Shown: one piece after another, positions 1 through 64,000 of the stretch | Position numbering within the stretch: the stretch's first letter is position 1 | How the letters are laid out: the number at the start of each line of letters is the position of its first letter | Source: an uncultured Candidatus Saccharibacteria bacterium | Lineage (GTDB): Bacteria; Patescibacteriota; Dojkabacteria; GCA-002793355 | Direction: 5' to 3' | DNA length: 64,000 nucleotides | Assembly: GCA_964525295.1 (NCBI GenBank) | Contig: CAZGEO010000002.1 | Location: 258,551-322,550, forward strand | Program-made: the position numbers and the translations under genes | Notes under the pieces: generated by a model | Told to the model about the DNA's origin: nothing | The model's database searches: none | What the model saw: only the letters and a program-made list of their open reading frames with translations

Positions 1-335
1 TAATTCCCTTCAGGTAATGAAGTTGTTGAAATACTACCGAGGTCAATATCTCCTGAAGAATCTGCTGTTGCTGTAAAAGTTACTAAAGGGAGTAAGCTTC
101 CTGGTGCGCGAATTTCAATTATAACTGGTACTGTGTCGTTACCAACTGGGGGAATGCGAGCTTCAGGCTTTATTGATAGTTGTACAAAATGTGGCACTTC
201 TGAGGTAATCGTAACAGTTTCTGACAATACTTCTCCTTTTTTGTATGCTAACCAGAGTAAAACTCCGAGTGTTAGAAGCGAAAGAAGTATAGTGACAACG
301 ATTACTAATTTTTGAACTCGATTCAGAATCTGCAC
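1..335 (-). CDS. Partial CDS running off the window edge. Putative signal-anchored secreted or surface protein (one TM helix, then a beta-rich Thr/Ser-rich domain). GTG start; not in the ORF track.
   Basis: My own translation of the minus strand: VQILNRVQKLVIVVTILLSLLTLGVLLWLAYKKGEVLSETVTITSEVPHF...TFTATADSSGDIDLGSISTTSLPEG with no stop before position 1. Same strand as, and immediately downstream of, the surface-protein gene. Confidence 0.3.
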   Translation of the reverse strand, partial: MQILNRVQKLVIVVTILLSLLTLGVLLWLAYKKGEVLSETVTITSEVPHFVQLSIKPEARIPPVGNDTVPVIIEIRAPGSLLPLVTFTATADSSGDIDLGSISTTSLPEGN

Positions 336-408
336 GTAACAATATAGCAGGAATTGCCAAATTTTTGAATCGAACAGAGTTACGTTCTAACTATAGTAAT
401 CTGTGTGC

Positions 409-1356
409 TTACGACTTTTTGTAAGTTTTTACGAGCCAAATTGTTCCTGATGATGCAGCAAAGCCAAGAATTGCAAGGATTACTGCGCCAACTGCAAGGA
501 ATCTGCCGTAGACGGTATTAAGTGCAGCAGCTAATTCTCCAGAAGAATTTGGTAATCCTGAGGCGTTTCTGCTTGAACTACGACCTGAAGTTACGGTTCC
601 AGTTGCGAAAGTTGTAGAAACTTGGGCGCTTTCGGTTTTATTTCCGGCTTTGTCGGTAATTACGACAACCATTTTGTTTTCACCTTTATTAAGCTGAACT
701 TTGACTGAGAAGTTGTTATCTTTATCGGTTTCTCCGGTAACTTCTTTGTCGTTGATTTTTATAGTTACACTTGTTGGTTCTGAGGTGCTTCCTTGAATAG
801 TGTATTCATTTGAAGATACAGTTTTTGGTGGAGTAACAAGTTTAAGATTTGGTGCGGTCTTGTCATAAGTTGTTGATACTGTGTTACTTTCATCGCTGGT
901 TACCACTTTAAAGAATACTCTTTTTTGTGCTTTCGCTTTAAATGTTGCTAACCCTTCGTTTTTTAGTTCCACAACAACTTTGAAATTGCCTTCTTTATCG
1001 GCGGTTGTTGACGCGATGCCTGATTCTGTTGGAATTTCGATCGTCGCACCTTTCACTGCAGTACCTTCAATCACTACATTAGCTTGTGAGGTGTATTCTG
1101 GTAAATTCTTAAGTACTGGAGCATCTACGGTAAATACTGGGGTATTGCCAATAATTCGTGCAACAAAATAGGTAAAAAGTCCACAAAGGCTGAGAAGAAT
1201 GATAATGAAAATAACGGTTGCAACATTGACGGTATCATTTTTGGCAACTGCAGTATTCTGTTTTGTTGTCATTGGTTGGGGTGGCGCGGGTGGGGTTGTT
1301 GGCTTAACGGGGGTAGATTTGTTATTATCTTGGGCTGGAGCCGATACTGTTGGCAT
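409..1356 (-). CDS. Cell-surface protein: N-terminal signal/anchor helix, tandem beta-rich (Ig-like) modules, and a C-terminal sortase-type sorting signal (LPNSSG, then a hydrophobic stretch, then a KTYKKS tail). Likely sortase substrate.
   Basis: Tripartite C-terminal sorting-signal architecture read in the translation. Divergent from the sortase gene. The real start may be the internal Met (MTTKQ, about 1272), which gives a typical signal peptide. Confidence 0.6.
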   Translation of the reverse strand: MPTVSAPAQDNNKSTPVKPTTPPAPPQPMTTKQNTAVAKNDTVNVATVIFIIILLSLCGLFTYFVARIIGNTPVFTVDAPVLKNLPEYTSQANVVIEGTAVKGATIEIPTESGIASTTADKEGNFKVVVELKNEGLATFKAKAQKRVFFKVVTSDESNTVSTTYDKTAPNLKLVTPPKTVSSNEYTIQGSTSEPTSVTIKINDKEVTGETDKDNNFSVKVQLNKGENKMVVVITDKAGNKTESAQVSTTFATGTVTSGRSSSRNASGLPNSSGELAAALNTVYGRFLAVGAVILAILGFAASSGTIWLVKTYKKS

Positions 1357-1425
1357 AGCAACATATTAAAATTTATGATTGCGATTATAGTATAATAAAA
1401 AAGGATATAACGCAAGCAATATTGT

Positions 1426-2091
1426 ATGAAGAAGTGGCTAAGAAAAATACTAGTAGGAGTGCCGATTATTTTAATAATCTGTTTGGTAGGTTTTCTTTTT
1501 CGTAGTGATCTTGAGATACTTCTGTATCAGATTGGAGTTTCAACTAGAATTATCTCTGCAGATTCTTCGCAGGTAAATGTATTTGCAGACTCAGCAGAAA
1601 AAAAGATAACAGAAGGTTACGTAGAGTATCTTTCGGGTGAGCAGCAAGAAGAGGTGATTACCTATCCTTCATTGCCATCTGTACGTGCTCGTTTGAGAAT
1701 CGATCGCGTAAAAATTGATGGTCCTTTGGTAGAAGGGCAGGATGAATCTGCAATGAATAATGGTTTTTGGCATTATCCGTCGGTTTCTCCTTATGACAAA
1801 AAGGGAAATTCAATAATTATTGGTCATCGTTATTTAAAGCTACCTCCGCATAAAGATACATTTTATAACCTAGATAAAGTTAAAGCTGGAGACATTGTCA
1901 TAATAGATTCATTATTTGGTACAGTGAAGTATAAAGTTAGAACAGTTTGGTTAATTAACGCAACAGAGGTTTCGGTGTTAGAACAAACAGAGAATGCGCA
2001 ATTAACATTAATCACCTGCCATCCTCTATGGACGTCTAAACAAAGACTCGTTATAATTGCAGATCAAATTGAACGCAATATAAAGGAATAA
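1426..2091 (+). CDS. Sortase (transpeptidase)
   Basis: Catalytic TLxTC motif (TLITCHP), conserved His (IIGHRYL) and an N-terminal membrane anchor. Confidence 0.8.
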   Translation: MKKWLRKILVGVPIILIICLVGFLFRSDLEILLYQIGVSTRIISADSSQVNVFADSAEKKITEGYVEYLSGEQQEEVITYPSLPSVRARLRIDRVKIDGPLVEGQDESAMNNGFWHYPSVSPYDKKGNSIIIGHRYLKLPPHKDTFYNLDKVKAGDIVIIDSLFGTVKYKVRTVWLINATEVSVLEQTENAQLTLITCHPLWTSKQRLVIIADQIERNIKE

Positions 2092-3197
2092 TGAAAAATT
2101 CGAAAGATCTGCATGCGAAGATAATGTATTCGTATCAAGGAATTGTAAATAATAACGGTGGAAGTGCTCTTCGATACGCAGTTGCAATGCTTGGGTTGCC
2201 TTTTATAAAATCATTGATCCAACTATTGCCTGGAATCGATAACTCAATTCTAAAAAATTCATCTGGTGCTCAGGCTGCAGTAGAGATTGTTCCCGCATTT
2301 TGGGGAGTCTTCAATGGACATTGGGAATTACGCGAACGAAGAGTCGAGTTATTAAAAAATTTGGGTGTAACAATTCATGCATTGCATGCTCCTTATGTTG
2401 ACGATGGCAAACCGTTTCAACCTTCGCGGAAATCATATTTAGAAAATACTCTAGATCTTACGAAATATGATTCCTCAACGTTATTTTGTTTGTATTCGCA
2501 CATAAATCTTTTCGAGCAAATAACCCCTAAAAATGAGGAAAAGGTACTTATTGTTCACCCTCTTGCAAATGATCCAACAAAAAGTGAAGCAACAATAATT
2601 CACGAAATATCGAAAACTGTAAGAAAGGTATTGCCAGAATTGCGTGATCAAAATATTCGTTTAGTAATCGAAAATATGCCTTGGCTTAAGAAGAAGCACG
2701 AACGTTACACAACATTTATGGGCGATGCATTATTTTTTGAGAAATTAATGAATGAAGTAAACGATCCGAATTACGGGGTAATATTTGACTGGGGACATGC
2801 CAATTCTTATGCTCGCTTTATGTATGATCATGGCATTACTCATCAAGAACATCAATTTACGGTCGAGACGTTGCAGCACTTTGAGTATCAGAATTATTTT
2901 GTGACTAAACTTCGAGAAAAACTTTATTACGCACATATTCACTTTAACCTTGCGCATGATCTTGCGGCGCGTGCTCCAATGCTATTCAAGAATTATGATT
3001 CTCATCACGATCTGACCCACATCTCAGAAGAGGAATATCCATTTTATAAAAAGAATATGCAAGAAATTGTTGTTGCACCTCATTTAGTAGGAATGACAAT
3101 TGAATCAATTCCATCGTTTTTTAATCGAAAAAAACGGATACAAAGATACAAAGATAGTGTTGAAATCCTCAATTCTATGCTACAATCCAAAAGTTAA
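2091..3197 (+). CDS. Xylose isomerase-like TIM-barrel protein (sugar phosphate isomerase/epimerase / AP-endonuclease-2 fold)
   Basis: VIENMPW and FDWGHAN metal-site-like motifs. The start overlaps the sortase stop, suggesting co-transcription. Confidence 0.45.
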   Translation: MKNSKDLHAKIMYSYQGIVNNNGGSALRYAVAMLGLPFIKSLIQLLPGIDNSILKNSSGAQAAVEIVPAFWGVFNGHWELRERRVELLKNLGVTIHALHAPYVDDGKPFQPSRKSYLENTLDLTKYDSSTLFCLYSHINLFEQITPKNEEKVLIVHPLANDPTKSEATIIHEISKTVRKVLPELRDQNIRLVIENMPWLKKKHERYTTFMGDALFFEKLMNEVNDPNYGVIFDWGHANSYARFMYDHGITHQEHQFTVETLQHFEYQNYFVTKLREKLYYAHIHFNLAHDLAARAPMLFKNYDSHHDLTHISEEEYPFYKKNMQEIVVAPHLVGMTIESIPSFFNRKKRIQRYKDSVEILNSMLQSKS

Positions 3198-3220
3198 ATA
3201 AGTAAAATTCCATTATCACT

Positions 3221-4336
3221 ATGGCACAATTATTAGAACCAGGCGCGCAAAAATTGATTTCTTCAAAGAGGGTAGTCAAGCACGAAGATACAATCTATGA
3301 ATACGAAATTACTGTTAATGGCGCAGTACAGAAAGAAGTATATGAAAAGCTATTTGCAGCAAAAGCAAAAGAAGTAGAAGTCAAAGGATTTCGCAAGGGT
3401 GAAGCTCCACGAAATATTGTTGAACCTCAAATTTATGGAGATGTTTCAAAAGAGATGATTAATTTGATGATCAACTATTCAGTTGAAGAATTACTTACCG
3501 AAGAGAAGATCATTGCAATTACAACACCAGATGTCTTAGACGCAAAATTTACTATGGTAGAAAGCCCTTTGGTGTTCACATTGAAAATAGATCGATTGCC
3601 AGATTATAAACTGCCAGACATGAAAAAATTCCAAGTAAAAGAACCAAAAATTGAAGTTTCAGAAGAAGACATTAAAACAGCAAAAGAGAATCTTTGGAAA
3701 GAATGGGAGAAGAAAGCAAAAGAAGAAGATAAGAAGGAATATGCAGAACTTTCTGATGCTTGGGTAGAGAACCAAATGAAAATTCCAAATGTTAAAACTG
3801 TAGCACAATTAGAAGTTCTTCTTCGTGAAGAATTGGAACATGCGAAATTACATCAAGAGCAAGACAAAGTGGTATCTGATACTCTTGAAAAAGTAATTTC
3901 TACAGTTGGCATCAAAGTTCCAGCGTATGCAGTTGAGAAAAGTGTTGAAGCAAATAAAAAGGCTCAAGAAGAACAAATGAAGCAGTATGGCATTACCTTT
4001 GCCGATTATCTTAAGCACTATAACAAAACAGAAGAAGAGTATACGAAAGAAGTCTCAGAGCAATCAGAGAAGCGATTCAGAGAAGATGTTTTCTGGACAT
4101 TGTTCATTAAAGATCGTGGCATTAAGATTAATCCACAAGATCCAAAAGATATTGTGTATATCAACTATGCAGCATCGGCAATGAGAATTAAACCAGATGA
4201 GAAGCTTTCGCAGCGACAAGTTGATGTGATTTTGCAAACTGCAGCAATGTACAAAGCTGTTCAGCAATTCCGTGACGAAATTGGTTTGAAAGCTCACGAA
4301 GAACCAGAGATTGCTGTTGGAGAAAACAAGGCGTAA
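3221..4336 (+). CDS. tig: Trigger factor (short form)
   Basis: GFRKGEAP ribosome-binding signature. Classic tig-clpP neighbourhood. Confidence 0.75.
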   Translation: MAQLLEPGAQKLISSKRVVKHEDTIYEYEITVNGAVQKEVYEKLFAAKAKEVEVKGFRKGEAPRNIVEPQIYGDVSKEMINLMINYSVEELLTEEKIIAITTPDVLDAKFTMVESPLVFTLKIDRLPDYKLPDMKKFQVKEPKIEVSEEDIKTAKENLWKEWEKKAKEEDKKEYAELSDAWVENQMKIPNVKTVAQLEVLLREELEHAKLHQEQDKVVSDTLEKVISTVGIKVPAYAVEKSVEANKKAQEEQMKQYGITFADYLKHYNKTEEEYTKEVSEQSEKRFREDVFWTLFIKDRGIKINPQDPKDIVYINYAASAMRIKPDEKLSQRQVDVILQTAAMYKAVQQFRDEIGLKAHEEPEIAVGENKA

Positions 4337-4385
4337 AGTAATTATTAATTATTAATTATCAGTGGTAGGTAGGAATTGATTTCTT

Positions 4386-4394
4386 TGCTATAAT
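4386..4394 (+). promoter_or_regulatory. Extended -10 element TGcTATAAT upstream of tRNA-Arg
   Basis: TG-n-TATAAT read directly in the sequence, 58 nt before the tRNA 5' end. Confidence 0.35.
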
Positions 4395-4451
4395 CATTAA
4401 TAATTACGAATTGATAATTAGCAAGCAATGAATATCGGCATGCCCGTTTTG

Positions 4452-4525
4452 GTCCCAGTAGCTCAATTGGATAGAGCAGTCCCGTCCTAAGGGAAAGGTT
4501 GTGAGTTCGACTCTCGCCTGGGGCA
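4452..4525 (+). tRNA. tRNA-Arg (anticodon CCT); CCA not encoded
   Basis: Manual cloverleaf. 7-bp acceptor stem (one G-U pair), D-arm gctc/gagc, anticodon loop gtCCTaa, T-arm gtgag-ttcgact-ctcgc, discriminator A. Confidence 0.85.
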
Positions 4526-4532
4526 GTTTGTT
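4508..4532 (+). repeat. Direct repeat copy 1 (25 nt, cgactctcgcctggggcagtttgtt). Spans the tRNA-Arg T-loop and 3' acceptor end plus 7 nt of flank.
   Basis: Exact 25/25 identity with 4762..4786. Confidence 0.7.
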
Positions 4533-4761
4533 GCTACCACTCGGGCTGAAAAATATTTTTTCAGCTTATCCTCATTCCCGCACCAAAGCTGGCCCAGGGA
4601 AATCCAAAGCAGATATAAATGCGAGTCGAAACTCAAACGAGACAACAACAATTTGTTGTCGAGAGAAGAGTGGGGCTGCGCCTAACAACCGCTGAAAATT
4701 CAAGGTGCAATTTCAGTGATGAATCAACAACGGAAGATGAATCCTGAAATTGGTGGGTAGC

Positions 4762-4786
4762 CGACTCTCGCCTGGGGCAGTTTGTT
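4762..4786 (+). repeat. Direct repeat copy 2, an att-like duplicate of the tRNA-Arg 3' end. The upstream arm is a degenerate T-arm.
   Basis: Exact 25-nt match. The preceding approximately 12 nt resemble the tRNA T-stem but are diverged. The stop codon of the 4785..5531 minus-strand gene lies inside the repeat. Confidence 0.7.
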
Positions 4787-5531
4787 AGAAGCTATCTGGT
4801 TCGTGAAGACTATCTTCTGGACGTTTTTTGGTTATTTTTCTTTGTCTACCTGGAGCAGTACCGACCCCAGTCATCATCTTTCCGACTCTTCCTTGCGCAT
4901 GTTCTTTTCGGCGACTGGCACCCTCAAGTTCAATGGTAATTGCCGTAATAGTTTCGCCGTTCTTTAACCGTTCGAGCACTTCATTATCATCGCCAGAGTC
5001 AGATTGTAACCAAAAATCGCCGTCAAATAACTCTTGTGGAAGTCGTTTAATATTTTTAATTGAACGCTTTGGGAAGGTATCGGTACGAAATGTAATAATA
5101 ATGAAATCGAGTGTGTTAGTCAGTTTGATTTTAATACGTGGAGATTTTGTAGCATCTTGCGGTGGAAGATATTCCATGATCTCAATATCCGCTTCAGGGG
5201 CTCTTGTGTATCTGTTTAAAAGATATGTTGCAGCATGTATTGGACCAGCAGATGTGTTAAAAAGATTGTGCATATGAAAAGATACGTAAATTCGTTCAAG
5301 TTGTTGCATTGGATTATTTTGGGGGGTGAAAAAAGTTTTATCAGAAGCATCGCTTACGATACCTAAATCTTCAAGAATCTTTCTTTTTGCTGAATGAAGC
5401 CATTTTGTTTGTTTTTTCCACTCGTTATTACTATATTGTGCCGCTTTTGGCTGTGGATTGACATATTTTTTTGTGCAATCAATACTTTCAAGTTTTTTGG
5501 GTTCAAGTGCATTTAGATTGTGCATATACAA
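4785..5531 (-). CDS. Hypothetical protein (248 aa) with a basic Gly/Arg-rich C-terminal tail
   Basis: Long ORF with a coding-like composition. No motif I can assign. No tyrosine-recombinase R-H-R-Y pattern. Confidence 0.5.
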   Translation of the reverse strand: MYMHNLNALEPKKLESIDCTKKYVNPQPKAAQYSNNEWKKQTKWLHSAKRKILEDLGIVSDASDKTFFTPQNNPMQQLERIYVSFHMHNLFNTSAGPIHAATYLLNRYTRAPEADIEIMEYLPPQDATKSPRIKIKLTNTLDFIIITFRTDTFPKRSIKNIKRLPQELFDGDFWLQSDSGDDNEVLERLKNGETITAITIELEGASRRKEHAQGRVGKMMTGVGTAPGRQRKITKKRPEDSLHEPDSF

Positions 5532-5593
5532 TTATATCGTATACGAAGTGTAAAAATTAAATTACGCTCAAAAGAACATCTAGAATTCAAATT

Positions 5594-5602
5594 TGCTATA
5601 AT
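5594..5602 (+). promoter_or_regulatory. Extended -10 (TGcTATAAT) 5 nt upstream of the clpP ATG, implying a leaderless clpP mRNA
   Basis: Read directly in the sequence. Confidence 0.4.
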
Positions 5603-5607
5603 TCACT

Positions 5608-6207
5608 ATGAAACCAATGTCAAATCTAGTAATTCCAACAGTATTCGAAACCGATCGTAGCGGAAACCGCACCTATTACGATATATATTCACGTCTCTTA
5701 AAAGACAGAATAATTTTTCTGAACGGACCCGTAAATGACCAGGTCGCAAATCTTTTGATTGCGCAGATGGTTTTTCTTGAAAAAGAAAATCCAAAAGAAG
5801 ATATTCAACTTTACATTCAAAGCCCTGGTGGTTCTGTTGCTGCAGGTTTAGCATTATACGATGCAATGCAGTATCTGAAACCGGATGTTGTCACAATTGG
5901 AATGGGAAGTATCGCATCAATGGCATCATTATTGCTTTCAGCAGGAACAAAAGGCAAGAGATTTATGTTGCCTCATGCAAGAATTATGATTCATCAAGTT
6001 AGAGTTTCTGGAATGCCAGGAATGACGGCGACCGAATTGATGATAGAAAATAATGAGATGCAAACTAACAAGCAAATGCTTAACGACATTCTCGCAAAGC
6101 ACACCGGGCAAAAAGTACAAAAAATACAAATCGACACAGAATTAGATAAATGGATGTCGGCAAATGAAGCTGTCGAATATGGCTTAGTTGATAAAGTACT
6201 TACTTAG
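5608..6207 (+). CDS. clpP: ATP-dependent Clp protease proteolytic subunit
   Basis: Ser-His-Asp context: GMGSIASMAS, IMIHQ. Confidence 0.9.
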   Translation: MKPMSNLVIPTVFETDRSGNRTYYDIYSRLLKDRIIFLNGPVNDQVANLLIAQMVFLEKENPKEDIQLYIQSPGGSVAAGLALYDAMQYLKPDVVTIGMGSIASMASLLLSAGTKGKRFMLPHARIMIHQVRVSGMPGMTATELMIENNEMQTNKQMLNDILAKHTGQKVQKIQIDTELDKWMSANEAVEYGLVDKVLT

Positions 6208-6318
6208 GCTGTATAATTACGTATATTTATGAGTATAGAGACGAATTCTTTAATCGACGACGATTCCCATTTATTGCCGGGGCTTGTTTTCAATAATTTT
6301 CTTGGAGTATAACTATTT

Positions 6319-8064
6319 ATGCCGACTGATATTTTGAAACTAAGACATTCTGCTGCGCATTTACTTGCGATGGCTGTTGTGTCACTCTACAAAGATGCAA
6401 AAATTGGTGCTTGCGGAGTAACCGAAACTGGCTTCTATTATGATATCAATTTCAGTGAACCATTAAGCTCTGATGAATTGGTAGAAATTGAGCAAAAAAT
6501 GCAAGAGCTTTCTGAAGCCAATTTATCAATGACATCAATTTCACGTAGTAGAGAAGAAGTAATCGGCTATTATGTTCAACAAGAGCAACCGTTTAAACGC
6601 GAGACCGTTGAAGAAAGCAAGTTGAAAAAAATTGATTTGATTGCAATTGGAGATAATCAATTTGTCGATATTTGCCCCAATGGTGTTGTTCCAGCGACTT
6701 CATACGTGAAGCACTTCAATTTAACCGACGTATCTGGGGCTTATTGGAAAGGCGATGAGCTTCGCCCAATGTTGACTAGAATTACCGGTGTCTGTTTTGA
6801 TTCTGAGGCTGAACTGCAGGCGTATAACGAGTTTCAGGAAGAGCTTGCTAAACGAGACCATCGAGTTTTAGGTAAGAAGCTTGGCTATTTTGCAGTTGAT
6901 CCTGATTGGGGAACAGGTTTGGTTTTCTGGGCATCCCGTGGTAAATATGCTAAAGAAGCACTAGAAAATGAGCTCAAAGCTCAGTATAGAGGTCTTATGG
7001 CAGATTTAGTTGAATCGCCATTATTATTTACCGCAGAGGAAGTGAAAGTTGTCGATCAACCTCAGCAAGAGCAGTTAGTTGCAAAAAATTTAGCTGAAGA
7101 AGACGCGAAATGGCTTGCACTTAGGCAACAATATTTATCATCGCATTTGCGAATGTTTTCATGGAAATCAAGAAGTTATCGTGATCTTCCCTGGAGAGTT
7201 GCAGAAATTGGTAAATTAATTCGCTATGAAAAGGCAGGTGAACTTGATGGTCTTGCTCGCTCACGAGAATTTGTACAAGATTCGCTAACAATCGTTTGTT
7301 TGCGCGAGCAAATAGAACGCGAATTTGAATTACTTTTGCAGAAGTCGTTGCTGTTTTTACGAGGGTTGGGTTTGTCAGATTTCGAAATTCAATTGAAAAC
7401 GCCAGAAGCGTCGACAAAATCACAAAAACAGGATGCAGTTATGCTCTCGGGATTAGTTAAAAATGTTGCGAGAAAATTATCGGTTTCAATTCAAGAAGAA
7501 GTTGGTGAAGTTCATATTCATGAACCAGAGCTAACGATTACGGTAAAAGATTCACTACGACAGAAACATCAATTGACGAAAATACAAATTCTATTTTCAG
7601 CTCCTATCGAGTTTGGTATCACATATACAGGAAAAGATGGTGAAGAACACGCTCCAGTTGTGATCAGGTCAACATTTACCGGATCAATCGAAAGATTGAT
7701 AGCCGTATTAATTGAGCATTTTGCTGGTGCATTACCGTTATGGCTAACGCAAGAGCATTGTAGAATTATTCCTGTAACCGATAAGCAGCAATTATATGCT
7801 GAAAAAGTTCTTAAAGCCTTGCGTGATGCTGGGATAAATGGTACTCTTGATGAAGAATCAGAACCAATTGAAGGCAAGATCAAGCAAGCAGAAGAAGATA
7901 AAGTACCGTATATGCTGATTGTTGGTGAGAAAGAGCAGTCAACCAACGCAATTTCTGTTAGAATGCAAGGTAAAGGAGATATTGGTCTTCTCGATGTAGA
8001 TACCTTTATTCGAGAAATTCAGGTAGAATTAAATAATAAATCAATTAAATCAACGTTACTCTAA
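6319..8064 (+). CDS. thrS: Threonyl-tRNA synthetase, short form lacking the N-terminal TGS domain
   Basis: HSAAHLL motif of the second additional domain, class II core, and C-terminal anticodon-binding domain. Heads the thrS-infC-rpmI-rplT operon. Confidence 0.85.
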   Translation: MPTDILKLRHSAAHLLAMAVVSLYKDAKIGACGVTETGFYYDINFSEPLSSDELVEIEQKMQELSEANLSMTSISRSREEVIGYYVQQEQPFKRETVEESKLKKIDLIAIGDNQFVDICPNGVVPATSYVKHFNLTDVSGAYWKGDELRPMLTRITGVCFDSEAELQAYNEFQEELAKRDHRVLGKKLGYFAVDPDWGTGLVFWASRGKYAKEALENELKAQYRGLMADLVESPLLFTAEEVKVVDQPQQEQLVAKNLAEEDAKWLALRQQYLSSHLRMFSWKSRSYRDLPWRVAEIGKLIRYEKAGELDGLARSREFVQDSLTIVCLREQIEREFELLLQKSLLFLRGLGLSDFEIQLKTPEASTKSQKQDAVMLSGLVKNVARKLSVSIQEEVGEVHIHEPELTITVKDSLRQKHQLTKIQILFSAPIEFGITYTGKDGEEHAPVVIRSTFTGSIERLIAVLIEHFAGALPLWLTQEHCRIIPVTDKQQLYAEKVLKALRDAGINGTLDEESEPIEGKIKQAEEDKVPYMLIVGEKEQSTNAISVRMQGKGDIGLLDVDTFIREIQVELNNKSIKSTLL

Positions 8065-8729
8065 TGCGAGATAATAGATTCTCATCATTCCGTTCCCGTT
8101 CAGGTGGTGGTAATAATTCAGGTTTCAACCGTTTTCCACCAAGGCAAGGTGGCTTCTCAGGCCCATATACGCCAAGACCACGACAACAAATTTTTGATCC
8201 GCTTGAAAGAGAGTTCCCAAGAAATCATGCTATTCAAGCTACAGAAGTACGAGTATTAACTGGTACAGGTGATAATTATGGTGTTATGAGTTTGCAAGAT
8301 GCAATTCGTCGTGCAGAAGATGAAGAGATGGATCTTATTCTTATTGCCCCGCAAGCAAATCCTCCTGTTTGTAAAATTATGACGTGGGAAGCATTCAAGT
8401 ATCAGCATAAAAAGAAAGAGAAAGAGATTAAGAAGAAGCAAAAGACTATAAAAGTAAAAGAAATCAAGGTTAGTCCAAAGATAGCTGGTACTGATTTAGA
8501 GCGAAAAATTGAGAAGATTATTGAAATTACTAAAAAAGGAGATCAGGCAAAAATTACGATTATGCGTCGTTGGCCTGTTACCGAAGAATTAGCACGTAAG
8601 TTTAAGGATGATATGTTGACAAAACTCGAGGAATCCTGTACTATCATCAACGTAACAGAGAAAGGTAAAAATATCTTTGTCTTGGTTAAATCGAAAGTTG
8701 GATCAGATGCCAAAGCTCAAAACAAATAA
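8064..8729 (+). CDS. infC: Translation initiation factor IF-3 with an approximately 45-aa Arg/Gly-rich N-terminal extension, as annotated from the ATG
   Basis: IF-3 N- and C-domain signature (SLQDAIRRAEDEEMDLILI). Conserved operon position. Confidence 0.8.
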   Translation: MRDNRFSSFRSRSGGGNNSGFNRFPPRQGGFSGPYTPRPRQQIFDPLEREFPRNHAIQATEVRVLTGTGDNYGVMSLQDAIRRAEDEEMDLILIAPQANPPVCKIMTWEAFKYQHKKKEKEIKKKQKTIKVKEIKVSPKIAGTDLERKIEKIIEITKKGDQAKITIMRRWPVTEELARKFKDDMLTKLEESCTIINVTEKGKNIFVLVKSKVGSDAKAQNK

Positions 8730-8898
8730 AACATTAATGGCGCGAGTAAAGCGCACACCAAATGGAAAGCTTGTCAGAAAGCGAGCTTTTTCGGCACATT
8801 TACGAAGTAAGAAGAATGCTTCAGCCCGTGCACGCACAGGTGATAAGAAGGTCGACTCAGTTCGAAAGTTCCCATGGAATAAGCTGTTGCAAAGTTAA
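8707..8898 (+). CDS. rpmI: 50S ribosomal protein L35
   Basis: MPKLKTNKT... N-terminus. The track ORF starts 10 codons upstream at 8677. Confidence 0.8.
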   Translation: MPKLKTNKTLMARVKRTPNGKLVRKRAFSAHLRSKKNASARARTGDKKVDSVRKFPWNKLLQS

Positions 8899-8900
8899 TC

Positions 8901-9239
8901 ATGAGAGTCAAATCAGGAATCGTCACATCACGAAGACATAAGCGCTTGCTCCAAAGAGCAAAGGGCTACACAATGTCTCATTCAAAGAATTATAGAAAAG
9001 CGTTCGAAACTCTTTTGCACGCAAAGCAATATTCGTATGTCGATCGTAAGAAGAGAATCGGTCAATTTAAGCGTCTTTGGATTCAGAGAATTTCAATTGC
9101 ATTGGAAGAGCTAGGTATTAGCTACTCCAAATTTATGGCAAACCTAAAACAAGCGAAGGTTGTACTTAACAGAAAAATGCTCGCAGAATTAGCTGTTAAA
9201 CAACCTGAGATCTTTAAGAAGATCGCAAGCTTAGGTTAA
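8901..9239 (+). CDS. rplT: 50S ribosomal protein L20
   Basis: MRVKSGIVTSRRHKRLLQRAKGY N-terminus. Confidence 0.9.
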   Translation: MRVKSGIVTSRRHKRLLQRAKGYTMSHSKNYRKAFETLLHAKQYSYVDRKKRIGQFKRLWIQRISIALEELGISYSKFMANLKQAKVVLNRKMLAELAVKQPEIFKKIASLG

Positions 9240-9249
9240 GTCATAATTA

Positions 9250-10314
9250 ATGACCACAAAAACATTAGAACGCTCTCTCGAAGAGCTAAAGAAGAGTATC
9301 TCTTCTCGTTTGTCAAAAGCTAAAGATTTAGAAACCGTTTATCAGCTACGCTCTGAAGTCTTTTCTAAAGATTCGGTTCTGACACAATTGCTTCAATCAA
9401 TAAAAGATTTGTCAGCAGAAGAGAAGCCTATCGCTGGTTCTCTGGTGAATGCCGCCAAAAAAAGTATCGAAGCTGATATTGCTCGAATGATAGAAATGCT
9501 TGTTCAGCAAGAGTCATTAAAGCGGGATGAAGCCCGTGATATTGATCTTACTGCTCCGTTTGGGATTAATACTCCTACTATTCCTACATTCCCAAGTAAT
9601 GGTTCGGTAAATCCGTTGCAACATGAAATCAATAGAATGCTTGATATTTTTCGCACCATGGGGTTCACCCCATTCGAAGGGCGCGAATTAGATTCAGATT
9701 ACTATGTATTCGATTCACTTAATATGCCTAAAAACCATCCTGCGAGGCAAAACTGGGATACTTTTAGAACTGAAGAGCAGCTTATACCAACACCCCATAC
9801 ATCAAACATGCAAGTTCGCATAATGCGACATTTGAAGAAAGCACCTTTGAGAGCGGTGATATATGGTCGATGTGCTCGAAATGAAGCAATTGATGCAGTT
9901 CATGGGCATACGTTCTACCAAATCGAAGGATTGTACATTGATAAGGGCGTCAGCATTAGTAATATGCTTGCAACAATAAAAGCATATGTTGAAGCATTCT
10001 TTGATAGGCCAATTGTAGGTAAAGTTCAACCGGGATACTTCCCATTTGTTGAACCAGGAATTGAGTACATGGTTCGTTGCGTCTTTTGCGAAGGAACAGG
10101 TTGCGGTTGTTGTAAACATACTGGTTGGCTGGAAGTCGTTGGCGCAGGAATGATTCACCCTAATGTTTTGCGCGAAGGAGGGTTTGATCCAGCGGTTTAT
10201 AGCGGATTTGCCTGGGGACTCGGACTTGATCGTATGGTTATGCAAAAAAATGGTGTTCAGGATATTCGTTCACTATTTGGAAGTGATATAAGATTTCTTC
10301 AATCGCACAAATGA
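9250..10314 (+). CDS. pheS: Phenylalanyl-tRNA synthetase alpha subunit
   Basis: HPAR and GFAWGLGLDR class II motifs. Confidence 0.9.
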   Translation: MTTKTLERSLEELKKSISSRLSKAKDLETVYQLRSEVFSKDSVLTQLLQSIKDLSAEEKPIAGSLVNAAKKSIEADIARMIEMLVQQESLKRDEARDIDLTAPFGINTPTIPTFPSNGSVNPLQHEINRMLDIFRTMGFTPFEGRELDSDYYVFDSLNMPKNHPARQNWDTFRTEEQLIPTPHTSNMQVRIMRHLKKAPLRAVIYGRCARNEAIDAVHGHTFYQIEGLYIDKGVSISNMLATIKAYVEAFFDRPIVGKVQPGYFPFVEPGIEYMVRCVFCEGTGCGCCKHTGWLEVVGAGMIHPNVLREGGFDPAVYSGFAWGLGLDRMVMQKNGVQDIRSLFGSDIRFLQSHK

Positions 10315-12893
10315 AATACTCTTTGAATCAAATTAAACGATATGTTCCTGAACTTGAAGCGGTTGATACGAAACAACTAATTAACAGAATTTGGGAATCT
10401 ATCGCAGAAGTTGAAGCGGTAGAATATCTAGCTGAAAAATACAACGGTATCATTGTCGCTAGAGTAGTATCAGTAGAAAAGCATGCAAAATCTGACAAAC
10501 TTGTTGTTACAACGGTAGATATTGGTCAGAAAGAGTTGGTGACCGTTGTTACAGCAGCACAGAATCTTTCGGTTGGAAATTTCGCCCCATATATTCCAGT
10601 TGGAGTAGCAGTACCTTCATCAAAAGACTCTCCAGAAGGTGAATTTATTATTGGAATCAGACCAATGGCAGGCATTGATTCGGTAGGTATGCTTGCCAGC
10701 GAACGTGAATTATTGTTTAGTGATGATCATTCTGGCATTATGATTTTGCACCAAGACGAGTTGAAGGGTGAATTAATACCGGGAATGGCGCTTTCAGATG
10801 CGCTCGAGTTAAATGATGTCATAATTGAAATTGAAAACAAAACTCTTACTCATCGCGGTGATTGTTTTTCAGCCTCAGGTTTAGCACGCGAAATCGCAGC
10901 ATTGTACGGGTATACCTTACAACTTCCTGATTGGCAGGTGCCAGGCATGAAATCTGCGTTACCGATGTCTGAAGAATTTGATAAAGAAATGCCTTGTTCA
11001 TTGTCGATAAATGTAACAGCAAAAGAATCTGTTGATCGTTATTCTGCAGTCGTACTTGACGGAATTGTTGTGCAAGAATCACCACTTTGGTTGAAAATGT
11101 TGTTGTGGAAACATGGCATTAATTCTGTAAACAATGTCGTTGATATTACAAATTTTGTTATGCTCGACTATGGCCAGCCGATGCACGCATTTGATGCCTC
11201 AACAGTCTCGCACCGTAAGAGAAATGAACAAATAGATTATCAAGTTACAGTTAGATATGCGAAGGGCGGTGAGAAGCTTGAAACACTTGATAGCAAAGAA
11301 AAGACGCTAGACTCAAAAGTTACCGTCATTGCAGATAATAAAAATGCACTCGCAATAGCAGGAATTATTGGAGGTAAAACGAGTGGAATAACAGAAACGA
11401 CAACCCGAATTATTCTTGAATCAGCAGTTTTTGATAAGTATGCCATTAGAAATGCCAGTATGAGTATTGGTACGGTAACTGATGCTTCTGTAATATTTTC
11501 TCGTAAGCAAGATCCTGAAAAGACGGTTCGCGCTTTATTGAGAGCTGTGCATCTTTTGCAAGAAATGGCAGGTGCGGTAATAGTTTCGCAAATTGGTGAT
11601 GCATATGTTCAAGAACCTTCTGAAAGAACAGTAGTAATTTCTCATGAAAAACTCGAGTTCTTTGTCGGAGTATCAATTTCGCCTACTCAAGTAGAAACAA
11701 CTTTGACGAACCTTGGAATGAAAGTGGTTAAAAAGAATGGTTTATATAGTGTCTCGGTGCCAAGCTGGAGACCAGATATTGCGATCGATGAAGATGTTTA
11801 TGAAGAAGTAGCAAGGATCTTCGGCTATCACAATATTTCATTAGAATTACCTAAACGAGGAATATTCGGGGTAAAGTTGAGCAAGAATGATCAACTAAAA
11901 CAGCAAATGATACAGGCTCTAACAGGTTATGGCTTTTTGCAAAGTATGAACTTCACTTTTGCCAGTAAGGCAATTTATGAGCAATGTCACTTATCTGTTG
12001 ATGATTCTTTCGTGGTTACTAATGCAATATCTCCAGATGTGCAGTATATGAGAAAGTATGTTATGCCAGGAGTACTCGCTCAGTTAGCAAAGAATCAATA
12101 TAACGCAGAGTCTTTCGGAATTTTCGAAATAGGTAAAGTGTTCCGCAAGTCGCATATGTATACAAGCATTTCAGAATTTCCCGTAGGAATTACTGAACCT
12201 CGCTTTGGTGTAGATGAATTAGGATTGCCAATCGAAGATGAACATGTTGTTATCGCAACGGTTGATAATAGTAAGCAACCTGGTTACTTTACTGTAAAGA
12301 GTAATCTCGAAAAATATTTACGTACTCTACGAATCAATGCAGTAAAGTATATTCACCCGTCTGAAATTTCAAAAAAAGAATTACAGCAAATTCCTGCTTG
12401 GATGCAAGAATTACAATCAGCGCTTCGTTCAGGGCGAACAGCATATATCTTTGTTGAGCTTGCAGGCAAAAAGTATTGCCTTGGAGTAATTGGCGAACCA
12501 AACACACTTGTTGCTCGCAATTTTGCCTTTACTAAGAACGTTGGCATAGTTGAGCTATCATTAAAAGTTCTTCTTGATATTGCAGTATTTGAACCATTAT
12601 ACAAAGAACCTTCAAAATATCCTTCGGTTGTTGAGGATTTTTGTATCGAATCAATGGTCAACACTACCTACCAACAGATTGTTGAGGCTATTTCAGAAGC
12701 GCTTAAATCTGATGAAAATGTTGTGAGCATTAGCCCACGCGATATCTATCAAAAAGTTGAAAATGTTAAGCAAACGACAGTTCGTGTAGTAATTGAACCA
12801 CAAACTGCAACACTCACAGATGACCAAATGAAGATTTATCGCCAGAGAATTGCTGAATCTGTCAAAAAGGCATTCGCAGGAAAAATCATCTAG
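10311..12893 (+). CDS. pheT: Phenylalanyl-tRNA synthetase beta subunit
   Basis: N-terminal tRNA-binding domain, B3/4 and B5 regions, 860 aa. Overlaps the pheS stop. Confidence 0.9.
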   Translation: MKYSLNQIKRYVPELEAVDTKQLINRIWESIAEVEAVEYLAEKYNGIIVARVVSVEKHAKSDKLVVTTVDIGQKELVTVVTAAQNLSVGNFAPYIPVGVAVPSSKDSPEGEFIIGIRPMAGIDSVGMLASERELLFSDDHSGIMILHQDELKGELIPGMALSDALELNDVIIEIENKTLTHRGDCFSASGLAREIAALYGYTLQLPDWQVPGMKSALPMSEEFDKEMPCSLSINVTAKESVDRYSAVVLDGIVVQESPLWLKMLLWKHGINSVNNVVDITNFVMLDYGQPMHAFDASTVSHRKRNEQIDYQVTVRYAKGGEKLETLDSKEKTLDSKVTVIADNKNALAIAGIIGGKTSGITETTTRIILESAVFDKYAIRNASMSIGTVTDASVIFSRKQDPEKTVRALLRAVHLLQEMAGAVIVSQIGDAYVQEPSERTVVISHEKLEFFVGVSISPTQVETTLTNLGMKVVKKNGLYSVSVPSWRPDIAIDEDVYEEVARIFGYHNISLELPKRGIFGVKLSKNDQLKQQMIQALTGYGFLQSMNFTFASKAIYEQCHLSVDDSFVVTNAISPDVQYMRKYVMPGVLAQLAKNQYNAESFGIFEIGKVFRKSHMYTSISEFPVGITEPRFGVDELGLPIEDEHVVIATVDNSKQPGYFTVKSNLEKYLRTLRINAVKYIHPSEISKKELQQIPAWMQELQSALRSGRTAYIFVELAGKKYCLGVIGEPNTLVARNFAFTKNVGIVELSLKVLLDIAVFEPLYKEPSKYPSVVEDFCIESMVNTTYQQIVEAISEALKSDENVVSISPRDIYQKVENVKQTTVRVVIEPQTATLTDDQMKIYRQRIAESVKKAFAGKII

Positions 12894-12941
12894 ATATTTA
12901 GATTCGTAGCAAATTGAATTCAGTTTTCAATCTTACGAACT

Positions 12942-15677
12942 TTACGTTGTTGTCGGAGTAGCTGTTGGAGTAGCTGTAGGTGTCGCTGTAGGCGTTGCTG
13001 TTGGTGTAGCCGTCGGTGTAGGAGTAACTGGTACAACAACATTGATGTTGATGCTATTTTGTGCAGTTGATCCAGTATTGTCTTTAACCACAGCAGTTAT
13101 GGTTAATGCACCAGCGCTTGCACTCGCAGGAACTACGCACCCAGAGCAGGCGTAGTTAGCAGAAATGCCATTCCATGCTCCAAGTGGTGTCAATGTTGTT
13201 CCGTTTTTGATGAAGTATTCAACGCTTGTAATGGCATTGATAGAGGTTATTGCAAGACGAACGGTAATCGATTGATTGCGATTATAGTTAGCATTGGCGG
13301 TTGGCGCAGTAAAAGTGAGTTGAATATCAGGTAAACAGGGGGCTTCTTCTGGTTTCTCTTTCCACAATCCATAGCCGAGTTTTTCTTTGACGTATGAATC
13401 GTAAGAACTTTGTTGAGCCTGATTGGGTAAAGTGAAATCAAGGAACATTTTATCGGTAATGAGCCCATTAGCTCTTGCTTCTTCTTCATTTGTCGCAATT
13501 TTGCCTGTTTTTGTGCAGATGGCAAGTTTCTTATGCGCGTTATCTTTTGCGGGCAAGCTTGTCTTTAATGCTACCGCGGGTGCTTTATCGCAAGGCGTGT
13601 CGCTGCTTGCTGCAAGGCCTGTATCTTTACAAACAGTTATACTTTCAACGCCTGCAGGGCGTGTATAAAACTCTTTTCCGTATTTAGGAACTAGTCGATT
13701 CATAATGTTTTTTGCTATTACGATTGGAACATTTTCAGACCAACCTTGTCCACGGCTACCTCGAGTAATGTCACCGTTGTTGTTACCGGTCCAAATACCA
13801 ACAGAAAGTCTTGGATAGTACATCATTGTGAGAAGATCTTTTGGTCCGTTTGTCGTACCTGTTTTTCCACATAATGTTTGCCCTTGCGCGGTGTAGTATT
13901 GAGGAACATGCTTATCTTGAGCACCTGGTGGCATCATACACATTACCCAGTTGAGAAGATAAATTTCTTCTTCTGAATACACTCTTTTTTCAGATTTCGA
14001 AGAATCTAGCTTGAAAAGCTCATTGCCTTTGGCATCAGTAATTTTAAGAATTGTGCTAATGTCATGTTTGACACCTTTGTTCGCGAAGACAGCGAAAGCG
14101 TTCGTGTGTTCAGTTAATTTCATGTCCCCTGCTCCGAGAGTTAGCGATAAGCCATATCGTTCGCGTTCAGTTAATGTTGTAATTCCAAGCTTTTGTGCTG
14201 TTTCGATGAATGCGTCAACACCAATCATTTGTAATGTATATACAGCTGGAAGATTGCGAGATTGGTTTAGTTGTCTGCGCATTGTATCGAGGCCATCGTA
14301 CTTGAAGTTCCAGTTTTCAGGTTTGTATGCACCGAAGTTCATCTTAATATCGGGTGCAAGTGAGCCTGTATTGTAACCACGCACGAATGCAGCGAGATAG
14401 GTATATGGTTTTACTGAAGAGCCATATTGACGAGGCATGATCGCAACATTTACATTGCCGTCAACTCGTTTGTCTGTTGTATTGTTGTAATCAACAGAAC
14501 CAACCATTGTGAGCATTTCTCCTGTTTTCGGATCGATAATAACGATTGAACCATTGTGAACTCCATACCAGGTTTTGAAATTTGAAATTGAATTTCTTAA
14601 TTCTTCTTCGGCAATTTTTTGCGTCTCAAGATCAAGTGTTGTGGTAACTCGAAGCCCACCATTACGAACTGCATCTACACCGTACTTAGCTTCAAGTTGT
14701 TCAATGACATAGAAGACAAAGTGTGGGGCTGTAATATCAACTTTACCAGGGGTAACAACGATTGTTTCTTCTTTCGCTTTTGCGATTTCTTCTTCTGTAA
14801 CCCCAGTTTTGTCTTTATATTTGAGCATGAGATCAAGTACAATATCGCGGAACTTTTTGATGTTTTCAGTTTTTCCGTTGAGGAGTTGTTGGCTATAACC
14901 CGTAGGGTAACGAATGATGACGGCTAACGTTGCGCTTTCTGCTAGAGTCAGATCTTTAATATCTTTGTTGTAATATGCTTTTGCTGCAGTTTGAAAACCA
15001 TAAATAGTCCCACCAAGTGGAACTTCGTTCATATAAATTTCTAAAATTTCATCTTTTTCAAGCTTCTGTTCTAACTGAAAAGCAATAAGAATTTCTTTGA
15101 GCTTTCTCGTAATAGTGCGATCGAAAGCTGCTTTTTTGTCAGTTTCATATAAGACAACATTACGAGAAAGTTGCTGAGTAATCGTACTCGCTCCACGCGA
15201 ACTTTGCGCACCTGTTCGAATATAGTCAATTCCTGCAGAAATTAAGCCAGGAACATCAATACCTTTGTGCTCATAAAACTCGATATCTTCTGCAGCAAGT
15301 AGGGCCCATTTGGTTTTGTCTGGTATTTTGTCTAATGAAATGTACTCGCGATTATAATCGCCATAAACAGTGTAGAGCAGTGCACCGTTTCTATCAAATA
15401 TTTTGGTGCTTTGCTCGAGATCTTTTGCAACAATTTCACCCGCATTTGGCAACGAGGCATTAATTGCCCCAATGTAGCCAGTTAAAACAACTGCACCAAC
15501 AATTCCACCGATAACAAGGAGAGCTGCTAAAACAGCAAGTGAAGTTATAAGTATTCGTTTGCCAGTGTGTTGTGAACTTTTAAGTTTTTGTGAACCTTTC
15601 ATTGCACTTTTGAGTGCAGTAAACTGAAAAGATTTCGGTTGTTTCGGATGTGAAACGATACGCATTGTAGTAGCCAT
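12942..15677 (-). CDS. Class A penicillin-binding protein (bifunctional glycosyltransferase/transpeptidase) with a C-terminal Thr-Pro repeat tail
   Basis: GT51 motifs (EDIEFYEHKGID, RGASTITQQL), transpeptidase SxxK and KTG, and an N-terminal TM. Confidence 0.85.
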   Translation of the reverse strand: MATTMRIVSHPKQPKSFQFTALKSAMKGSQKLKSSQHTGKRILITSLAVLAALLVIGGIVGAVVLTGYIGAINASLPNAGEIVAKDLEQSTKIFDRNGALLYTVYGDYNREYISLDKIPDKTKWALLAAEDIEFYEHKGIDVPGLISAGIDYIRTGAQSSRGASTITQQLSRNVVLYETDKKAAFDRTITRKLKEILIAFQLEQKLEKDEILEIYMNEVPLGGTIYGFQTAAKAYYNKDIKDLTLAESATLAVIIRYPTGYSQQLLNGKTENIKKFRDIVLDLMLKYKDKTGVTEEEIAKAKEETIVVTPGKVDITAPHFVFYVIEQLEAKYGVDAVRNGGLRVTTTLDLETQKIAEEELRNSISNFKTWYGVHNGSIVIIDPKTGEMLTMVGSVDYNNTTDKRVDGNVNVAIMPRQYGSSVKPYTYLAAFVRGYNTGSLAPDIKMNFGAYKPENWNFKYDGLDTMRRQLNQSRNLPAVYTLQMIGVDAFIETAQKLGITTLTERERYGLSLTLGAGDMKLTEHTNAFAVFANKGVKHDISTILKITDAKGNELFKLDSSKSEKRVYSEEEIYLLNWVMCMMPPGAQDKHVPQYYTAQGQTLCGKTGTTNGPKDLLTMMYYPRLSVGIWTGNNNGDITRGSRGQGWSENVPIVIAKNIMNRLVPKYGKEFYTRPAGVESITVCKDTGLAASSDTPCDKAPAVALKTSLPAKDNAHKKLAICTKTGKIATNEEEARANGLITDKMFLDFTLPNQAQQSSYDSYVKEKLGYGLWKEKPEEAPCLPDIQLTFTAPTANANYNRNQSITVRLAITSINAITSVEYFIKNGTTLTPLGAWNGISANYACSGCVVPASASAGALTITAVVKDNTGSTAQNSININVVVPVTPTPTATPTATPTATPTATPTATPTTT
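12945..13030 (-). repeat. In-frame tandem 12-nt repeat encoding (TPTA)n at the C-terminus of the class A PBP
   Basis: Periodic gtngctgtnggngt units on the plus strand. Protein ends ...TPTATPTATPTATPTATPTATPTTT. Confidence 0.6.
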
Positions 15678-15714
15678 AACTAAATTACGAAAGAATTAAC
15701 AAAGAGTAACATCA

Positions 15715-15723
15715 TGATATAAT
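15715..15723 (+). promoter_or_regulatory. Extended -10 (TGaTATAAT) 6 nt upstream of a small ORF, a leaderless arrangement
   Basis: Read directly in the sequence. Confidence 0.35.
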
Positions 15724-15729
15724 GGTACT

Positions 15730-15894
15730 ATGAAATTCAAAAAGAGCAAGGATGTTAAGAAAAGAGCCCCGCTCTCGGCAACAGAAGTGATGCAGAAAGT
15801 CGGTGCATTTCTTTGGAAAACAGTTCAGGTGATACTAGTGTTAACGGTGCTATTTTCTATGATAGCGGTACCTTTACTACTAGTTTTCGGTTAG
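15730..15894 (+). CDS. Unannotated small membrane protein (54 aa; basic N-terminus plus one TM helix) immediately upstream of recG
   Basis: ATG...TAG ORF, MKFKKSKDVKKRAPLSATEVMQKVGAFLWKTVQVILVLTVLFSMIAVPLLLVFG. Own promoter. Stop is 1 nt before the recG ATG. Confidence 0.35.
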   Translation: MKFKKSKDVKKRAPLSATEVMQKVGAFLWKTVQVILVLTVLFSMIAVPLLLVFG

Positions 15895-15895
15895 T

Positions 15896-17950
15896 ATGGA
15901 TTTCTCAACGCCTCTCAGTAAAGTTAAGTATGTTGGCGCTGTGAGAGCAGCAGCGCTTGCTGAGTATGAGCTACATAGTGCTGGTGATTTAGCAAATTTT
16001 GTTCCCTACGCGTATGAAGATACAACAGAAATATTATCAATTTCGCAATTGTATGAAAAATGGAGAAGTCTTCCATTATGGGAAACTCCGATGCAGCGAT
16101 TTACCGTCCGCGCAATTTTTGACAAATTAACGACATTTCGAACGCGTCGAGGATTGTATATTATTAAGGCACGTTTTTTTTCTTCAGAAAGCAACGAAGA
16201 AATTGGCGCTGTTTGGTTCAATCAAACATTCGTTACTCGTAACTTGCACTCTGGAAGCGAATACCTTTTATTTGGAAAAGTCTTGCAAGATGGTCGAAGA
16301 TTAGTGATTCAATCGCCACGTTTTGAAGAGCTTGCAGAAAATAAGGCTTTGAAGAATTTGGGTAAGGTTACTCCGCTTTACCATCGAATGAAGAAAATTA
16401 CTTCAGCTTATATTCGGCAGTTTTTATCAAGTTATGGTGAAGTCTTTGAGGCAATGCCAGAGTATATTCCGGCTGAAATATTGAAAGCAAACGATTTGTT
16501 GTCTTTAGGTGAATCTTATGCGCACGTGCATTTTCCTAAGAAAATTGAAGATCCTGAAATTGGGCGAAGGCGATTAGAGGTTCAAGAAATCCTTGAAATT
16601 AAGAAGAATATTGATGCAACAAGTTTGCAATCGCTTGGTGCTGGTACTTCATTATCAAATGAGTCACGAACTGTAATTGCGAGATATATTGGTGACTGTA
16701 TTGCTAAATTACCATTTACTCTTACGATATCGCAAGAGAACGCAGTGCAAAATATTGTTGAACAATTTGCTTTGGGGTCTCGCGTCGACACTTTTGTTTA
16801 TGGTGATGTCGGAAGCGGTAAAACTATAGTCGCCATGCTTCTTGCGTTTGCCCTAGCCAATATCGGTTACTCAACGGTAATCATGTCTCCGACCTCGATT
16901 TTGGCACAACAACATGTACAGACAGCAGAACAATTGATGAAGCTTTTTGGTAGTGATGCCTCGGTTGTACCTGTTAGCGCAGGAAGGAAGTACTCGAAAG
17001 CTGAAGGTGCTGCGCTCTATATTGGAACTCACGCATTACTGTTTTCGGAACAACTGAAAAATGATAAGTCGATAGGGTTAGTTGTTATCGATGAACAGCA
17101 TAGATTTGGCGTTGCCCAGCGTCAGCAATTGACGGAATTGTCATCAAGGCCACATATTCTGACATTGTCTGCAACGCCAATTCCACGAACATTGGCACTT
17201 TCATTTCTGGGCTTTTCGGAGGCAATATTTATTACCGAAAAGCCCAGTAATCGCAAAACTACCATAACTAAAGTAGTTCCAAACGACAAGGTTATTGTTA
17301 CATACGAGTGGTTGCGCAAGCGAGTCGAAGTCGCGGGAGAGCAAATATTTATGGTTTTCCCTCGTGTTGTTGCAGAAGATGATGTTGATAAGCAATCTGT
17401 TATTGCAATGAAAGAGTCGCTAGATAGTCAATTTTTCTCAGGTATTCCAACAGGAATAATATATGGAGGAATGGCAGAAAAAGAGAAGAGCAAAATAATG
17501 GATGCGTTTAGAGCAGGCGAAATCAAAGTTTTGTATTCAACAACTGTCATCGAAGTGGGAGTAGATGTACCAAACGCGACGGTGATAGCAATTCATGGCG
17601 CAGATCTCTTCGGAATGGCTCAATTACATCAATTGCGGGGCCGTGTAGGACGATCTGAAAAACAAGGATATTGTTTTCTTTTTAGTGATACAGAAGCAGA
17701 AACAGCGCAGGAAAGGTTAGAATACTTTGCTACACATTTTGACGGTATTGAATTGGCTGAATATGATTTGAAAAAGCGTGGTAGCGGTCAATTGACAGGG
17801 GTAACTCAAGCAGGTGGTTCAGAGCTAAAAATCGCGTCGCTCACCAATCTTTCATTAATACAAACTGCAATCAGTATCTACGATGAGCTAATTAAGCGGA
17901 AAATTGGAATTTTTGATTATATTCAGGTAAAATCGGGTCGTGCAGAATAA
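15896..17950 (+). CDS. recG: ATP-dependent DNA helicase RecG
   Basis: GDVGSGKT, DEQH, SATPIPRT helicase motifs and a wedge-domain N-terminus. Confidence 0.85.
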   Translation: MDFSTPLSKVKYVGAVRAAALAEYELHSAGDLANFVPYAYEDTTEILSISQLYEKWRSLPLWETPMQRFTVRAIFDKLTTFRTRRGLYIIKARFFSSESNEEIGAVWFNQTFVTRNLHSGSEYLLFGKVLQDGRRLVIQSPRFEELAENKALKNLGKVTPLYHRMKKITSAYIRQFLSSYGEVFEAMPEYIPAEILKANDLLSLGESYAHVHFPKKIEDPEIGRRRLEVQEILEIKKNIDATSLQSLGAGTSLSNESRTVIARYIGDCIAKLPFTLTISQENAVQNIVEQFALGSRVDTFVYGDVGSGKTIVAMLLAFALANIGYSTVIMSPTSILAQQHVQTAEQLMKLFGSDASVVPVSAGRKYSKAEGAALYIGTHALLFSEQLKNDKSIGLVVIDEQHRFGVAQRQQLTELSSRPHILTLSATPIPRTLALSFLGFSEAIFITEKPSNRKTTITKVVPNDKVIVTYEWLRKRVEVAGEQIFMVFPRVVAEDDVDKQSVIAMKESLDSQFFSGIPTGIIYGGMAEKEKSKIMDAFRAGEIKVLYSTTVIEVGVDVPNATVIAIHGADLFGMAQLHQLRGRVGRSEKQGYCFLFSDTEAETAQERLEYFATHFDGIELAEYDLKKRGSGQLTGVTQAGGSELKIASLTNLSLIQTAISIYDELIKRKIGIFDYIQVKSGRAE

Positions 17951-18452
17951 ATACGAGACATTAAGTGATTTAGTTAAGAAATCAGGTAAAAAAATATTCA
18001 TAGTTGTTGAAAATGTTCGCTCGGCATACAATGTAGGTGCTATGTTTCGTACAGCAGATGGAGCTGGAAACGTTGCAATGGTTTTAGTAGGTTACACGCC
18101 AACCCCCGAAAATCCGAAGGTAAAGAAAACTGCGCTCGGTGCTGAAGAACTGATTCCTTGGTGTCAAGTTGCTACTACGGCAGAACTAATCAATTTTTGT
18201 AAAGATACAAAAACTTCTTTGGTTGCAGTTGAGTTAACACCAGAAGCAAAGAATTTATTTGCATGGCAATCTCTCGAAGATCAAATTTTTCTTGCGGTTG
18301 GCAATGAAGTAACCGGTGTTTCTCTTGAATTAATTATGGCAGCAACTGATTCAGTCATGTTGCCGATGAATGGCCAAAAGGCATCGTTAAATGTTGCTGA
18401 GGCGACAAGTATTCTCATTTACGAGATGCTACGAAAGTCTACAAATCTGTAG
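17940..18452 (+). CDS. SpoU/TrmH-family RNA 2'-O-methyltransferase
   Basis: AYNVGAMFRTADGAG SPOUT motif. Confidence 0.75.
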   Translation: MQNKYETLSDLVKKSGKKIFIVVENVRSAYNVGAMFRTADGAGNVAMVLVGYTPTPENPKVKKTALGAEELIPWCQVATTAELINFCKDTKTSLVAVELTPEAKNLFAWQSLEDQIFLAVGNEVTGVSLELIMAATDSVMLPMNGQKASLNVAEATSILIYEMLRKSTNL

Positions 18453-18521
18453 AACAAATTTCACTGTCTCATAATATTTCTGGGTATGTTTGCTTTTACC
18501 AGGAATTCGTTTGTAACCCCT

Positions 18522-18549
18522 TTACAAACTCCAAAAAAATAGTTATAAT
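18522..18549 (+). promoter_or_regulatory. Sigma-70-type promoter of the dcw cluster (TTACAA, 16-nt spacer, TATAAT) ending 8 nt before the mraZ ATG
   Basis: Read directly in the sequence. Fits a leaderless or near-leaderless mraZ. Confidence 0.5.
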
Positions 18550-18557
18550 GGTGAAGT

Positions 18558-19046
18558 ATGGTGAAAACTGGTGAAATAACACAATTGGTTGGCGAATACA
18601 CAGGAAAAGTGGTCGCAGGTCATCGTGTTGCGTTACCAGCGCCATTAAGAAAGCAGCTTGGTACGAATTTCATTATCACAAAAGGTTATGAAGGATGTCT
18701 GCTTATTGTTCCGGCTGATGCGTGGCAGAAGCTGATTGAACCGATGCAGTCTCGCTCATTCCTTGATAGAAACGTTCGTGATTCTATGCGTTTTCTCGTC
18801 GGAAGTGCATATCAAATGGCTTCAGATGCCCAAGGTCGTGTTGTTGTACCTGAATCATTGAGAGAATATTCGAAAATTTCCTATTCAGAAAAGCGTGAAG
18901 CGGAAGTAGTCTTCGTAGGTTTGGTGAATTGGGTAGAAGTATGGGAAAAGAAATCTTGGCTTGATCGCTCCAATTACCTTGATGATAATGCTGACGCAAT
19001 CGCCCAAGAATTATTAGCTACAAAATCAGAAGGAGGGAATTTATAA
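18558..19046 (+). CDS. mraZ: Transcriptional regulator MraZ
   Basis: Duplicated DxxxR-type repeats. First gene of the dcw cluster. Confidence 0.8.
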   Translation: MVKTGEITQLVGEYTGKVVAGHRVALPAPLRKQLGTNFIITKGYEGCLLIVPADAWQKLIEPMQSRSFLDRNVRDSMRFLVGSAYQMASDAQGRVVVPESLREYSKISYSEKREAEVVFVGLVNWVEVWEKKSWLDRSNYLDDNADAIAQELLATKSEGGNL

Positions 19047-20002
19047 TGTCAGCTTCAGCACCAAAGAAAATTTACCACGTCCCGGTAATGTTGAAGGAAG
19101 TTGTTGAAGAGTTTTCGTTAATTCCTCAAAATGGTTGGATTGTTGATGGAACATTCGGTGATGGCGGGCACTCAAAAGAAATTTTTGCAAAGCGAGTAGC
19201 AACTTTTAAATCAAACAAGCTTTTAAGTATTGATTGGGATTTTTCTGGTTATGAAGCATTTATGACTCATGAAGGTGAAAAGCCAGTACTTGTTGAACAA
19301 CTGTCAGCAGAATCAAAATGGGTTTTAATAAAAGATAATTTTGCGAACTTAAAATATATTGCAAAGGATGTCGCAGAAAAAACTGGAGAAGAATTCAAAC
19401 TCGCGGGAATGTTGCTCGATTTAGGAATCTCATCCCGACAATATGTACAGAAGCAACGAGGTTTCAGTTTTTCTTCTGATGGAAAAGCAGATATGCGAAT
19501 GGGTGAAGTTTATAAGGTAGCTGCTTACGATTTATTGAATCTTTTAGGTTATAACAAATTAGTTCAAATGTTTGAGCACACAGTTGGCATGCCACATGCG
19601 TTAGCAGCCAAGCTTTCACATGAGTTGGTTGCGGAACGAACTCGCAAGCCATTCGGAAACAACGATGATATTGCAAGATTGAATGCAATTGCCTATAAAA
19701 CAACTCCAATTAGAGCGAATTCTGTTGGTAAAATTCATCCTGCAACGTTGCTTTTCTTGGCATTGAGAATCGCAGTTAATACTGAATTGCAGAATATTCA
19801 AGACATCCTCCCAGCAGCATTAAAATATGCGATTCCTGGAGCGAAATTGTTAATCATGTCTTATCACAGCGCCGAAGAACAGATAGTAACTGAATTTGTG
19901 AAGAATAATAAGTTGCATGCTGAAGTTCTTTTACCTTCAAAAAGTGAAATTGTGAAGAACCCACGCGCAAGAAGTTGTAAATTAACCATAATCACAGTAT
20001 GA
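19046..20002 (+). CDS. rsmH: 16S rRNA m4C1402 methyltransferase RsmH (MraW)
   Basis: HVPVML and DGTFGDGGHS motifs. Confidence 0.85.
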   Translation: MSASAPKKIYHVPVMLKEVVEEFSLIPQNGWIVDGTFGDGGHSKEIFAKRVATFKSNKLLSIDWDFSGYEAFMTHEGEKPVLVEQLSAESKWVLIKDNFANLKYIAKDVAEKTGEEFKLAGMLLDLGISSRQYVQKQRGFSFSSDGKADMRMGEVYKVAAYDLLNLLGYNKLVQMFEHTVGMPHALAAKLSHELVAERTRKPFGNNDDIARLNAIAYKTTPIRANSVGKIHPATLLFLALRIAVNTELQNIQDILPAALKYAIPGAKLLIMSYHSAEEQIVTEFVKNNKLHAEVLLPSKSEIVKNPRARSCKLTIITV

Positions 20003-20286
20003 AATTAACAAAAATTGCTATGTTCCTGTTTGCTGCAGTAACAATTTTTCTTATTGCATTACAATTTAAAGTTTCTGCGCAATATGAACCAATTGCACAA
20101 GAAGTTGGTATGATGGATACTCAATCGAAAGCATTGAACACGACATATCTTGATTATGAAGAGCAAGGTGCAATTCTTCGTTCAAGCGAATTTTTAGCTA
20201 CTGAACGAGCGAATGGCTATGTAAATGCTCCTGCAAAAGTTTTGTATGTAGATCCTTCAGCTCCAATTGTAAGTAGCAATGACTAG
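19999..20286 (+). CDS. ftsL: FtsL-like cell-division protein (single N-terminal TM)
   Basis: Size, topology and position between rsmH and ftsI. No diagnostic motif. Confidence 0.5.
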   Translation: MKLTKIAMFLFAAVTIFLIALQFKVSAQYEPIAQEVGMMDTQSKALNTTYLDYEEQGAILRSSEFLATERANGYVNAPAKVLYVDPSAPIVSSND

Positions 20287-22144
20287 GCAACCTGTAAAAA
20301 AAGGTGTTGAGAGCATTAGTTCTAGTAAGCGAGTTCGCAATCTGATTTTAGGAGTTGTAGTATTTGTTTCAATTTTGGTTTTGGTGCAATTGTTGCGGTG
20401 GCAAGTTTTTGAATATGATCGTTTTGCTGCACTCGCAAATGCGCAGTTGTCAGCAGCCGAAGAAATATTTACCAAGCGCGGTACGATTTACACTCAAGAT
20501 GGGGTAGTGTTGGCGGTTGATAGTCCCTCATGGGATATTGTTATTTCGCTAACAAATGACGTAGATAAGAAGTTTTTTACTCAAACGGTTGCCGATGTTG
20601 AGGCCAAATATGCGAAGATTTTGGCTTCAAATAAAGATAGTGATAAGCAATCAGTAATTGATGCAAATAATACATTGAAAGAGCGAGAGCTGGGTAAAAC
20701 AAAAGAGCGCGTCTTTGCAAAGATTTCTGAAATTATTGGTGAACCTACAGAAACGCTAGAGAAATCGTTCAACATTAAGGCTATGAGTTATCAGGTGATT
20801 TTTAAAGGTATAAATAAGCGACAACGTGATCAACTTGATGCCTTAAAACTTCACGGAATTTATACAAATGATGCGGTTAATCGACTGTATCCGAATGGGA
20901 ATTTGATGGCACATATCATTGGGTATGTTGGCACTGACAGCAATGGTGAGCCACGTGGGAATTATGGTGTCGAAGGATTTTTCTGGGGAGATATTAAGGG
21001 TAAAGAGGGTATAACTCAACAAGAGAAAGATTTATCAGGTAAGGCAATTATCAGTAAAGAGTATAGAAATATTCGATATAGAGAAGGAAAGAATATTGTA
21101 TTAACGGTTAACTCAGGTATACAGAAAAAAGTTGAAAAAATTCTTGCAGAAGGAGTGCAAGAGCAAAAAGGTGATAGTGGTACGGTCATTATCATGGATC
21201 CAAAATCAGGGAACATTATCGCAATGGCAACATATCCTGATTATGATCCAAACGAGTTTTGGAAAGTAAAAGATGTTGGAATATTTTCGAACAAAGCGGT
21301 ATCTGGTCCTTATGAATATGGTTCTGTGCAAAAGCCTCTGACAATCGCAATGGCAATGACTGAAGGCAAACTAACAGAAAATGACATTTGCAATGACACC
21401 GGAAAAATGACTATAGATAACGAGACAATCTATAACTTTTCGTTTGTTAAGCACGGTAAGATAACACCTATGCAAACTTTGCAGTATTCAGATAACATTT
21501 GCGCTGCAGAATATGGTCTTAAAGTCGGAGCTCAAGCGATGCATGGGTATCTTATTAGATTAGGAATTGGATCACCAACAGGAATCGGTATTCACGAAGA
21601 AGAAACAAGTTTCCTAAAGGCAGCTAATAAATGGTTGAACATTGATACCGCAACCACTTCGTATGGGCAAGCAATTTCAGCGACGCCATTACAGTTACTT
21701 TCTGCGCTTTCAACTTTGGCAAATCATGGTGTTCGTATGCAACCAAAGCTAGTCGAAAAAATTTATAATAATGAAGACGAAATTGTAATTCCCCCAACGT
21801 CTGCAGGGCAGGTTTTTCCGCCAGAAATCGCAGATAAGGTTGCCGGAATGATGCGTGAAGCAGCAATGTCTCGACCAGAATTTAGAAAATATCGTAATAT
21901 TTATTCTATTGCGGGGAAAACTGGTACAGCTCAGGTTGCGAAATCCGATGCATCGGGGTATTATGACGATAGAACGAACGTAACATTTGTAGGGTTTGCT
22001 CCCGCAGAAGATGCGCGTTTCATCATGTTGGTGAAAGTTGCAAATCCCAAGAATGCTACGCTTGCAAACTTAACGGTAATGCCTCTGTGGTTGAAAATCT
22101 TTGATACAATCAAAGATGATCTTGGCGTGCCGAGAATAAACTGA
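20279..22144 (+). CDS. ftsI: Class B penicillin-binding protein / FtsI-type D,D-transpeptidase
   Basis: N-terminal TM, SVQK (SxxK) and KTGTA (KTG) motifs. Confidence 0.85.
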   Translation: MTRQPVKKGVESISSSKRVRNLILGVVVFVSILVLVQLLRWQVFEYDRFAALANAQLSAAEEIFTKRGTIYTQDGVVLAVDSPSWDIVISLTNDVDKKFFTQTVADVEAKYAKILASNKDSDKQSVIDANNTLKERELGKTKERVFAKISEIIGEPTETLEKSFNIKAMSYQVIFKGINKRQRDQLDALKLHGIYTNDAVNRLYPNGNLMAHIIGYVGTDSNGEPRGNYGVEGFFWGDIKGKEGITQQEKDLSGKAIISKEYRNIRYREGKNIVLTVNSGIQKKVEKILAEGVQEQKGDSGTVIIMDPKSGNIIAMATYPDYDPNEFWKVKDVGIFSNKAVSGPYEYGSVQKPLTIAMAMTEGKLTENDICNDTGKMTIDNETIYNFSFVKHGKITPMQTLQYSDNICAAEYGLKVGAQAMHGYLIRLGIGSPTGIGIHEEETSFLKAANKWLNIDTATTSYGQAISATPLQLLSALSTLANHGVRMQPKLVEKIYNNEDEIVIPPTSAGQVFPPEIADKVAGMMREAAMSRPEFRKYRNIYSIAGKTGTAQVAKSDASGYYDDRTNVTFVGFAPAEDARFIMLVKVANPKNATLANLTVMPLWLKIFDTIKDDLGVPRIN

Positions 22145-22159
22145 ACTGATTAATAAAAC

Positions 22160-23203
22160 ATGTTATCGCTATCACTTTTCATGGTTAAGGAACTCGTTTT
22201 ATGGGCATTATTGGGCATAGTAGCTGCAGCAATTTGGGTAGTTCCACTAATCGACTTACTGTATAAATTGCAATTTACTGCACAACATTTGGCTATGCCA
22301 AATAAAATTAACGCCGAATGGATGAAAATTCATGGCAACACAACCGGAACTCCAAGTTTGGGCGGAATTCTTATCTGGATCACCGTGCCTGTATTACTTT
22401 TATCAGTTTTTTGGGCAATTCCTTTGATGCGTGCAATAGGTTTCATTGTGTTAATTGTAGGTTTATACGGTTTAATCGATGGGATTTTGGATGTTGTTAA
22501 GAAAAATGATGTGAAGTTCAGGGAATTTCAAAATAGCTTCGAATGGCGCGTCGGAAAATTACTTGTTTCATTGATTATGAATGTCGCTGTTGCATTACTT
22601 ATTGTGAACGTGGCAGGCGTAAAATCATTCGATTTCTTCGGTATATCTTTTGCAATTGATAATGTTATTGGAATAGCATTTCTATCGGTTGTTGCTTCGG
22701 TGTTCACCTATGCAACAGAGATAATTGATGGGATTGATGGTCTTTCTTCTGGTATGTATATCATCACCTTGTTAGGTTTCGTGCTACTTATGCTTGCGTT
22801 GCCTGCGCAATTTCTGACTTCTGCTGCAACCTCGGCAATTTCTGGCGTTGGCGTTTATCTCGGAGTTTTGATTGTTTATTTGTACTTCAATATCCCACCT
22901 GCTCGTTTTTACATGGGTGGCCCAGGTGCGATGCCAATGGGGGCGGTTTTTCTGCTTTTAGGATTATTTGGAAATGTCGTTCCAGCCTTATTAGTTCTTA
23001 TGGTCCCGTATCTTCTAGATTTAGCAACCAGTTTTATACAACTTTTCTCGATTAAATTTCTTAATCGTAAGGTTTTCAAAATCGCTCCAGTTCATCACCA
23101 TTTCGAAGCAATAGGGTGGCCTTCACCAAAGGTTGTTATGCGTTTTTGGTTATTTAATATTGTGACAATCTTCTTAGCTTTAGCTGTTCAATTGTTCATA
23201 TAA
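22160..23203 (+). CDS. mraY: Phospho-N-acetylmuramoyl-pentapeptide transferase
   Basis: DGIDGLSSG and PVHHHFE motifs, polytopic. Confidence 0.9.
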   Translation: MLSLSLFMVKELVLWALLGIVAAAIWVVPLIDLLYKLQFTAQHLAMPNKINAEWMKIHGNTTGTPSLGGILIWITVPVLLLSVFWAIPLMRAIGFIVLIVGLYGLIDGILDVVKKNDVKFREFQNSFEWRVGKLLVSLIMNVAVALLIVNVAGVKSFDFFGISFAIDNVIGIAFLSVVASVFTYATEIIDGIDGLSSGMYIITLLGFVLLMLALPAQFLTSAATSAISGVGVYLGVLIVYLYFNIPPARFYMGGPGAMPMGAVFLLLGLFGNVVPALLVLMVPYLLDLATSFIQLFSIKFLNRKVFKIAPVHHHFEAIGWPSPKVVMRFWLFNIVTIFLALAVQLFI

Positions 23204-23209
23204 GAAGTT

Positions 23210-24226
23210 ATGTTCAGAAAATCTGCCCAAAAGAACAAAAACAGTTTTAGAAAGAAACCATCAGTTGCTCTTAACCGCCTAAATAATTCAGAATTTCGTA
23301 AAGGTTTAGGTAGAATTCTTCTCGTGGTGGGTGGCATGGTGCTTTTTTGCGCTGCAATATACGGTGGATATGTCGGCATTCGTAGTTTAATTGATTCTGG
23401 TTATAGACCAGGAAGTAGTACATTCGAGGCTTGTTCTGGGCAATTAACCTCAATTAAGGCAACTCCAATGTACGGTGCTGTATTTACGATTTCTGGTGAT
23501 TTAGTCGAGAAAATTGACATTACTGCACCTGATGGAGCAGGCCTTCACTCGCTTGAATTATCTGCTGATGCTAGGGTAATGGTTTATTTTTCTAACAACT
23601 TTATGTTTTCACAAATTGGTGAACTTTTACGATTTAGTAAACTTGAGAAGAACGCAATTGATTATTGCTTTTTGTTGGAGCAATTATCACTAACTACTGG
23701 GCTTCCTGTGGAATATATAATTGTTAATGATAAAGAAACTGGGGTAATTTCGACATTACCTCTTCGAGAGATTCGTCGAATTATTAAACAGGTCACTGAA
23801 GGGAAAAAATTAGCGTTCAAACAAAACCTTTTACCAGAGTATAGATTATCAGATGGATCTTCAGCAAAAGTTATTACTTATGCTGCGATGAAAGAACAAT
23901 TTCCCAACTTTTTCAAAATACCAGAAATTGCTCAAGAGCAGGCATTTGTCGAAGTCTATAATTCGACAAATATTGATGGTTATGCAAGCATTATCTCTAG
24001 AAAATGGTCGATGTTAGGAATTGAAATTTCAAGAGTAGGAAACAGTTCGCATGAACAACTTAGTGACGCTGTCGCAGTTGTATATGTTAAAGATGCGAGT
24101 AAGTATCAGCGAACATTAGCGATGATTAAGAGTTCACTAATTGGTGGTAAGGTGATCGTAAAAGAAGGTCGCCCTTCAAATGTGGTCACCACCGGAGATA
24201 TTGTAGTTTTCCTTCTTAAACGGTAG
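23210..24226 (+). CDS. Membrane-anchored protein with a C-terminal LytR_C-like domain
   Basis: N-terminal TM. C-terminal approximately 100 aa fit the LytR_C pattern (V.VYNST..DGYA....L...G.....G.....T.V.Y......A..I...L.GG.V......P....T.DIVV.L). Confidence 0.5.
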   Translation: MFRKSAQKNKNSFRKKPSVALNRLNNSEFRKGLGRILLVVGGMVLFCAAIYGGYVGIRSLIDSGYRPGSSTFEACSGQLTSIKATPMYGAVFTISGDLVEKIDITAPDGAGLHSLELSADARVMVYFSNNFMFSQIGELLRFSKLEKNAIDYCFLLEQLSLTTGLPVEYIIVNDKETGVISTLPLREIRRIIKQVTEGKKLAFKQNLLPEYRLSDGSSAKVITYAAMKEQFPNFFKIPEIAQEQAFVEVYNSTNIDGYASIISRKWSMLGIEISRVGNSSHEQLSDAVAVVYVKDASKYQRTLAMIKSSLIGGKVIVKEGRPSNVVTTGDIVVFLLKR

Positions 24227-24232
24227 AATAGA

Positions 24233-26668
24233 TTGTCTATGGATCCGATACTGCTCACAGTCATAATTGTTGTTTCTTTGTTTTTATTAGTGTTATTCAT
24301 TGTTGCAATTTTTCCCAAACGTAAAACGACAGAGGCTTTTCCTGCAGGAACAAATGAAAAATTGGTAGGTGTCCAAAGAGTCGTTCTTCAAATAGCAGTT
24401 CCAAAAAATAATGACAAAACTCCACTGGCTGCGGAGCAACTGTTTGCTTCTCTACACGGCCTATACAAAGAAAGTGCTGCAGTAGCAACAATGAGCTTGG
24501 AGATTGCTTCAAATGCAAAGTTTGGCGTTCAATTTTATATTGTTGCAGAGAGTTCTCAAGTAGCTTACATCAAAGGGCAAGTTTACGCGCAATATCCAAC
24601 TGCAGAAATTTCTGTGGTGTCTGATTATATGGAGCAAGCTTTGCAATGGGGGCCTTCAATTCATGTTTCTGCTGGTGAGATAATGCTTGAACGAGAGCAT
24701 ATTTTTCCAATAAAAACATTTAAAGATTTTGATGTTGATCCACTTTCAGGCATTACTGGTGCTCTCAGCGAGATGAGTGGTGACGAAGAAACCTGGATTC
24801 AATATGTGATTCGTCCATATCCTAATATGTGGCAAAAAGTTTCTCAGAAATACATATCTGCATTAAGAGCAGAAGGCAACAATATATTCGACACTCCGTC
24901 ATTTTGGAAAACTTTTTGGGGAATAATTACTGGATTCTTTCGCTATTTTTTTGATTCGTTGACATATGATCCAACAAAAGTAACTCTGCCGACTAAACAG
25001 CCTTCTATACGTCTTGAACCATATCAAGAAGAAGAGATTCGTAGGGTAGAAGAGAAATCGCAGAAGCAAGGTTTTCAAGTGGCTATTCGAATTCTTTCGA
25101 AAAGTGGAGATCCAAATAGAGCAGTACAGCTATTTGAAGGAATTGCTGCCTCTTTTAGGCAGTACGCGACTGCTCATCTAAATGCATTTACTCTCAATTT
25201 GGCAAAACCAGCAGCAGAGGTCTTTACCAATATGAAAGAACGTTACATTCCAATTGCTCATGATGAAATCTTAACAATTGAAGAAATAGCTTCAATGTAT
25301 CACTTACCAAATACAACTGGCGGATCAACTTCACTGTTTGTAACTACTGCAGGAAAATTACCACCACCTGTTGATTTACCGATTAATGAAGGTACAGTCA
25401 TTGCGCAAACAAACTATCGAGGAGAAAATCAAATCTTTGGTATCAAAAAGAAAGATAAGCGCCGTCACACATATATAATTGGTCGTACTGGTACAGGAAA
25501 GACGAGTTTAATGAGAAACATGATCGTTTCAGATATTCTGGCCGGAGAAGGTGTTGGCCTTATCGATCCTCATGGTGAAACGGCAGAATTTATACTTGAT
25601 CATATTCCTGCTCATCGCGTTGAAGATGTGATCTATTTTAATCCTGGTGATGTTGAATATCCTGTTGGTTTCAATCCAATTTATGTTAAAGATCGTAATC
25701 AACGTGATCTTATTGCTGATAATATTATTGGTGTTTTCAAGAAATACTTCGATTCTTGGGGGCCAAGGCTTGAGTATATTTTATACAATACCATTTTATC
25801 TGCACTTGACTCACAAGGAACAACCTTACTATCAGTTCAACGAATGTTGACCGATGCTGAATATCGAAAGCGTGTACTATCGCATGTAAAAGATCCGATG
25901 ATTCATAGATTTTGGCGAGAAGAGTTTAGTATGATCGAAGAAAATCGCAAACTGCTCTCAGATGCAGTAGCACCAATTCAAAATAAAATCGGGCGTTATC
26001 TTTCACCGAGAATAACTCGCAATATCCTTGGACAAACCAAATCAACATTTAATATACGCGAAATGATTGATTCAAAAAAAATATTCATAGCAAACTTATC
26101 AAAGGGGAAAATTGGTGAAGAGAATACTTCGCTGTTAGGTGGTCTTTTAATTGCACGCATTTACACGGCTGCTATGGAACGAGTCGATATACCAGAAGAG
26201 CAACGAGAAGATTTCTCACTATACATTGATGAAGTGCAAAGTTTTACTACAGATGCGTTTGTCAATATACTCTCTGAAGCTCGTAAATATCGCTTGTCGC
26301 TTGTAATTAACCATCAATTTACTGAGCAATTACCAACTGAGATGCGTTCAGGAATTTTTGGAAACGTCGGTACAATGATTGCATTTAGCGTTAGTCAAAA
26401 AGATGCAACTGTTTTAGCCCAAGAATTTGCTCCATACGTAACACCTGAAGATATTCTTGCTTTACCAAATTATCATTTGTATCTTCGTATGGTTATTAAT
26501 GACAGGATTTCGGAACCTTTCAGCGCAGTTTCATTGCCTTTTAGATATCAGCCATTTGGTTACAAGGATATCATAAAACAGATGTCTCGCGATAAATATG
26601 CAGTTCCTCGCGATGTAATTGAAGAAAAAATTGCGCGTTGGGCTGAGAATAAGGGAGAAGAATCGTAA
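24233..26668 (+). CDS. FtsK/HerA-superfamily type IV secretion-type ATPase (VirB4/VirD4/TraG-like). N-terminal TM plus an approximately 400-aa unique domain.
   Basis: Walker A GRTGTGKTS followed by LIDPHGE (the DPKGE-type motif of T4SS ATPases), Walker B LYIDEVQSF, downstream HQFTEQL Q-motif. 811 aa. Confidence 0.6.
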   Translation: MSMDPILLTVIIVVSLFLLVLFIVAIFPKRKTTEAFPAGTNEKLVGVQRVVLQIAVPKNNDKTPLAAEQLFASLHGLYKESAAVATMSLEIASNAKFGVQFYIVAESSQVAYIKGQVYAQYPTAEISVVSDYMEQALQWGPSIHVSAGEIMLEREHIFPIKTFKDFDVDPLSGITGALSEMSGDEETWIQYVIRPYPNMWQKVSQKYISALRAEGNNIFDTPSFWKTFWGIITGFFRYFFDSLTYDPTKVTLPTKQPSIRLEPYQEEEIRRVEEKSQKQGFQVAIRILSKSGDPNRAVQLFEGIAASFRQYATAHLNAFTLNLAKPAAEVFTNMKERYIPIAHDEILTIEEIASMYHLPNTTGGSTSLFVTTAGKLPPPVDLPINEGTVIAQTNYRGENQIFGIKKKDKRRHTYIIGRTGTGKTSLMRNMIVSDILAGEGVGLIDPHGETAEFILDHIPAHRVEDVIYFNPGDVEYPVGFNPIYVKDRNQRDLIADNIIGVFKKYFDSWGPRLEYILYNTILSALDSQGTTLLSVQRMLTDAEYRKRVLSHVKDPMIHRFWREEFSMIEENRKLLSDAVAPIQNKIGRYLSPRITRNILGQTKSTFNIREMIDSKKIFIANLSKGKIGEENTSLLGGLLIARIYTAAMERVDIPEEQREDFSLYIDEVQSFTTDAFVNILSEARKYRLSLVINHQFTEQLPTEMRSGIFGNVGTMIAFSVSQKDATVLAQEFAPYVTPEDILALPNYHLYLRMVINDRISEPFSAVSLPFRYQPFGYKDIIKQMSRDKYAVPRDVIEEKIARWAENKGEES

Positions 26669-26684
26669 TTCATGTTATCGAAAG

Positions 26685-26712
26685 AAAAAAGGGGGCTTTT
26701 ACCCCCTTTTTT
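26685..26712. terminator. Bidirectional intrinsic terminator (aaaaaggggg-ctttta-cccccttttt) between convergent genes
   Basis: Perfect 10-bp stem with A-run and T-run arms, read directly in the sequence. Confidence 0.6.
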
Positions 26713-26739
26713 CTCCTTATACAAACGGAACAAAAGAGA

Positions 26740-28155
26740 TTATACCGTTGCTTCTGGTTCAGGTTGCGGTTCTGGTTCAAGAGCCTCAAGAATAACTTCC
26801 ATTTGATCTTGAGTCAAGACGCCTGAAAGTTTTGAAACTGCCTTCTTTGCGGCTTTTAGCATATCTTCTTGTGTTTCTGGTCGCTTTGGCGCCGGTTCAC
26901 TTACCGCATTAAAGATTTGATAGAACCCTTGAAGAACTTTATTTGTAATAGGTAATTCTGGGTTTCGTGCTTGAATTATTCCAGTTACCATGGCTTTAAT
27001 TAGTCTTGCTACTGTCTCGGCTGTTTCTGCAGTTGTACCAAGTCTTCCAACTGTTTCGTTGACAAATCCGAGTACTGCCTTGAGGTCTTCTTGCGGTACA
27101 TTTGAAACATCAATGTCGAACTTTTCTGCAAATTTGTATCCGTAATCAGAAAGCCCGTCACCAGCTTTGATAGCCATCTTTATTAGGGTCATAAGGCTAT
27201 CAAATTCATCAGCTCCAATTTGTATAGTTTCGGATTTCGCTCTAATGGCTCGAAGAACATTATCGAGTGTGCTGCCGTCACCCTCGGGTAATTCTAGGTC
27301 ACCCAATCCTAATTGTTGTGCTGCCTTTTTTGCTTCTTTTATATAATCTGCAATACCTTTTCTTGCTGCATCACCGACTTCATCTGGGCTTGCAGTATTA
27401 TTACTGTTTCTAAAGTGTTCAAATGCATGGCCTAAACCGAATATCGCAGCACCGCCGGCAATTGTTCTCATTACCGCTCTACGCGCATCGTCTAAGGTCT
27501 CATTGTCTTTAGTTGACGCTTTTATTGCTCTGTAACTGAAGAAAGCAACAATTGGCACTGCAGCTATTAAACCCTTTGTTGCTGCATGACGAAGGAATTT
27601 TTCAGTATTTGTTTCTGAACGACCATCTGCAGTATTGCGTTTTTCCCATTCTCTGTTCAACTCGCCAGATGCTATGACTGTTGCAATTACTAATTCAATT
27701 CCAGTCATTGCTTCTGCCAGTTTGTCCCAAATACTTTCTTTTTTAGGATTCTTATCAGTTTCTTTACTTTTTGGACCAGGGCCTGGATTCACTGGTGGTG
27801 GCTCAACTTCTGGAAGCGGATTAGGAATTGGTTCTTCTTCAAAAGTGAGTATAAAATCTTTATGGTTTTTCAAAAATTCAGATGCAACATGTTTATTATT
27901 TTCGAAATCTGTCGCTCTGACGCTAGCACTACGTGCTACCATAGCAGTTAAGAAATCTGAAGTTTCTGGACGCGGATCAGGAGCAGTTGAAAATTCGGTA
28001 ATTAGGGAACTGGTAAACAACTGGAGAGCTTTCTCTTTGTTCTCACCATTGTTTAAATATTCACTAAATACATCCATAGCTTCTGGTCGGCCAACTTCAA
28101 CTGCAGCTATAACAATTGCTGTTGCAAAACGAGCAGCGTATTCTTCTGCAGTCAT
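26740..28155 (-). CDS. Hypothetical membrane protein (471 aa; Pro-rich linker, 2-3 TM helices, largely alpha-helical)
   Basis: Long ORF with no recognisable catalytic motif. Second gene of a two-gene minus-strand operon. Confidence 0.5.
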   Translation of the reverse strand: MTAEEYAARFATAIVIAAVEVGRPEAMDVFSEYLNNGENKEKALQLFTSSLITEFSTAPDPRPETSDFLTAMVARSASVRATDFENNKHVASEFLKNHKDFILTFEEEPIPNPLPEVEPPPVNPGPGPKSKETDKNPKKESIWDKLAEAMTGIELVIATVIASGELNREWEKRNTADGRSETNTEKFLRHAATKGLIAAVPIVAFFSYRAIKASTKDNETLDDARRAVMRTIAGGAAIFGLGHAFEHFRNSNNTASPDEVGDAARKGIADYIKEAKKAAQQLGLGDLELPEGDGSTLDNVLRAIRAKSETIQIGADEFDSLMTLIKMAIKAGDGLSDYGYKFAEKFDIDVSNVPQEDLKAVLGFVNETVGRLGTTAETAETVARLIKAMVTGIIQARNPELPITNKVLQGFYQIFNAVSEPAPKRPETQEDMLKAAKKAVSKLSGVLTQDQMEVILEALEPEPQPEPEATV

Positions 28156-28541
28156 TATTCGTCCAAAAGATTTTTTGGATAATCAATTGGTGGATTTTTA
28201 GAACGAGCATCTGAACGTAATTTTTGATAAAATTTTTCGCCTAACCCAGTTAATAGGGGCATATCTTCAGCAATTTTATAAATAGTATTGATTGGAGCTA
28301 GAGATGCATTACTCTCGACACCAGAGAATTGCTCAGAAAGTACGTTAGAATGCAGTGTTCTTACCGCACACATAAAGTTTCTAGTGTCGTTCTGATCTTT
28401 CGAAATTGATGAGATATTTTCACGTCGCTGATTTACGCTTACGACAGCATCGATAGTTCTTTTTTGTCCATCTGGTTGATAGGTATATATATCATTGTTA
28501 CCTGATTTTGGTTCTGTAAATATTTCGGAAGAAATTTTCAT
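28155..28541 (-). CDS. Hypothetical protein (128 aa)
   Basis: ORF directly downstream of a canonical promoter. Stop overlaps the next gene's start. Confidence 0.45.
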   Translation of the reverse strand: MKISSEIFTEPKSGNNDIYTYQPDGQKRTIDAVVSVNQRRENISSISKDQNDTRNFMCAVRTLHSNVLSEQFSGVESNASLAPINTIYKIAEDMPLLTGLGEKFYQKLRSDARSKNPPIDYPKNLLDE

Positions 28542-28568
28542 ACTTACCCAGTAAAATTACTATAAGAC

Positions 28569-28597
28569 ATTTTACGCTTTTCGCGTAGAATTGTCAA
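28569..28597 (-). promoter_or_regulatory. Consensus sigma-70 promoter on the minus strand (TTGACA, 17-nt spacer, TAAAAT) driving 28541..26740
   Basis: Read from the reverse complement. Perfect -35, 17-nt spacer. Confidence 0.5.
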
Positions 28598-28622
28598 TAC
28601 ATTATTATAATAAACCATGTAT

Positions 28623-28651
28623 TTGTCAATCCATAATTCCCGCAGTATAAT
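28623..28651 (+). promoter_or_regulatory. Sigma-70 promoter (TTGTCA, 17-nt spacer, TATAAT) ending 5 nt before the yebC ATG, a leaderless arrangement
   Basis: Read directly in the sequence. Confidence 0.5.
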
Positions 28652-28656
28652 CGCCT

Positions 28657-29430
28657 ATGGCAGGACATTCACATTGGCATAATATTCAGCAAGCAAAGGG
28701 TAAGGCCGATGCTAAAAGAGGTATTCTTTTTACTAAAGCAGCACAGCAGATTATTCTTGCTGCGCGAGAAGGTGGTGGAGACCCCAATCATAATCTTTCT
28801 TTACGAATTGCTATTGATTATGCCAAGTCAGTTAATATGCCGAAGGATAATATTGAACGCGCAATAAAAAAAGGAACGGGAGAAGATGGTGAAGGACGTT
28901 TAGAAAAAGCAATTTACGAAGGTTACGGACCTTATAAAATTCCTGTTATTGTCGCAGCTATTACCGATAATAAAAATCGAGCAGTAAGTGAAATTCGTAA
29001 CATTTTTACCAAAGCTAATGGAGAATTAGGATCGATAGGTACAGTCATGTGGCAGTTTACTGAATCTGGGAGAATCATTTTACGCTCGGTCAAAATTAAA
29101 CCAGGTGAAAAATTTGGAGAATCTGATACAGAGATTGCAATTGATCGTGATGAAGCGACTCTAGAACTCATGGAAGTTCCTGAAGTGGAAGATATTGAAC
29201 TTGACGAAGAGAATAAAGAACAAATATTTGTGAAAGCGCCAACAACGCGACTCGCTCAAGTTGCCCAAGGTATTCGAGAGAGAGGATATGTAATTGTTTC
29301 ATCGGGGCAACATTTTGAGCCAAACAATTGGATTGATATTCCAGAAGATAAACAAGCTATTTTTGCTGATTTTCTTGATAAACTTGAAGATCAACAAGAT
29401 GTGCAGCATATTTGGCATGCTGCAAATTAA
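28657..29430 (+). CDS. yebC: YebC/PmpR-family DNA-binding regulator
   Basis: MAGHSHWHNIQ...KRG N-terminus. Classic yebC-ruvC pairing. Confidence 0.85.
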   Translation: MAGHSHWHNIQQAKGKADAKRGILFTKAAQQIILAAREGGGDPNHNLSLRIAIDYAKSVNMPKDNIERAIKKGTGEDGEGRLEKAIYEGYGPYKIPVIVAAITDNKNRAVSEIRNIFTKANGELGSIGTVMWQFTESGRIILRSVKIKPGEKFGESDTEIAIDRDEATLELMEVPEVEDIELDEENKEQIFVKAPTTRLAQVAQGIRERGYVIVSSGQHFEPNNWIDIPEDKQAIFADFLDKLEDQQDVQHIWHAAN

Positions 29431-29450
29431 TCAATGAAGAATATTCTTTT

Positions 29451-29930
29451 ATGAGAGTTCTCGGCCTTGATCCTGGAATTGATAGACTAGGTTGGGCAGT
29501 TATTACTGAAAATGCTGCTTCATATTCGCTTGATAAATTTGGCCTCATTACTACTGATAAAAATAGTGATTCAACTGTTCGATTGGCTGAAATTGCAACT
29601 GATTTGGCAGAATTGCTGCGGCAATTTCAGCCACAAGTCGTTTATATTGAAAAATTGTTTTTTTCTGTCAATGCAAAGACTGCTATGACAGTTAGTGAAG
29701 TTCGTGGGGTTATAAAAAGTGTTGTTGCAAATCAAGAAAGACCTGTAAAAGAAATTCATCCGATGCAGCTAAAAAAAATGATTACCGGAACTGGAAAAGC
29801 TAAGAAAAAAGATATTCAGCAAGCAATGAAATCACTTTTTAATTTGCAAGAGAAATTTGCAACTGATGACGTTGCCGATGCAATTGCAATTGCCTACGTA
29901 GGAATTCTTGAAGAATTGCATCATATATAG
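29451..29930 (+). CDS. ruvC: Holliday junction resolvase RuvC
   Basis: MRVLGLDPGIDRLGWAV N-terminus. The track ORF starts 13 codons earlier, at 29412. Confidence 0.85.
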   Translation: MRVLGLDPGIDRLGWAVITENAASYSLDKFGLITTDKNSDSTVRLAEIATDLAELLRQFQPQVVYIEKLFFSVNAKTAMTVSEVRGVIKSVVANQERPVKEIHPMQLKKMITGTGKAKKKDIQQAMKSLFNLQEKFATDDVADAIAIAYVGILEELHHI

Positions 29931-29963
29931 TATAACTGAGTAGCTAATCTAACTGCCTTATCA

Positions 29964-30311
29964 ATGAGTGTCAAATCATTTATGAAAGGACTTGCCGCAG
30001 GTGCCGTTATCGGTGCAGCAGCAGGTGTTGCAACAGGTTTGTTGACAGCACCAAAATCAGGGAAAGAACTTCGCAAAGATCTTATGGAGCATGCAGAAAA
30101 CCTTCGTAAAGAATTGCAGAAGCAATTAAAAAATGCTGGTAAAGTAACCAAGCAAGTTTACGAAAAAGCAGTCGAAGAAGTTACCGAAGCCTATAACAAG
30201 GTCAAGGAATTTGATAAAGAAGACTTGCTTGCCCTTAAAAACAAACTTCTCGCAGAATGGAATGCCATCTCAAAGAAGTTCACCGTAAAGAAGGCTGTTG
30301 TAAAGAAATAG
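29964..30311 (+). CDS. YtxH-like small membrane-associated stress protein
   Basis: Gly-zipper N-terminus plus APKSGKELRKDL motif, coiled-coil remainder. Confidence 0.6.
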   Translation: MSVKSFMKGLAAGAVIGAAAGVATGLLTAPKSGKELRKDLMEHAENLRKELQKQLKNAGKVTKQVYEKAVEEVTEAYNKVKEFDKEDLLALKNKLLAEWNAISKKFTVKKAVVKK

Positions 30312-30321
30312 TCCTATTTGA

Positions 30322-30358
30322 AAGGTTGTTATTACGTATGTAGTGACAACCTTTTTTG
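30322..30358 (+). terminator. Rho-independent terminator (aaggttgt ... acaacctt, then T6)
   Basis: 8-bp stem with T-run, read directly in the sequence. Confidence 0.5.
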
Positions 30359-30389
30359 TTATCTCCAGTAATCAGGACCGAACGATTGC

Positions 30390-31064
30390 TTACTTTTCAA
30401 CTATAATATCACTGCTTTTTATGCCAATTTTTTGCACAATTTCCTTCATACTTGCGACAAATTCTTTTGGACCGCAAATATATGCATTGTTTGGACATTT
30501 ATGACAAAATTCATGAACAATTGCTTCTGTGATGCGTCCAGAGATATAGCCAATCGCAGACTTTCTTGTTAAGGTCAACAACATGCCATTTTCTTGTTGA
30601 GAAAAATAGTGCGTTAATTCGTGTTCGCAAATGATATCGGCCTTGGTCTTGTTTGAATAGAGAAGTGAAGAACCTCGCAGCTCACCAGCATTCCATAGCT
30701 CTCGGAAAATTCCAAGAAATGGAGTAATACCTGTACCTGCAGCAACAAATAGCCCTGGCCCAGTATATTTGATAGCTCCCCATGGTTCGGTAATGTGAAG
30801 TGTCGCTCCTGGTTTTTGATCCCAAAGCGCGTGAGTTACACCGTTGTGGTCATGATAGGATTTTACCGTGAATTCAAGAACTTTATCTGAATTTTTTGAA
30901 GTGAAGGTGAATGGTCGTGAATCGCCTTTAAGTTCTGGGATATCGAGAGAAACGGAAGTTGCTTGACCTGGTGTGAATTCGTAATCGTCTGGCTTAGACA
31001 CTATATATCGCTTAACATCGTGGGTTACAAATGCGGTGTGTAATAAAGTGACTTTGTGTGCCAT
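30390..31064 (-). CDS. Ferredoxin-NADP reductase-like FAD/NAD(P)-binding oxidoreductase
   Basis: RPFTFTS FAD motif, GTGITP NAD(P) motif, C-terminal CGP. Confidence 0.65.
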   Translation of the reverse strand: MAHKVTLLHTAFVTHDVKRYIVSKPDDYEFTPGQATSVSLDIPELKGDSRPFTFTSKNSDKVLEFTVKSYHDHNGVTHALWDQKPGATLHITEPWGAIKYTGPGLFVAAGTGITPFLGIFRELWNAGELRGSSLLYSNKTKADIICEHELTHYFSQQENGMLLTLTRKSAIGYISGRITEAIVHEFCHKCPNNAYICGPKEFVASMKEIVQKIGIKSSDIIVEK

Positions 31065-31137
31065 ATTTCTCTAATAGAGCTTAATAACTTACTATAGCAG
31101 AAAACTCACTAGTTCTGAAAATGTTGTACAATGAATC

Positions 31138-31722
31138 ATGAAAAAATACGTCGTAATAATTTGTTTAGTTACGCTTTCTTGGATTGTAACGTTAGTAATG
31201 AGTTCACTTATTCCGAAAGTATATGGTGAACTGCCGCTTTTACCTGATTTCTTTTTTAATGTAATACCAGAAATTAAATTTGCACCCTTTTTGGCCGATA
31301 TTACGCAAGTTTTCGCTCTCGTACTTGCACTATATCTCGTAGTTAAGAAAAAATATGACCTAAGTACATTACTGCTTGCTCTAGCAATTATGTGGTTTAT
31401 TCGTGCGTTACTAATCTTTGTTACTCCAATTGGTGATCCATCTGGTGATACATATGTTTATGGATTTCTTGAACGAGTTGTCATGTATGGAATGTTTCCT
31501 TCAGGTCATACGGGGTTTTTGAGTGCAATTTTGTTTTGGAGCTATAAAGAAAAGAACAAATTCGAAAATTTGACGCTCATTGCATTACTACTGACACTTG
31601 CGTTTGCCTTGCTTTCTAGCCGAGGTCATTACACTATCGATATAGTTGGCGGTTTTGCTCTTGGTTATTTCGCCGTAAAATGGTCGGAATTACTACTTAA
31701 GCGATTTACCTTGGCAACGTAA
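31138..31722 (+). CDS. PAP2-superfamily membrane phosphatase-like protein
   Basis: PSGHTG motif, polytopic. Extended -10 TGtTACAAT lies 5 nt upstream of the ATG. Confidence 0.55.
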   Translation: MKKYVVIICLVTLSWIVTLVMSSLIPKVYGELPLLPDFFFNVIPEIKFAPFLADITQVFALVLALYLVVKKKYDLSTLLLALAIMWFIRALLIFVTPIGDPSGDTYVYGFLERVVMYGMFPSGHTGFLSAILFWSYKEKNKFENLTLIALLLTLAFALLSSRGHYTIDIVGGFALGYFAVKWSELLLKRFTLAT

Positions 31723-32993
31723 TCAGAAATTGAGAATTTCTTTGAAGCTCCTGAGGCGTTCATGTAACGTATTGAGCCGAATACTGGTCTCTCAAACCAA
31801 GGACGATCATGAACGCCACCTATTGCCCACGCAATTCCTGTATAACCATTAGGATCACGTCCATCCAACTGGTATTTATCGTTGAGATAGATTGCAACTT
31901 TTTGGGCCTCTTCTGGTGATTGTGACCATTCTAATATCTTTTTTGCCCAGTACATACGTAGGTATCCATTAAGATAACCTGATGACATCATTTCAATTTG
32001 AGCTGAATTCCAGAACGAATCATGTGTTGCAGCATTCTCAAATTGTTCCTTGGAATAAATATATTCACGGTGATCTTGTAAATGTTTTGTTAATGTAGTT
32101 TTTGCCCAATTAGGAAATCCATTGAAATTGTCATAATTATCGTTGTAGTAACAGTAGTTGTCAGCAAGTTCTTTGCGAACGATTAGTTCTTCCAGGAATT
32201 GTTCAGTTGCTATCGTTGGTTGCTGTCTTTTGATTGTTAATGCGACTTCGAGTGCCGATATGTGCCCAAGATGAAGGAATTTCGAGAGCCTCGAAGTCGC
32301 ATCTTTTAACGGATTATTGTGTAATTCATATTGTGTAATATTTTGTACAAACGTGGCGAGAGTTTTTTGTGCTTGTGAATGTACTGATTCATTTGTGACT
32401 AGTTCAAAATCTACCGGAACTTTAACTGAAGCTATTCCGAATGGGTGTTGAATGAATGCGGGTAACGCAACTAAATATTTCGATAAGTGTTTTGAAATTT
32501 TTGGTCTAAAGGTTCGTGCTGCATATTCCTGTTTAGCTGAAGTGATTGTGATTGGTACGATGTTATGCGCATCGACAACGAAGTACGGAATATTTAAATG
32601 CGGTAATAATTCAGCTTCCCATGCCTTTTTGATTCTGAGTGGCGAAAAATCAGTAAAGATTGCCGCGACCTTATTATTTGTAATGTAATACAGCAACCCT
32701 TTCGCTGGTACTTCCTCGATAATTGAAAAGGATATATTCAAATTTTTGGCTTCGTTTGCAATATTTGCTAAGCCCTTTTTCATGAATTGGAAACTTCTTT
32801 CGTTTGCTTCCAAAAATGCTTTTTGTAAGAAGAATATGATTCGCAGGGTTAATCTTCTTTCAATGGCATATGACTGTGCTTCTAGTAAGGCTGGATTGTT
32901 TTCAATTCGCTGATCTCGTGACATCCAATAGAGTACCTCGGTAGCATGGGGAATGTTTATGTTCGAATTTTTCGAGAAAATTGTTCTTTGCAT
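31665..32993 (-). CDS. phr: Class II CPD photolyase (deoxyribodipyrimidine photolyase)
   Basis: GYLRMYWAKKILEWS and GIAWAIGGVHDRPW class II signatures. Confidence 0.8.
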   Translation of the reverse strand: MQRTIFSKNSNINIPHATEVLYWMSRDQRIENNPALLEAQSYAIERRLTLRIIFFLQKAFLEANERSFQFMKKGLANIANEAKNLNISFSIIEEVPAKGLLYYITNNKVAAIFTDFSPLRIKKAWEAELLPHLNIPYFVVDAHNIVPITITSAKQEYAARTFRPKISKHLSKYLVALPAFIQHPFGIASVKVPVDFELVTNESVHSQAQKTLATFVQNITQYELHNNPLKDATSRLSKFLHLGHISALEVALTIKRQQPTIATEQFLEELIVRKELADNYCYYNDNYDNFNGFPNWAKTTLTKHLQDHREYIYSKEQFENAATHDSFWNSAQIEMMSSGYLNGYLRMYWAKKILEWSQSPEEAQKVAIYLNDKYQLDGRDPNGYTGIAWAIGGVHDRPWFERPVFGSIRYMNASGASKKFSISDYVAKVNRLSSNSDHFTAK

Positions 32994-33006
32994 TTACTAA
33001 TTATAC

Positions 33007-33435
33007 TTGATGGAGTATAGTAATAAAACTAAGTTATTTTTAAACATTATGGTCGGGTACGTTGGAAATATTGTTAACGAAACTTTACAGAACAACAATT
33101 TTAGAAAAGTTCTATTTACTGGTAAGCACATGCAATTAGTAGTCATGTCATTATTGCCAGGTGAAGAAATAGGAATGGAAGTCCATGATCACGTTGATCA
33201 GTTCTTTAGAATTGAAGAAGGAATTGCAACAGTCGTTATGAACGGTGAAGAAACAACCGTAGTTGATGATGACGTCTTTATCGTTCCAGCTGGAGTACAA
33301 CACAATGTTATTAATGCAGGTACGGAAACTTTGAAATTGTATACGATTTATACACCACCAAATCATCCAGAAGGAACGGTTCACGCAACAAAAGCTGAGG
33401 CAATGGAAGCTGAAGAAGCGGAACACAATAGCTAA
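33007..33435 (+). CDS. Cupin-domain protein
   Basis: GxxxHxHxxxxE-type cupin motifs (GMEVHDHVDQFFRIEEG). Confidence 0.6.
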   Translation: MMEYSNKTKLFLNIMVGYVGNIVNETLQNNNFRKVLFTGKHMQLVVMSLLPGEEIGMEVHDHVDQFFRIEEGIATVVMNGEETTVVDDDVFIVPAGVQHNVINAGTETLKLYTIYTPPNHPEGTVHATKAEAMEAEEAEHNS

Positions 33436-33627
33436 TTGTTAATTATCAATTAATAATGATCAATATTATGACATTGATTCATTCTTTTTGATCAAAAGTG
33501 ATTGATTAACTTTTTCCTTCATTCTCTTTTCAGCTAAAACATAGTATAATAGCTTTGTCAGTGAGAGAGTAACGCTTCACCTGTTGGTGTGTCGGTATTT
33601 TTCCCATTGTTCGGCTAGTTTAGTTAA

Positions 33628-33966
33628 ATGTTTGTGTGTTCCATGCAGAACAAACTGTTTATCGGTAACGTCGCGTTCGCAACAACGATCGAGACATTAG
33701 TTGCCCAATTTTCGCAGTTCGGTGAAATCACCGACTCATACAAGCCTCAGGGAAAGGGGTTTGCCTTTATTACTTTCAAGACAGATGAAGCAGCAGCAGC
33801 AGCTATCGAAGCGATGAATGGAAAGGAAGTTGACGGACGTGAACTCGTTGTCAACATTGCACGACCAAAGGAAGATCGTCCAGCACGATCTTTCGGTGGT
33901 GGTAACCGTGGTGGTTTTGGTGGCGGTTTTCGCCGCGACAACAACCGCGACAACCGTCGCTGGTAA
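33628..33966 (+). CDS. RRM-type RNA-binding protein with a Gly/Arg-rich (RGG) tail
   Basis: RNP-1 KGFAFITF and RNP-2 LFIGNV. C-terminal GGGNRGGFGGGFRRDNNRDNRRW. Confidence 0.75.
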   Translation: MFVCSMQNKLFIGNVAFATTIETLVAQFSQFGEITDSYKPQGKGFAFITFKTDEAAAAAIEAMNGKEVDGRELVVNIARPKEDRPARSFGGGNRGGFGGGFRRDNNRDNRRW

Positions 33967-34001
33967 GCAAAAGCTAAGCAGCGTTGCTGTTTAGAAACCA
34001 G

Positions 34002-34035
34002 AGGGGCGATGCCTTGGGCATCGCCCCTTTTTTTG
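34002..34035 (+). terminator. Strong Rho-independent terminator (aggggcgatgcc-ttg-ggcatcgcccct, then T8)
   Basis: 12-bp GC-rich stem plus T-tract, read directly in the sequence. Confidence 0.75.
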
Positions 34036-34047
34036 TTATACTGAGTA

Positions 34048-34821
34048 GTGACTAAATACAAGAAATACCTACTATTCGTTATCTTCTCGCTTCTTGTAGT
34101 GTTCTTGCAATACATTTATGCTCAATTTTCTCCAATCAGAGCAGATAAGTCATATTTAAAAGAAGCTACTCGCGATCAGACAGAAGTTCAATTAATTGAT
34201 AGAAATTCATATTACGAGATATCAGCTGTGTCAAAGGAGTATGCTGCCGAACCAACAACTTATTATGACGAAACGAAAATTGGTTTTATTTTTTACCCAG
34301 GTGGTCGAATCGATTCGCGCGCATATGCTTACAAATTGAAAGAAATTGTTGAGAATTATCCCAATGTTGTAGTGTATGTTGTTAAGCCGTTTCTAAATTT
34401 TGCGTTTTTTGCGGTTAATGCACCGGATTCAATTATGACTTATGAAACGGGAATCACCAATTGGTACATTGGAGGACATTCCCTTGGAGGCGCGATGGCG
34501 TGTGAATATATTGCCAAATCGGAGAAGTCGATAACGGGCTTGCTTTTACTTGCATCGTACTGTGCAAGTACTATTTCATCAGAAAAATTGAATGTTCTTA
34601 GCTTGCGAGGCAGTAACGATGCAGTACTAAATAGTGAGAAATATGACCAAAGCAAGAGTAATCTGCCCCAAACAGCTGAACATAAAGTTCTGCAAGGTGC
34701 AAATCATGCGCAGTGGGGTAATTATGGCAAACAACAGGGTGATGGAAATGCTGATATCACCGACGATGAAGTTCTTAATTATTTGATTGAGGAAATTGGC
34801 AGATTTTTGTATATCAAGTAA
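34048..34821 (+). CDS. Secreted or membrane-anchored alpha/beta hydrolase (esterase/lipase-like)
   Basis: GHSLGG nucleophile elbow, N-terminal hydrophobic segment, GTG start. Confidence 0.6.
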   Translation: MTKYKKYLLFVIFSLLVVFLQYIYAQFSPIRADKSYLKEATRDQTEVQLIDRNSYYEISAVSKEYAAEPTTYYDETKIGFIFYPGGRIDSRAYAYKLKEIVENYPNVVVYVVKPFLNFAFFAVNAPDSIMTYETGITNWYIGGHSLGGAMACEYIAKSEKSITGLLLLASYCASTISSEKLNVLSLRGSNDAVLNSEKYDQSKSNLPQTAEHKVLQGANHAQWGNYGKQQGDGNADITDDEVLNYLIEEIGRFLYIK

Positions 34822-34889
34822 TATGATCTACCTTTTTTGTAATTCATAGCGCCTCTGGTCGGTTTTATGAAATTGTTATACACTCGTGC

Positions 34890-35537
34890 ATGGCAAAAAT
34901 ATCTTTCAATGGAAATTATGAAGACCTTTCAACAGATAATGGTTTTCAGTTTGAATTTAAGTGTGGTCGCTGTAGCAAAGGGTTTCGTACGAAATTTCAG
35001 GCAAGTGCCGTAGGTACTGTTTCAACAGTCATGAATACTGCGAGTAACCTTCTTGGGGGGATTTTTGGGTCTGCTGCGCAGGTTGCTGACGATGTTAAGT
35101 CTGCAGGTTGGCAAAAAGCACATGATGAAGCATTAGAGAAGGCCGAAGATGAAGTCCGTAGCGATTTTAAGCAATGTCCACGATGTCATACATGGGTTTG
35201 TGTTGGTGAATGTTGGAATGATAAGAAGGGATTGTGTAAAAACTGTGCTCCAGATCTTGGTGTAGAAATGGCGGCAGCACAGGCTAGTAAATCGGTTGAA
35301 GAAGTGTGGGCACATGCAGCAATGGCTGAAGAAGATAAGCATTTGGACGAGGCCAATTGGCGCCAAGGGAAGCGAGCAGATTGTCCAAATTGTGGAAAAT
35401 CACTTGCAAGCGTTACCGCCAAGTTTTGCCCTGATTGTGGCGCAGCAATTAAGCAAGAAAAACATTGTACTCAATGTGGTGCAAAAATGGCTCCAGATGC
35501 AAAGTTTTGTGGTGAATGTGGAACTAAAGCAGCATAG
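34890..35537 (+). CDS. Multi-zinc-ribbon protein
   Basis: Five CxxC pairs forming tandem zinc ribbons (CPRC...CKNC, CPNC...CPDC, CTQC...CGEC). Confidence 0.5.
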   Translation: MAKISFNGNYEDLSTDNGFQFEFKCGRCSKGFRTKFQASAVGTVSTVMNTASNLLGGIFGSAAQVADDVKSAGWQKAHDEALEKAEDEVRSDFKQCPRCHTWVCVGECWNDKKGLCKNCAPDLGVEMAAAQASKSVEEVWAHAAMAEEDKHLDEANWRQGKRADCPNCGKSLASVTAKFCPDCGAAIKQEKHCTQCGAKMAPDAKFCGECGTKAA

Positions 35538-35539
35538 CA

Positions 35540-36106
35540 ATGATACCAACGTACTATCTGCAATTAGAATTGTGGAGTGCGCCTATACTATTTTTTGCGG
35601 GAGTAGCCTTTCATTTCATATACAAATGGAGTAATAGATCTCGTGTCGCTGCGGTATTCGGTGCAGTAAACGAAAGTCTTTGGGAGCACTTGAAAATTGC
35701 CTTCTGGCCGATGTTTTTCTTTACAGTGAGTCAGTTCCTTTGGTATGGAGATCATGTTGAAGCTTTTTTTGTTGCAAAAGCTTGCGCAGCACTTACAGTC
35801 ACGCTGATAATTCCTCTCACGGTGTCAATTTATACAAAGTTTACGCATCGAAATATACTTTGGATAGATATACCTCTTTTTGGACTTTGTGTAGCTTTTG
35901 GACAATTCCTGGCGTATTTAGTGTTAAAAAATCCCGAAATATTTGTAGAGTATGAGGGGTATGCAATAGTAGTGTATTTGGCACTTGTGATTGCGTATTC
36001 GGTGTTAACGTTTGTTCCTCCGAAGAGTTCTTTCTTTAGAGATCCATTGTATGAAAGGTATGGAGAAATTCCAAAGTCAGCGCGGAAGATAAGAAAAACG
36101 GCGTAA
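35540..36106 (+). CDS. Hypothetical polytopic membrane protein
   Basis: 5-6 predicted TM helices. Start 3 nt after the zinc-ribbon gene's stop. Confidence 0.4.
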   Translation: MIPTYYLQLELWSAPILFFAGVAFHFIYKWSNRSRVAAVFGAVNESLWEHLKIAFWPMFFFTVSQFLWYGDHVEAFFVAKACAALTVTLIIPLTVSIYTKFTHRNILWIDIPLFGLCVAFGQFLAYLVLKNPEIFVEYEGYAIVVYLALVIAYSVLTFVPPKSSFFRDPLYERYGEIPKSARKIRKTA

Positions 36107-37153
36107 TTAGTTTTTAATTTCAGCTTCGTTTTTATGCTTGCGCATCACATTTAGTACTATTTCTACTGCTTCCTCCATCGATTTTGGCCCAATAAGCTTG
36201 AAGCCACAGGCTGGCCGATGACCTGCTCCACCAAGATACTTGGCGAAGATTCGTGCATCGTATTTAGGACCTTGAATTCGAATTGAGCCCTTATACCCAT
36301 CTGGTTCTGGATAAAGAATGAAAGTTATTCCATCGGATATGCGACGCATAAAGTCTTTTGCGACGATTTCTTTGACTTCGGAATAAATTGCAGGAAGAAA
36401 GCCTGTTTTTTCACGTGTCAACTCATCGTCAATATATGTGTAGAGAATGTCATCGGTAAATCGCATGTTTTTTAATGCATTTGCTGAAAGTAGTACGTGT
36501 TCCAAAGCGATTTTACCCATTGCTGCATCTATCTTCTCGTATGAATGGCCTGCTTCGGTGAATAAAGCAGCTAGCCTAAATGTTTGAGTCGAATTAAAAA
36601 AGAACATGAAGCCGTTCGTGTCTCCATAAATGCCGACACCAAGGTAAAATCTTGTGTTCTCAGTCTCTTTTAGTTTGAGTTTTTCAATAAGGCACGTGTA
36701 AATCTCTTCGACTCCTGCTGAAGATTTGGTGTTGTAAACAATCTTTGACGGAAAAGTGTCTTCGAGCGGATGATGATCGATAGTAATAATTGTAGGTATT
36801 GCGGCGTTTGAGAGTTTCTCTTTTAGTGCAACATCTTTAAAAGTTGAACGGAGAAGATGTGGTGTATCTACTACGATTATTAAATCTGGTTTGATTGAAT
36901 CAATAACGATTTCTGTTTCGAGTTTTCCTACTATTTCGAAATTTGGCAACAGCTCTGCGTTAGTTAGGCTCCAATTTTCAATATTTGCAACGAGTGTTTT
37001 ATCGGGAAAGTTGTTTTTGAGCAAGTCATAAGTCATTAATGTGCAGCACAAAGCATCCCAATCTGGGCGAATATGCGATGTAATTAAGATCGTTTTCGCC
37101 TTAATTATCTCTTGTTCAATTTGTTTTGCTATTTCCATGTTTTTCTTTATCAA
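36107..37153 (-). CDS. DHH/DHHA1 phosphoesterase (NrnA-like nanoRNase / pAp phosphatase)
   Basis: DHH motif (ITIDHHP) and GGGH motif (GGAGHRPACG). Confidence 0.7.
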   Translation of the reverse strand: MIKKNMEIAKQIEQEIIKAKTILITSHIRPDWDALCCTLMTYDLLKNNFPDKTLVANIENWSLTNAELLPNFEIVGKLETEIVIDSIKPDLIIVVDTPHLLRSTFKDVALKEKLSNAAIPTIITIDHHPLEDTFPSKIVYNTKSSAGVEEIYTCLIEKLKLKETENTRFYLGVGIYGDTNGFMFFFNSTQTFRLAALFTEAGHSYEKIDAAMGKIALEHVLLSANALKNMRFTDDILYTYIDDELTREKTGFLPAIYSEVKEIVAKDFMRRISDGITFILYPEPDGYKGSIRIQGPKYDARIFAKYLGGAGHRPACGFKLIGPKSMEEAVEIVLNVMRKHKNEAEIKN

Positions 37154-37955
37154 AATTGTCTATTAATATGACTATTGCCCAGAACAAAATATGAGGAAGA
37201 AACGAAAGTATTGGGGCTGTTTGCGAGAATGAGATGAGGAGTAGGTTGGTGGTATTCATCACTGCGTGTAATACCATTAAGAGTACAATATTCTGCGATT
37301 TTTCATATAGGTAAGTATAGATGTAGTTCGCTGCAATAATGCTCATGGTGAACCCTAGTAAAGTTGGTAAGATTACTAGTAAATTTGTGGTGCCAGTTTG
37401 ATAAACTACGAACGGAAAGTGCCAAAGCGCCCAAATAGCGCCACTGTAAAATGCTGTATCCCAACGATTATGATGCATGCTGAATAATCGAGATACCTTA
37501 CCACGCCAAAGAGGCTCCTCGAAGCCACTTGTTAGTAGATTTGCCAGAAAGTAGGATCCAAGAGAGAACAGTGAGGTCTGTGAAATACTGTTCCACGAAC
37601 TCGGTCCGGCAAGCAGTGATGCAGACAATAGGAAAATTGAGGGAAGAATCAATACTGCGAGCCACCATTGTGGATATCTAACGGAAAAGGAAATCGGCAA
37701 TTTCGTTCTATCTGCTTTGAGTAGCCATACAATACCAACGCTCAGTACAGGGCCGTAAACGGCAAGTGTAAACAATAATTTGGCAAGAAATTCGGGGGTT
37801 CCGTAGCTTTTTGGCAAATCGAATAATGTACCAGTATAAATACGTTGAATACCCAGTTGCTTGGCAAGGTAAAAACTTGTTAACCAAAGCCCCCAGGTTA
37901 TTGCGATTGCAATTGCAGAATAAAGTAGTGCTAATCTGATTTCCTTGTGTTGCAT
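37116..37955 (-). CDS. CPBP-family intramembrane metalloprotease (CAAX protease / Abi)
   Basis: EEPLWRG, FxxxxxWxxxHFP and HAVMN motifs. Confidence 0.75.
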   Translation of the reverse strand: MQHKEIRLALLYSAIAIAITWGLWLTSFYLAKQLGIQRIYTGTLFDLPKSYGTPEFLAKLLFTLAVYGPVLSVGIVWLLKADRTKLPISFSVRYPQWWLAVLILPSIFLLSASLLAGPSSWNSISQTSLFSLGSYFLANLLTSGFEEPLWRGKVSRLFSMHHNRWDTAFYSGAIWALWHFPFVVYQTGTTNLLVILPTLLGFTMSIIAANYIYTYLYEKSQNIVLLMVLHAVMNTTNLLLISFSQTAPILSFLPHILFWAIVILIDNFDKEKHGNSKTN

Positions 37956-37969
37956 GAAGGAAGTATACG

Positions 37970-39262
37970 CTACTTCGCTCGTGGTGTGAATTCTCGACGT
38001 GGTCTTGAAGAAAAGCCTCTTCTTGGGCGTCTTGCTTCAAATGGCTTTGCGCTTTCGCTTGGAAGTCTTTCTTGACCTGAGAAAGATTTTTCAACAAAGG
38101 TGATTGCTGTTCCTGCTTCTTGAGCTCTACCAGTTCTTCCGATTCGGTGAATATAGTCTTCGTAGTTGTTTGGAACATCAAAATTGATAACATGAGTAAT
38201 TCCTTTGACATCAAGACCTCGTGCGGCAACGTCAGTTGCAATCAGAATATTGGCTTTTCCTGCTTTGAAAGCATCGAGTGCTCTAGTTCTTTGATTCTGC
38301 CTTTTATCACCGTGTAATGCCTCTACTTTGAAGCCTTGCGTTCGCAAAAGCTTTTCCATTTTTTCAACATGCCATTTCATATTCATGAAAAGCAGTACTT
38401 TTTGAAGTTCTGGAGTCTTTAGTAATGCAAGGAGTTTGTGCTCTTTGTCGAGTTTGCCAGAATAATGAAGTACCTTTTGTGTTACGTTTTCTGCTGTCTC
38501 GCGGGTTCTTACAGAAATATTGATGTGATCAGGTTTCAATGTTTCTTTGATAATTTTTTCAATTTTTGGATCGAGTGTCGCAGAAAAGAATAATGATTGT
38601 CTTTCTTTTTTAAGTTTCGACGTAAGGTAGGTAATATCATTAATAAAGCCCATATCTAGCATGCGATCAACTTCATCAAGTACTAATGAGTCAACATGAT
38701 TAAGGCGCAATATGTTGCGATCATATAAATCTTTTAATCGACCTGGAGTTCCAATAATGAAGTGAGGATTTCGCTTGATCGCTTGAATCTGTGAATACAT
38801 GTTGCTTCCACCAATACAAAGGGCTGCGCCAATTGGAAGTTCGAGCGATAGTAGATACAACTCATCAGCGATTTGCTCAGCTAATTCTCTTGTAGGCGTG
38901 ACGATTAGTACGCGTGTTTCTCTATTTTGAATAACTTTTTGAATCAAAGGTATTAAAAATGCAGCTGTTTTGCCCGTACCTGTATTGGCGATACCTAACA
39001 CATCATTGCCATCGAGTGCTGCAGGAATTGCCTGATCTTGAATTGGTGTAGGCTCGGTAAAGCCTTTCTCAATTATATTTCGTTTGAGGGTTGCGTTTAT
39101 GTGCAATTTATCAAAAGAAATCTGCGGAACGAATTGCTCCTTTGGCAATGTCGTTTTTGCTTCGGCAATGAATTGCCGTTCATCGAATTGTACTGGTTGC
39201 CTTCGCTTCTTTTGTGAGAAATTGCGTTTTCTTGGGGAACCGTGGAAACTTGAATTTGTCAT
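37970..39262 (-). CDS. DEAD-box ATP-dependent RNA helicase
   Basis: GTGKTAAF, PTRELA, DEVD, SAT, HRIGRTGRA motifs. Arg-rich C-terminal tail. Confidence 0.85.
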   Translation of the reverse strand: MTNSSFHGSPRKRNFSQKKRRQPVQFDERQFIAEAKTTLPKEQFVPQISFDKLHINATLKRNIIEKGFTEPTPIQDQAIPAALDGNDVLGIANTGTGKTAAFLIPLIQKVIQNRETRVLIVTPTRELAEQIADELYLLSLELPIGAALCIGGSNMYSQIQAIKRNPHFIIGTPGRLKDLYDRNILRLNHVDSLVLDEVDRMLDMGFINDITYLTSKLKKERQSLFFSATLDPKIEKIIKETLKPDHINISVRTRETAENVTQKVLHYSGKLDKEHKLLALLKTPELQKVLLFMNMKWHVEKMEKLLRTQGFKVEALHGDKRQNQRTRALDAFKAGKANILIATDVAARGLDVKGITHVINFDVPNNYEDYIHRIGRTGRAQEAGTAITFVEKSFSGQERLPSESAKPFEARRPRRGFSSRPRREFTPRAK

Positions 39263-39327
39263 GAATATACCGAATTATATCATAATTCATGACAATCCGC
39301 CACAGTCGATTATCTTGAAATCCTAGG

Positions 39328-40359
39328 CTATGCGGTTTTGCGAATAGTGATTTTACGAGCAATGAGTACGATAGCAATAACAATAAGAGCCCAATCCCCA
39401 AAGTTTACACTTGCTGGAGAAACTACCAGTTTGATTACTGCATTACTTGTAACGTAGATGAATACGCCAATTAAGGCAAATCCTAAGAGTCCAACTGTTA
39501 ATGCAAGTGACTGTGGAACTGGTCGTTCGTCTGGTTTGAGTGGAGGATTGTTTGATTTGTCTACGACGCTTGTTTCATTACTCGTTGTAGCTGAATCATT
39601 CGAAAGAGGTCGTTCATTTGTAATCGTAGAAAAGGGCAATCCAATTTTTTCGAACATTGTTTCTGAATACTTAAAGAAGGGTTCAGCTTTGTACATAATT
39701 TCACTTGTTCTGATACAGAAATAATAGGTTTCAACCGGTGATGGTTCGCCTTTATCGTTGTAAACTTCCCCCTCAAGGATTTCAATCAGATGATGTTCTG
39801 GAAAACCAAGCTTCTGGCGTAAAATCATGGCATAGGCAAACTCATGTGCATGACTAATCGGATCAGCACGGTAAGCTTCAAGGCCTCCGGGTTTTGATAA
39901 TTCGTAGTTACGAGCCTCGCCACGTTCAATCATTTTTAAATATTCTTCAAGAAGTTCGGATATATCAAGGCCGTATATGTCTGGAAGATCCTTAATCTCA
40001 AAGGCGGAGGTAATAGCACCGTTGGTCGATTCTAGAAATAGTTGATATCCAACACTTTCATTTGAAGAAAATGCAAAGGCTTTACCTGGAATTCGATAGG
40101 TTTTACCATTTGGTAGTTTTCCCTCTAGTTGCGATAAATGATTGAGGAAGTTTGGCATAGGGTAGCCGCTTCTTATGACAGTAGTATCTTTATAAACCAA
40201 TACAGTAAATATTTCATTATTCTCTTCGTGTTCAGGTTTTGTTTTTGTAATAGAAATCTGAGTATCTTCAGCGAAGAACTTCTGTATCCGCGTTTCTAGT
40301 TCAGGAATTGAATCTTCAGAAGTATTAGGAAGAACAATTGCGTCGTATTTGTAACTCAT
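39328..40359 (-). CDS. Hypothetical protein with a soluble N-terminal domain and two C-terminal TM helices
   Basis: ORF with no assignable motif. Stop/start junction with the M48 peptidase gene. Confidence 0.45.
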   Translation of the reverse strand: MSYKYDAIVLPNTSEDSIPELETRIQKFFAEDTQISITKTKPEHEENNEIFTVLVYKDTTVIRSGYPMPNFLNHLSQLEGKLPNGKTYRIPGKAFAFSSNESVGYQLFLESTNGAITSAFEIKDLPDIYGLDISELLEEYLKMIERGEARNYELSKPGGLEAYRADPISHAHEFAYAMILRQKLGFPEHHLIEILEGEVYNDKGEPSPVETYYFCIRTSEIMYKAEPFFKYSETMFEKIGLPFSTITNERPLSNDSATTSNETSVVDKSNNPPLKPDERPVPQSLALTVGLLGFALIGVFIYVTSNAVIKLVVSPASVNFGDWALIVIAIVLIARKITIRKTA

Positions 40360-40361
40360 AG

Positions 40362-41069
40362 TTAATTATAACCCGAATCGATTATTTGGGCAATTTTCTC
40401 GTTTCCAAATCTATGATACATAACGTGCCTGAGGAATTTTGGTGTTGCGGATTTCCTGTCAGAGAGTCTTTTTATTGCCTTAATAACTAGTGCTGCCCCA
40501 AGGATTTCTACTGCGAAGCGATCCGCGGCATCTTCATCTGCTCTAAACATATGGAAAAAATAGAATGCGAATGCAAGGGAAAATAGCAAGGCAACGGAGT
40601 AACTTGGTTGCATAAACAAGTATATTAAGGTCGAGGCATACAGAAAATATCTAACAATAGTTACTCGATTTGGCAGGTGTTCAAGTTGAATATGACCGAT
40701 TTCATGGGCTACAAAGTATTTCAACTCGGTCACGCTTAATGTTTCTATTGCGGTAGACGAAATGTAGAAAACCTTTTTATGAAAATCCTTGACGTAAGCA
40801 ATTAGTGAGTTCGATTGAATTATTTGAATTGAATAATCACCAAGTCTTTTAGCAAGTGATAGGGTTTCGGGTGGAATTTTCGACGTAGTAGTCGTTTTTT
40901 TGACAAAGAACTTTCTGAAGGTATCCTTACCCAAAGGAATGTATAAAATGCCAATATAGGGAAGGCTCACCAGTATGAACCCGAGCACAATACTTATTAC
41001 CGAGGCAAGAAGTGCGTGAGACAAAAATCCCCAGAAGTAGAGCAATCCTTCAAGTAGCTCAGTTCCCAT
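40362..41069 (-). CDS. M48-family (HtpX/BlaR1-like) membrane zinc metallopeptidase
   Basis: HEIGH motif plus a downstream Glu, N-terminal TM helices. Confidence 0.65.
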   Translation of the reverse strand: MGTELLEGLLYFWGFLSHALLASVISIVLGFILVSLPYIGILYIPLGKDTFRKFFVKKTTTTSKIPPETLSLAKRLGDYSIQIIQSNSLIAYVKDFHKKVFYISSTAIETLSVTELKYFVAHEIGHIQLEHLPNRVTIVRYFLYASTLIYLFMQPSYSVALLFSLAFAFYFFHMFRADEDAADRFAVEILGAALVIKAIKRLSDRKSATPKFLRHVMYHRFGNEKIAQIIDSGYN

Positions 41070-41445
41070 GCTGGTTAAACATGATCACATATCCTTCGGG
41101 ATCTTTAATAGAAAATTCGATAGTGCCATAATTTGTGTGATGTAATGGCTGTATAAGGCAAGGGTAATTGTCGAACTGTTTGTAAAGACTATGAATATCT
41201 TCTACTTCAAGAAATAAGGCAATGGTCCCAGAAGTTTTTAAGTCAGCAAAGTGCGGGATTTCTTCTACAAATTCGTTGCGACGATAAAGCATTAAGGTTA
41301 CAGGGCCGTTTGCGATTATAGCGAAAAAAGCTGCTGTTTCTGGTGACGAGTTAACAATAGAAAAATTCAGCTCTTTCGTATAAAAATCGATCATTTTTTG
41401 CATGTCATCGACAAGCAATTCGGTGACTAGAGATTTAGCTTTCAT
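41059..41445 (-). CDS. VOC / glyoxalase-bleomycin-resistance family protein
   Basis: Two beta-alpha-beta-beta-beta modules of a typical glyoxalase fold. Confidence 0.6.
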   Translation of the reverse strand: MKAKSLVTELLVDDMQKMIDFYTKELNFSIVNSSPETAAFFAIIANGPVTLMLYRRNEFVEEIPHFADLKTSGTIALFLEVEDIHSLYKQFDNYPCLIQPLHHTNYGTIEFSIKDPEGYVIMFNQHGN

Positions 41446-42826
41446 AAGATTTCTTTACCTCTTGTTGAAATAGGTCACCACGTTCTTCAAAATTTTTGAA
41501 CATGTTATAGCTAGGCGAGGCTGGTGAAAGCAGACAGATTTTGCCCTTTGCAGTTTTCTCTTTTGCAAAAGTGACTGCATCGTGCAGTGTTTCTGCAAAT
41601 AAGGTAGTAAATCTCTCTACTATCAAGGGATTTTTCTTCTTCATTAATTCCCAGATGATTGCTCCTGAAGTTGGAAGAAAGGCAATATTTTTAACGGTCG
41701 AGGTAGGCAAGTATTCAGCTATTGGGGTGAAATCTATCCCTCGATCTAGTCCCCCTAGAATAATGGTATCGACATTCTTAAGAGCTTCTATTGCCTGAAT
41801 GGCAGCCTGAGGAATTGTTGAAATTGAGTCATCGTAATAGGCTATTTCGTTATATGTACCAAAATACTGCATTCTGTGAGGGAGTGGCTCAAATTCACTG
41901 ATAACTTGTGTAATTATTTCATTTTTCAATCCTAAGTGTTTTGCCACACAGATGGCAGCCATAATATTGTATAGATTATGCTTCCCAAGAAGATGTCGCG
42001 GTGACGCAGTGTCGTATACTGCTTCTGCACCATAATAAAGGATGCCGTTTTTCTCATAACATCCATTTATAGATTCACGATCGTTTGAAAAGAAGCTTTT
42101 TTCCCCGTTGTGCGTACTTTTAGCGACAAACTCATGCAATAAAGAATGGTCACGATTATAGACCAATAGATCGTTATTTCCTTGATGTAGGAATATGTTA
42201 AGTTTTGAATTAACGTAGTTTTCGAAAGTTCCATGGTGATCAAGATGCTCCTCATACAGATTGAGCAAAATAGCAATATGAGGTGAAACACGTGAGTATT
42301 CCAATTGATATGAAGACATCTCGCAAACAACGGTGGTTGTGGTGTTGAGGGTATCTATGACATCAAATATCGGAATTCCAATATTGCCAGTTAGCACAGA
42401 ATCAGGATTGGCTTTATGAACCATCTTATAAAGTAAAGCGGTTGTCGTGCTTTTGCCCTTTGAACCTGTAATACCAATTACGTTAACAGCGTTGAATTCA
42501 AGGAGTAAATCTAACTGAGAAGTGAGTTTTGACTTAACTTCATCGTCAATTTTTCCTTCTAATGCTATGCCAGGTGTTTTAATTATTAAGTCGAAATCAG
42601 GCAATACCGAAAGATAGTTTTCGCCAAGGTGCAACGTTAAGTTTGAATCGTTCGTCAGTAAGGGTGATTCTTTGACCTTTTCAGAGGCATCGGCAATCGC
42701 AAATTTTTGCTCTGGCAAATATTTGCGCAATAATAAGTAAGCTGATTGCCCTTCTTTACCAAAGCCCAATATTAGGATTTTTTTGTTTTCAGTCTTTGCA
42801 ATAATTTTTTTTACTAACCAGTTCAT
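41435..42826 (-). CDS. murD: UDP-N-acetylmuramoylalanine--D-glutamate ligase
   Basis: N-terminal Rossmann ILILGFGKEG and Mur ligase P-loop GITGSKGKSTTT. Confidence 0.8.
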   Translation of the reverse strand: MNWLVKKIIAKTENKKILILGFGKEGQSAYLLLRKYLPEQKFAIADASEKVKESPLLTNDSNLTLHLGENYLSVLPDFDLIIKTPGIALEGKIDDEVKSKLTSQLDLLLEFNAVNVIGITGSKGKSTTTALLYKMVHKANPDSVLTGNIGIPIFDVIDTLNTTTTVVCEMSSYQLEYSRVSPHIAILLNLYEEHLDHHGTFENYVNSKLNIFLHQGNNDLLVYNRDHSLLHEFVAKSTHNGEKSFFSNDRESINGCYEKNGILYYGAEAVYDTASPRHLLGKHNLYNIMAAICVAKHLGLKNEIITQVISEFEPLPHRMQYFGTYNEIAYYDDSISTIPQAAIQAIEALKNVDTIILGGLDRGIDFTPIAEYLPTSTVKNIAFLPTSGAIIWELMKKKNPLIVERFTTLFAETLHDAVTFAKEKTAKGKICLLSPASPSYNMFKNFEERGDLFQQEVKKSYES

Positions 42827-44247
42827 AATACATTTTTAACTTTCGAAATTAGTTTCTCTGGAATAAGATTCTCAGTATCAAAAAAAGTCGAAAGATAAGT
42901 ATTCACCTCATCTGTAGAAGAGATGAGAGTAGGGTATTCATCTTTAAAGACTTGTAGTAGCTTCGGAAGTGGTTCGGTTTCTGGATGTTTTGCAAGGATA
43001 AGTGACAGAGCCATCGCAGTTTCTGCCTTAGTGCCTACACATTCAAGTGGTTTAATGAATTTGTCATCAATTAGCCCACGTAAATCAGCAAGTAGGTTTT
43101 CATTGGCAAGTAAATCACTTTTGAATACTCGGGCAAGTTCTGCGCGTGACATAAAGGCCTGCATAAGGATACTTGAGAATAGGCATTTGGAACAATTCTC
43201 GCACCATTTATTGGTTTTATTGCCTAGATTACAACTAATAAATTTTTCAAAATACTGTGGATATTTAGTAAATTCACGAGCAATTTGAATTTCAGCAAGC
43301 GGCCTTAAGAGGCTGTAGTAATTCATTTCTTTGCTAAAAGAATGCTGGAAGTAGTTGTGTAGATCTTGCTCAACTGCAAAGGTTTTTGAGTATTGATGAT
43401 TGACCTCGCTTCCTGGAACAGAACTTTCATTTGCGCTACTTTCATTCGAAAGTACAATATTCTTCTTTTTGAATAAGGCTGAGGCCAAAGCACCGTAAAA
43501 AGCGAATACGATTGATACTGGAGTGTGCCCGTTTAGGTAACCTTGCTTGTTTAGTTCAATTAATCTTGAGTCGATCGTTCTGAAGACTTCGAATATTGAA
43601 GCTTGCTCGAAACCTGCAATTTCAGCTGTATTTAGCGCACTTTGTAGGGTAAAGTTCGTATGAACCACCAGGGCTGTATTGCGAGGCATTTCTTTGAGAA
43701 GTTCCAAGGTTACAACCGAATCTTTACCACCACCAACAGGAATAATATTTTCATCACGCAGTTGAATTTCTTCTATTTCGAATTTTTTGGAATTGGCAGC
43801 TATAGTAATGCGGTTGAATTCTTCTTGTGATGTTTTGATTCCGTTTTCAAATATAAATTGACCTAACCCTTTGTAGAATTGTTTCTTCCAGAACGCTAAT
43901 TCAATTTCATCAAGAAAACTTGCCTCGATTATGATCTCGGGTGAGCACGTTACTTTCCAGTAGCTTAGTAGTTCAGAAAGCCCAATATTGAATACTATTT
44001 TATGAAGTAACGGGGATTCTGGGGTGAGTTCAAAAGCGAACTGTTTTTTCGGAATTCTAACCTCTGGGGTAAATGTTGTTAGCCCAGGAATTTCAAAGGT
44101 GAAGGAAAGAAGTACTTCGTTATCAGTTTGGTTTATTGAGTAATTTCTGTAGTAGAAGGTTGGATATTTTTGTCGATACTCTTGAAATTTTGCCTGCTCA
44201 TCTTTCATTGTTTTAATTATAACACCAGTTGTATTTGTCACGGACAT
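42823..44247 (-). CDS. Enlarged QueC-like PP-loop ATP pyrophosphatase (QueC-type core plus extra approximately 160-aa N-terminal and approximately 100-aa C-terminal domains)
   Basis: PP-loop GGGKDS. About 165 aa later a C-x9-C-x2-C-x2-C cluster (SCNLGNKTNKWCENCSKC), matching the QueC zinc-site spacing. Intervening segments align with QueC blocks as I recall them. Confidence 0.55.
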   Translation of the reverse strand: MSVTNTTGVIIKTMKDEQAKFQEYRQKYPTFYYRNYSINQTDNEVLLSFTFEIPGLTTFTPEVRIPKKQFAFELTPESPLLHKIVFNIGLSELLSYWKVTCSPEIIIEASFLDEIELAFWKKQFYKGLGQFIFENGIKTSQEEFNRITIAANSKKFEIEEIQLRDENIIPVGGGKDSVVTLELLKEMPRNTALVVHTNFTLQSALNTAEIAGFEQASIFEVFRTIDSRLIELNKQGYLNGHTPVSIVFAFYGALASALFKKKNIVLSNESSANESSVPGSEVNHQYSKTFAVEQDLHNYFQHSFSKEMNYYSLLRPLAEIQIAREFTKYPQYFEKFISCNLGNKTNKWCENCSKCLFSSILMQAFMSRAELARVFKSDLLANENLLADLRGLIDDKFIKPLECVGTKAETAMALSLILAKHPETEPLPKLLQVFKDEYPTLISSTDEVNTYLSTFFDTENLIPEKLISKVKNVL

Positions 44248-44265
44248 AGAATGTTACAATTAGTC

Positions 44266-45390
44266 ATGAAATTTAATGTACTTACATTTCTTGCGTTACT
44301 TTTTATAAATTTTTTTGTCACTATTCCGACTGTTCGGGCTGAAAGCGAAAAGACTGAAACTATCCAGGCGACGGTGCAAAGTATTCTTGAAGAGAAAGAA
44401 ATCGTATCAGAAACGCACCTAAGAAAGTATCAAAAGCTTCAGTTACAGGTCACTTCGGGTACTGATGTAGGTAAAATCATAATTATTGAAAATGGTAATG
44501 AGTATTCTTTGCAACAAATAACCTACAAACCTGGAGATAAGCTATTTATTTCGAAATTTTCAGATGGTGCCGGTGATTTTACTTACTTAATTGCTGGAGT
44601 AAATCGAAGTAGCGCTTTGTGGCTTTTATTTGCAATATTTATTTTTATGTCAATTTTGGTGGGTTCTAAAAAAGGTTTACTCTCGCTTTTTGCCATGGGG
44701 GTTTCCTTTTTAGTTTTGTTTTTTGTAATAATTCCCTCGATTCAACAAGGAAATGACCCGACGTTTAGTACAATTTTGGGATCATTGATTATAATTCCCG
44801 TCACATTTTATTTATCACACGGTTTCGACAAAAAGACTTCAGTTGCAGTTCTCGGGACACTGATAGCAATTGTAATCACGGGTATTTTGTCATATTTATT
44901 TGTTAATCTTACTCAACTTACAGGTATGATTGATGAGGAAACTATGATGCTTCAGGCGCGTAATGAGTCAGTCATGAATTTGAAGGGATTATTGTTAGCG
45001 GGAATCATAATTGGGGCATTAGGAGTTCTAGACGACATTACAACCTCACAAGCTGCAGTCGCTTTTCAGTTGTATGATGTTAATAATCGACTTACTTTCT
45101 GGGAACTTTTTCGACGTTCAACAGAAGTAGGAAAAGATCATATTGCGTCAATGATAAATACTTTAGTTTTGGCTTATACGGGAGCTTCTTTACCATTAAT
45201 TCTGCTGTTTACAACAAATCCAAGGCCAATTGTTGAAATTTTGAATTTTGAAATGATGACTGCAGAAATTGTTCGAACGCTTGTTGGCAGTATTGGTTTA
45301 ATTGTAGCGGTCCCAATTACGAATTTCATTGCCTGTTTGGCACTATTTAGTAAGAAAAATGACCAAAGGCACTTGCTAAAAGATTCGTAG
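44266..45390 (+). CDS. YibE/F-family polytopic membrane protein
   Basis: Signal peptide plus a multi-TM YibE/F-like C-terminal region. The track ORF begins at 44170 and overlaps the divergent gene, so the internal Met was chosen. Confidence 0.6.
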   Translation: MKFNVLTFLALLFINFFVTIPTVRAESEKTETIQATVQSILEEKEIVSETHLRKYQKLQLQVTSGTDVGKIIIIENGNEYSLQQITYKPGDKLFISKFSDGAGDFTYLIAGVNRSSALWLLFAIFIFMSILVGSKKGLLSLFAMGVSFLVLFFVIIPSIQQGNDPTFSTILGSLIIIPVTFYLSHGFDKKTSVAVLGTLIAIVITGILSYLFVNLTQLTGMIDEETMMLQARNESVMNLKGLLLAGIIIGALGVLDDITTSQAAVAFQLYDVNNRLTFWELFRRSTEVGKDHIASMINTLVLAYTGASLPLILLFTTNPRPIVEILNFEMMTAEIVRTLVGSIGLIVAVPITNFIACLALFSKKNDQRHLLKDS

Positions 45391-45406
45391 CTGTGTACGA
45401 TGATAA

Positions 45407-46210
45407 ATGGAAACAATACTGCCACTTTCTTCATTACTTTCATTTAAAGGTAAAAAGGTCCTAATTACCGGTTCTTCTTCAGGTATTGGTAAAGCAACTG
45501 CTATGCGATTTGCAGAAGCTGGAGCGGAATTATTACTACTTAATAGAAGTCTGCCAGATGAAAAAATGCCTGAATATGCTGAAAAATCGCCTAAAGTTCG
45601 TTTTTTTGCCGTTGATGTAGGAGTTAAAGAACAGGTTGACAAATTTTGGTCGGAATTAAAAGATGATGAACTTCCCGATATCATCGTAAATAATGCAGGA
45701 ATTTATCCAATTAAAGAGTTTCTAGAAGTAGATGAAGCGTTTTTAGATAAAGTGCTCGATGTTAATATGAATTCTGTTTTTTGGATGTCACAGAATTTCG
45801 TACAGCGAAGAAGAGCGTTGAAACTTGGGGGGAATATGATTAATATCTCGTCAATTGAAGCTGTTTTGCCAATGACAAAACATATGGTTCACTACTCAAC
45901 TAGTAAAGCTGGAGTTATCGCAATTACTCGAAGCGTTGCGCGAGATTATGGTAAAGATGGATTTAAAGCAAATGCAATTATGCCAGGTGGCATCATGACC
46001 GAAGGGACACGTTCAACGCAAATGGATGCATTGATTCACCTAAGATTCGATTTGTTCAAGGCAGGGTATGATTTTGCACAAAGATTAACAATGGGGCGCT
46101 GGGGAGAGCCAGATGAGATCGCAAAGGTGGCATTATTCTTGGCAAGCGATATGGCAAGTTACATGAATGGCGCAGTAGTACCGGTTGATGGTGGGTTTAC
46201 TAGCTCATAA
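45407..46210 (+). CDS. Short-chain dehydrogenase/reductase (SDR)
   Basis: TGSSSGIG Rossmann motif, YxxxK (YSTSK). Confidence 0.8.
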   Translation: METILPLSSLLSFKGKKVLITGSSSGIGKATAMRFAEAGAELLLLNRSLPDEKMPEYAEKSPKVRFFAVDVGVKEQVDKFWSELKDDELPDIIVNNAGIYPIKEFLEVDEAFLDKVLDVNMNSVFWMSQNFVQRRRALKLGGNMINISSIEAVLPMTKHMVHYSTSKAGVIAITRSVARDYGKDGFKANAIMPGGIMTEGTRSTQMDALIHLRFDLFKAGYDFAQRLTMGRWGEPDEIAKVALFLASDMASYMNGAVVPVDGGFTSS

Positions 46211-46319
46211 ATAATTAATAATTTTCACTGGTCAATTATTAATGTTTATGATTTTGCGCAACGCCAGGTGTAATTCAATATGGCTTTAGTGCTTTAAAGC
46301 TTAAATTCTTTATGTATTA

Positions 46320-47441
46320 TCAAGAGTCTCGACCTTCTGTAGTTTCAATAATTGTCTTTATTTCGTTTGCTATTGCAGTAGGCAAGTGTAGGATCTTTGT
46401 GTCTAAAAATCCTTGAGTGAGGATTTTGATTGATTCTGTTTCTGAAAGACCAAAGCTTGCAAGATATAAGAGTTGTTCTTCTGCTAGTTTCCCAATTGAT
46501 GCCTCGTGTGTTAGTTCGGTTCCTGGGGCGTTTGCTTCGAGTTCAGGAATCGCAGCTATGGAAGACTTTTGTGAAAGGAGTAGCCCCTGGCATTCAATAT
46601 GCGCGCGAGATGCCGAGTTCGCTCCGATTATTTTACCTTTTGTAATTACTGTTGCTGAATCTTTTGCTATTACGCGTGATACGATTTCTCCATGTGAATT
46701 TTCTCCGGAAAGGGTAATTGAGCCACCTACGTCTATTCTTGAAGCGCCTGTTCCGGTAATAAGGCTTGAAAGTATTGCTTGACTGTTGCTACCAAGTAAT
46801 TTTACTGCTGGAGCCATTTGAATATCGTGCACTGGATTCAATAAAACATAGTTTGAAATGAAAGTGGCGTTATCGTCAATAATCGCGGCACTTCTGGGCC
46901 TAACAAAGTTTTTGTCGTTCCAATTGTGAATCATGGTAAAGTTAAGGTAAGACCCAGGCTTGAGGTAAAATTCGGTTATTCCAACATGTGTTCTGATACA
47001 GTCTGACTCGTAGTAAGAACAGCCGGTAATGACATTTACATGGGCATTTTCTTCAACGACAACAAGGTTGTGCAGGTATTGTGCCGTAGCATCTTTCAGA
47101 AAGATACAGGTTTGTATCGGCAGATCTAGGGTGACGCCAGCTTTTACCCAAATGAAGTATCCTCCACCAAAATTTTCGTCGGTCAATTTGGTGTATTCAT
47201 CTTTGTTCTTGTCGATGGCTTTCCAAAAATAGTCTGCAACCCATTCGTAACGAGAAAGCGCAGTGCGCGTATCTAAAACGATAACTTTATCACGTAAATG
47301 TTCAGGTACAGCAGATAGTAGTTCTTGGGAGTCTTTAATGACATAAGCACCCGAACAACTTGCGAATTCTGGTGTAAAACCGACTTTAGTAGCTTTTGCG
47401 ACAAACTCAACTGGGATATTTTGCTCAATTGGTGAGGTCAT
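46320..47441 (-). CDS. Fe-S cluster assembly scaffold SufB/SufD-family protein
   Basis: SufBD beta-helix C-terminal signature. Downstream of sufC. Confidence 0.75.
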   Translation of the reverse strand: MTSPIEQNIPVEFVAKATKVGFTPEFASCSGAYVIKDSQELLSAVPEHLRDKVIVLDTRTALSRYEWVADYFWKAIDKNKDEYTKLTDENFGGGYFIWVKAGVTLDLPIQTCIFLKDATAQYLHNLVVVEENAHVNVITGCSYYESDCIRTHVGITEFYLKPGSYLNFTMIHNWNDKNFVRPRSAAIIDDNATFISNYVLLNPVHDIQMAPAVKLLGSNSQAILSSLITGTGASRIDVGGSITLSGENSHGEIVSRVIAKDSATVITKGKIIGANSASRAHIECQGLLLSQKSSIAAIPELEANAPGTELTHEASIGKLAEEQLLYLASFGLSETESIKILTQGFLDTKILHLPTAIANEIKTIIETTEGRDS

Positions 47442-48150
47442 AGCTACTTGTTTCTTTAATCTTATTGAGCACGTCGTTGGTATTAGTGAACTGCTTGCTG
47501 GTTGTTTTGTTAAGAACGATGGCAGAATCGGGTTTTACATACTCGAGAATTGCACCTTGATGGGTGACAATTATGGCAGATGCACCTGATTCGACTAAAT
47601 ACGTATTCAGTTCGGTTCCAATAATTTTCAAACTTTGTATATCAACACCCGAGTCTGGTTCGTCGAGCAAAAGTAGCTGCGGTTTTTGGAATAGTGTGAG
47701 TAATATGTCTGCCCGCTTACGTTCGCCACCAGAGAAGCCATGGTTGATGTCTCGGTTAAGGAATTCGAAGAGTTTGAATTTTTTGACTAAATCTATTTCA
47801 TCAAATAAGAGTAGTGTATCGGGCTTACGTTTGAGCGCAATATTTATCATATTACTTAAGGTAATTCCCCTTAAGGCTGGTGGATGCTGAAAGGTGAATT
47901 TGATGCCAAGAGCTGCACGTTCATTTGCGCTTAGTGACGTAAGTTCTTTGCCTGAGCAGGCGATTTTCCCCTTGATTGAAACATCTGGGTAGCCGAAAAT
48001 CGCCTTGAGCAATGTAGTTTTGCCAGAGCCATTTGCCCCAAGGAGCGCAGCGACCCCACTTAATGGAAGAGCAAAAGATAGATCATGCAAAATTTCCTTG
48101 TTGGCAACAGATAGAGATACTTGAGCTACTTCAAGAAGTGGCTGATTCAT
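47425..48150 (-). CDS. sufC: Fe-S cluster assembly ATPase SufC
   Basis: Walker A GANGSGKTT, ABC signature, Walker B LLLLDEPDSG. Confidence 0.85.
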   Translation of the reverse strand: MNQPLLEVAQVSLSVANKEILHDLSFALPLSGVAALLGANGSGKTTLLKAIFGYPDVSIKGKIACSGKELTSLSANERAALGIKFTFQHPPALRGITLSNMINIALKRKPDTLLLFDEIDLVKKFKLFEFLNRDINHGFSGGERKRADILLTLFQKPQLLLLDEPDSGVDIQSLKIIGTELNTYLVESGASAIIVTHQGAILEYVKPDSAIVLNKTTSKQFTNTNDVLNKIKETSSYDLTN

Positions 48151-49033
48151 CTTTGGGCATGTGTTTCGTTAAAAATTCCTTGACTGCGGTAAGCGAGTCA
48201 TCATCAAGAATGGAGCATTCGTGAAAAGGTACGTTATGTTTATTGAAATATTTTTTGACCGACTCACGTTTTTCTTGAGTCGCTTCATCATATTTGGTGA
48301 GTAAAACGACTTCGGGCATTGTTGAGAGTTTTTCAGAAATATTTGCCAGTTCTTCTCGCATTGATTCATATGCTTCAACTGGATCATCATTGTCGTAACT
48401 TACAAAATGAGCAATTAGGCGAGAATATTCAGTATGTTTTACAAATCCAGTACCTAGACCTTTGCCTTTATGTGCGTGATCAATTAATCCCGGTAAGTCG
48501 AGTAATCTAAGTCCATTCATTCGACCCAACTGCGGTTCAAGTGTGGTAAAAGCATAAGCACCAGCTTTCGCATCAGCATTAGTGATGGCGGTAAGTAGGC
48601 TCGATTTTCCAGCATTGGGGTAACCAATGAAAATAATGTCAGATTTGATTTTTAACGTTAGGGTAATTCGTGCTGTTCTACCGTCGGTATCGGTCATCAC
48701 TTTTTCTGGCTTGATTTTGTATTTCTTCATGGTGACTGAGCCTAATGTTCCTTTGCCACCAGATAGGGCTTTCACTAATTGTCCTTCTTCTGAGATAATA
48801 ATTTTCTTGCCTTCTTCAGTTGTAATTTCGGTTGTTAAGGGAACTTGTAAAATCAAGTCTTCACCCTTGCTCCCGTGTTTATCTCCTTTTTTACCATCTT
48901 CACCATTTTGCGCACGATATTTCTCTCCTTCAATGTAGGAGCGAAAACCATAGAGATGCGCTGCTCCTTTGAAGTAGACATCGCCACCGTTGCCTCCATC
49001 ACCACCATCTGGGCGCAATTGTAATGTAGCCAA
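48131..49033 (-). CDS. obg: GTPase Obg (Obg fold plus G domain, no C-terminal OCT domain). The true start is probably up to 20 codons upstream with a non-canonical initiator.
   Basis: Gly-rich Obg fold (PDGGDGGNGGDV) and G1 GYPNAGKSS. The in-frame upstream extension FIILLDTITITIQSGNGGRGS continues the conserved Obg N-terminus. Confidence 0.8.
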   Translation of the reverse strand: MATLQLRPDGGDGGNGGDVYFKGAAHLYGFRSYIEGEKYRAQNGEDGKKGDKHGSKGEDLILQVPLTTEITTEEGKKIIISEEGQLVKALSGGKGTLGSVTMKKYKIKPEKVMTDTDGRTARITLTLKIKSDIIFIGYPNAGKSSLLTAITNADAKAGAYAFTTLEPQLGRMNGLRLLDLPGLIDHAHKGKGLGTGFVKHTEYSRLIAHFVSYDNDDPVEAYESMREELANISEKLSTMPEVVLLTKYDEATQEKRESVKKYFNKHNVPFHECSILDDDSLTAVKEFLTKHMPKDESATS

Positions 49034-49106
49034 CGAGCCACGGCCTCCGTTTCCTGATTGAATTGTAATTGTGATTGTGTCGAGTAAGATAATGAATTAT
49101 AGCAGG

Positions 49107-49784
49107 TTAGCGAAAGAAAGTTACAAGTAGAAATAGAACGACAAAATATGCAGTTTGTATTAGGAATGAATGACCGAAGGTTTCGACTTTAATCTTTTCT
49201 TTTACTTTGTTACTTTGTTTTTTCCATAGAAAGCCGAGAATACTTGCAAATATTGCGCTCAGTACGAACCAACTTAAATAGTTGAGCAATGGTGGTGTGC
49301 CACCTGCCCATTGCCAGTAATTTAGCGCAATTGCGACTGGTTCAAGAACAATGTCGAAGAGAGTAGCGAAAATTGCCGTTAGGAGAATCTGAAGAGGCAA
49401 TTTTCGCACCTTAATCATTACACAAAAGAAGAAAGCTCCAAATACTACAAGAACCCAATTAACGCCAATCAATAAGGGTACGTTAAGAAAAGAGAGCCCG
49501 AGTATTGAACTGTACCAGTAATCGCCGAAAGGAAATCCAAATGCGACACCAGAGGCTTCCGCAATGAAACCTCCAAGAAAAATGACAAACGCTGACCATT
49601 TTAACGCAGAAGATTCAAAGAAGTTTGCCCGCCATAGCGTGAATATCGTCGCAATTAAAAGAAATAACGGCGTTAACTGTTGAGTAATACGCGCGAAATT
49701 TTCATTAGAAATTAATTGAGCAATAATACCCAAAAAATACAGGAGTAAAAGCACTAAGAACGTTGTTTTTGCTGAGTTACTCAT
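49107..49784 (-). CDS. Hypothetical polytopic membrane protein (6 TM)
   Basis: Hydrophobicity pattern only. Confidence 0.45.
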   Translation of the reverse strand: MSNSAKTTFLVLLLLYFLGIIAQLISNENFARITQQLTPLFLLIATIFTLWRANFFESSALKWSAFVIFLGGFIAEASGVAFGFPFGDYWYSSILGLSFLNVPLLIGVNWVLVVFGAFFFCVMIKVRKLPLQILLTAIFATLFDIVLEPVAIALNYWQWAGGTPPLLNYLSWFVLSAIFASILGFLWKKQSNKVKEKIKVETFGHSFLIQTAYFVVLFLLVTFFR

Positions 49785-49811
49785 TACTATAACTATATCA
49801 TAATGAGTAAT

Positions 49812-50975
49812 TTACAGATTTCTGACCACTTTATACAGATAGATTCCGCCAAGCGTAGCACTATTACTTGAACGTGAAACGTGAACATAGAAGGTGCCAT
49901 CAGAATCTTGAAAAATTCCTGCATAAGCAGGATTGCAAGGGAGTGGATTTGGATCTTTTCGTGGAAATGAATCTTTGGTGAATATAGGCTTTCCACTAGG
50001 AATCATTTCAGCCTCTGTCATTTTGATTGTTTTACTTCGGTGTAATACTGAAATCCATTGTTGGCTGTGAATACAGGCTAGGTTCATGTCGGCTGCCTCA
50101 CTTAACGTGTAATAGTAGCCATTATATTTAATCGTTCTCGCTGAACCGAAACCAATTGGACCAGTTGTTGCCCAATCAACATTTATTTTTAAGGCATCAT
50201 AACGATCAAGAATTGCGTCATTAATAATTACTTCCCAATTGTCGAAATCCTTTGTTTTTGCAATGCTTCGGTAACCATTAATACCATCGTAGCCATGAAA
50301 TGTAACAAAATAATAATCGTTCCTTAACTCCACAATGTCGAATGTTCCTTCATCAAGAATTTTTCCATAAGGTGAAGTTCTTGCGATGCGGGCGCAATCT
50401 GCTTCTTGATTGATGCAGATTACGCCCCATATCTCACCAGAATTAATGACAGGATTATTACTACTGTCCTTGCTGTAATTACCTATAGGAGTTGGTCCTT
50501 TATGAGTTAAGTGACAACCGTTCCAAACTCCGTTACGATCTAAACATTGAAATAAATAATGCCATATACCTGTTTGTGCATTAAAAATGATATCTCCATC
50601 TGTTGCTGCACATTCCCAAGGACTTCCAGGAATATTATCAATTATGACTATTGGTGATGTCCATGTCTTACCCTTATCTGATGATTCTCTTACTTCAATT
50701 TGCATTAATTGTTTATTTGCGCAGAATGATGGAGTATTTTGCCAAACAATTTTTCTGTTGAATAAATACCACTTTCCTCCAAATACTTCGATATGTACTC
50801 CTGCTTCAGAACCTAATTGCCAATCGGGATTATTGTGTGTATAGGTTTGATAGAGAGAAAGTGTTGCTTCATTGTTCCACAAATCTTCAACGCTAGGTCG
50901 GCTTAAAAAGGCAGTAGTTGTGGTTGAAAAGGTTGTTAAGAACAAAAAGATCGAAACTAAGAAACTTTTCAACAT
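49812..50975 (-). CDS. Secreted BNR/Asp-box repeat protein (sialidase / glycoside-hydrolase-like beta-propeller)
   Basis: N-terminal signal peptide and an SxDxGxTW Asp-box (SSDKGKTW). Confidence 0.45.
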   Translation of the reverse strand: MLKSFLVSIFLFLTTFSTTTTAFLSRPSVEDLWNNEATLSLYQTYTHNNPDWQLGSEAGVHIEVFGGKWYLFNRKIVWQNTPSFCANKQLMQIEVRESSDKGKTWTSPIVIIDNIPGSPWECAATDGDIIFNAQTGIWHYLFQCLDRNGVWNGCHLTHKGPTPIGNYSKDSSNNPVINSGEIWGVICINQEADCARIARTSPYGKILDEGTFDIVELRNDYYFVTFHGYDGINGYRSIAKTKDFDNWEVIINDAILDRYDALKINVDWATTGPIGFGSARTIKYNGYYYTLSEAADMNLACIHSQQWISVLHRSKTIKMTEAEMIPSGKPIFTKDSFPRKDPNPLPCNPAYAGIFQDSDGTFYVHVSRSSNSATLGGIYLYKVVRNL

Positions 50976-51188
50976 TATAGTAATTATATCGTACTATGGT
51001 AGACTTATTGATGGAATACAAAGTTGAAGTCATAAAAACGATACAATCATTTTGGGGAGAGGTTACGGTCCCTCAAGCAGAAATTAATCAAACGATTGCA
51101 AATTACGTCAAAGATTGCTGGGAAGTGTTTTCAATTGTCCCATTAACGCAAGCCTACGGTGCTACATCACAGTTACTAATCACGTTTG

Positions 51189-51662
51189 TTAAGAAATAGC
51201 ATTACTTTTTTTGCCGATATTATTGGCTTGACGCAATGTATTTATATCCAGTTTCTTCATTGCTAGCATAGCTTGCATACCCCCGGGGGTATCAATTAAT
51301 TCAGCAATATTCTCGGGTACAATTTGCCAACGAACACCGTATTTATCTTGACACCAACCGCATTCAGATTCGGCACCGCCATTTGTGGTAAATGCTTGCC
51401 AGAAATAATCGATCTCAGTTTGATCTTTGCATGTTATTTCGAAAGAAATTGAATCGTTAAATTCATGGTGCTTTCCGGCTGCCATAAGACCGATTCTTAG
51501 ACCTCTGATAGTCATTATGACAATGTGTGTTGTTCCTGGTGGAGTATTTTCGTATTTTTGCTCGTCTTCAATTATTGCATCTGCCGCGAATATGTCTTTA
51601 TAGTATTTTGCAACAGCTAACGCATCGGTAACGTACCAGAGAAATGGAGTAATCTTTTGCAT
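51189..51662 (-). CDS. PhnB-like VOC-family protein (the 3-demethylubiquinone-9 3-methyltransferase-like domain)
   Basis: MQKITPFLW N-terminus characteristic of this family. Confidence 0.6.
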   Translation of the reverse strand: MQKITPFLWYVTDALAVAKYYKDIFAADAIIEDEQKYENTPPGTTHIVIMTIRGLRIGLMAAGKHHEFNDSISFEITCKDQTEIDYFWQAFTTNGGAESECGWCQDKYGVRWQIVPENIAELIDTPGGMQAMLAMKKLDINTLRQANNIGKKSNAIS

Positions 51663-51695
51663 AATAGAATAGTCAATTTATTGTTTAGTATAGCA

Positions 51696-52622
51696 TCAAT
51701 ACCTTCGTTTTCTGCCTTTTCCGGCTTTGAGATTTGAATACTTTCTAAATTCACAACCTATTCCTTCCCAGTTTTCTGCACTAAGATATATAGGCTGGCC
51801 ATTTATGGTTGGGAGTAATAATTGTCTGTCGAATTTGCCAACTAAGTTCAGGTTAACCTGTTCCGGGGGCTCATTTTTATTCAATAATGCCATGATAGGT
51901 TTTGAGCCGGGGCCGATGGGGAATTCTTTATACAAATCAATGTATTGGGGGAATTGATAGGCAATATCTATAAGCACCTCTGTCCAAAGAAATTTTAACT
52001 TGAAACCAAATTCCGGCAGGATACGATCAAGTGCTTCGGTGACAGAGAATCTATTGAATCTCGAAATCGTTTTTGCGATTTTTGGAATAACAGTAGGGTA
52101 GTATAAACAAAAGAAATTTTCGCGCGTATTCCACTCAGAGCGTTGAATCGTGCTGATCGGAAATATATACGCAGTTCCATATTTAGGAGAAGGCAGACTA
52201 CGCAATTTTTCAGCGAGTTTAATGTTATTTTTATGGTTGAAATCTAGAAAACCAAGCTTGTCGATCGTTTCTGTCAGGGCGATACTCCTTGAAAAAAGCA
52301 TATTAAGTAACCAAAGTTGAAAGTTGGATTTCATATCAAGTTGTCTTTTGTGAAAGTAGAGGGTTTGCCTGTCAAATTCGCGGTAGATATTACAAAAGCG
52401 ATAATCGTTCAAAATTTTATCTTTTGTATACGGGCGAACTTCATTGTTCTGCTTCTTTTCCCAAATACGAAGTCGTTCCGCAATAAACTGAAATATTTCA
52501 TCTAAGACATGCTGATTTAATGAAATTTCCTTATTTGCTGACACAGGCTTGATAGTGTGGAATTCCCAATGATTGTATAGTTCACGGTATTGTCTTGGTA
52601 GCTCCATTGCAAATTTTTGCAT
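51696..52622 (-). CDS. Hypothetical protein (308 aa), unknown function
   Basis: ORF with a conserved-looking block W-x-K-x8-YTKD-x-IL-x-YRFCNIYREFDRQT. No confident assignment. Confidence 0.45.
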   Translation of the reverse strand: MQKFAMELPRQYRELYNHWEFHTIKPVSANKEISLNQHVLDEIFQFIAERLRIWEKKQNNEVRPYTKDKILNDYRFCNIYREFDRQTLYFHKRQLDMKSNFQLWLLNMLFSRSIALTETIDKLGFLDFNHKNNIKLAEKLRSLPSPKYGTAYIFPISTIQRSEWNTRENFFCLYYPTVIPKIAKTISRFNRFSVTEALDRILPEFGFKLKFLWTEVLIDIAYQFPQYIDLYKEFPIGPGSKPIMALLNKNEPPEQVNLNLVGKFDRQLLLPTINGQPIYLSAENWEGIGCEFRKYSNLKAGKGRKRRY

Positions 52623-52702
52623 TAATTCGAAAGATATTCAAATTTATAAAAATGTTTCGGGGAATAAGTTGAAAATCTTTTTTATTAATGCCATAACGTA
52701 GT

Positions 52703-53080
52703 ATGTTAAAAATCTTTATTGCAATACTTTTAGTTTTAGTTGTCATTTTTGTGGTCCCCATTGTCGTCTATGGTATTTTATCGCCTGTACTAGGTATTAA
52801 GACACCAGAAGGAGCATCTCCCATGCTATTTTTATTAAGCGTTTTCGTTACAAAAATTGGCACGGCCATTGGCTTTGTTATATTGTTTTATTTAGCGCGT
52901 GCGTATTTCAGCGATAATTGGCTGATTTATGCCCTCATTTGGTTCGGGATGTATACAGTCAACGAAATTGGACAGGCCATTATCCCAACTTATTCATGGA
53001 AAGAAGCACTTGCCGGAGTTATTTCTGAGGCAATGTATTTTCCGCTAGCTGCAATAATTACGAAAAGTCTTGTTTCGTAA
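52703..53080 (+). CDS. Small hypothetical membrane protein (4 TM, 125 aa)
   Basis: Hydrophobicity pattern only. Confidence 0.35.
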   Translation: MLKIFIAILLVLVVIFVVPIVVYGILSPVLGIKTPEGASPMLFLLSVFVTKIGTAIGFVILFYLARAYFSDNWLIYALIWFGMYTVNEIGQAIIPTYSWKEALAGVISEAMYFPLAAIITKSLVS

Positions 53081-53097
53081 TTGAACATTCTGTTTGT

Positions 53098-54114
53098 CTA
53101 CGAAAACTTTTCAAAAGTCTCGATCACTTTGAATTCATCAGACAATTGACAGAATTTGTCGTCAAAATCGTTGTTCTTGATACCAGCAATTATTGCTTTG
53201 ACCATGTACTTCATGGATCTACTAATAAGCGAATTTCCAAGAGTAATTTCTGGCATGGTGTCTTCAATTTTTATCTGTTCTAGTGGTTGATTATTTGAGT
53301 AGCTTACCCACAACCCTTTCTGGTCTGAGTATAAGGCAATACCCTTTGTTCCGATAATTTCGAGAGTAAAATCTTTATAGCCCTGGCAATAGGTATCATT
53401 TGCAAGCTGAATAGAAACCTCATCACTTGTTACAAATGTAGCAGAAAATTGACTGTCTGAAGTTGCAGGTTCTTCAAAGCGAGAATCTTGATAGGCGATT
53501 TTGTTCAGACAACCCGTAGTTATGAAGGGGGTTCCTAGCAAATAATTAACAAGATCTAATTGATGCGTACCAACTGAGTATACTTGTCCACCACCGAGTT
53601 CGAGTTTCTGATTCCAATTCTCTTTGTAATCTTCGCGCGAATACCAATTGAGATATGCATTCGAGCGGATTGTAAGGATTTTGCCGAACTTTCGCTCGGC
53701 AATAAGAACTTTTAAGTATGCAACAACTGGACTAAATCGAGCTTCGTGATTAACTACAACGCGTTGCTTTTTCTTTGATGCAGAGGCAATCATTTCGCAA
53801 AGTTCTTTGCTGTTGAGTGCCGCAGGCTTTTCGATGAGAATTGGCGTGTCAAATTGTAGTGCAAAATCAAACATTTCTTTGTGGGCTGAACTAACGCTCG
53901 CAATTATTATCAAGTCAAATTTCTGTGATTTGAGCATTTCTTGCCAGTCAAGAAACGTCTTAACATCTCGAATTTCTTCCGCAATTTTTTCTAGCTTTGC
54001 TGGGGTGCGTCCTGACATTGATATTTCTATTGACGGATCAATGGCCCTGAAATTCTGAGCAATGACTTTTCCGAAGCCTGTGCCGATTATGGCAATTTTC
54101 AATTGATTTTGCAT
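53098..54114 (-). CDS. Gfo/Idh/MocA-family NAD(P)-dependent oxidoreductase
   Basis: N-terminal Rossmann IAIIGTGFG. Characteristic two-domain length. Confidence 0.75.
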   Translation of the reverse strand: MQNQLKIAIIGTGFGKVIAQNFRAIDPSIEISMSGRTPAKLEKIAEEIRDVKTFLDWQEMLKSQKFDLIIIASVSSAHKEMFDFALQFDTPILIEKPAALNSKELCEMIASASKKKQRVVVNHEARFSPVVAYLKVLIAERKFGKILTIRSNAYLNWYSREDYKENWNQKLELGGGQVYSVGTHQLDLVNYLLGTPFITTGCLNKIAYQDSRFEEPATSDSQFSATFVTSDEVSIQLANDTYCQGYKDFTLEIIGTKGIALYSDQKGLWVSYSNNQPLEQIKIEDTMPEITLGNSLISRSMKYMVKAIIAGIKNNDFDDKFCQLSDEFKVIETFEKFS

Positions 54115-54132
54115 AAATAATTATATAAAAGA

Positions 54133-54561
54133 TTATTTCATAACACTGACTTTATACTCGATCACTTTTCTCAAATTCTCAAGGATATCTTCTTCAGTAA
54201 TTTTGAATATTAATGGCTTAGACTTGCCAACGTTTTTGGCTGCTTTGAACGTATTTTTTAGCACTTCGTCGATAGATAGTTTATATACGTCATTTATGTA
54301 TCTTTCTGGTAAATATATCGTGGCTTGCATATATCCTGGCCACGCTGACATCCAAAGTATAGTTTTATTTTTTTTCTGTACTTTACATAACCATGATTTT
54401 CCATCATTGTAGTAGCGCCATTCAATTAAGAAACCGTAATCTTCAAATAGCGCTAGGAGTTTTAAGTATGGGGAATATCCATCTTGAAGAATATTCTTTA
54501 AGATTTCATGAGTTGGGTAGACATTCTTGTCTCTTAGTTCGGTTATGTTAATGGTCGCCAT
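54133..54561 (-). CDS. Hypothetical protein (142 aa; DUF3788-like by recollection)
   Basis: ORF in an operon-like array. No motif. Confidence 0.4.
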   Translation of the reverse strand: MATINITELRDKNVYPTHEILKNILQDGYSPYLKLLALFEDYGFLIEWRYYNDGKSWLCKVQKKNKTILWMSAWPGYMQATIYLPERYINDVYKLSIDEVLKNTFKAAKNVGKSKPLIFKITEEDILENLRKVIEYKVSVMK

Positions 54562-54562
54562 G

Positions 54563-55123
54563 TTAGTTATTCACTATTAAATCTAGTAGGAATGGAAATT
54601 CTTTGTAAGTTTCCCCTGCTGTGCTTATACTGAAATGCGCTTGACCTCGAAGTAAGATTAGTGTGCCGTCAACTTTTTCTCGTAAATACTGTGCATGGGC
54701 TAGTGGGCAATAGGGGTCATTATCAGAATGAATAAACATAAAGCTCTTGGCCTTGGTTTTAATTTTTTCAAAATTGAAAGGTTTCAGAAAAAGTTCATCG
54801 AGAGCATCCCAATTCAAATTATCTTTGAATGAACCTACAAGGTAGCAGGTATTAACTGTAACGTCTTCTGGCAGCGCTTCGAGTAATCCAAAAATTGCTA
54901 CTGCACCTGAAGAATGACCGATCAGAATTGTGTCTTTGTTAAATTTGATAGCACTATTGCCAAGAAGAAAGTCATTGTATTTTTGAATGTTTGGCTTGTC
55001 ACAATCTGGTAATTGTGGCGCGTAGACTTGATAGTTAACCGCCTCTAATTCATTTTTTAACCAAGGAAACCAATTTTTATTTGGATTGTCTGAGGTTCCA
55101 TGCAGTATAAGAGCATTTTTCAT
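54563..55123 (-). CDS. YdeN/RBBP9-like alpha/beta serine hydrolase
   Basis: ILHG N-terminus, GHSSGA nucleophile elbow, about 186 aa. Confidence 0.6.
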   Translation of the reverse strand: MKNALILHGTSDNPNKNWFPWLKNELEAVNYQVYAPQLPDCDKPNIQKYNDFLLGNSAIKFNKDTILIGHSSGAVAIFGLLEALPEDVTVNTCYLVGSFKDNLNWDALDELFLKPFNFEKIKTKAKSFMFIHSDNDPYCPLAHAQYLREKVDGTLILLRGQAHFSISTAGETYKEFPFLLDLIVNN

Positions 55124-55482
55124 AATGATTCTTTTTCAATTTGAATAATTTGTTCAATATAATACTTGCATCTCTTTTTCTCAATCTCTTCAACATTTTG
55201 AAGTGTAATATGCCTACGCCATTTTCCTTCACCTTGTAATACTGAGTATTTATCGGTCAACTCATTGCCACGGCTGAATACGAGTGACACATGTTTTGAA
55301 CTTACATAAAGCCCCCCAATTAAAACATTTTTTATATAAAACCCAATACCACCGTAGATGAATTTTTCTTCTAGATCAGGGGAAACTAGGTAAAACAGAG
55401 AGTATAGAGATTTTATGATTTCTGCCTTTGTGGGATCTATGGTTTCGAGCTCAGAGATAAACTGTTTGATTTTGCGATCCAT
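55120..55482 (-). CDS. Small DUF1801-like protein
   Basis: Size and pattern only. Confidence 0.4.
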   Translation of the reverse strand: MDRKIKQFISELETIDPTKAEIIKSLYSLFYLVSPDLEEKFIYGGIGFYIKNVLIGGLYVSSKHVSLVFSRGNELTDKYSVLQGEGKWRRHITLQNVEEIEKKRCKYYIEQIIQIEKESL

Positions 55483-55484
55483 GA

Positions 55485-56453
55485 CTAAAGTAGGGAATTA
55501 AATAATTCAGGGTTATCTATTAAAGTCTTTATTCTTCTTAAGTAAACTTCTGATTCATTATAATCATCGGCCTGAATGACATTGTAGGCAAAGTAAAGGT
55601 AACACATAAAAAGTGTTGATTCCCAAAGCGATTTAGGCGAATAGGGCAATTCTTTTATCGAGCGATAACCTTCAATAATTTTTTTTGCAACGGAAAAATT
55701 CATATCAGCAGATCTAAACATGCCAAATTCTAATAATGCGACGGTCAACTCGATAATTGGATCTCCGATTGCCCAATCGTTAAAATCGAGAAGGTATATG
55801 CCGTCTGCTGAATCAATAAGATTCCAAGGCCAGATATCTTTGTGAAGAAATTGTTTTTTGGTTGAGTTATCAAGTTTCTTTATGACGTCGTCGATTAAGG
55901 GTAAATGATCTTCGTAGACAGCTAGGTCGAATTGATAATTTCTTCGTTTTATTTCATCGTATAAACCGGAATTAACATCATCGAATTCTTCGCGGAAATT
56001 TATGATAGGGAAGGCATTTACATTGATTTTCTGCGCAAACAACTCAACTTGAGCAACTATTTTACCAACTTCATACATTTTCTCGCCAGTGAACACGATT
56101 TTTTCAAATCCGATTCCTTCAATAAATTCTGAAGTAACGATCGTAAAACCCTTGTATTCTTGTAGTATCTTTTGGTCAAGACCGGTAATCAATGGGGGAA
56201 TTAATATACCAGATTTTTGAAAGATTTCGATCGCTTGAATTTCCTTCTCGATTTTTTCGCGATTAGATTGACCGTGACTGTAGACTTTGATCGCATAATC
56301 AAAATCAATTCCTTTGGCGCGGTAGTTGTTATTAGCAATACCACTAAGGTCAGAAATTTTTACATTATCAGTAGAATTACGATAAAAGCTTAATATTTCA
56401 AGTACTTCTGATTTTGAGAAATTTGCTTTTTTGAATTTCATGTGAGTGAGCAA
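55485..56453 (-). CDS. Aminoglycoside/choline-kinase-type phosphotransferase (APH family). The real start is probably the internal ATG, at about 56441.
   Basis: Brenner motif HKDIWPWN and DFND(W) catalytic and Mg-binding aspartates. The annotated start is TTG; TATAAT lies immediately upstream. Confidence 0.7.
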   Translation of the reverse strand: MLTHMKFKKANFSKSEVLEILSFYRNSTDNVKISDLSGIANNNYRAKGIDFDYAIKVYSHGQSNREKIEKEIQAIEIFQKSGILIPPLITGLDQKILQEYKGFTIVTSEFIEGIGFEKIVFTGEKMYEVGKIVAQVELFAQKINVNAFPIINFREEFDDVNSGLYDEIKRRNYQFDLAVYEDHLPLIDDVIKKLDNSTKKQFLHKDIWPWNLIDSADGIYLLDFNDWAIGDPIIELTVALLEFGMFRSADMNFSVAKKIIEGYRSIKELPYSPKSLWESTLFMCYLYFAYNVIQADDYNESEVYLRRIKTLIDNPELFNSLL

Positions 56454-56808
56454 TTATACCGCAGGCGAAATAACGTTGTCGAATTTGCAGAATTTCGGGT
56501 AATAATTGGAAATGGAGGGGAAAACTTGGTTGAAAGAGTTGGACAAACACAGGAACTTTTTCCATCTCAATCCTTTCGAAAGTATACGTATTCCACAGCT
56601 TTCTTTCAACGGGGTTGAGTATTTTGATCAAGACCCATTTTCTTGAAATCACCAATGTGGCGTACTAATAGCATATTTTAGGTTTTATGAGAAAAGATAA
56701 TCAAGAAAACAACGGATTATCAATACGTTTAGGGTGAAGACATAAAAATCTTTACGCCAAAATGCATAAGGATTCAAAGCGAGGGACATGGACATTTTAA
56801 GGAACAAC

Positions 56809-57366
56809 TTACTTCGTTTTTGATGACAACCAAATTGCGAGCTTTTCCCATTGCGAAGTGTCTGCATTTTCGTCAGCCATTGGTAAATTGAGTGCATCGC
56901 ATTCAGCATTAGTCTTTAAATCTTTTCTAAAAGAAACTATTCTGTCAATAATATTGCCTTCACCAGCTGGTTCATTTTTGATTATTCCAACTAACTTTCT
57001 TGTAAATATCTTTGTTTGCGCTGCATCCTTATAGCAAGCGTAATTTTGTAAAATAATCGACTTATCTGTTTTACTTTTCATTAAATTCATCAAATCCTCA
57101 AGTGTAAACCACTCCATAAGTGAATGCATATATGGTCCCGGAAATCCATTTAGTGCTGGAATACTCCAACCTGAATCCATAACTACAAGGGGTTCATTTA
57201 ATTGTGAAAATGCCTGATCTGCTTTGAAAAGGGCGATTTGTTGTGCGTCTTCACCTTGTGGCTCAACAAGTGAAAGCTTAACCTGTTCCGCAACAATGTT
57301 ATGCTTACTAAGGTAGTACATCGCTGCTTGGAATTTACCTTGGTTACCTGTAACGATTTTTAGCAT
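56809..57366 (-). CDS. Ham1/RdgB-family non-canonical purine NTP pyrophosphatase
   Basis: TGNQGK N-terminus and DSGWSIPALNGFPGPY motif. Confidence 0.75.
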   Translation of the reverse strand: MLKIVTGNQGKFQAAMYYLSKHNIVAEQVKLSLVEPQGEDAQQIALFKADQAFSQLNEPLVVMDSGWSIPALNGFPGPYMHSLMEWFTLEDLMNLMKSKTDKSIILQNYACYKDAAQTKIFTRKLVGIIKNEPAGEGNIIDRIVSFRKDLKTNAECDALNLPMADENADTSQWEKLAIWLSSKTK

Positions 57367-57588
57367 TTCTATTTAAGGATTATTTATTTTTGATCGAACT
57401 AACCTAACCTTTTTCAACAATATGTATTGAATGTCTTCGAATCAAATGATTATATTGTATAGTCAACTGTATATTCTGTACAGGTTGTTCTTTAAAATTA
57501 TTCAACTAAAATTTGTACTGATCAATATATAGGGAATGGTGTATATATGAGCTTTTTGAGATTTTTGATTGTATAGTTGACTATAAAG

Positions 57589-57662
57589 TGGTTGCGGGAC
57601 CTGGATTCGAACCAAGACTCACGGCTTCAAAGGCCGCTGTCCTACCATTAGACGATCCCGCA
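57589..57662 (-). tRNA. tRNA-Gln (anticodon TTG), CCA encoded
   Basis: Manual cloverleaf from the reverse complement: acceptor tgcggga/tcccgca, anticodon loop ctTTGaa, T-arm cttgg-ttcgaat-ccagg, 3' ACCA. Confidence 0.85.
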
Positions 57663-57753
57663 GCAAGTGAATTGTAACATTAACTAGGAACGAACTGCAA
57701 GATATTAAATTTAGTAGTTCACTCGAAGAAATAATGAGAAAGCAAACTGGGGG

Positions 57754-59082
57754 TTAGCAAGTCTTTACGAAAGCGTCTTTTCCAAACAATTTCCAACGAA
57801 GCCACATTAATTTCGAGAAAACGTTGAGATTGTTACCAGTATTATTCCTCCATTGTTCGGCAATTCGAATGACCGCAGGTGACGCTGCTTTTGTTTTTGG
57901 CAGTTCTACAATACTATCAGGTAAGCTGACGGGTTTACTGTTGTAGATCAATTCCTGAACCGGACCTTTTTTAAGTAGATTTAACGCAACGTAAACGATT
58001 GCTGGGTGTAAATGTCCTTTTCGAACACCATCCATAAGTATTGCTGAAATTTCGTTGATGTCGATACGTTCCTTGCGATAAATTCTATCTTCAGCAAGAG
58101 CAGCAATTTTGTCGATTACTGAGTAAATCAATGCATCAAATGGGATTTCTGTTCCAAATAGAGCATTGGGGTAACCTGTTCCATCAATATTTTCGTGATG
58201 AGCTCCTGCAGTTTTACTATATTTTCTTAAACTAGGAAATGATTGCAATATCATTGAGGTGAAGTTCGCATGTTTTTGCATTTCAATATACTCACCATGA
58301 TTTAATCGTGCTGGCTTTTTTAAAATTTTTTCATCGATTTCAATTTTTCCTACATCATGAAGCACCGCACCTTTTCTAAGCTGTCGTAATGCTTCTCCAG
58401 AATAACCAAATTTCTGTCCAATAAGTGTTGCTAGACTCCCCATTATGTGTGAATGATTAACGGTTTCAATATCTCGCTCTGCAAGCGTAGTTAATAAGGC
58501 ATTCGTGGCAGCATCTTCACATTGAATTTCTATGTATTTTCTTCTCTCAGCAGACAATTCTTCGTATTGCTGACCATTTAGTAGCGTTAATAATGTCACT
58601 CTTTCTGCAATTTGCGCATTTCTAATGCCCAAAAAACGGGTTAACCATGATTGATATTCGGTGGTAATTCCTCGATCAATTCCTACTGTGCAGATCCCTT
58701 TGTAAGTGCCATTGATTGGAAAAACATAACAGTACACTCCATTCACAATCGATAATTCAGCAGGATTTGCAAATGCAGCAGCGTAACGCTGTTGTACACT
58801 ATTTTCAACTGACACGGCTGAATTCGTATTTCTTTTGATTGGATCTCGATAGACACTTCTAAAGATTACCCTATCATAGGTACTTGAAGCATTACCGGCA
58901 ATTGTTTCAAACTTTCCGGTGACAGTATTTTGAATGCCAATAAATACTGAAGTACGAACCCCTAAATTTGTTGAAATTTCTCTCTGAATGCTTAGTGCTT
59001 CAGCTTCAATACTTTGTTTGTTATCGTGATTGACTCGAGTTGTTTCTAGTGCTGCCAATGTAGGCGACGAATTCCGAGGCAT
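57754..59082 (-). CDS. HD-GYP phosphodiesterase with an N-terminal sensor (GAF-like) domain
   Basis: HDVGK and GAHHENIDGTGYP HD-GYP signatures. About 200-aa N-terminal domain. Confidence 0.75.
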   Translation of the reverse strand: MPRNSSPTLAALETTRVNHDNKQSIEAEALSIQREISTNLGVRTSVFIGIQNTVTGKFETIAGNASSTYDRVIFRSVYRDPIKRNTNSAVSVENSVQQRYAAAFANPAELSIVNGVYCYVFPINGTYKGICTVGIDRGITTEYQSWLTRFLGIRNAQIAERVTLLTLLNGQQYEELSAERRKYIEIQCEDAATNALLTTLAERDIETVNHSHIMGSLATLIGQKFGYSGEALRQLRKGAVLHDVGKIEIDEKILKKPARLNHGEYIEMQKHANFTSMILQSFPSLRKYSKTAGAHHENIDGTGYPNALFGTEIPFDALIYSVIDKIAALAEDRIYRKERIDINEISAILMDGVRKGHLHPAIVYVALNLLKKGPVQELIYNSKPVSLPDSIVELPKTKAASPAVIRIAEQWRNNTGNNLNVFSKLMWLRWKLFGKDAFVKTC

Positions 59083-59256
59083 AGACAGAATTATATCATT
59101 TAGATGATGCTGGTGGAAATAAAATATACTAAAGTGAAAGTGGGCTGACGGGGTGGGGAGTGGGCTGTAACTTCTTGATTAACCATGCTCCTTCACGTAT
59201 ACTGTTATATTGTCGCAATACATGATTGCGGTGAAAATAAAATAGAAAGACGCCCT

Positions 59257-60279
59257 ATGGCACTGCCTCAGCATTTCGCCATTGATTTTGGAACTCACTC
59301 AATTAAGCTCGTTAATCTGGTTAAGCGAGGTAAATCGATCGAACTTAGAAATATTGGATCAGCTCAAACTCCTCCAGAAGTTCTAAATAGTTATAAAGAA
59401 GAACATAAAACACAGCTAATTGATGCAATCAAAGGTTTAGTTGCAGAATCTCGTGTTCCAGAGAAAGAAGTTGCTATTGCATTGCCAGAAAGTGCAGTTT
59501 TCAGTCGTGTTCTGACGATTCCGAAAGTTAGTGACGAAGAGTTAACAGATGCCGTTTATTGGCAATTAAAACAATATCTTCCGTATCCAGTCGAAGATGT
59601 GCAAAGTGATTTCACCTCGCTAACAGTTGATCCAAGTGGTCAACGAAAAGTTTTAGCTGTAGCTGCCCCAAAGAAATTGGTTGATTTATACGTTGAACTT
59701 CTTGAAAGAGCGGGGCTCATAACAGTAGCAATCGAATCAGAAACACTAGCTATTTTACGATCACTGAAACTCGCGCACGAAGTTTCTGATGCAATTGTTC
59801 TTGATTTCGGCTCAAATACTACAGATATGGCAATAATGAAAGAAGGAGAACTATATTTCTCTCAAAGCATTGCAACAGGAGGTGATTTGTTGACGAAAGC
59901 ACTAGTCAACGAATTCCAACTTTCATTTGCTCAAGCAGAAGAGTATAAGAGAATTTATGGCATGCGATCAGATGCGGTAGAGGGCAAAATTCGTAATGCA
60001 ATGAAGCCAATACTTGACATGATTATCACCGAAGTTTTGCGTGGTATCGAATTTTATAAAACAGAAGTTGGTGCTGTTCCTCCAAATACTGTCTTGATGG
60101 CTGGCGAAGCTGCTTTACTTCCTGCATTACCAGAATATTTGAATGCGATTCTTGGATACGATGTACGCGTTGCAGATCCATGGAGGCCAATCGTAGTACC
60201 AAATAACGTTGCAGAGATCGTTCGAAAAAGCAGTCCCGCGTTTGCGACTTCAATTGGTTTATGTTTGAAAGAAGATTAG
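59257..60279 (+). CDS. pilM: Type IV pilus assembly ATPase-like protein PilM
   Basis: Actin-like fold. N-terminus ALPQHFAIDFGTHSIKLV. The track ORF starts at 59185; the conserved N-terminus begins at the internal Met. Confidence 0.8.
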   Translation: MALPQHFAIDFGTHSIKLVNLVKRGKSIELRNIGSAQTPPEVLNSYKEEHKTQLIDAIKGLVAESRVPEKEVAIALPESAVFSRVLTIPKVSDEELTDAVYWQLKQYLPYPVEDVQSDFTSLTVDPSGQRKVLAVAAPKKLVDLYVELLERAGLITVAIESETLAILRSLKLAHEVSDAIVLDFGSNTTDMAIMKEGELYFSQSIATGGDLLTKALVNEFQLSFAQAEEYKRIYGMRSDAVEGKIRNAMKPILDMIITEVLRGIEFYKTEVGAVPPNTVLMAGEAALLPALPEYLNAILGYDVRVADPWRPIVVPNNVAEIVRKSSPAFATSIGLCLKED

Positions 60280-60280
60280 T

Positions 60281-60850
60281 ATGGGAGTAAATCTACTGCC
60301 ACAAGCTAGCGAACACGATTACAAAAAGGCAGACAATTCGCTGCGTAGTTTAGTAATGATTGTTGTTTGGCTTGGTATTCTCGCCATGATATTTGTAATG
60401 CTATTCTTTAATCAGGCAGTACAAAGCGGAAAATTAAAAGAAGCTGAAGCTCGTCGAACCAATTTACTTACAAAAATCGGTAATCTTGGAACATTTCATG
60501 ACGAATACTACACGTTGGCCTATAAAACCGTAATTCTTTCGAGAATTAAAACTGAACAGTATATACCCAGCGTTATTGGTGATTATGTAAAAGAAAAGGT
60601 TGCGTCAAAAGCTACGGTACAGCAATATTATTTTGATGCGAATGGCGAAATTCGCTTATCAATTGAAGCTCCAACATTTAATAGTGCGTTGTTGATTTGG
60701 CATGATTTGTTAAAAGACAAAACTGTTATGCAAGAATTGAACCTAACCTCTTTTGGTCAAGACTCAGAAGGAAAAGTAGCCTTTCAATTGAAAGGAGTGT
60801 TGAATCTAAATGAACTTTACGAACGAAATGTCGACGGTGCTACCAACTAA
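60281..60850 (+). CDS. pilN: Type IV pilus assembly protein PilN
   Basis: NLLPQ N-terminal motif plus a single TM. Confidence 0.7.
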   Translation: MGVNLLPQASEHDYKKADNSLRSLVMIVVWLGILAMIFVMLFFNQAVQSGKLKEAEARRTNLLTKIGNLGTFHDEYYTLAYKTVILSRIKTEQYIPSVIGDYVKEKVASKATVQQYYFDANGEIRLSIEAPTFNSALLIWHDLLKDKTVMQELNLTSFGQDSEGKVAFQLKGVLNLNELYERNVDGATN

Positions 60851-61622
60851 TACACAACAACAGAATGCTAAAACGATTGCTTATGTTCAGCAACGAAAAG
60901 GCAGTAATAAGGTATATGTGCAAGGAATAGTCGCGGTAATTGTATTCGTAATTTCGTTGATAGTAGCAATTTTTATATTTGTTCCCTACATACAAAAAAC
61001 TGCAGAAATATCGAAAAAGGTTGAAGCGGTTGAGTCTGATATTACGGCACTAGAAAAGAAGTATAAAGAAATTAATGGTTATGATCGCGATGAGCTGGCT
61101 GCGCAGTTGAAGCTGGTTAGTTACTACATTCCAGATACTATCCGTGTTGCAAATTTAGCAACGTTTATTAATGCAAACGCAACTAAATATGAATTAGCTG
61201 TAGCTCGTCTAGGCATTAATGAAGACGTCGCTGAGATAAAAGCATCAGTTGACGAGGCAGAAAAATCAAGATTACTTGGTAGTTTGAAAAGTGAGAAAGA
61301 AATATTTCTCGGGCGAGTTGAGGGTCCCTTTAGTTTTAGCGGTTCGCGTGATGCAATATTTGATTTTCTCGATTTTCTCGTTTTAGGTGGTTATGCAACA
61401 AATTTTGATCAAGTAAGTATTGTTGGTGCCGGTAAAGATTCCTGGACAGTAAACTTTTTCGCAGTATATTACTACTTAGAACCATTAACAGAAGTCGAAG
61501 CCGGAAGGCAATTGGTTCCGATTCAAAAAGAATTGATTTCAAATTTAACAATTCCGGTAATTTCAACTCCTTCGGTTACGCCCTCGCCTTCAGTTAGCGT
61601 GACGCCGACAGTATCGCAATAG
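60810..61622 (+). CDS. pilO: PilO-like type IV pilus assembly protein (Ser/Thr/Pro-rich C-terminus)
   Basis: Single TM plus coiled-coil. Position after pilN. No diagnostic motif. Confidence 0.55.
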   Translation: MNFTNEMSTVLPTNTQQQNAKTIAYVQQRKGSNKVYVQGIVAVIVFVISLIVAIFIFVPYIQKTAEISKKVEAVESDITALEKKYKEINGYDRDELAAQLKLVSYYIPDTIRVANLATFINANATKYELAVARLGINEDVAEIKASVDEAEKSRLLGSLKSEKEIFLGRVEGPFSFSGSRDAIFDFLDFLVLGGYATNFDQVSIVGAGKDSWTVNFFAVYYYLEPLTEVEAGRQLVPIQKELISNLTIPVISTPSVTPSPSVSVTPTVSQ

Positions 61623-61682
61623 GATCTTTACTTGAGAAGAGATATTTGCATTGTATTAATTCATCGATTATAATTACGAGAT

Positions 61683-61755
61683 GCCAAGGTAGCTCAGTCG
61701 GTAGAGCATGCGCCTGAAGAGCGCGTGGTCGTCAGTTCGATTCTGACCCTTGGCA
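61683..61755 (+). tRNA. tRNA-Phe (anticodon GAA), CCA not encoded
   Basis: Manual cloverleaf: acceptor gccaagg/ccttggc, D-arm gctc-agtcggta-gagc, anticodon loop ctGAAga, T-arm gtcag-ttcgatt-ctgac. Confidence 0.9.
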
Positions 61756-61791
61756 TTTTTTACGACTATTCCAAATATAGTATGATTAAGA

Positions 61792-62490
61792 ATGAAGAGT
61801 AAGTTGATTATTTTCGGAGTCGTATTTGCCGTTGTTTTGTCATTTTCTCTGTACGTATACTGGGGAACAAGAGTAACTTCAATTGAGTTTAATCCTAATA
61901 ATTCATTAGATTCTGCCATTGATCAGGCAGTACCGCTATGTGTTGGTTCAGTAAGCAATCAATCATTTTTCTCACTAGATGAAAAAAGTATTGAAAAGAA
62001 AGTCATTGATTGTGATCCAAGAATTACAACTGCAAACGTGCAAACAAGTTTTCCTCAGAAGGTAGTAATTTCATATAAAGTTATTGAACCCGTACTTCGT
62101 CTTAATCAAAATTCAGATGAATCTTGCCTCGTAGTTGAGTCTTTTGCAGTTATGAAATCATTAGCAAAAGAATATTGTTTACTTCTTCGCATTCCAGAAA
62201 TTACAGGAGCAGTTAAAGCTGATAATCCGTTTATGTTGTCGTATGTCGTAGAACTGGTTAGTAAATTACGAACAAAAGAAATTATGACTGAAAAAGTGAC
62301 TGTACAAAGTGATGGGTATTCGTCATATTATGAAATAGATTTAGCAACAAAAAAGAAGATTCTTGTGCCTGATGGCGCAAACATTGATAGTAAAATACTC
62401 GTCATTTATGAATCATTGAAAGGCCTAGAACAATCAAAAGAAGGCTATTCGGTTGTTGATTTCAGAATTGACACCGTAATTTATAGGTGA
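61792..62490 (+). CDS. ftsQ: FtsQ/DivIB-like cell-division protein
   Basis: N-terminal TM plus a POTRA-like region. Immediately upstream of ftsA-ftsZ. Confidence 0.55.
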   Translation: MKSKLIIFGVVFAVVLSFSLYVYWGTRVTSIEFNPNNSLDSAIDQAVPLCVGSVSNQSFFSLDEKSIEKKVIDCDPRITTANVQTSFPQKVVISYKVIEPVLRLNQNSDESCLVVESFAVMKSLAKEYCLLLRIPEITGAVKADNPFMLSYVVELVSKLRTKEIMTEKVTVQSDGYSSYYEIDLATKKKILVPDGANIDSKILVIYESLKGLEQSKEGYSVVDFRIDTVIYR

Positions 62491-62539
62491 TAAAGTGTTG
62501 GTAGATTCGAATAGACGATTAATTGATTAAACAATTGAT

Positions 62540-63826
62540 ATGGGCAAGAGAGTTATTGGGGCGATTGATATTGGTTCTGCGAAAATTACTGCGGTAATTG
62601 CAACAGCAGAAGACATTGGTGATCCAAAAGTTATTGGTGTTGCTAGCGTAGCAGCAAAAGGTATAAAAAAAGGTCTTGTTATAAACATTGATGAAGCGGT
62701 CAACAGTATCGCACAGGCATTAAGTGCTGCCGAAAGAATGGCAGATGTTACTATCGGTAGTGTCGTAGTTTCTGTGAGTGGTAAAGCTATTACAAGTAAG
62801 AATAACAAAGCTGCCATTGCTATTACCCATGATGAGATTACTCCAGATGATTTCCTTCGTGCAATAGATGCAGCAAAGACAATCCCAGTTCCCCAAGGTT
62901 ATGAAATTCTCCATATTATTCCTCGTGAATGTACTGTTGACGCAGTTTCCGGAATTAAATATCCAATAGGAATGAGTGGAACTCGTCTCGAAGTTGATTG
63001 CCACATTGTTTTGGCACCATCGAGTATTACTAAGAATCTTGCAAAGTGTGTACAAAAACTAGGCATCTCCGTTGAGTCATTTGTCTTTACAGGCTGGGCA
63101 GATGCATATTCGGTATTAACAGATACTGAAAAAGAACTAGGTGTTACCTTGATTGATATTGGCTCAGGAACTACTGATGTTATTGTGTTCCAAGAAGGTG
63201 GTGTCGTGTACAGCGGTTCATTACCGGTAGGTGGAGCGAATATGACAATTGATTTAGCAGCAGGCTTAAGCCTTTCTTCACTCGAAGATGCTGAGAAAAT
63301 AAAGATGAATTTCAGAGAAATTGTTGAAACCAAGACGGCGGTTGCTGATACGAAAGAATCTGCAAAAGATAAAAAAGCAAAAGACGATGCTCCAGTTAAC
63401 GACGATGTTGATATAAGAGCATTAAATATTCAAGGTGTTGAAAAAGTTTCGAAAGGTTTCGTTGAAAAGATTATTAAAGCCAGATTAGAAGAGATTCTAG
63501 AATTGACTAAACAAGATGTAAATCGTGCCGGATTTGATATAAAGATGCCCGCAGGAATTGTTCTTCTTGGTGGTGCTGCAAAACTTCCTAAAATCGCAAG
63601 TATGGTTAAAGAATACATCGGAACTACTGCGCGAGTTGGCATGCCACACGGCTTAGAAGGTATGATCGAAGAGATTACTGGTCCAGAATATGCAACAATT
63701 CAAGGTTTAGTTTTGTTTGCTGCAGGCAACCCTGAAGAGGTTACTTCAGCAGGCGGTGAAAACGAAGGGTTTGTAAATTCAATCACTTCGAAAGTTAAAT
63801 CTATCTTTAAGTCATTATTCCCATAA
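62540..63826 (+). CDS. ftsA: Cell-division protein FtsA
   Basis: Actin-like ATPase motifs (IGAIDIGSAKI, DIGSGTTD, GGAAKLP). Confidence 0.9.
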   Translation: MGKRVIGAIDIGSAKITAVIATAEDIGDPKVIGVASVAAKGIKKGLVINIDEAVNSIAQALSAAERMADVTIGSVVVSVSGKAITSKNNKAAIAITHDEITPDDFLRAIDAAKTIPVPQGYEILHIIPRECTVDAVSGIKYPIGMSGTRLEVDCHIVLAPSSITKNLAKCVQKLGISVESFVFTGWADAYSVLTDTEKELGVTLIDIGSGTTDVIVFQEGGVVYSGSLPVGGANMTIDLAAGLSLSSLEDAEKIKMNFREIVETKTAVADTKESAKDKKAKDDAPVNDDVDIRALNIQGVEKVSKGFVEKIIKARLEEILELTKQDVNRAGFDIKMPAGIVLLGGAAKLPKIASMVKEYIGTTARVGMPHGLEGMIEEITGPEYATIQGLVLFAAGNPEEVTSAGGENEGFVNSITSKVKSIFKSLFP

Positions 63827-63829
63827 GCT

Positions 63830-64000
63830 ATGCTCGTCCAACCAACAACAAATATCGCTGCAAATATTAAAGTAATCGGTGTCGGTGGTGGTGGCTGTAA
63901 CGACGTCAACACAATGATTGCAGACTACAACATCGATGGTGTTGAATTTATTGCAGTAAACACCGATGCGCAGGTTCTTAAAAATTCACGCGCAAGTGTT
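63830..64000 (+). CDS. ftsZ: Cell-division GTPase FtsZ (5' part only; runs off the window)
   Basis: [12 protein letters not shown] tubulin-type N-terminus, starting 3 nt after the ftsA stop. Confidence 0.85.

Follow-up and report, generated by a model that had tools for sequence, protein, structure and literature searches.

A predicted HD-GYP phosphodiesterase gene in the variable tRNA-Gln/pilM spacer of a Candidatus Dojkabacteria species

Genes and predicted domains at the locus

Within the 64-kb stretch of DNA analyzed here (the window), a gene for a predicted HD-GYP phosphodiesterase occupies positions 57754..59082 of the minus strand (442 aa; stop codon 57754-57756; Pfam HD_5), between a tRNA-Gln(ttg) gene on the same strand (57589..57662; ARAGORN; Rfam tRNA, 64 bits) and pilM on the plus strand (59257..60279; 340 aa), from which it is divergent, as the initial annotation had it. 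PilM is recognized by TIGR01175 (E=2.8e-58; 197.6 bits versus a cut-off of 133) and by Pfam PilM_2 (E=1.6e-44), and is 80-83% identical over its full length in five full-length relatives. Its start at 59257 (MALPQHF) matches all relatives; the in-frame ATG at 59185, which precedes the conserved -10 box, is not the start. Two small-protein genes of 189 and 270 aa follow in the pilN and pilO positions (60281..61622, plus strand; 60281-60850 and 60810-61622), and gene order downstream of pilM is kept in relatives. Neither of the two has a Pfam or NCBIfam match, so they are assigned by position and size only; of the pilMNO genes named at first, pilM stands on a family profile but pilN and pilO do not.

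The HD-GYP domain is genuine. HD_5 (PF13487) matches aa 200-339 with 75.4 bits (cut-off, 27.2; E=5.9e-21), and the catalytic domain was delimited at aa 204-380 (57943..58473, minus strand) by pLDDT, Foldseek, conserved columns, and the ligand list of PmGH. The published motif definition, H...HD...H...HH...D metal ligands plus HHExh(D/N)GxGYP (bioRxiv 10.1101/2021.11.05.467447), is matched by H210, H242, D243, H271, H295, H296, D324, and HHENIDGTGYP. The key residues of the domain are D204, E206, H210, H242, D243, K246, H271, H295, H296, D324, and the GYP at 303-305; HDVGK lies at aa 242-246 (nt 58345-58359) and HHENIDGTGYP at aa 295-305 (nt 58168-58200). All eight PmGH-type metal ligands are present, E206, H210, H242, D243, H271, H295, H296, and D324 corresponding to PmGH E185, H189, H221, D222, H250, H276, H277, and D305, while D204 and K246 correspond to its catalytic D183 and K225. 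In an alignment of 85 sequences, the columns of H210, H242, D243, K246, H271, E297, G301, G303, Y304, and D324 are invariant, and conservation is complete or no lower than 90% in those of the ligands H210, H242, D243, H271, H295, H296, and D324 and of HHENIDGTGYP. AlphaFold predicts an HD-GYP fold with high confidence for the core (aa 180-380; pLDDT >90), for which Foldseek returned PmGH (4mcw), PA4781 (4r8z; TM 0.78), c-di-GMP-bound DvhD (9rbz), and Bd1817, with E=6e-10 to 6e-9 for PmGH, PA4781, and DvhD; a sequence search of the PDB returned V-cGAP3 (E=4.7e-22), PmGH (E=3.7e-17), and PA4781. The complete HD-GYP domain with HDVGK first read from this ORF is thus borne out by profile, predicted fold, and intact metal ligands. 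The family itself is already known, and the ORF adds one more member to it.

The N-terminal region (aa 1-140; 58663..59082, minus strand) is a putative sensor module with a predicted mixed alpha/beta structure, modeled by AlphaFold with a pLDDT of 30-60 when given the 85-sequence alignment and of 34 on the single sequence. A long connecting helix (aa 141-203; 58474..58662, minus strand; AlphaFold helix H141-203) leads from it into the catalytic domain as an S-helix-like linker, along which pLDDT climbs from 71 to 95; S-helices commonly stand before C-terminal HD-GYP domains (bioRxiv 10.1101/2021.11.05.467447). The sensor domain had been labeled GAF, and this label finds no support in Pfam, hhalign, the PDB search, or AlphaFold. 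Pfam gave no match at E<=1 for aa 1-205, a PDB sequence search with the N-terminal region returned no match, and hhalign against the N termini of 18 GAF-HD-GYP homologues gave a probability of 0.1%; comparison with the N termini of REC- and other HD-GYP homologues yielded nothing usable either. BLASTP alignments to GAF-HD-GYP proteins reach as far as the final hairpin and helix of GAF, and the predicted order of helices and strands is compatible with GAF or PAS. An exhaustive HMMER search of 1.84 billion representative proteins yielded no homologue of residues 1-196; the matches beyond self were two giant repeat adhesins, reached through a 31-aa motif (YQxWLxxFxG) present in as many as 35 copies; we took it for a chance resemblance that repetition had amplified.

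At the other end, the C-terminal tail (aa 381-442; 57757..57942, minus strand) consists of low-confidence helices (pLDDT 42-61), and Pfam gave no match for the last 68 aa. No transmembrane segment was found in the protein (maximal Kyte-Doolittle 19-residue mean, 1.14), and in a check for membrane targeting the tail did not rank among its most amphipathic stretches.

The HD-GYP/pilM intergenic region

The intergenic region spans 174 bp (59083-59256), not the ~100 bp of the initial annotation, with PilM starting at 59257. The best consensus match in 57400-59400 is a promoter-like site of the HD-GYP gene, TTTCCA-18-TGnTATAAT (59090..59119, minus strand; 10/12, extended -10). Its -10 box stops 7 nt short of the ATG, which points to an mRNA that is leaderless or nearly so, if the site acts as a promoter. 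A promoter scan also predicted TTGATT-17-TATACT for pilM (59175..59203, plus strand), which is conserved across Dojkabacteria relatives: the columns TTG...TTC.C.TATACTG are invariant in five aligned genomes (the window and related loci L002-L005), and the boxes are visible in L006 and L008.

Two copies of a 26-nt direct repeat lie in this region and nowhere else in the window. Copy A (59101..59126, plus strand) overlaps the -35 box and spacer of the predicted HD-GYP promoter; copy B (59219..59244, plus strand) is located in the pilM 5' leader, in a segment missing in relatives. They are identical at 21 of 26 positions, a level that none of 300 shuffled versions of the intergenic region attained. 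The pilM leader is longer in the window, and the alignment shows it to be unrelated to the leaders of relatives; its hairpin is no better than those of shuffles (z = -0.9). Rfam at E<=1 over 57400-59400 found only the tRNA, and neither the pilM leader nor that of the HD-GYP gene matched a cyclic-dinucleotide riboswitch.

Between the two predicted -35 boxes lies a G-rich element (59139..59167, plus strand) in which the 20-nt unit AGTGGGCTGACGGGGTGGGG is succeeded by a second copy of the unit's initial 9 nt. The element includes GGGCTGACGGGGTGGGGAGTGGG at 59142..59164 (plus strand), which has four G runs of at least 3 separated by loops of 5, 1, and 3 nt. This is the sole four-run motif (G>=3, loops 1-7) on both strands of the window, where first-order Markov simulations give a mean expectation of 0.045, and its G4Hunter score of 2.04 is the highest in the window. 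The canonical G4-forming tract that first drew attention to the region is therefore real and compositionally exceptional, and no evidence assigns it a function. The direct repeat around it, AGTGGGCTG at 59139-59147 and 59159-59167, is likewise present but not unusual by itself, an exact 9-mer being repeated within 30 nt at ~12 places in the window; copies of the motif with at most 1 mismatch are no commoner there than chance.

Two further assemblies of this species, L001 and L009, have the G tract unchanged, so it is not an assembly error. As a sign of conservation its identity in L009 is uninformative, because the intergenic region of L009 differs from that of the window at just 1 of 174 positions. 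Among the relatives with a readable upstream region, 6 of 6 have no G4 motif in the 300 nt that precede pilM, though the pilM promoter is conserved, and none occurs across ~50 kb of relatives' loci. ViennaRNA with G-quadruplex energies prefers a hairpin over the G4 in an 80-nt context. The simplest explanation of the tract is that the 20-nt G-rich unit was partially duplicated in tandem, in lineage-specific DNA. It resembles bacterial promoter G-quadruplex motifs in having four runs of G>=3 in an intergenic promoter region, and in its G4Hunter score, but in contrast to them it is unconserved, lies outside the predicted transcripts, and is known as a sequence motif only. It remains a statistical oddity without a demonstrated role.

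Related loci and the question of pilus coupling

The comparison set consisted of seven related loci, none with a PilM identity between 83% and 99%, and six with a readable upstream region. The HD-GYP gene is upstream of pilM in 0 of these 6 Dojkabacteria relatives (PilM 80-83%), and the gene pair is common only to the 99%-identical strain. What lies upstream of pilM varies among the relatives: the tRNA-Gln gene is 132-143 bp from pilM in L003 and L005, an unrelated 232-aa ORF takes the same place and orientation as the HD-GYP gene in L004, and a 181-aa membrane ORF is found in L002, L006, and L008. No Pfam family was found for the cargo ORFs of this slot in L002, L004, L006, and L008. On its left, the variable slot is bounded by the tRNA-Gln gene. 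Next to it, promoter-like boxes TTGCAG-17-TACAAT (57669..57699, minus strand), a possible tRNA-Gln promoter judging by the sequence, would mark the ancestral left edge of an insertion, and GAATTGTA(A/C)CATT adjoining tRNA-Gln is kept in the window, L003, L004, and L005; the pilM promoter at 59175..59203 would mark the ancestral right edge. In L009, homology ends left of 57589, on the 3' side of tRNA-Gln, despite 99% identity.

Among 5.8e9 clusters, the HD-GYP protein has only an identical copy and a 99% variant; the next-best match outside the species is 29-45% identical and covers the HD-GYP core only. Compared with L009, the gene differs at 15 synonymous nucleotides (299 sites) and at 6 nucleotides in non-synonymous codons (1027 sites), a dN/dS of ~0.1, and is under purifying selection. 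Its GC content is the same as that of the rest of the genome, no mobility gene flanks it, and its two junctions show no convincing terminal repeats or target-site duplication; the insertion is therefore read from the comparison of loci only. This comparison suggests that the gene was recently inserted, in a species-specific manner, into the space that separates the divergent promoters of tRNA-Gln and pilM, loss in every relative being the formal alternative. It is probably an accessory gene of one Candidatus Dojkabacteria species, with its own predicted promoter, in a tRNA-Gln/pilM spacer that in the other Dojkabacteria compared is empty or filled with unrelated ORFs. The adjacency to pilM would therefore reflect a tolerated insertion site rather than an inherited regulatory coupling, and the recent arrival of the gene in this variable slot would account for a pilus link and a G tract common to no relative. 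Overall, we consider it probable that the locus holds an HD-GYP cyclic-dinucleotide phosphodiesterase gene, inserted in the tRNA-Gln/pilM spacer of this one species and adjacent to pilM without inherited coupling, and a tract to which no function is assigned.

Does the shared intergenic region tie the enzyme to the pili? The initial annotation proposed a regulatory switch, in which the G-quadruplex and the direct repeat, lying in the promoter region that the two divergent units share, co-regulate the HD-GYP gene and pilMNO and so couple cyclic-dinucleotide turnover to type IV pili. The rarity of the motif and its top G4Hunter score speak for such a switch, as does its place between the predicted -35 boxes, about -46 to -68 from the pilM start and -59 to -81 from the HD-GYP start, where the negative supercoiling of divergent transcription could favor G4 formation; the significant 26-nt repeat brackets the tract at both gene-proximal ends, a geometry compatible with a regulatory role. 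Against these points, the tract is missing in the six relatives read and the gene pair is syntenic nowhere outside the species, which leaves the proposal unsupported; these are two of the three outcomes that the initial annotation itself had listed as refuting it. The tract identity in L009 does not help, the tract is outside both predicted transcripts, the hairpin is favored in the RNA predictions, the region contains no Rfam element, and 9-mer repeats like this one are common in the window. We regard the switch as very unlikely. An equally slim chance is given to the G-rich direct repeat being an operator for a DNA-binding regulator, with two AGTGGGCTG half-sites 20 bp apart on the same helix face and no G4. 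The 9-mers are indeed exact, 20 bp from start to start and upstream of both -35 boxes, which can be read as a classical activator-site position, but no other copy with at most 1 mismatch occurs in a promoter region of the window, the count is not above chance, no regulator gene adjoins, the site is unconserved in relatives, and local 9-mer repeats abound in the window. Most improbable of all is the fullest version, that a Dojkabacteria (CPR) species newly gained an HD-GYP enzyme with a new sensor and wired it to the pilus operon by a new G4 tract and a duplicated 26-nt box, the degraded dinucleotide possibly being made by a host and the enzyme being co-regulated with type IV pili, which are thought to be used for attachment or DNA uptake. 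The preferred reading, an insertion without inherited coupling, carries a caution: adjacency to pilM seemed meaningful in one genome and vanishes on comparing relatives, losing its meaning because the tRNA-Gln/pilM spacer is a site where unrelated accessory genes accumulate.

Predicted activity and likeness to known HD-GYP proteins

The product of ORF 57754..59082 is best pictured as a putative cytoplasmic cyclic-dinucleotide phosphodiesterase, built from the N-terminal module, the S-helix-like linker, and a PmGH-like catalytic domain. The N-terminal module of ~140 aa, presumably a sensor, would gate catalysis through the linker helix. Most likely, the enzyme uses its metals to hydrolyze c-di-GMP to pGpG or GMP; 3'3'-cGAMP would be the alternative substrate. 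Were the enzyme active, it would represent cyclic-dinucleotide signaling hardware in a candidate-phyla-radiation bacterium, and its N-terminal module would be a sensor domain without known relatives. A full-text search of the literature on HD-GYP proteins and diguanylate cyclases in Patescibacteria found almost nothing; diguanylate cyclase genes have been reported in ultra-small groundwater MAGs (PMC9938205). Among the 64 ORFs scanned, Pfam gave no match to GGDEF, EAL, PilZ, or CD-NTase domains, in agreement with the first impression that the window shows no GGDEF/EAL gene; the window is a fraction of the genome, and the scan took in 64 of 66 selected ORFs (omitted, 8677-8898, 73 aa, and 45174-45443, 89 aa; also 56398-56655, 85 aa). 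PADLOC gave no defense-system (CBASS-type) match for the HD-GYP gene or its neighbors.

Two points about this enzyme could be read differently: whether it is active, and what it hydrolyzes. With respect to degeneracy of the HD-GYP residues, the metal ligands are intact, in line with the initial annotation, but a strongly conserved second-shell Arg/Asp pair is replaced: the equivalents of PmGH D308 and its partner R192 are the atypical residues Ala327 and Ile213, where homologues have D/E in 71/84 and R in 64/84, respectively. In PmGH, D308A hit activity as severely as metal-ligand mutations (PMC4159591), and inactive HD-GYP proteins that work through interactions have been described (bioRxiv 10.1101/2021.11.05.467447); the protein might accordingly be catalytically impaired and serve mainly in binding or scaffolding, such as protein-protein contacts, like degenerate HD-GYP proteins. 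This is quite unlikely, as all eight ligands, the D/K catalytic pair, and HHExxDGxGYP are kept, of which degenerate members typically lose some, and the Arg/Asp pair is jointly replaced in ~14% of otherwise intact homologues; the dN/dS of ~0.1 indicates a constrained sequence, yet fits either role. The loss at Ile213/Ala327 may therefore be compensated, though activity is not assured. As for the substrate, a V-cGAP-type phosphodiesterase acting on 3'3'-cGAMP or another cyclic dinucleotide instead of c-di-GMP, perhaps in an epibiotic CPR cell that degrades dinucleotides made elsewhere, is unlikely. V-cGAPs are themselves HD-GYP proteins (PMC4423081), V-cGAP3 of V. cholerae is the best sequence match among solved structures (82 bits versus 66 for PmGH), and GGDEF/EAL genes are absent from the scanned ORFs. 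However, the E206 site is Tyr in V-cGAP3, the E-T-x carboxylate found here being typical of the PmGH trinuclear group; Foldseek ranks c-di-GMP enzymes above V-cGAP3; the HD-GYP domain is single here, not in tandem; and the defense-system models give no match. Moreover, substrate choice follows no established sequence rule and specificity has no agreed signature, and the absence of cyclase genes concerns only part of a genome; such genes are on record from ultra-small groundwater MAGs. A phosphodiesterase acting most likely on c-di-GMP remains our preferred reading.

Among known proteins, one close likeness is to PmGH of Persephonella marina, a GAF-HD-GYP protein (PDB 4MCW, 4MDZ, 4ME4) and the top Foldseek match of the predicted structure. 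Both have a cytoplasmic N-terminal module and a long helix before a C-terminal HD-GYP domain, and both have the eight trinuclear-site ligands, including the E185 carboxylate (E206 here), and the D183/K225 pair. They differ in that a GAF domain cannot be shown for the N-terminal module of the ORF product, Ala and Ile replace D308 and R192, a C-terminal tail of ~60 aa is additional here, and identity is only ~26%. E206-T207-V208 aligns to E185-T-Q, and its third position is not the Gly of the E/D-T-G signature; at the E206 position, homologues have E/D in 27/84 and Y/F in 46/84.

V-cGAP3 (VCA0931; Vibrio cholerae; PDB 5Z7C), the best structure-solved match by sequence (E=4.7e-22, aa 203-355), shares the HD, HHExxDGTGYP, and DRxYR motifs with the ORF product, but it has Tyr at the E206 position and retains the Arg/Asp pair that is lost here, and by structure it is only 16th (Foldseek). 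V-cGAP3 is built with two tandem HD-GYP domains. PA4781 (4R8Z) and DvhD (9RBZ), both c-di-GMP phosphodiesterase domains, have the same fold as the ORF product (target-normalized TM 0.75-0.79), with other N-terminal partners (REC and PAS) and a sequence E of only ~1e-10.

Genomic setting of the HD-GYP gene

The HD-GYP gene (57754..59082, minus strand; an ORF of 442 aa) is divergent from pilM, which starts at ATG 59257 on the plus strand (TIGR01175, E=2.8e-58; Pfam PilM_2). PilM of all relatives begins with MALP(Q/L)HFAIDFG; a start at ATG 59185 was rejected, as the conserved -10 box sits downstream of that codon. The intergenic region therefore spans 174 bp, instead of the ~100 bp of the initial annotation.

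Among 5.8 billion protein clusters, full-length relatives of the HD-GYP protein are limited to one identical sequence and a variant at 99%, which came from another sample, and the next matches (29 to 45% identity) cover the HD-GYP core only. Five Candidatus Dojkabacteria/Patescibacteria genomes and metagenome contigs encode a full-length PilM with 80 to 83% identity, and two further contigs have partial matches. The pairing with pilM does not extend to the Dojkabacteria loci L002 to L006 and L008, where the gene is absent upstream of pilM. A divergent tRNA-Gln(ttg) lies 132 to 143 bp from pilM in L003 and L005, an unrelated 232-aa ORF oriented like the HD-GYP gene stands between tRNA-Gln and pilM in L004, and a 181-aa membrane ORF precedes pilM in L002, L006, and L008; no Pfam family was found in these cargo genes. 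The slot has conserved anchors, on the left a box, GAATTGTA(A/C)CATT, adjoining tRNA-Gln, and on the right the pilM promoter, TTGnnn-17-TATACTG. In the window the anchors are ~1.5 kb apart, and the gap holds the HD-GYP gene and its own promoter.

Similarity to L009, a second strain of the same species, runs at 98 to 99.6% from tRNA-Gln through the pilN-like gene and ends immediately past the tRNA-Gln 3' end (window ~57589, L009 3500-4101), making the tRNA the edge of a strain-level recombination tract or island. The window has ~8.5 kb of miscellaneous accessory genes from obg (48131-49033) to pilM, compared to one or two genes in L003 and L004. Those from obg to tRNA-Gln (49107-57366) encode a carotenoid-synthesis-like protein, a GFO/IDH/MocA oxidoreductase, DUF3788 and DUF1801 proteins, a serine hydrolase, an APH-type kinase, a Ham1 ITPase, and several products without a family. 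The product of one ORF in this interval (51696-52622, minus strand, 308 aa) has a match to PF18723, the 5-hmdU DNA kinase helical domain (E=1e-19). The domain belongs to phage pathways of thymidine hypermodification, so its presence in a CPR chromosome is unexpected. Together, these comparisons portray the locus as a flexible-genome hot spot.

How did the HD-GYP gene come to stand beside pilM? The comparison favors a species-level acquisition by insertion into the variable slot, and a survivor of repeated loss is less likely; the adjacency to pilM is, as judged from these loci, not inherited. Identity between the window and L009 is 98.4% for the gene, 99.4% for the intergenic region, and 99.6% for pilM. 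The differences within the gene comprise 15 synonymous and 6 nonsynonymous nucleotides (dN/dS ~0.1), and this synonymous excess indicates that the gene is maintained.

On the other side of the pilM cluster, tRNA-Phe(gaa) (61682-61756) lies between the pilO-like gene and ftsQ, and the five relatives amenable to this check (L002 to L006) likewise have it downstream of the cluster; thus, the pilM cluster is linked to ftsQ-ftsA-ftsZ in this lineage. Elsewhere in the window, a mraZ-mraW-ftsI-mraY-like block of cell wall genes is directly followed by the gene for an 811-aa protein (24233-26668, plus strand) that matches TrwB/VirD4-type coupling proteins and HerA/DUF87 ATPases.

Promoters, repeats, and the G tract

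Consensus scans place a predicted promoter for the HD-GYP gene at 59119-59090 on the minus strand (TTTCCA-18-TGnTATAAT, 10/12) and one for pilM at 59175-59203 on the plus strand. The predicted -10 box of the former ends 7 nt ahead of the ATG, a spacing that suggests a leaderless transcript.

The G tract GGGCTGACGGGGTGGGGAGTGGG (59142-59164, plus strand), upstream of the HD-GYP gene, sits between both predicted -35 boxes and outside either predicted transcript. It is the only motif of four runs of G>=3 with loops of 1 to 7 in the 64 kb, both strands included, where first-order Markov simulations expect 0.045, and its position stands as initially annotated. Its G4Hunter score of 2.04 is the highest in the window, followed by 1.96 at position 1278; the latter tract, GGGGTGGCGCGGGTGGGG (1278-1295, plus strand), has three G runs and is antisense within an Ig-domain ORF (409-1356). 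The G tract is unchanged in L001 and L009, two assemblies of the same species, and is therefore no assembly error. It is a genuine compositional outlier. The G+C content is ~38% throughout the window. The direct repeat AGTGGGCTG...AGTGGGCTG that encloses it (59139-59147 and 59159-59167) had been considered part of the signal, but an exact 9-mer recurs within 30 nt at ~12 places in the window and this 9-mer shows no enrichment there, so the repeat is unremarkable alone. Described most simply, the G-rich element is a 20-nt unit whose first 9 nt are repeated directly after it.

A 26-nt direct repeat (copy A, 59101-59126; copy B, 59219-59244; 21/26 positions identical) flanks the G tract and pilM promoter on both sides. 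In 300 shuffles of the intergenic sequence such a match never arose, and the window has no other instance of the pattern. Copy A overlaps the -35 box and spacer of the HD-GYP promoter; copy B lies in a segment of the pilM leader that is absent from relatives, and outside the window the repeat occurs just in L001 and L009. It could be a rearrangement scar from the creation of the locus or a shared operator.

None of the relatives has the G tract ahead of pilM, ~50 kb of related loci contain no further G4 motif, and the intergenic region has no Rfam match. The tract is species-confined, and any function would be hypothetical. The initial description of the sequence is largely correct. Its interpretation, a regulatory switch coupling second-messenger turnover to pilus expression, is mostly not borne out: of three outcomes named beforehand as refuting it, two were observed, in that the tract is not conserved and the gene pair is not syntenic.

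As annotated, no GGDEF or EAL gene accompanies the HD-GYP gene in the window: none of 64 ORFs scanned, out of 66 selected in this part of a genome with a largest contig of 384 kb, has a GGDEF, EAL, PilZ, or CD-NTase domain, and defense-system models gave zero matches at the locus. Apart from the HD-GYP gene, the window has a single candidate gene for dinucleotide turnover, which encodes a DHH/DHHA1 protein (36107-37153, minus strand, 348 aa), of a family including NrnA-type nanoRNases, which can degrade pGpG and pApA. Ultra-small groundwater MAGs are reported to encode diguanylate cyclases (PMC9938205).

The HD-GYP protein and its characterized relatives

Both HDVGK (aa 242-246) and HHENIDGTGYP (aa 295-305) are present where first annotated, and Pfam HD_5 matches aa 200-339 with 75.4 bits (threshold 27.2). 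The N terminus had been labeled a GAF sensor, a label that found no support from Pfam, hhalign, PDB, HMMER, or AlphaFold. Residues 1-205 match zero Pfam families even at E<=1, a PDB search returned zero matches, hhalign against the N termini of GAF-HD-GYP homologs gave a probability of 0.1%, and the AlphaFold model is of low confidence with and without an alignment. HMMER with aa 1-196 against 1.84 billion representative proteins retrieved, besides the query, just two giant adhesins, P0123 (2112 aa) and P0124 (4529 aa). In the adhesins a repeat unit with YQAWLANFAG, similar to aa 141-152, occurs up to 35 times; they were rejected as homologs, the resemblance being judged fortuitous and magnified by the repeat number. 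In BLASTP, the region aligned with GAF-HD-GYP proteins reaches the last hairpin and helix of GAF, and the predicted helix/strand order, with a 60-residue helix leading on to the catalytic domain, is as expected of a GAF/PAS-like module plus S-helix. These features hint at, and do not establish, a GAF- or PAS-like N-terminal module. The last 60 residues have no known relatives, and no transmembrane segment is present in the protein.

The closest solved structures by sequence are V-cGAP3, a Vibrio cholerae 3'3'-cGAMP phosphodiesterase (E=4.7e-22), PmGH, the Persephonella marina GAF-HD-GYP phosphodiesterase (3.7e-17), PA4781, and DvhD. An AlphaFold model built from 85 sequences has pLDDT >90 for aa 180-380, and Foldseek matched it to PmGH, PA4781 (TM 0.78), c-di-GMP-bound DvhD, Bd1817, PgpH, and V-cGAP3. 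All invariant columns of the 85-sequence alignment are retained. The metal ligands of PmGH (E185, H189, H221, D222, H250, H276, H277, and D305; PMC4159591) correspond, in the same order, to E206, H210, H242, D243, H271, H295, H296, and D324, and its catalytic D183/K225 to D204/K246; hence, the domain is not degenerate at the metal site, and the HD-GYP identity survives this check. By sequence and predicted fold, the gene is a bona fide member of the family. Position 206 is E/D in 27/84 homologs and Y/F in 46/84; the carboxylate here, E206, puts the protein in the subgroup predicted to be trinuclear.

A difference from PmGH is found in the second shell. PmGH D308 is strongly conserved, and D308A affected activity as severely as metal-ligand mutations (PMC4159591). 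Its counterpart here is Ala327 (nt 58102-58104), and R192, the hydrogen-bond partner of D308, is replaced by Ile213 (nt 58444-58446). Given Ile213/Ala327, activity should be assumed only with caution. Both residues of the pair are jointly lost in ~14% of otherwise intact homologs, and the two positions vary together among the 84 homologs (G/T, A/H, G/Q, and others), suggesting that the Arg/Asp of PmGH represents a covarying second-shell pair in HD-GYP domains, and a compensated change to Ile213/Ala327 is plausible.
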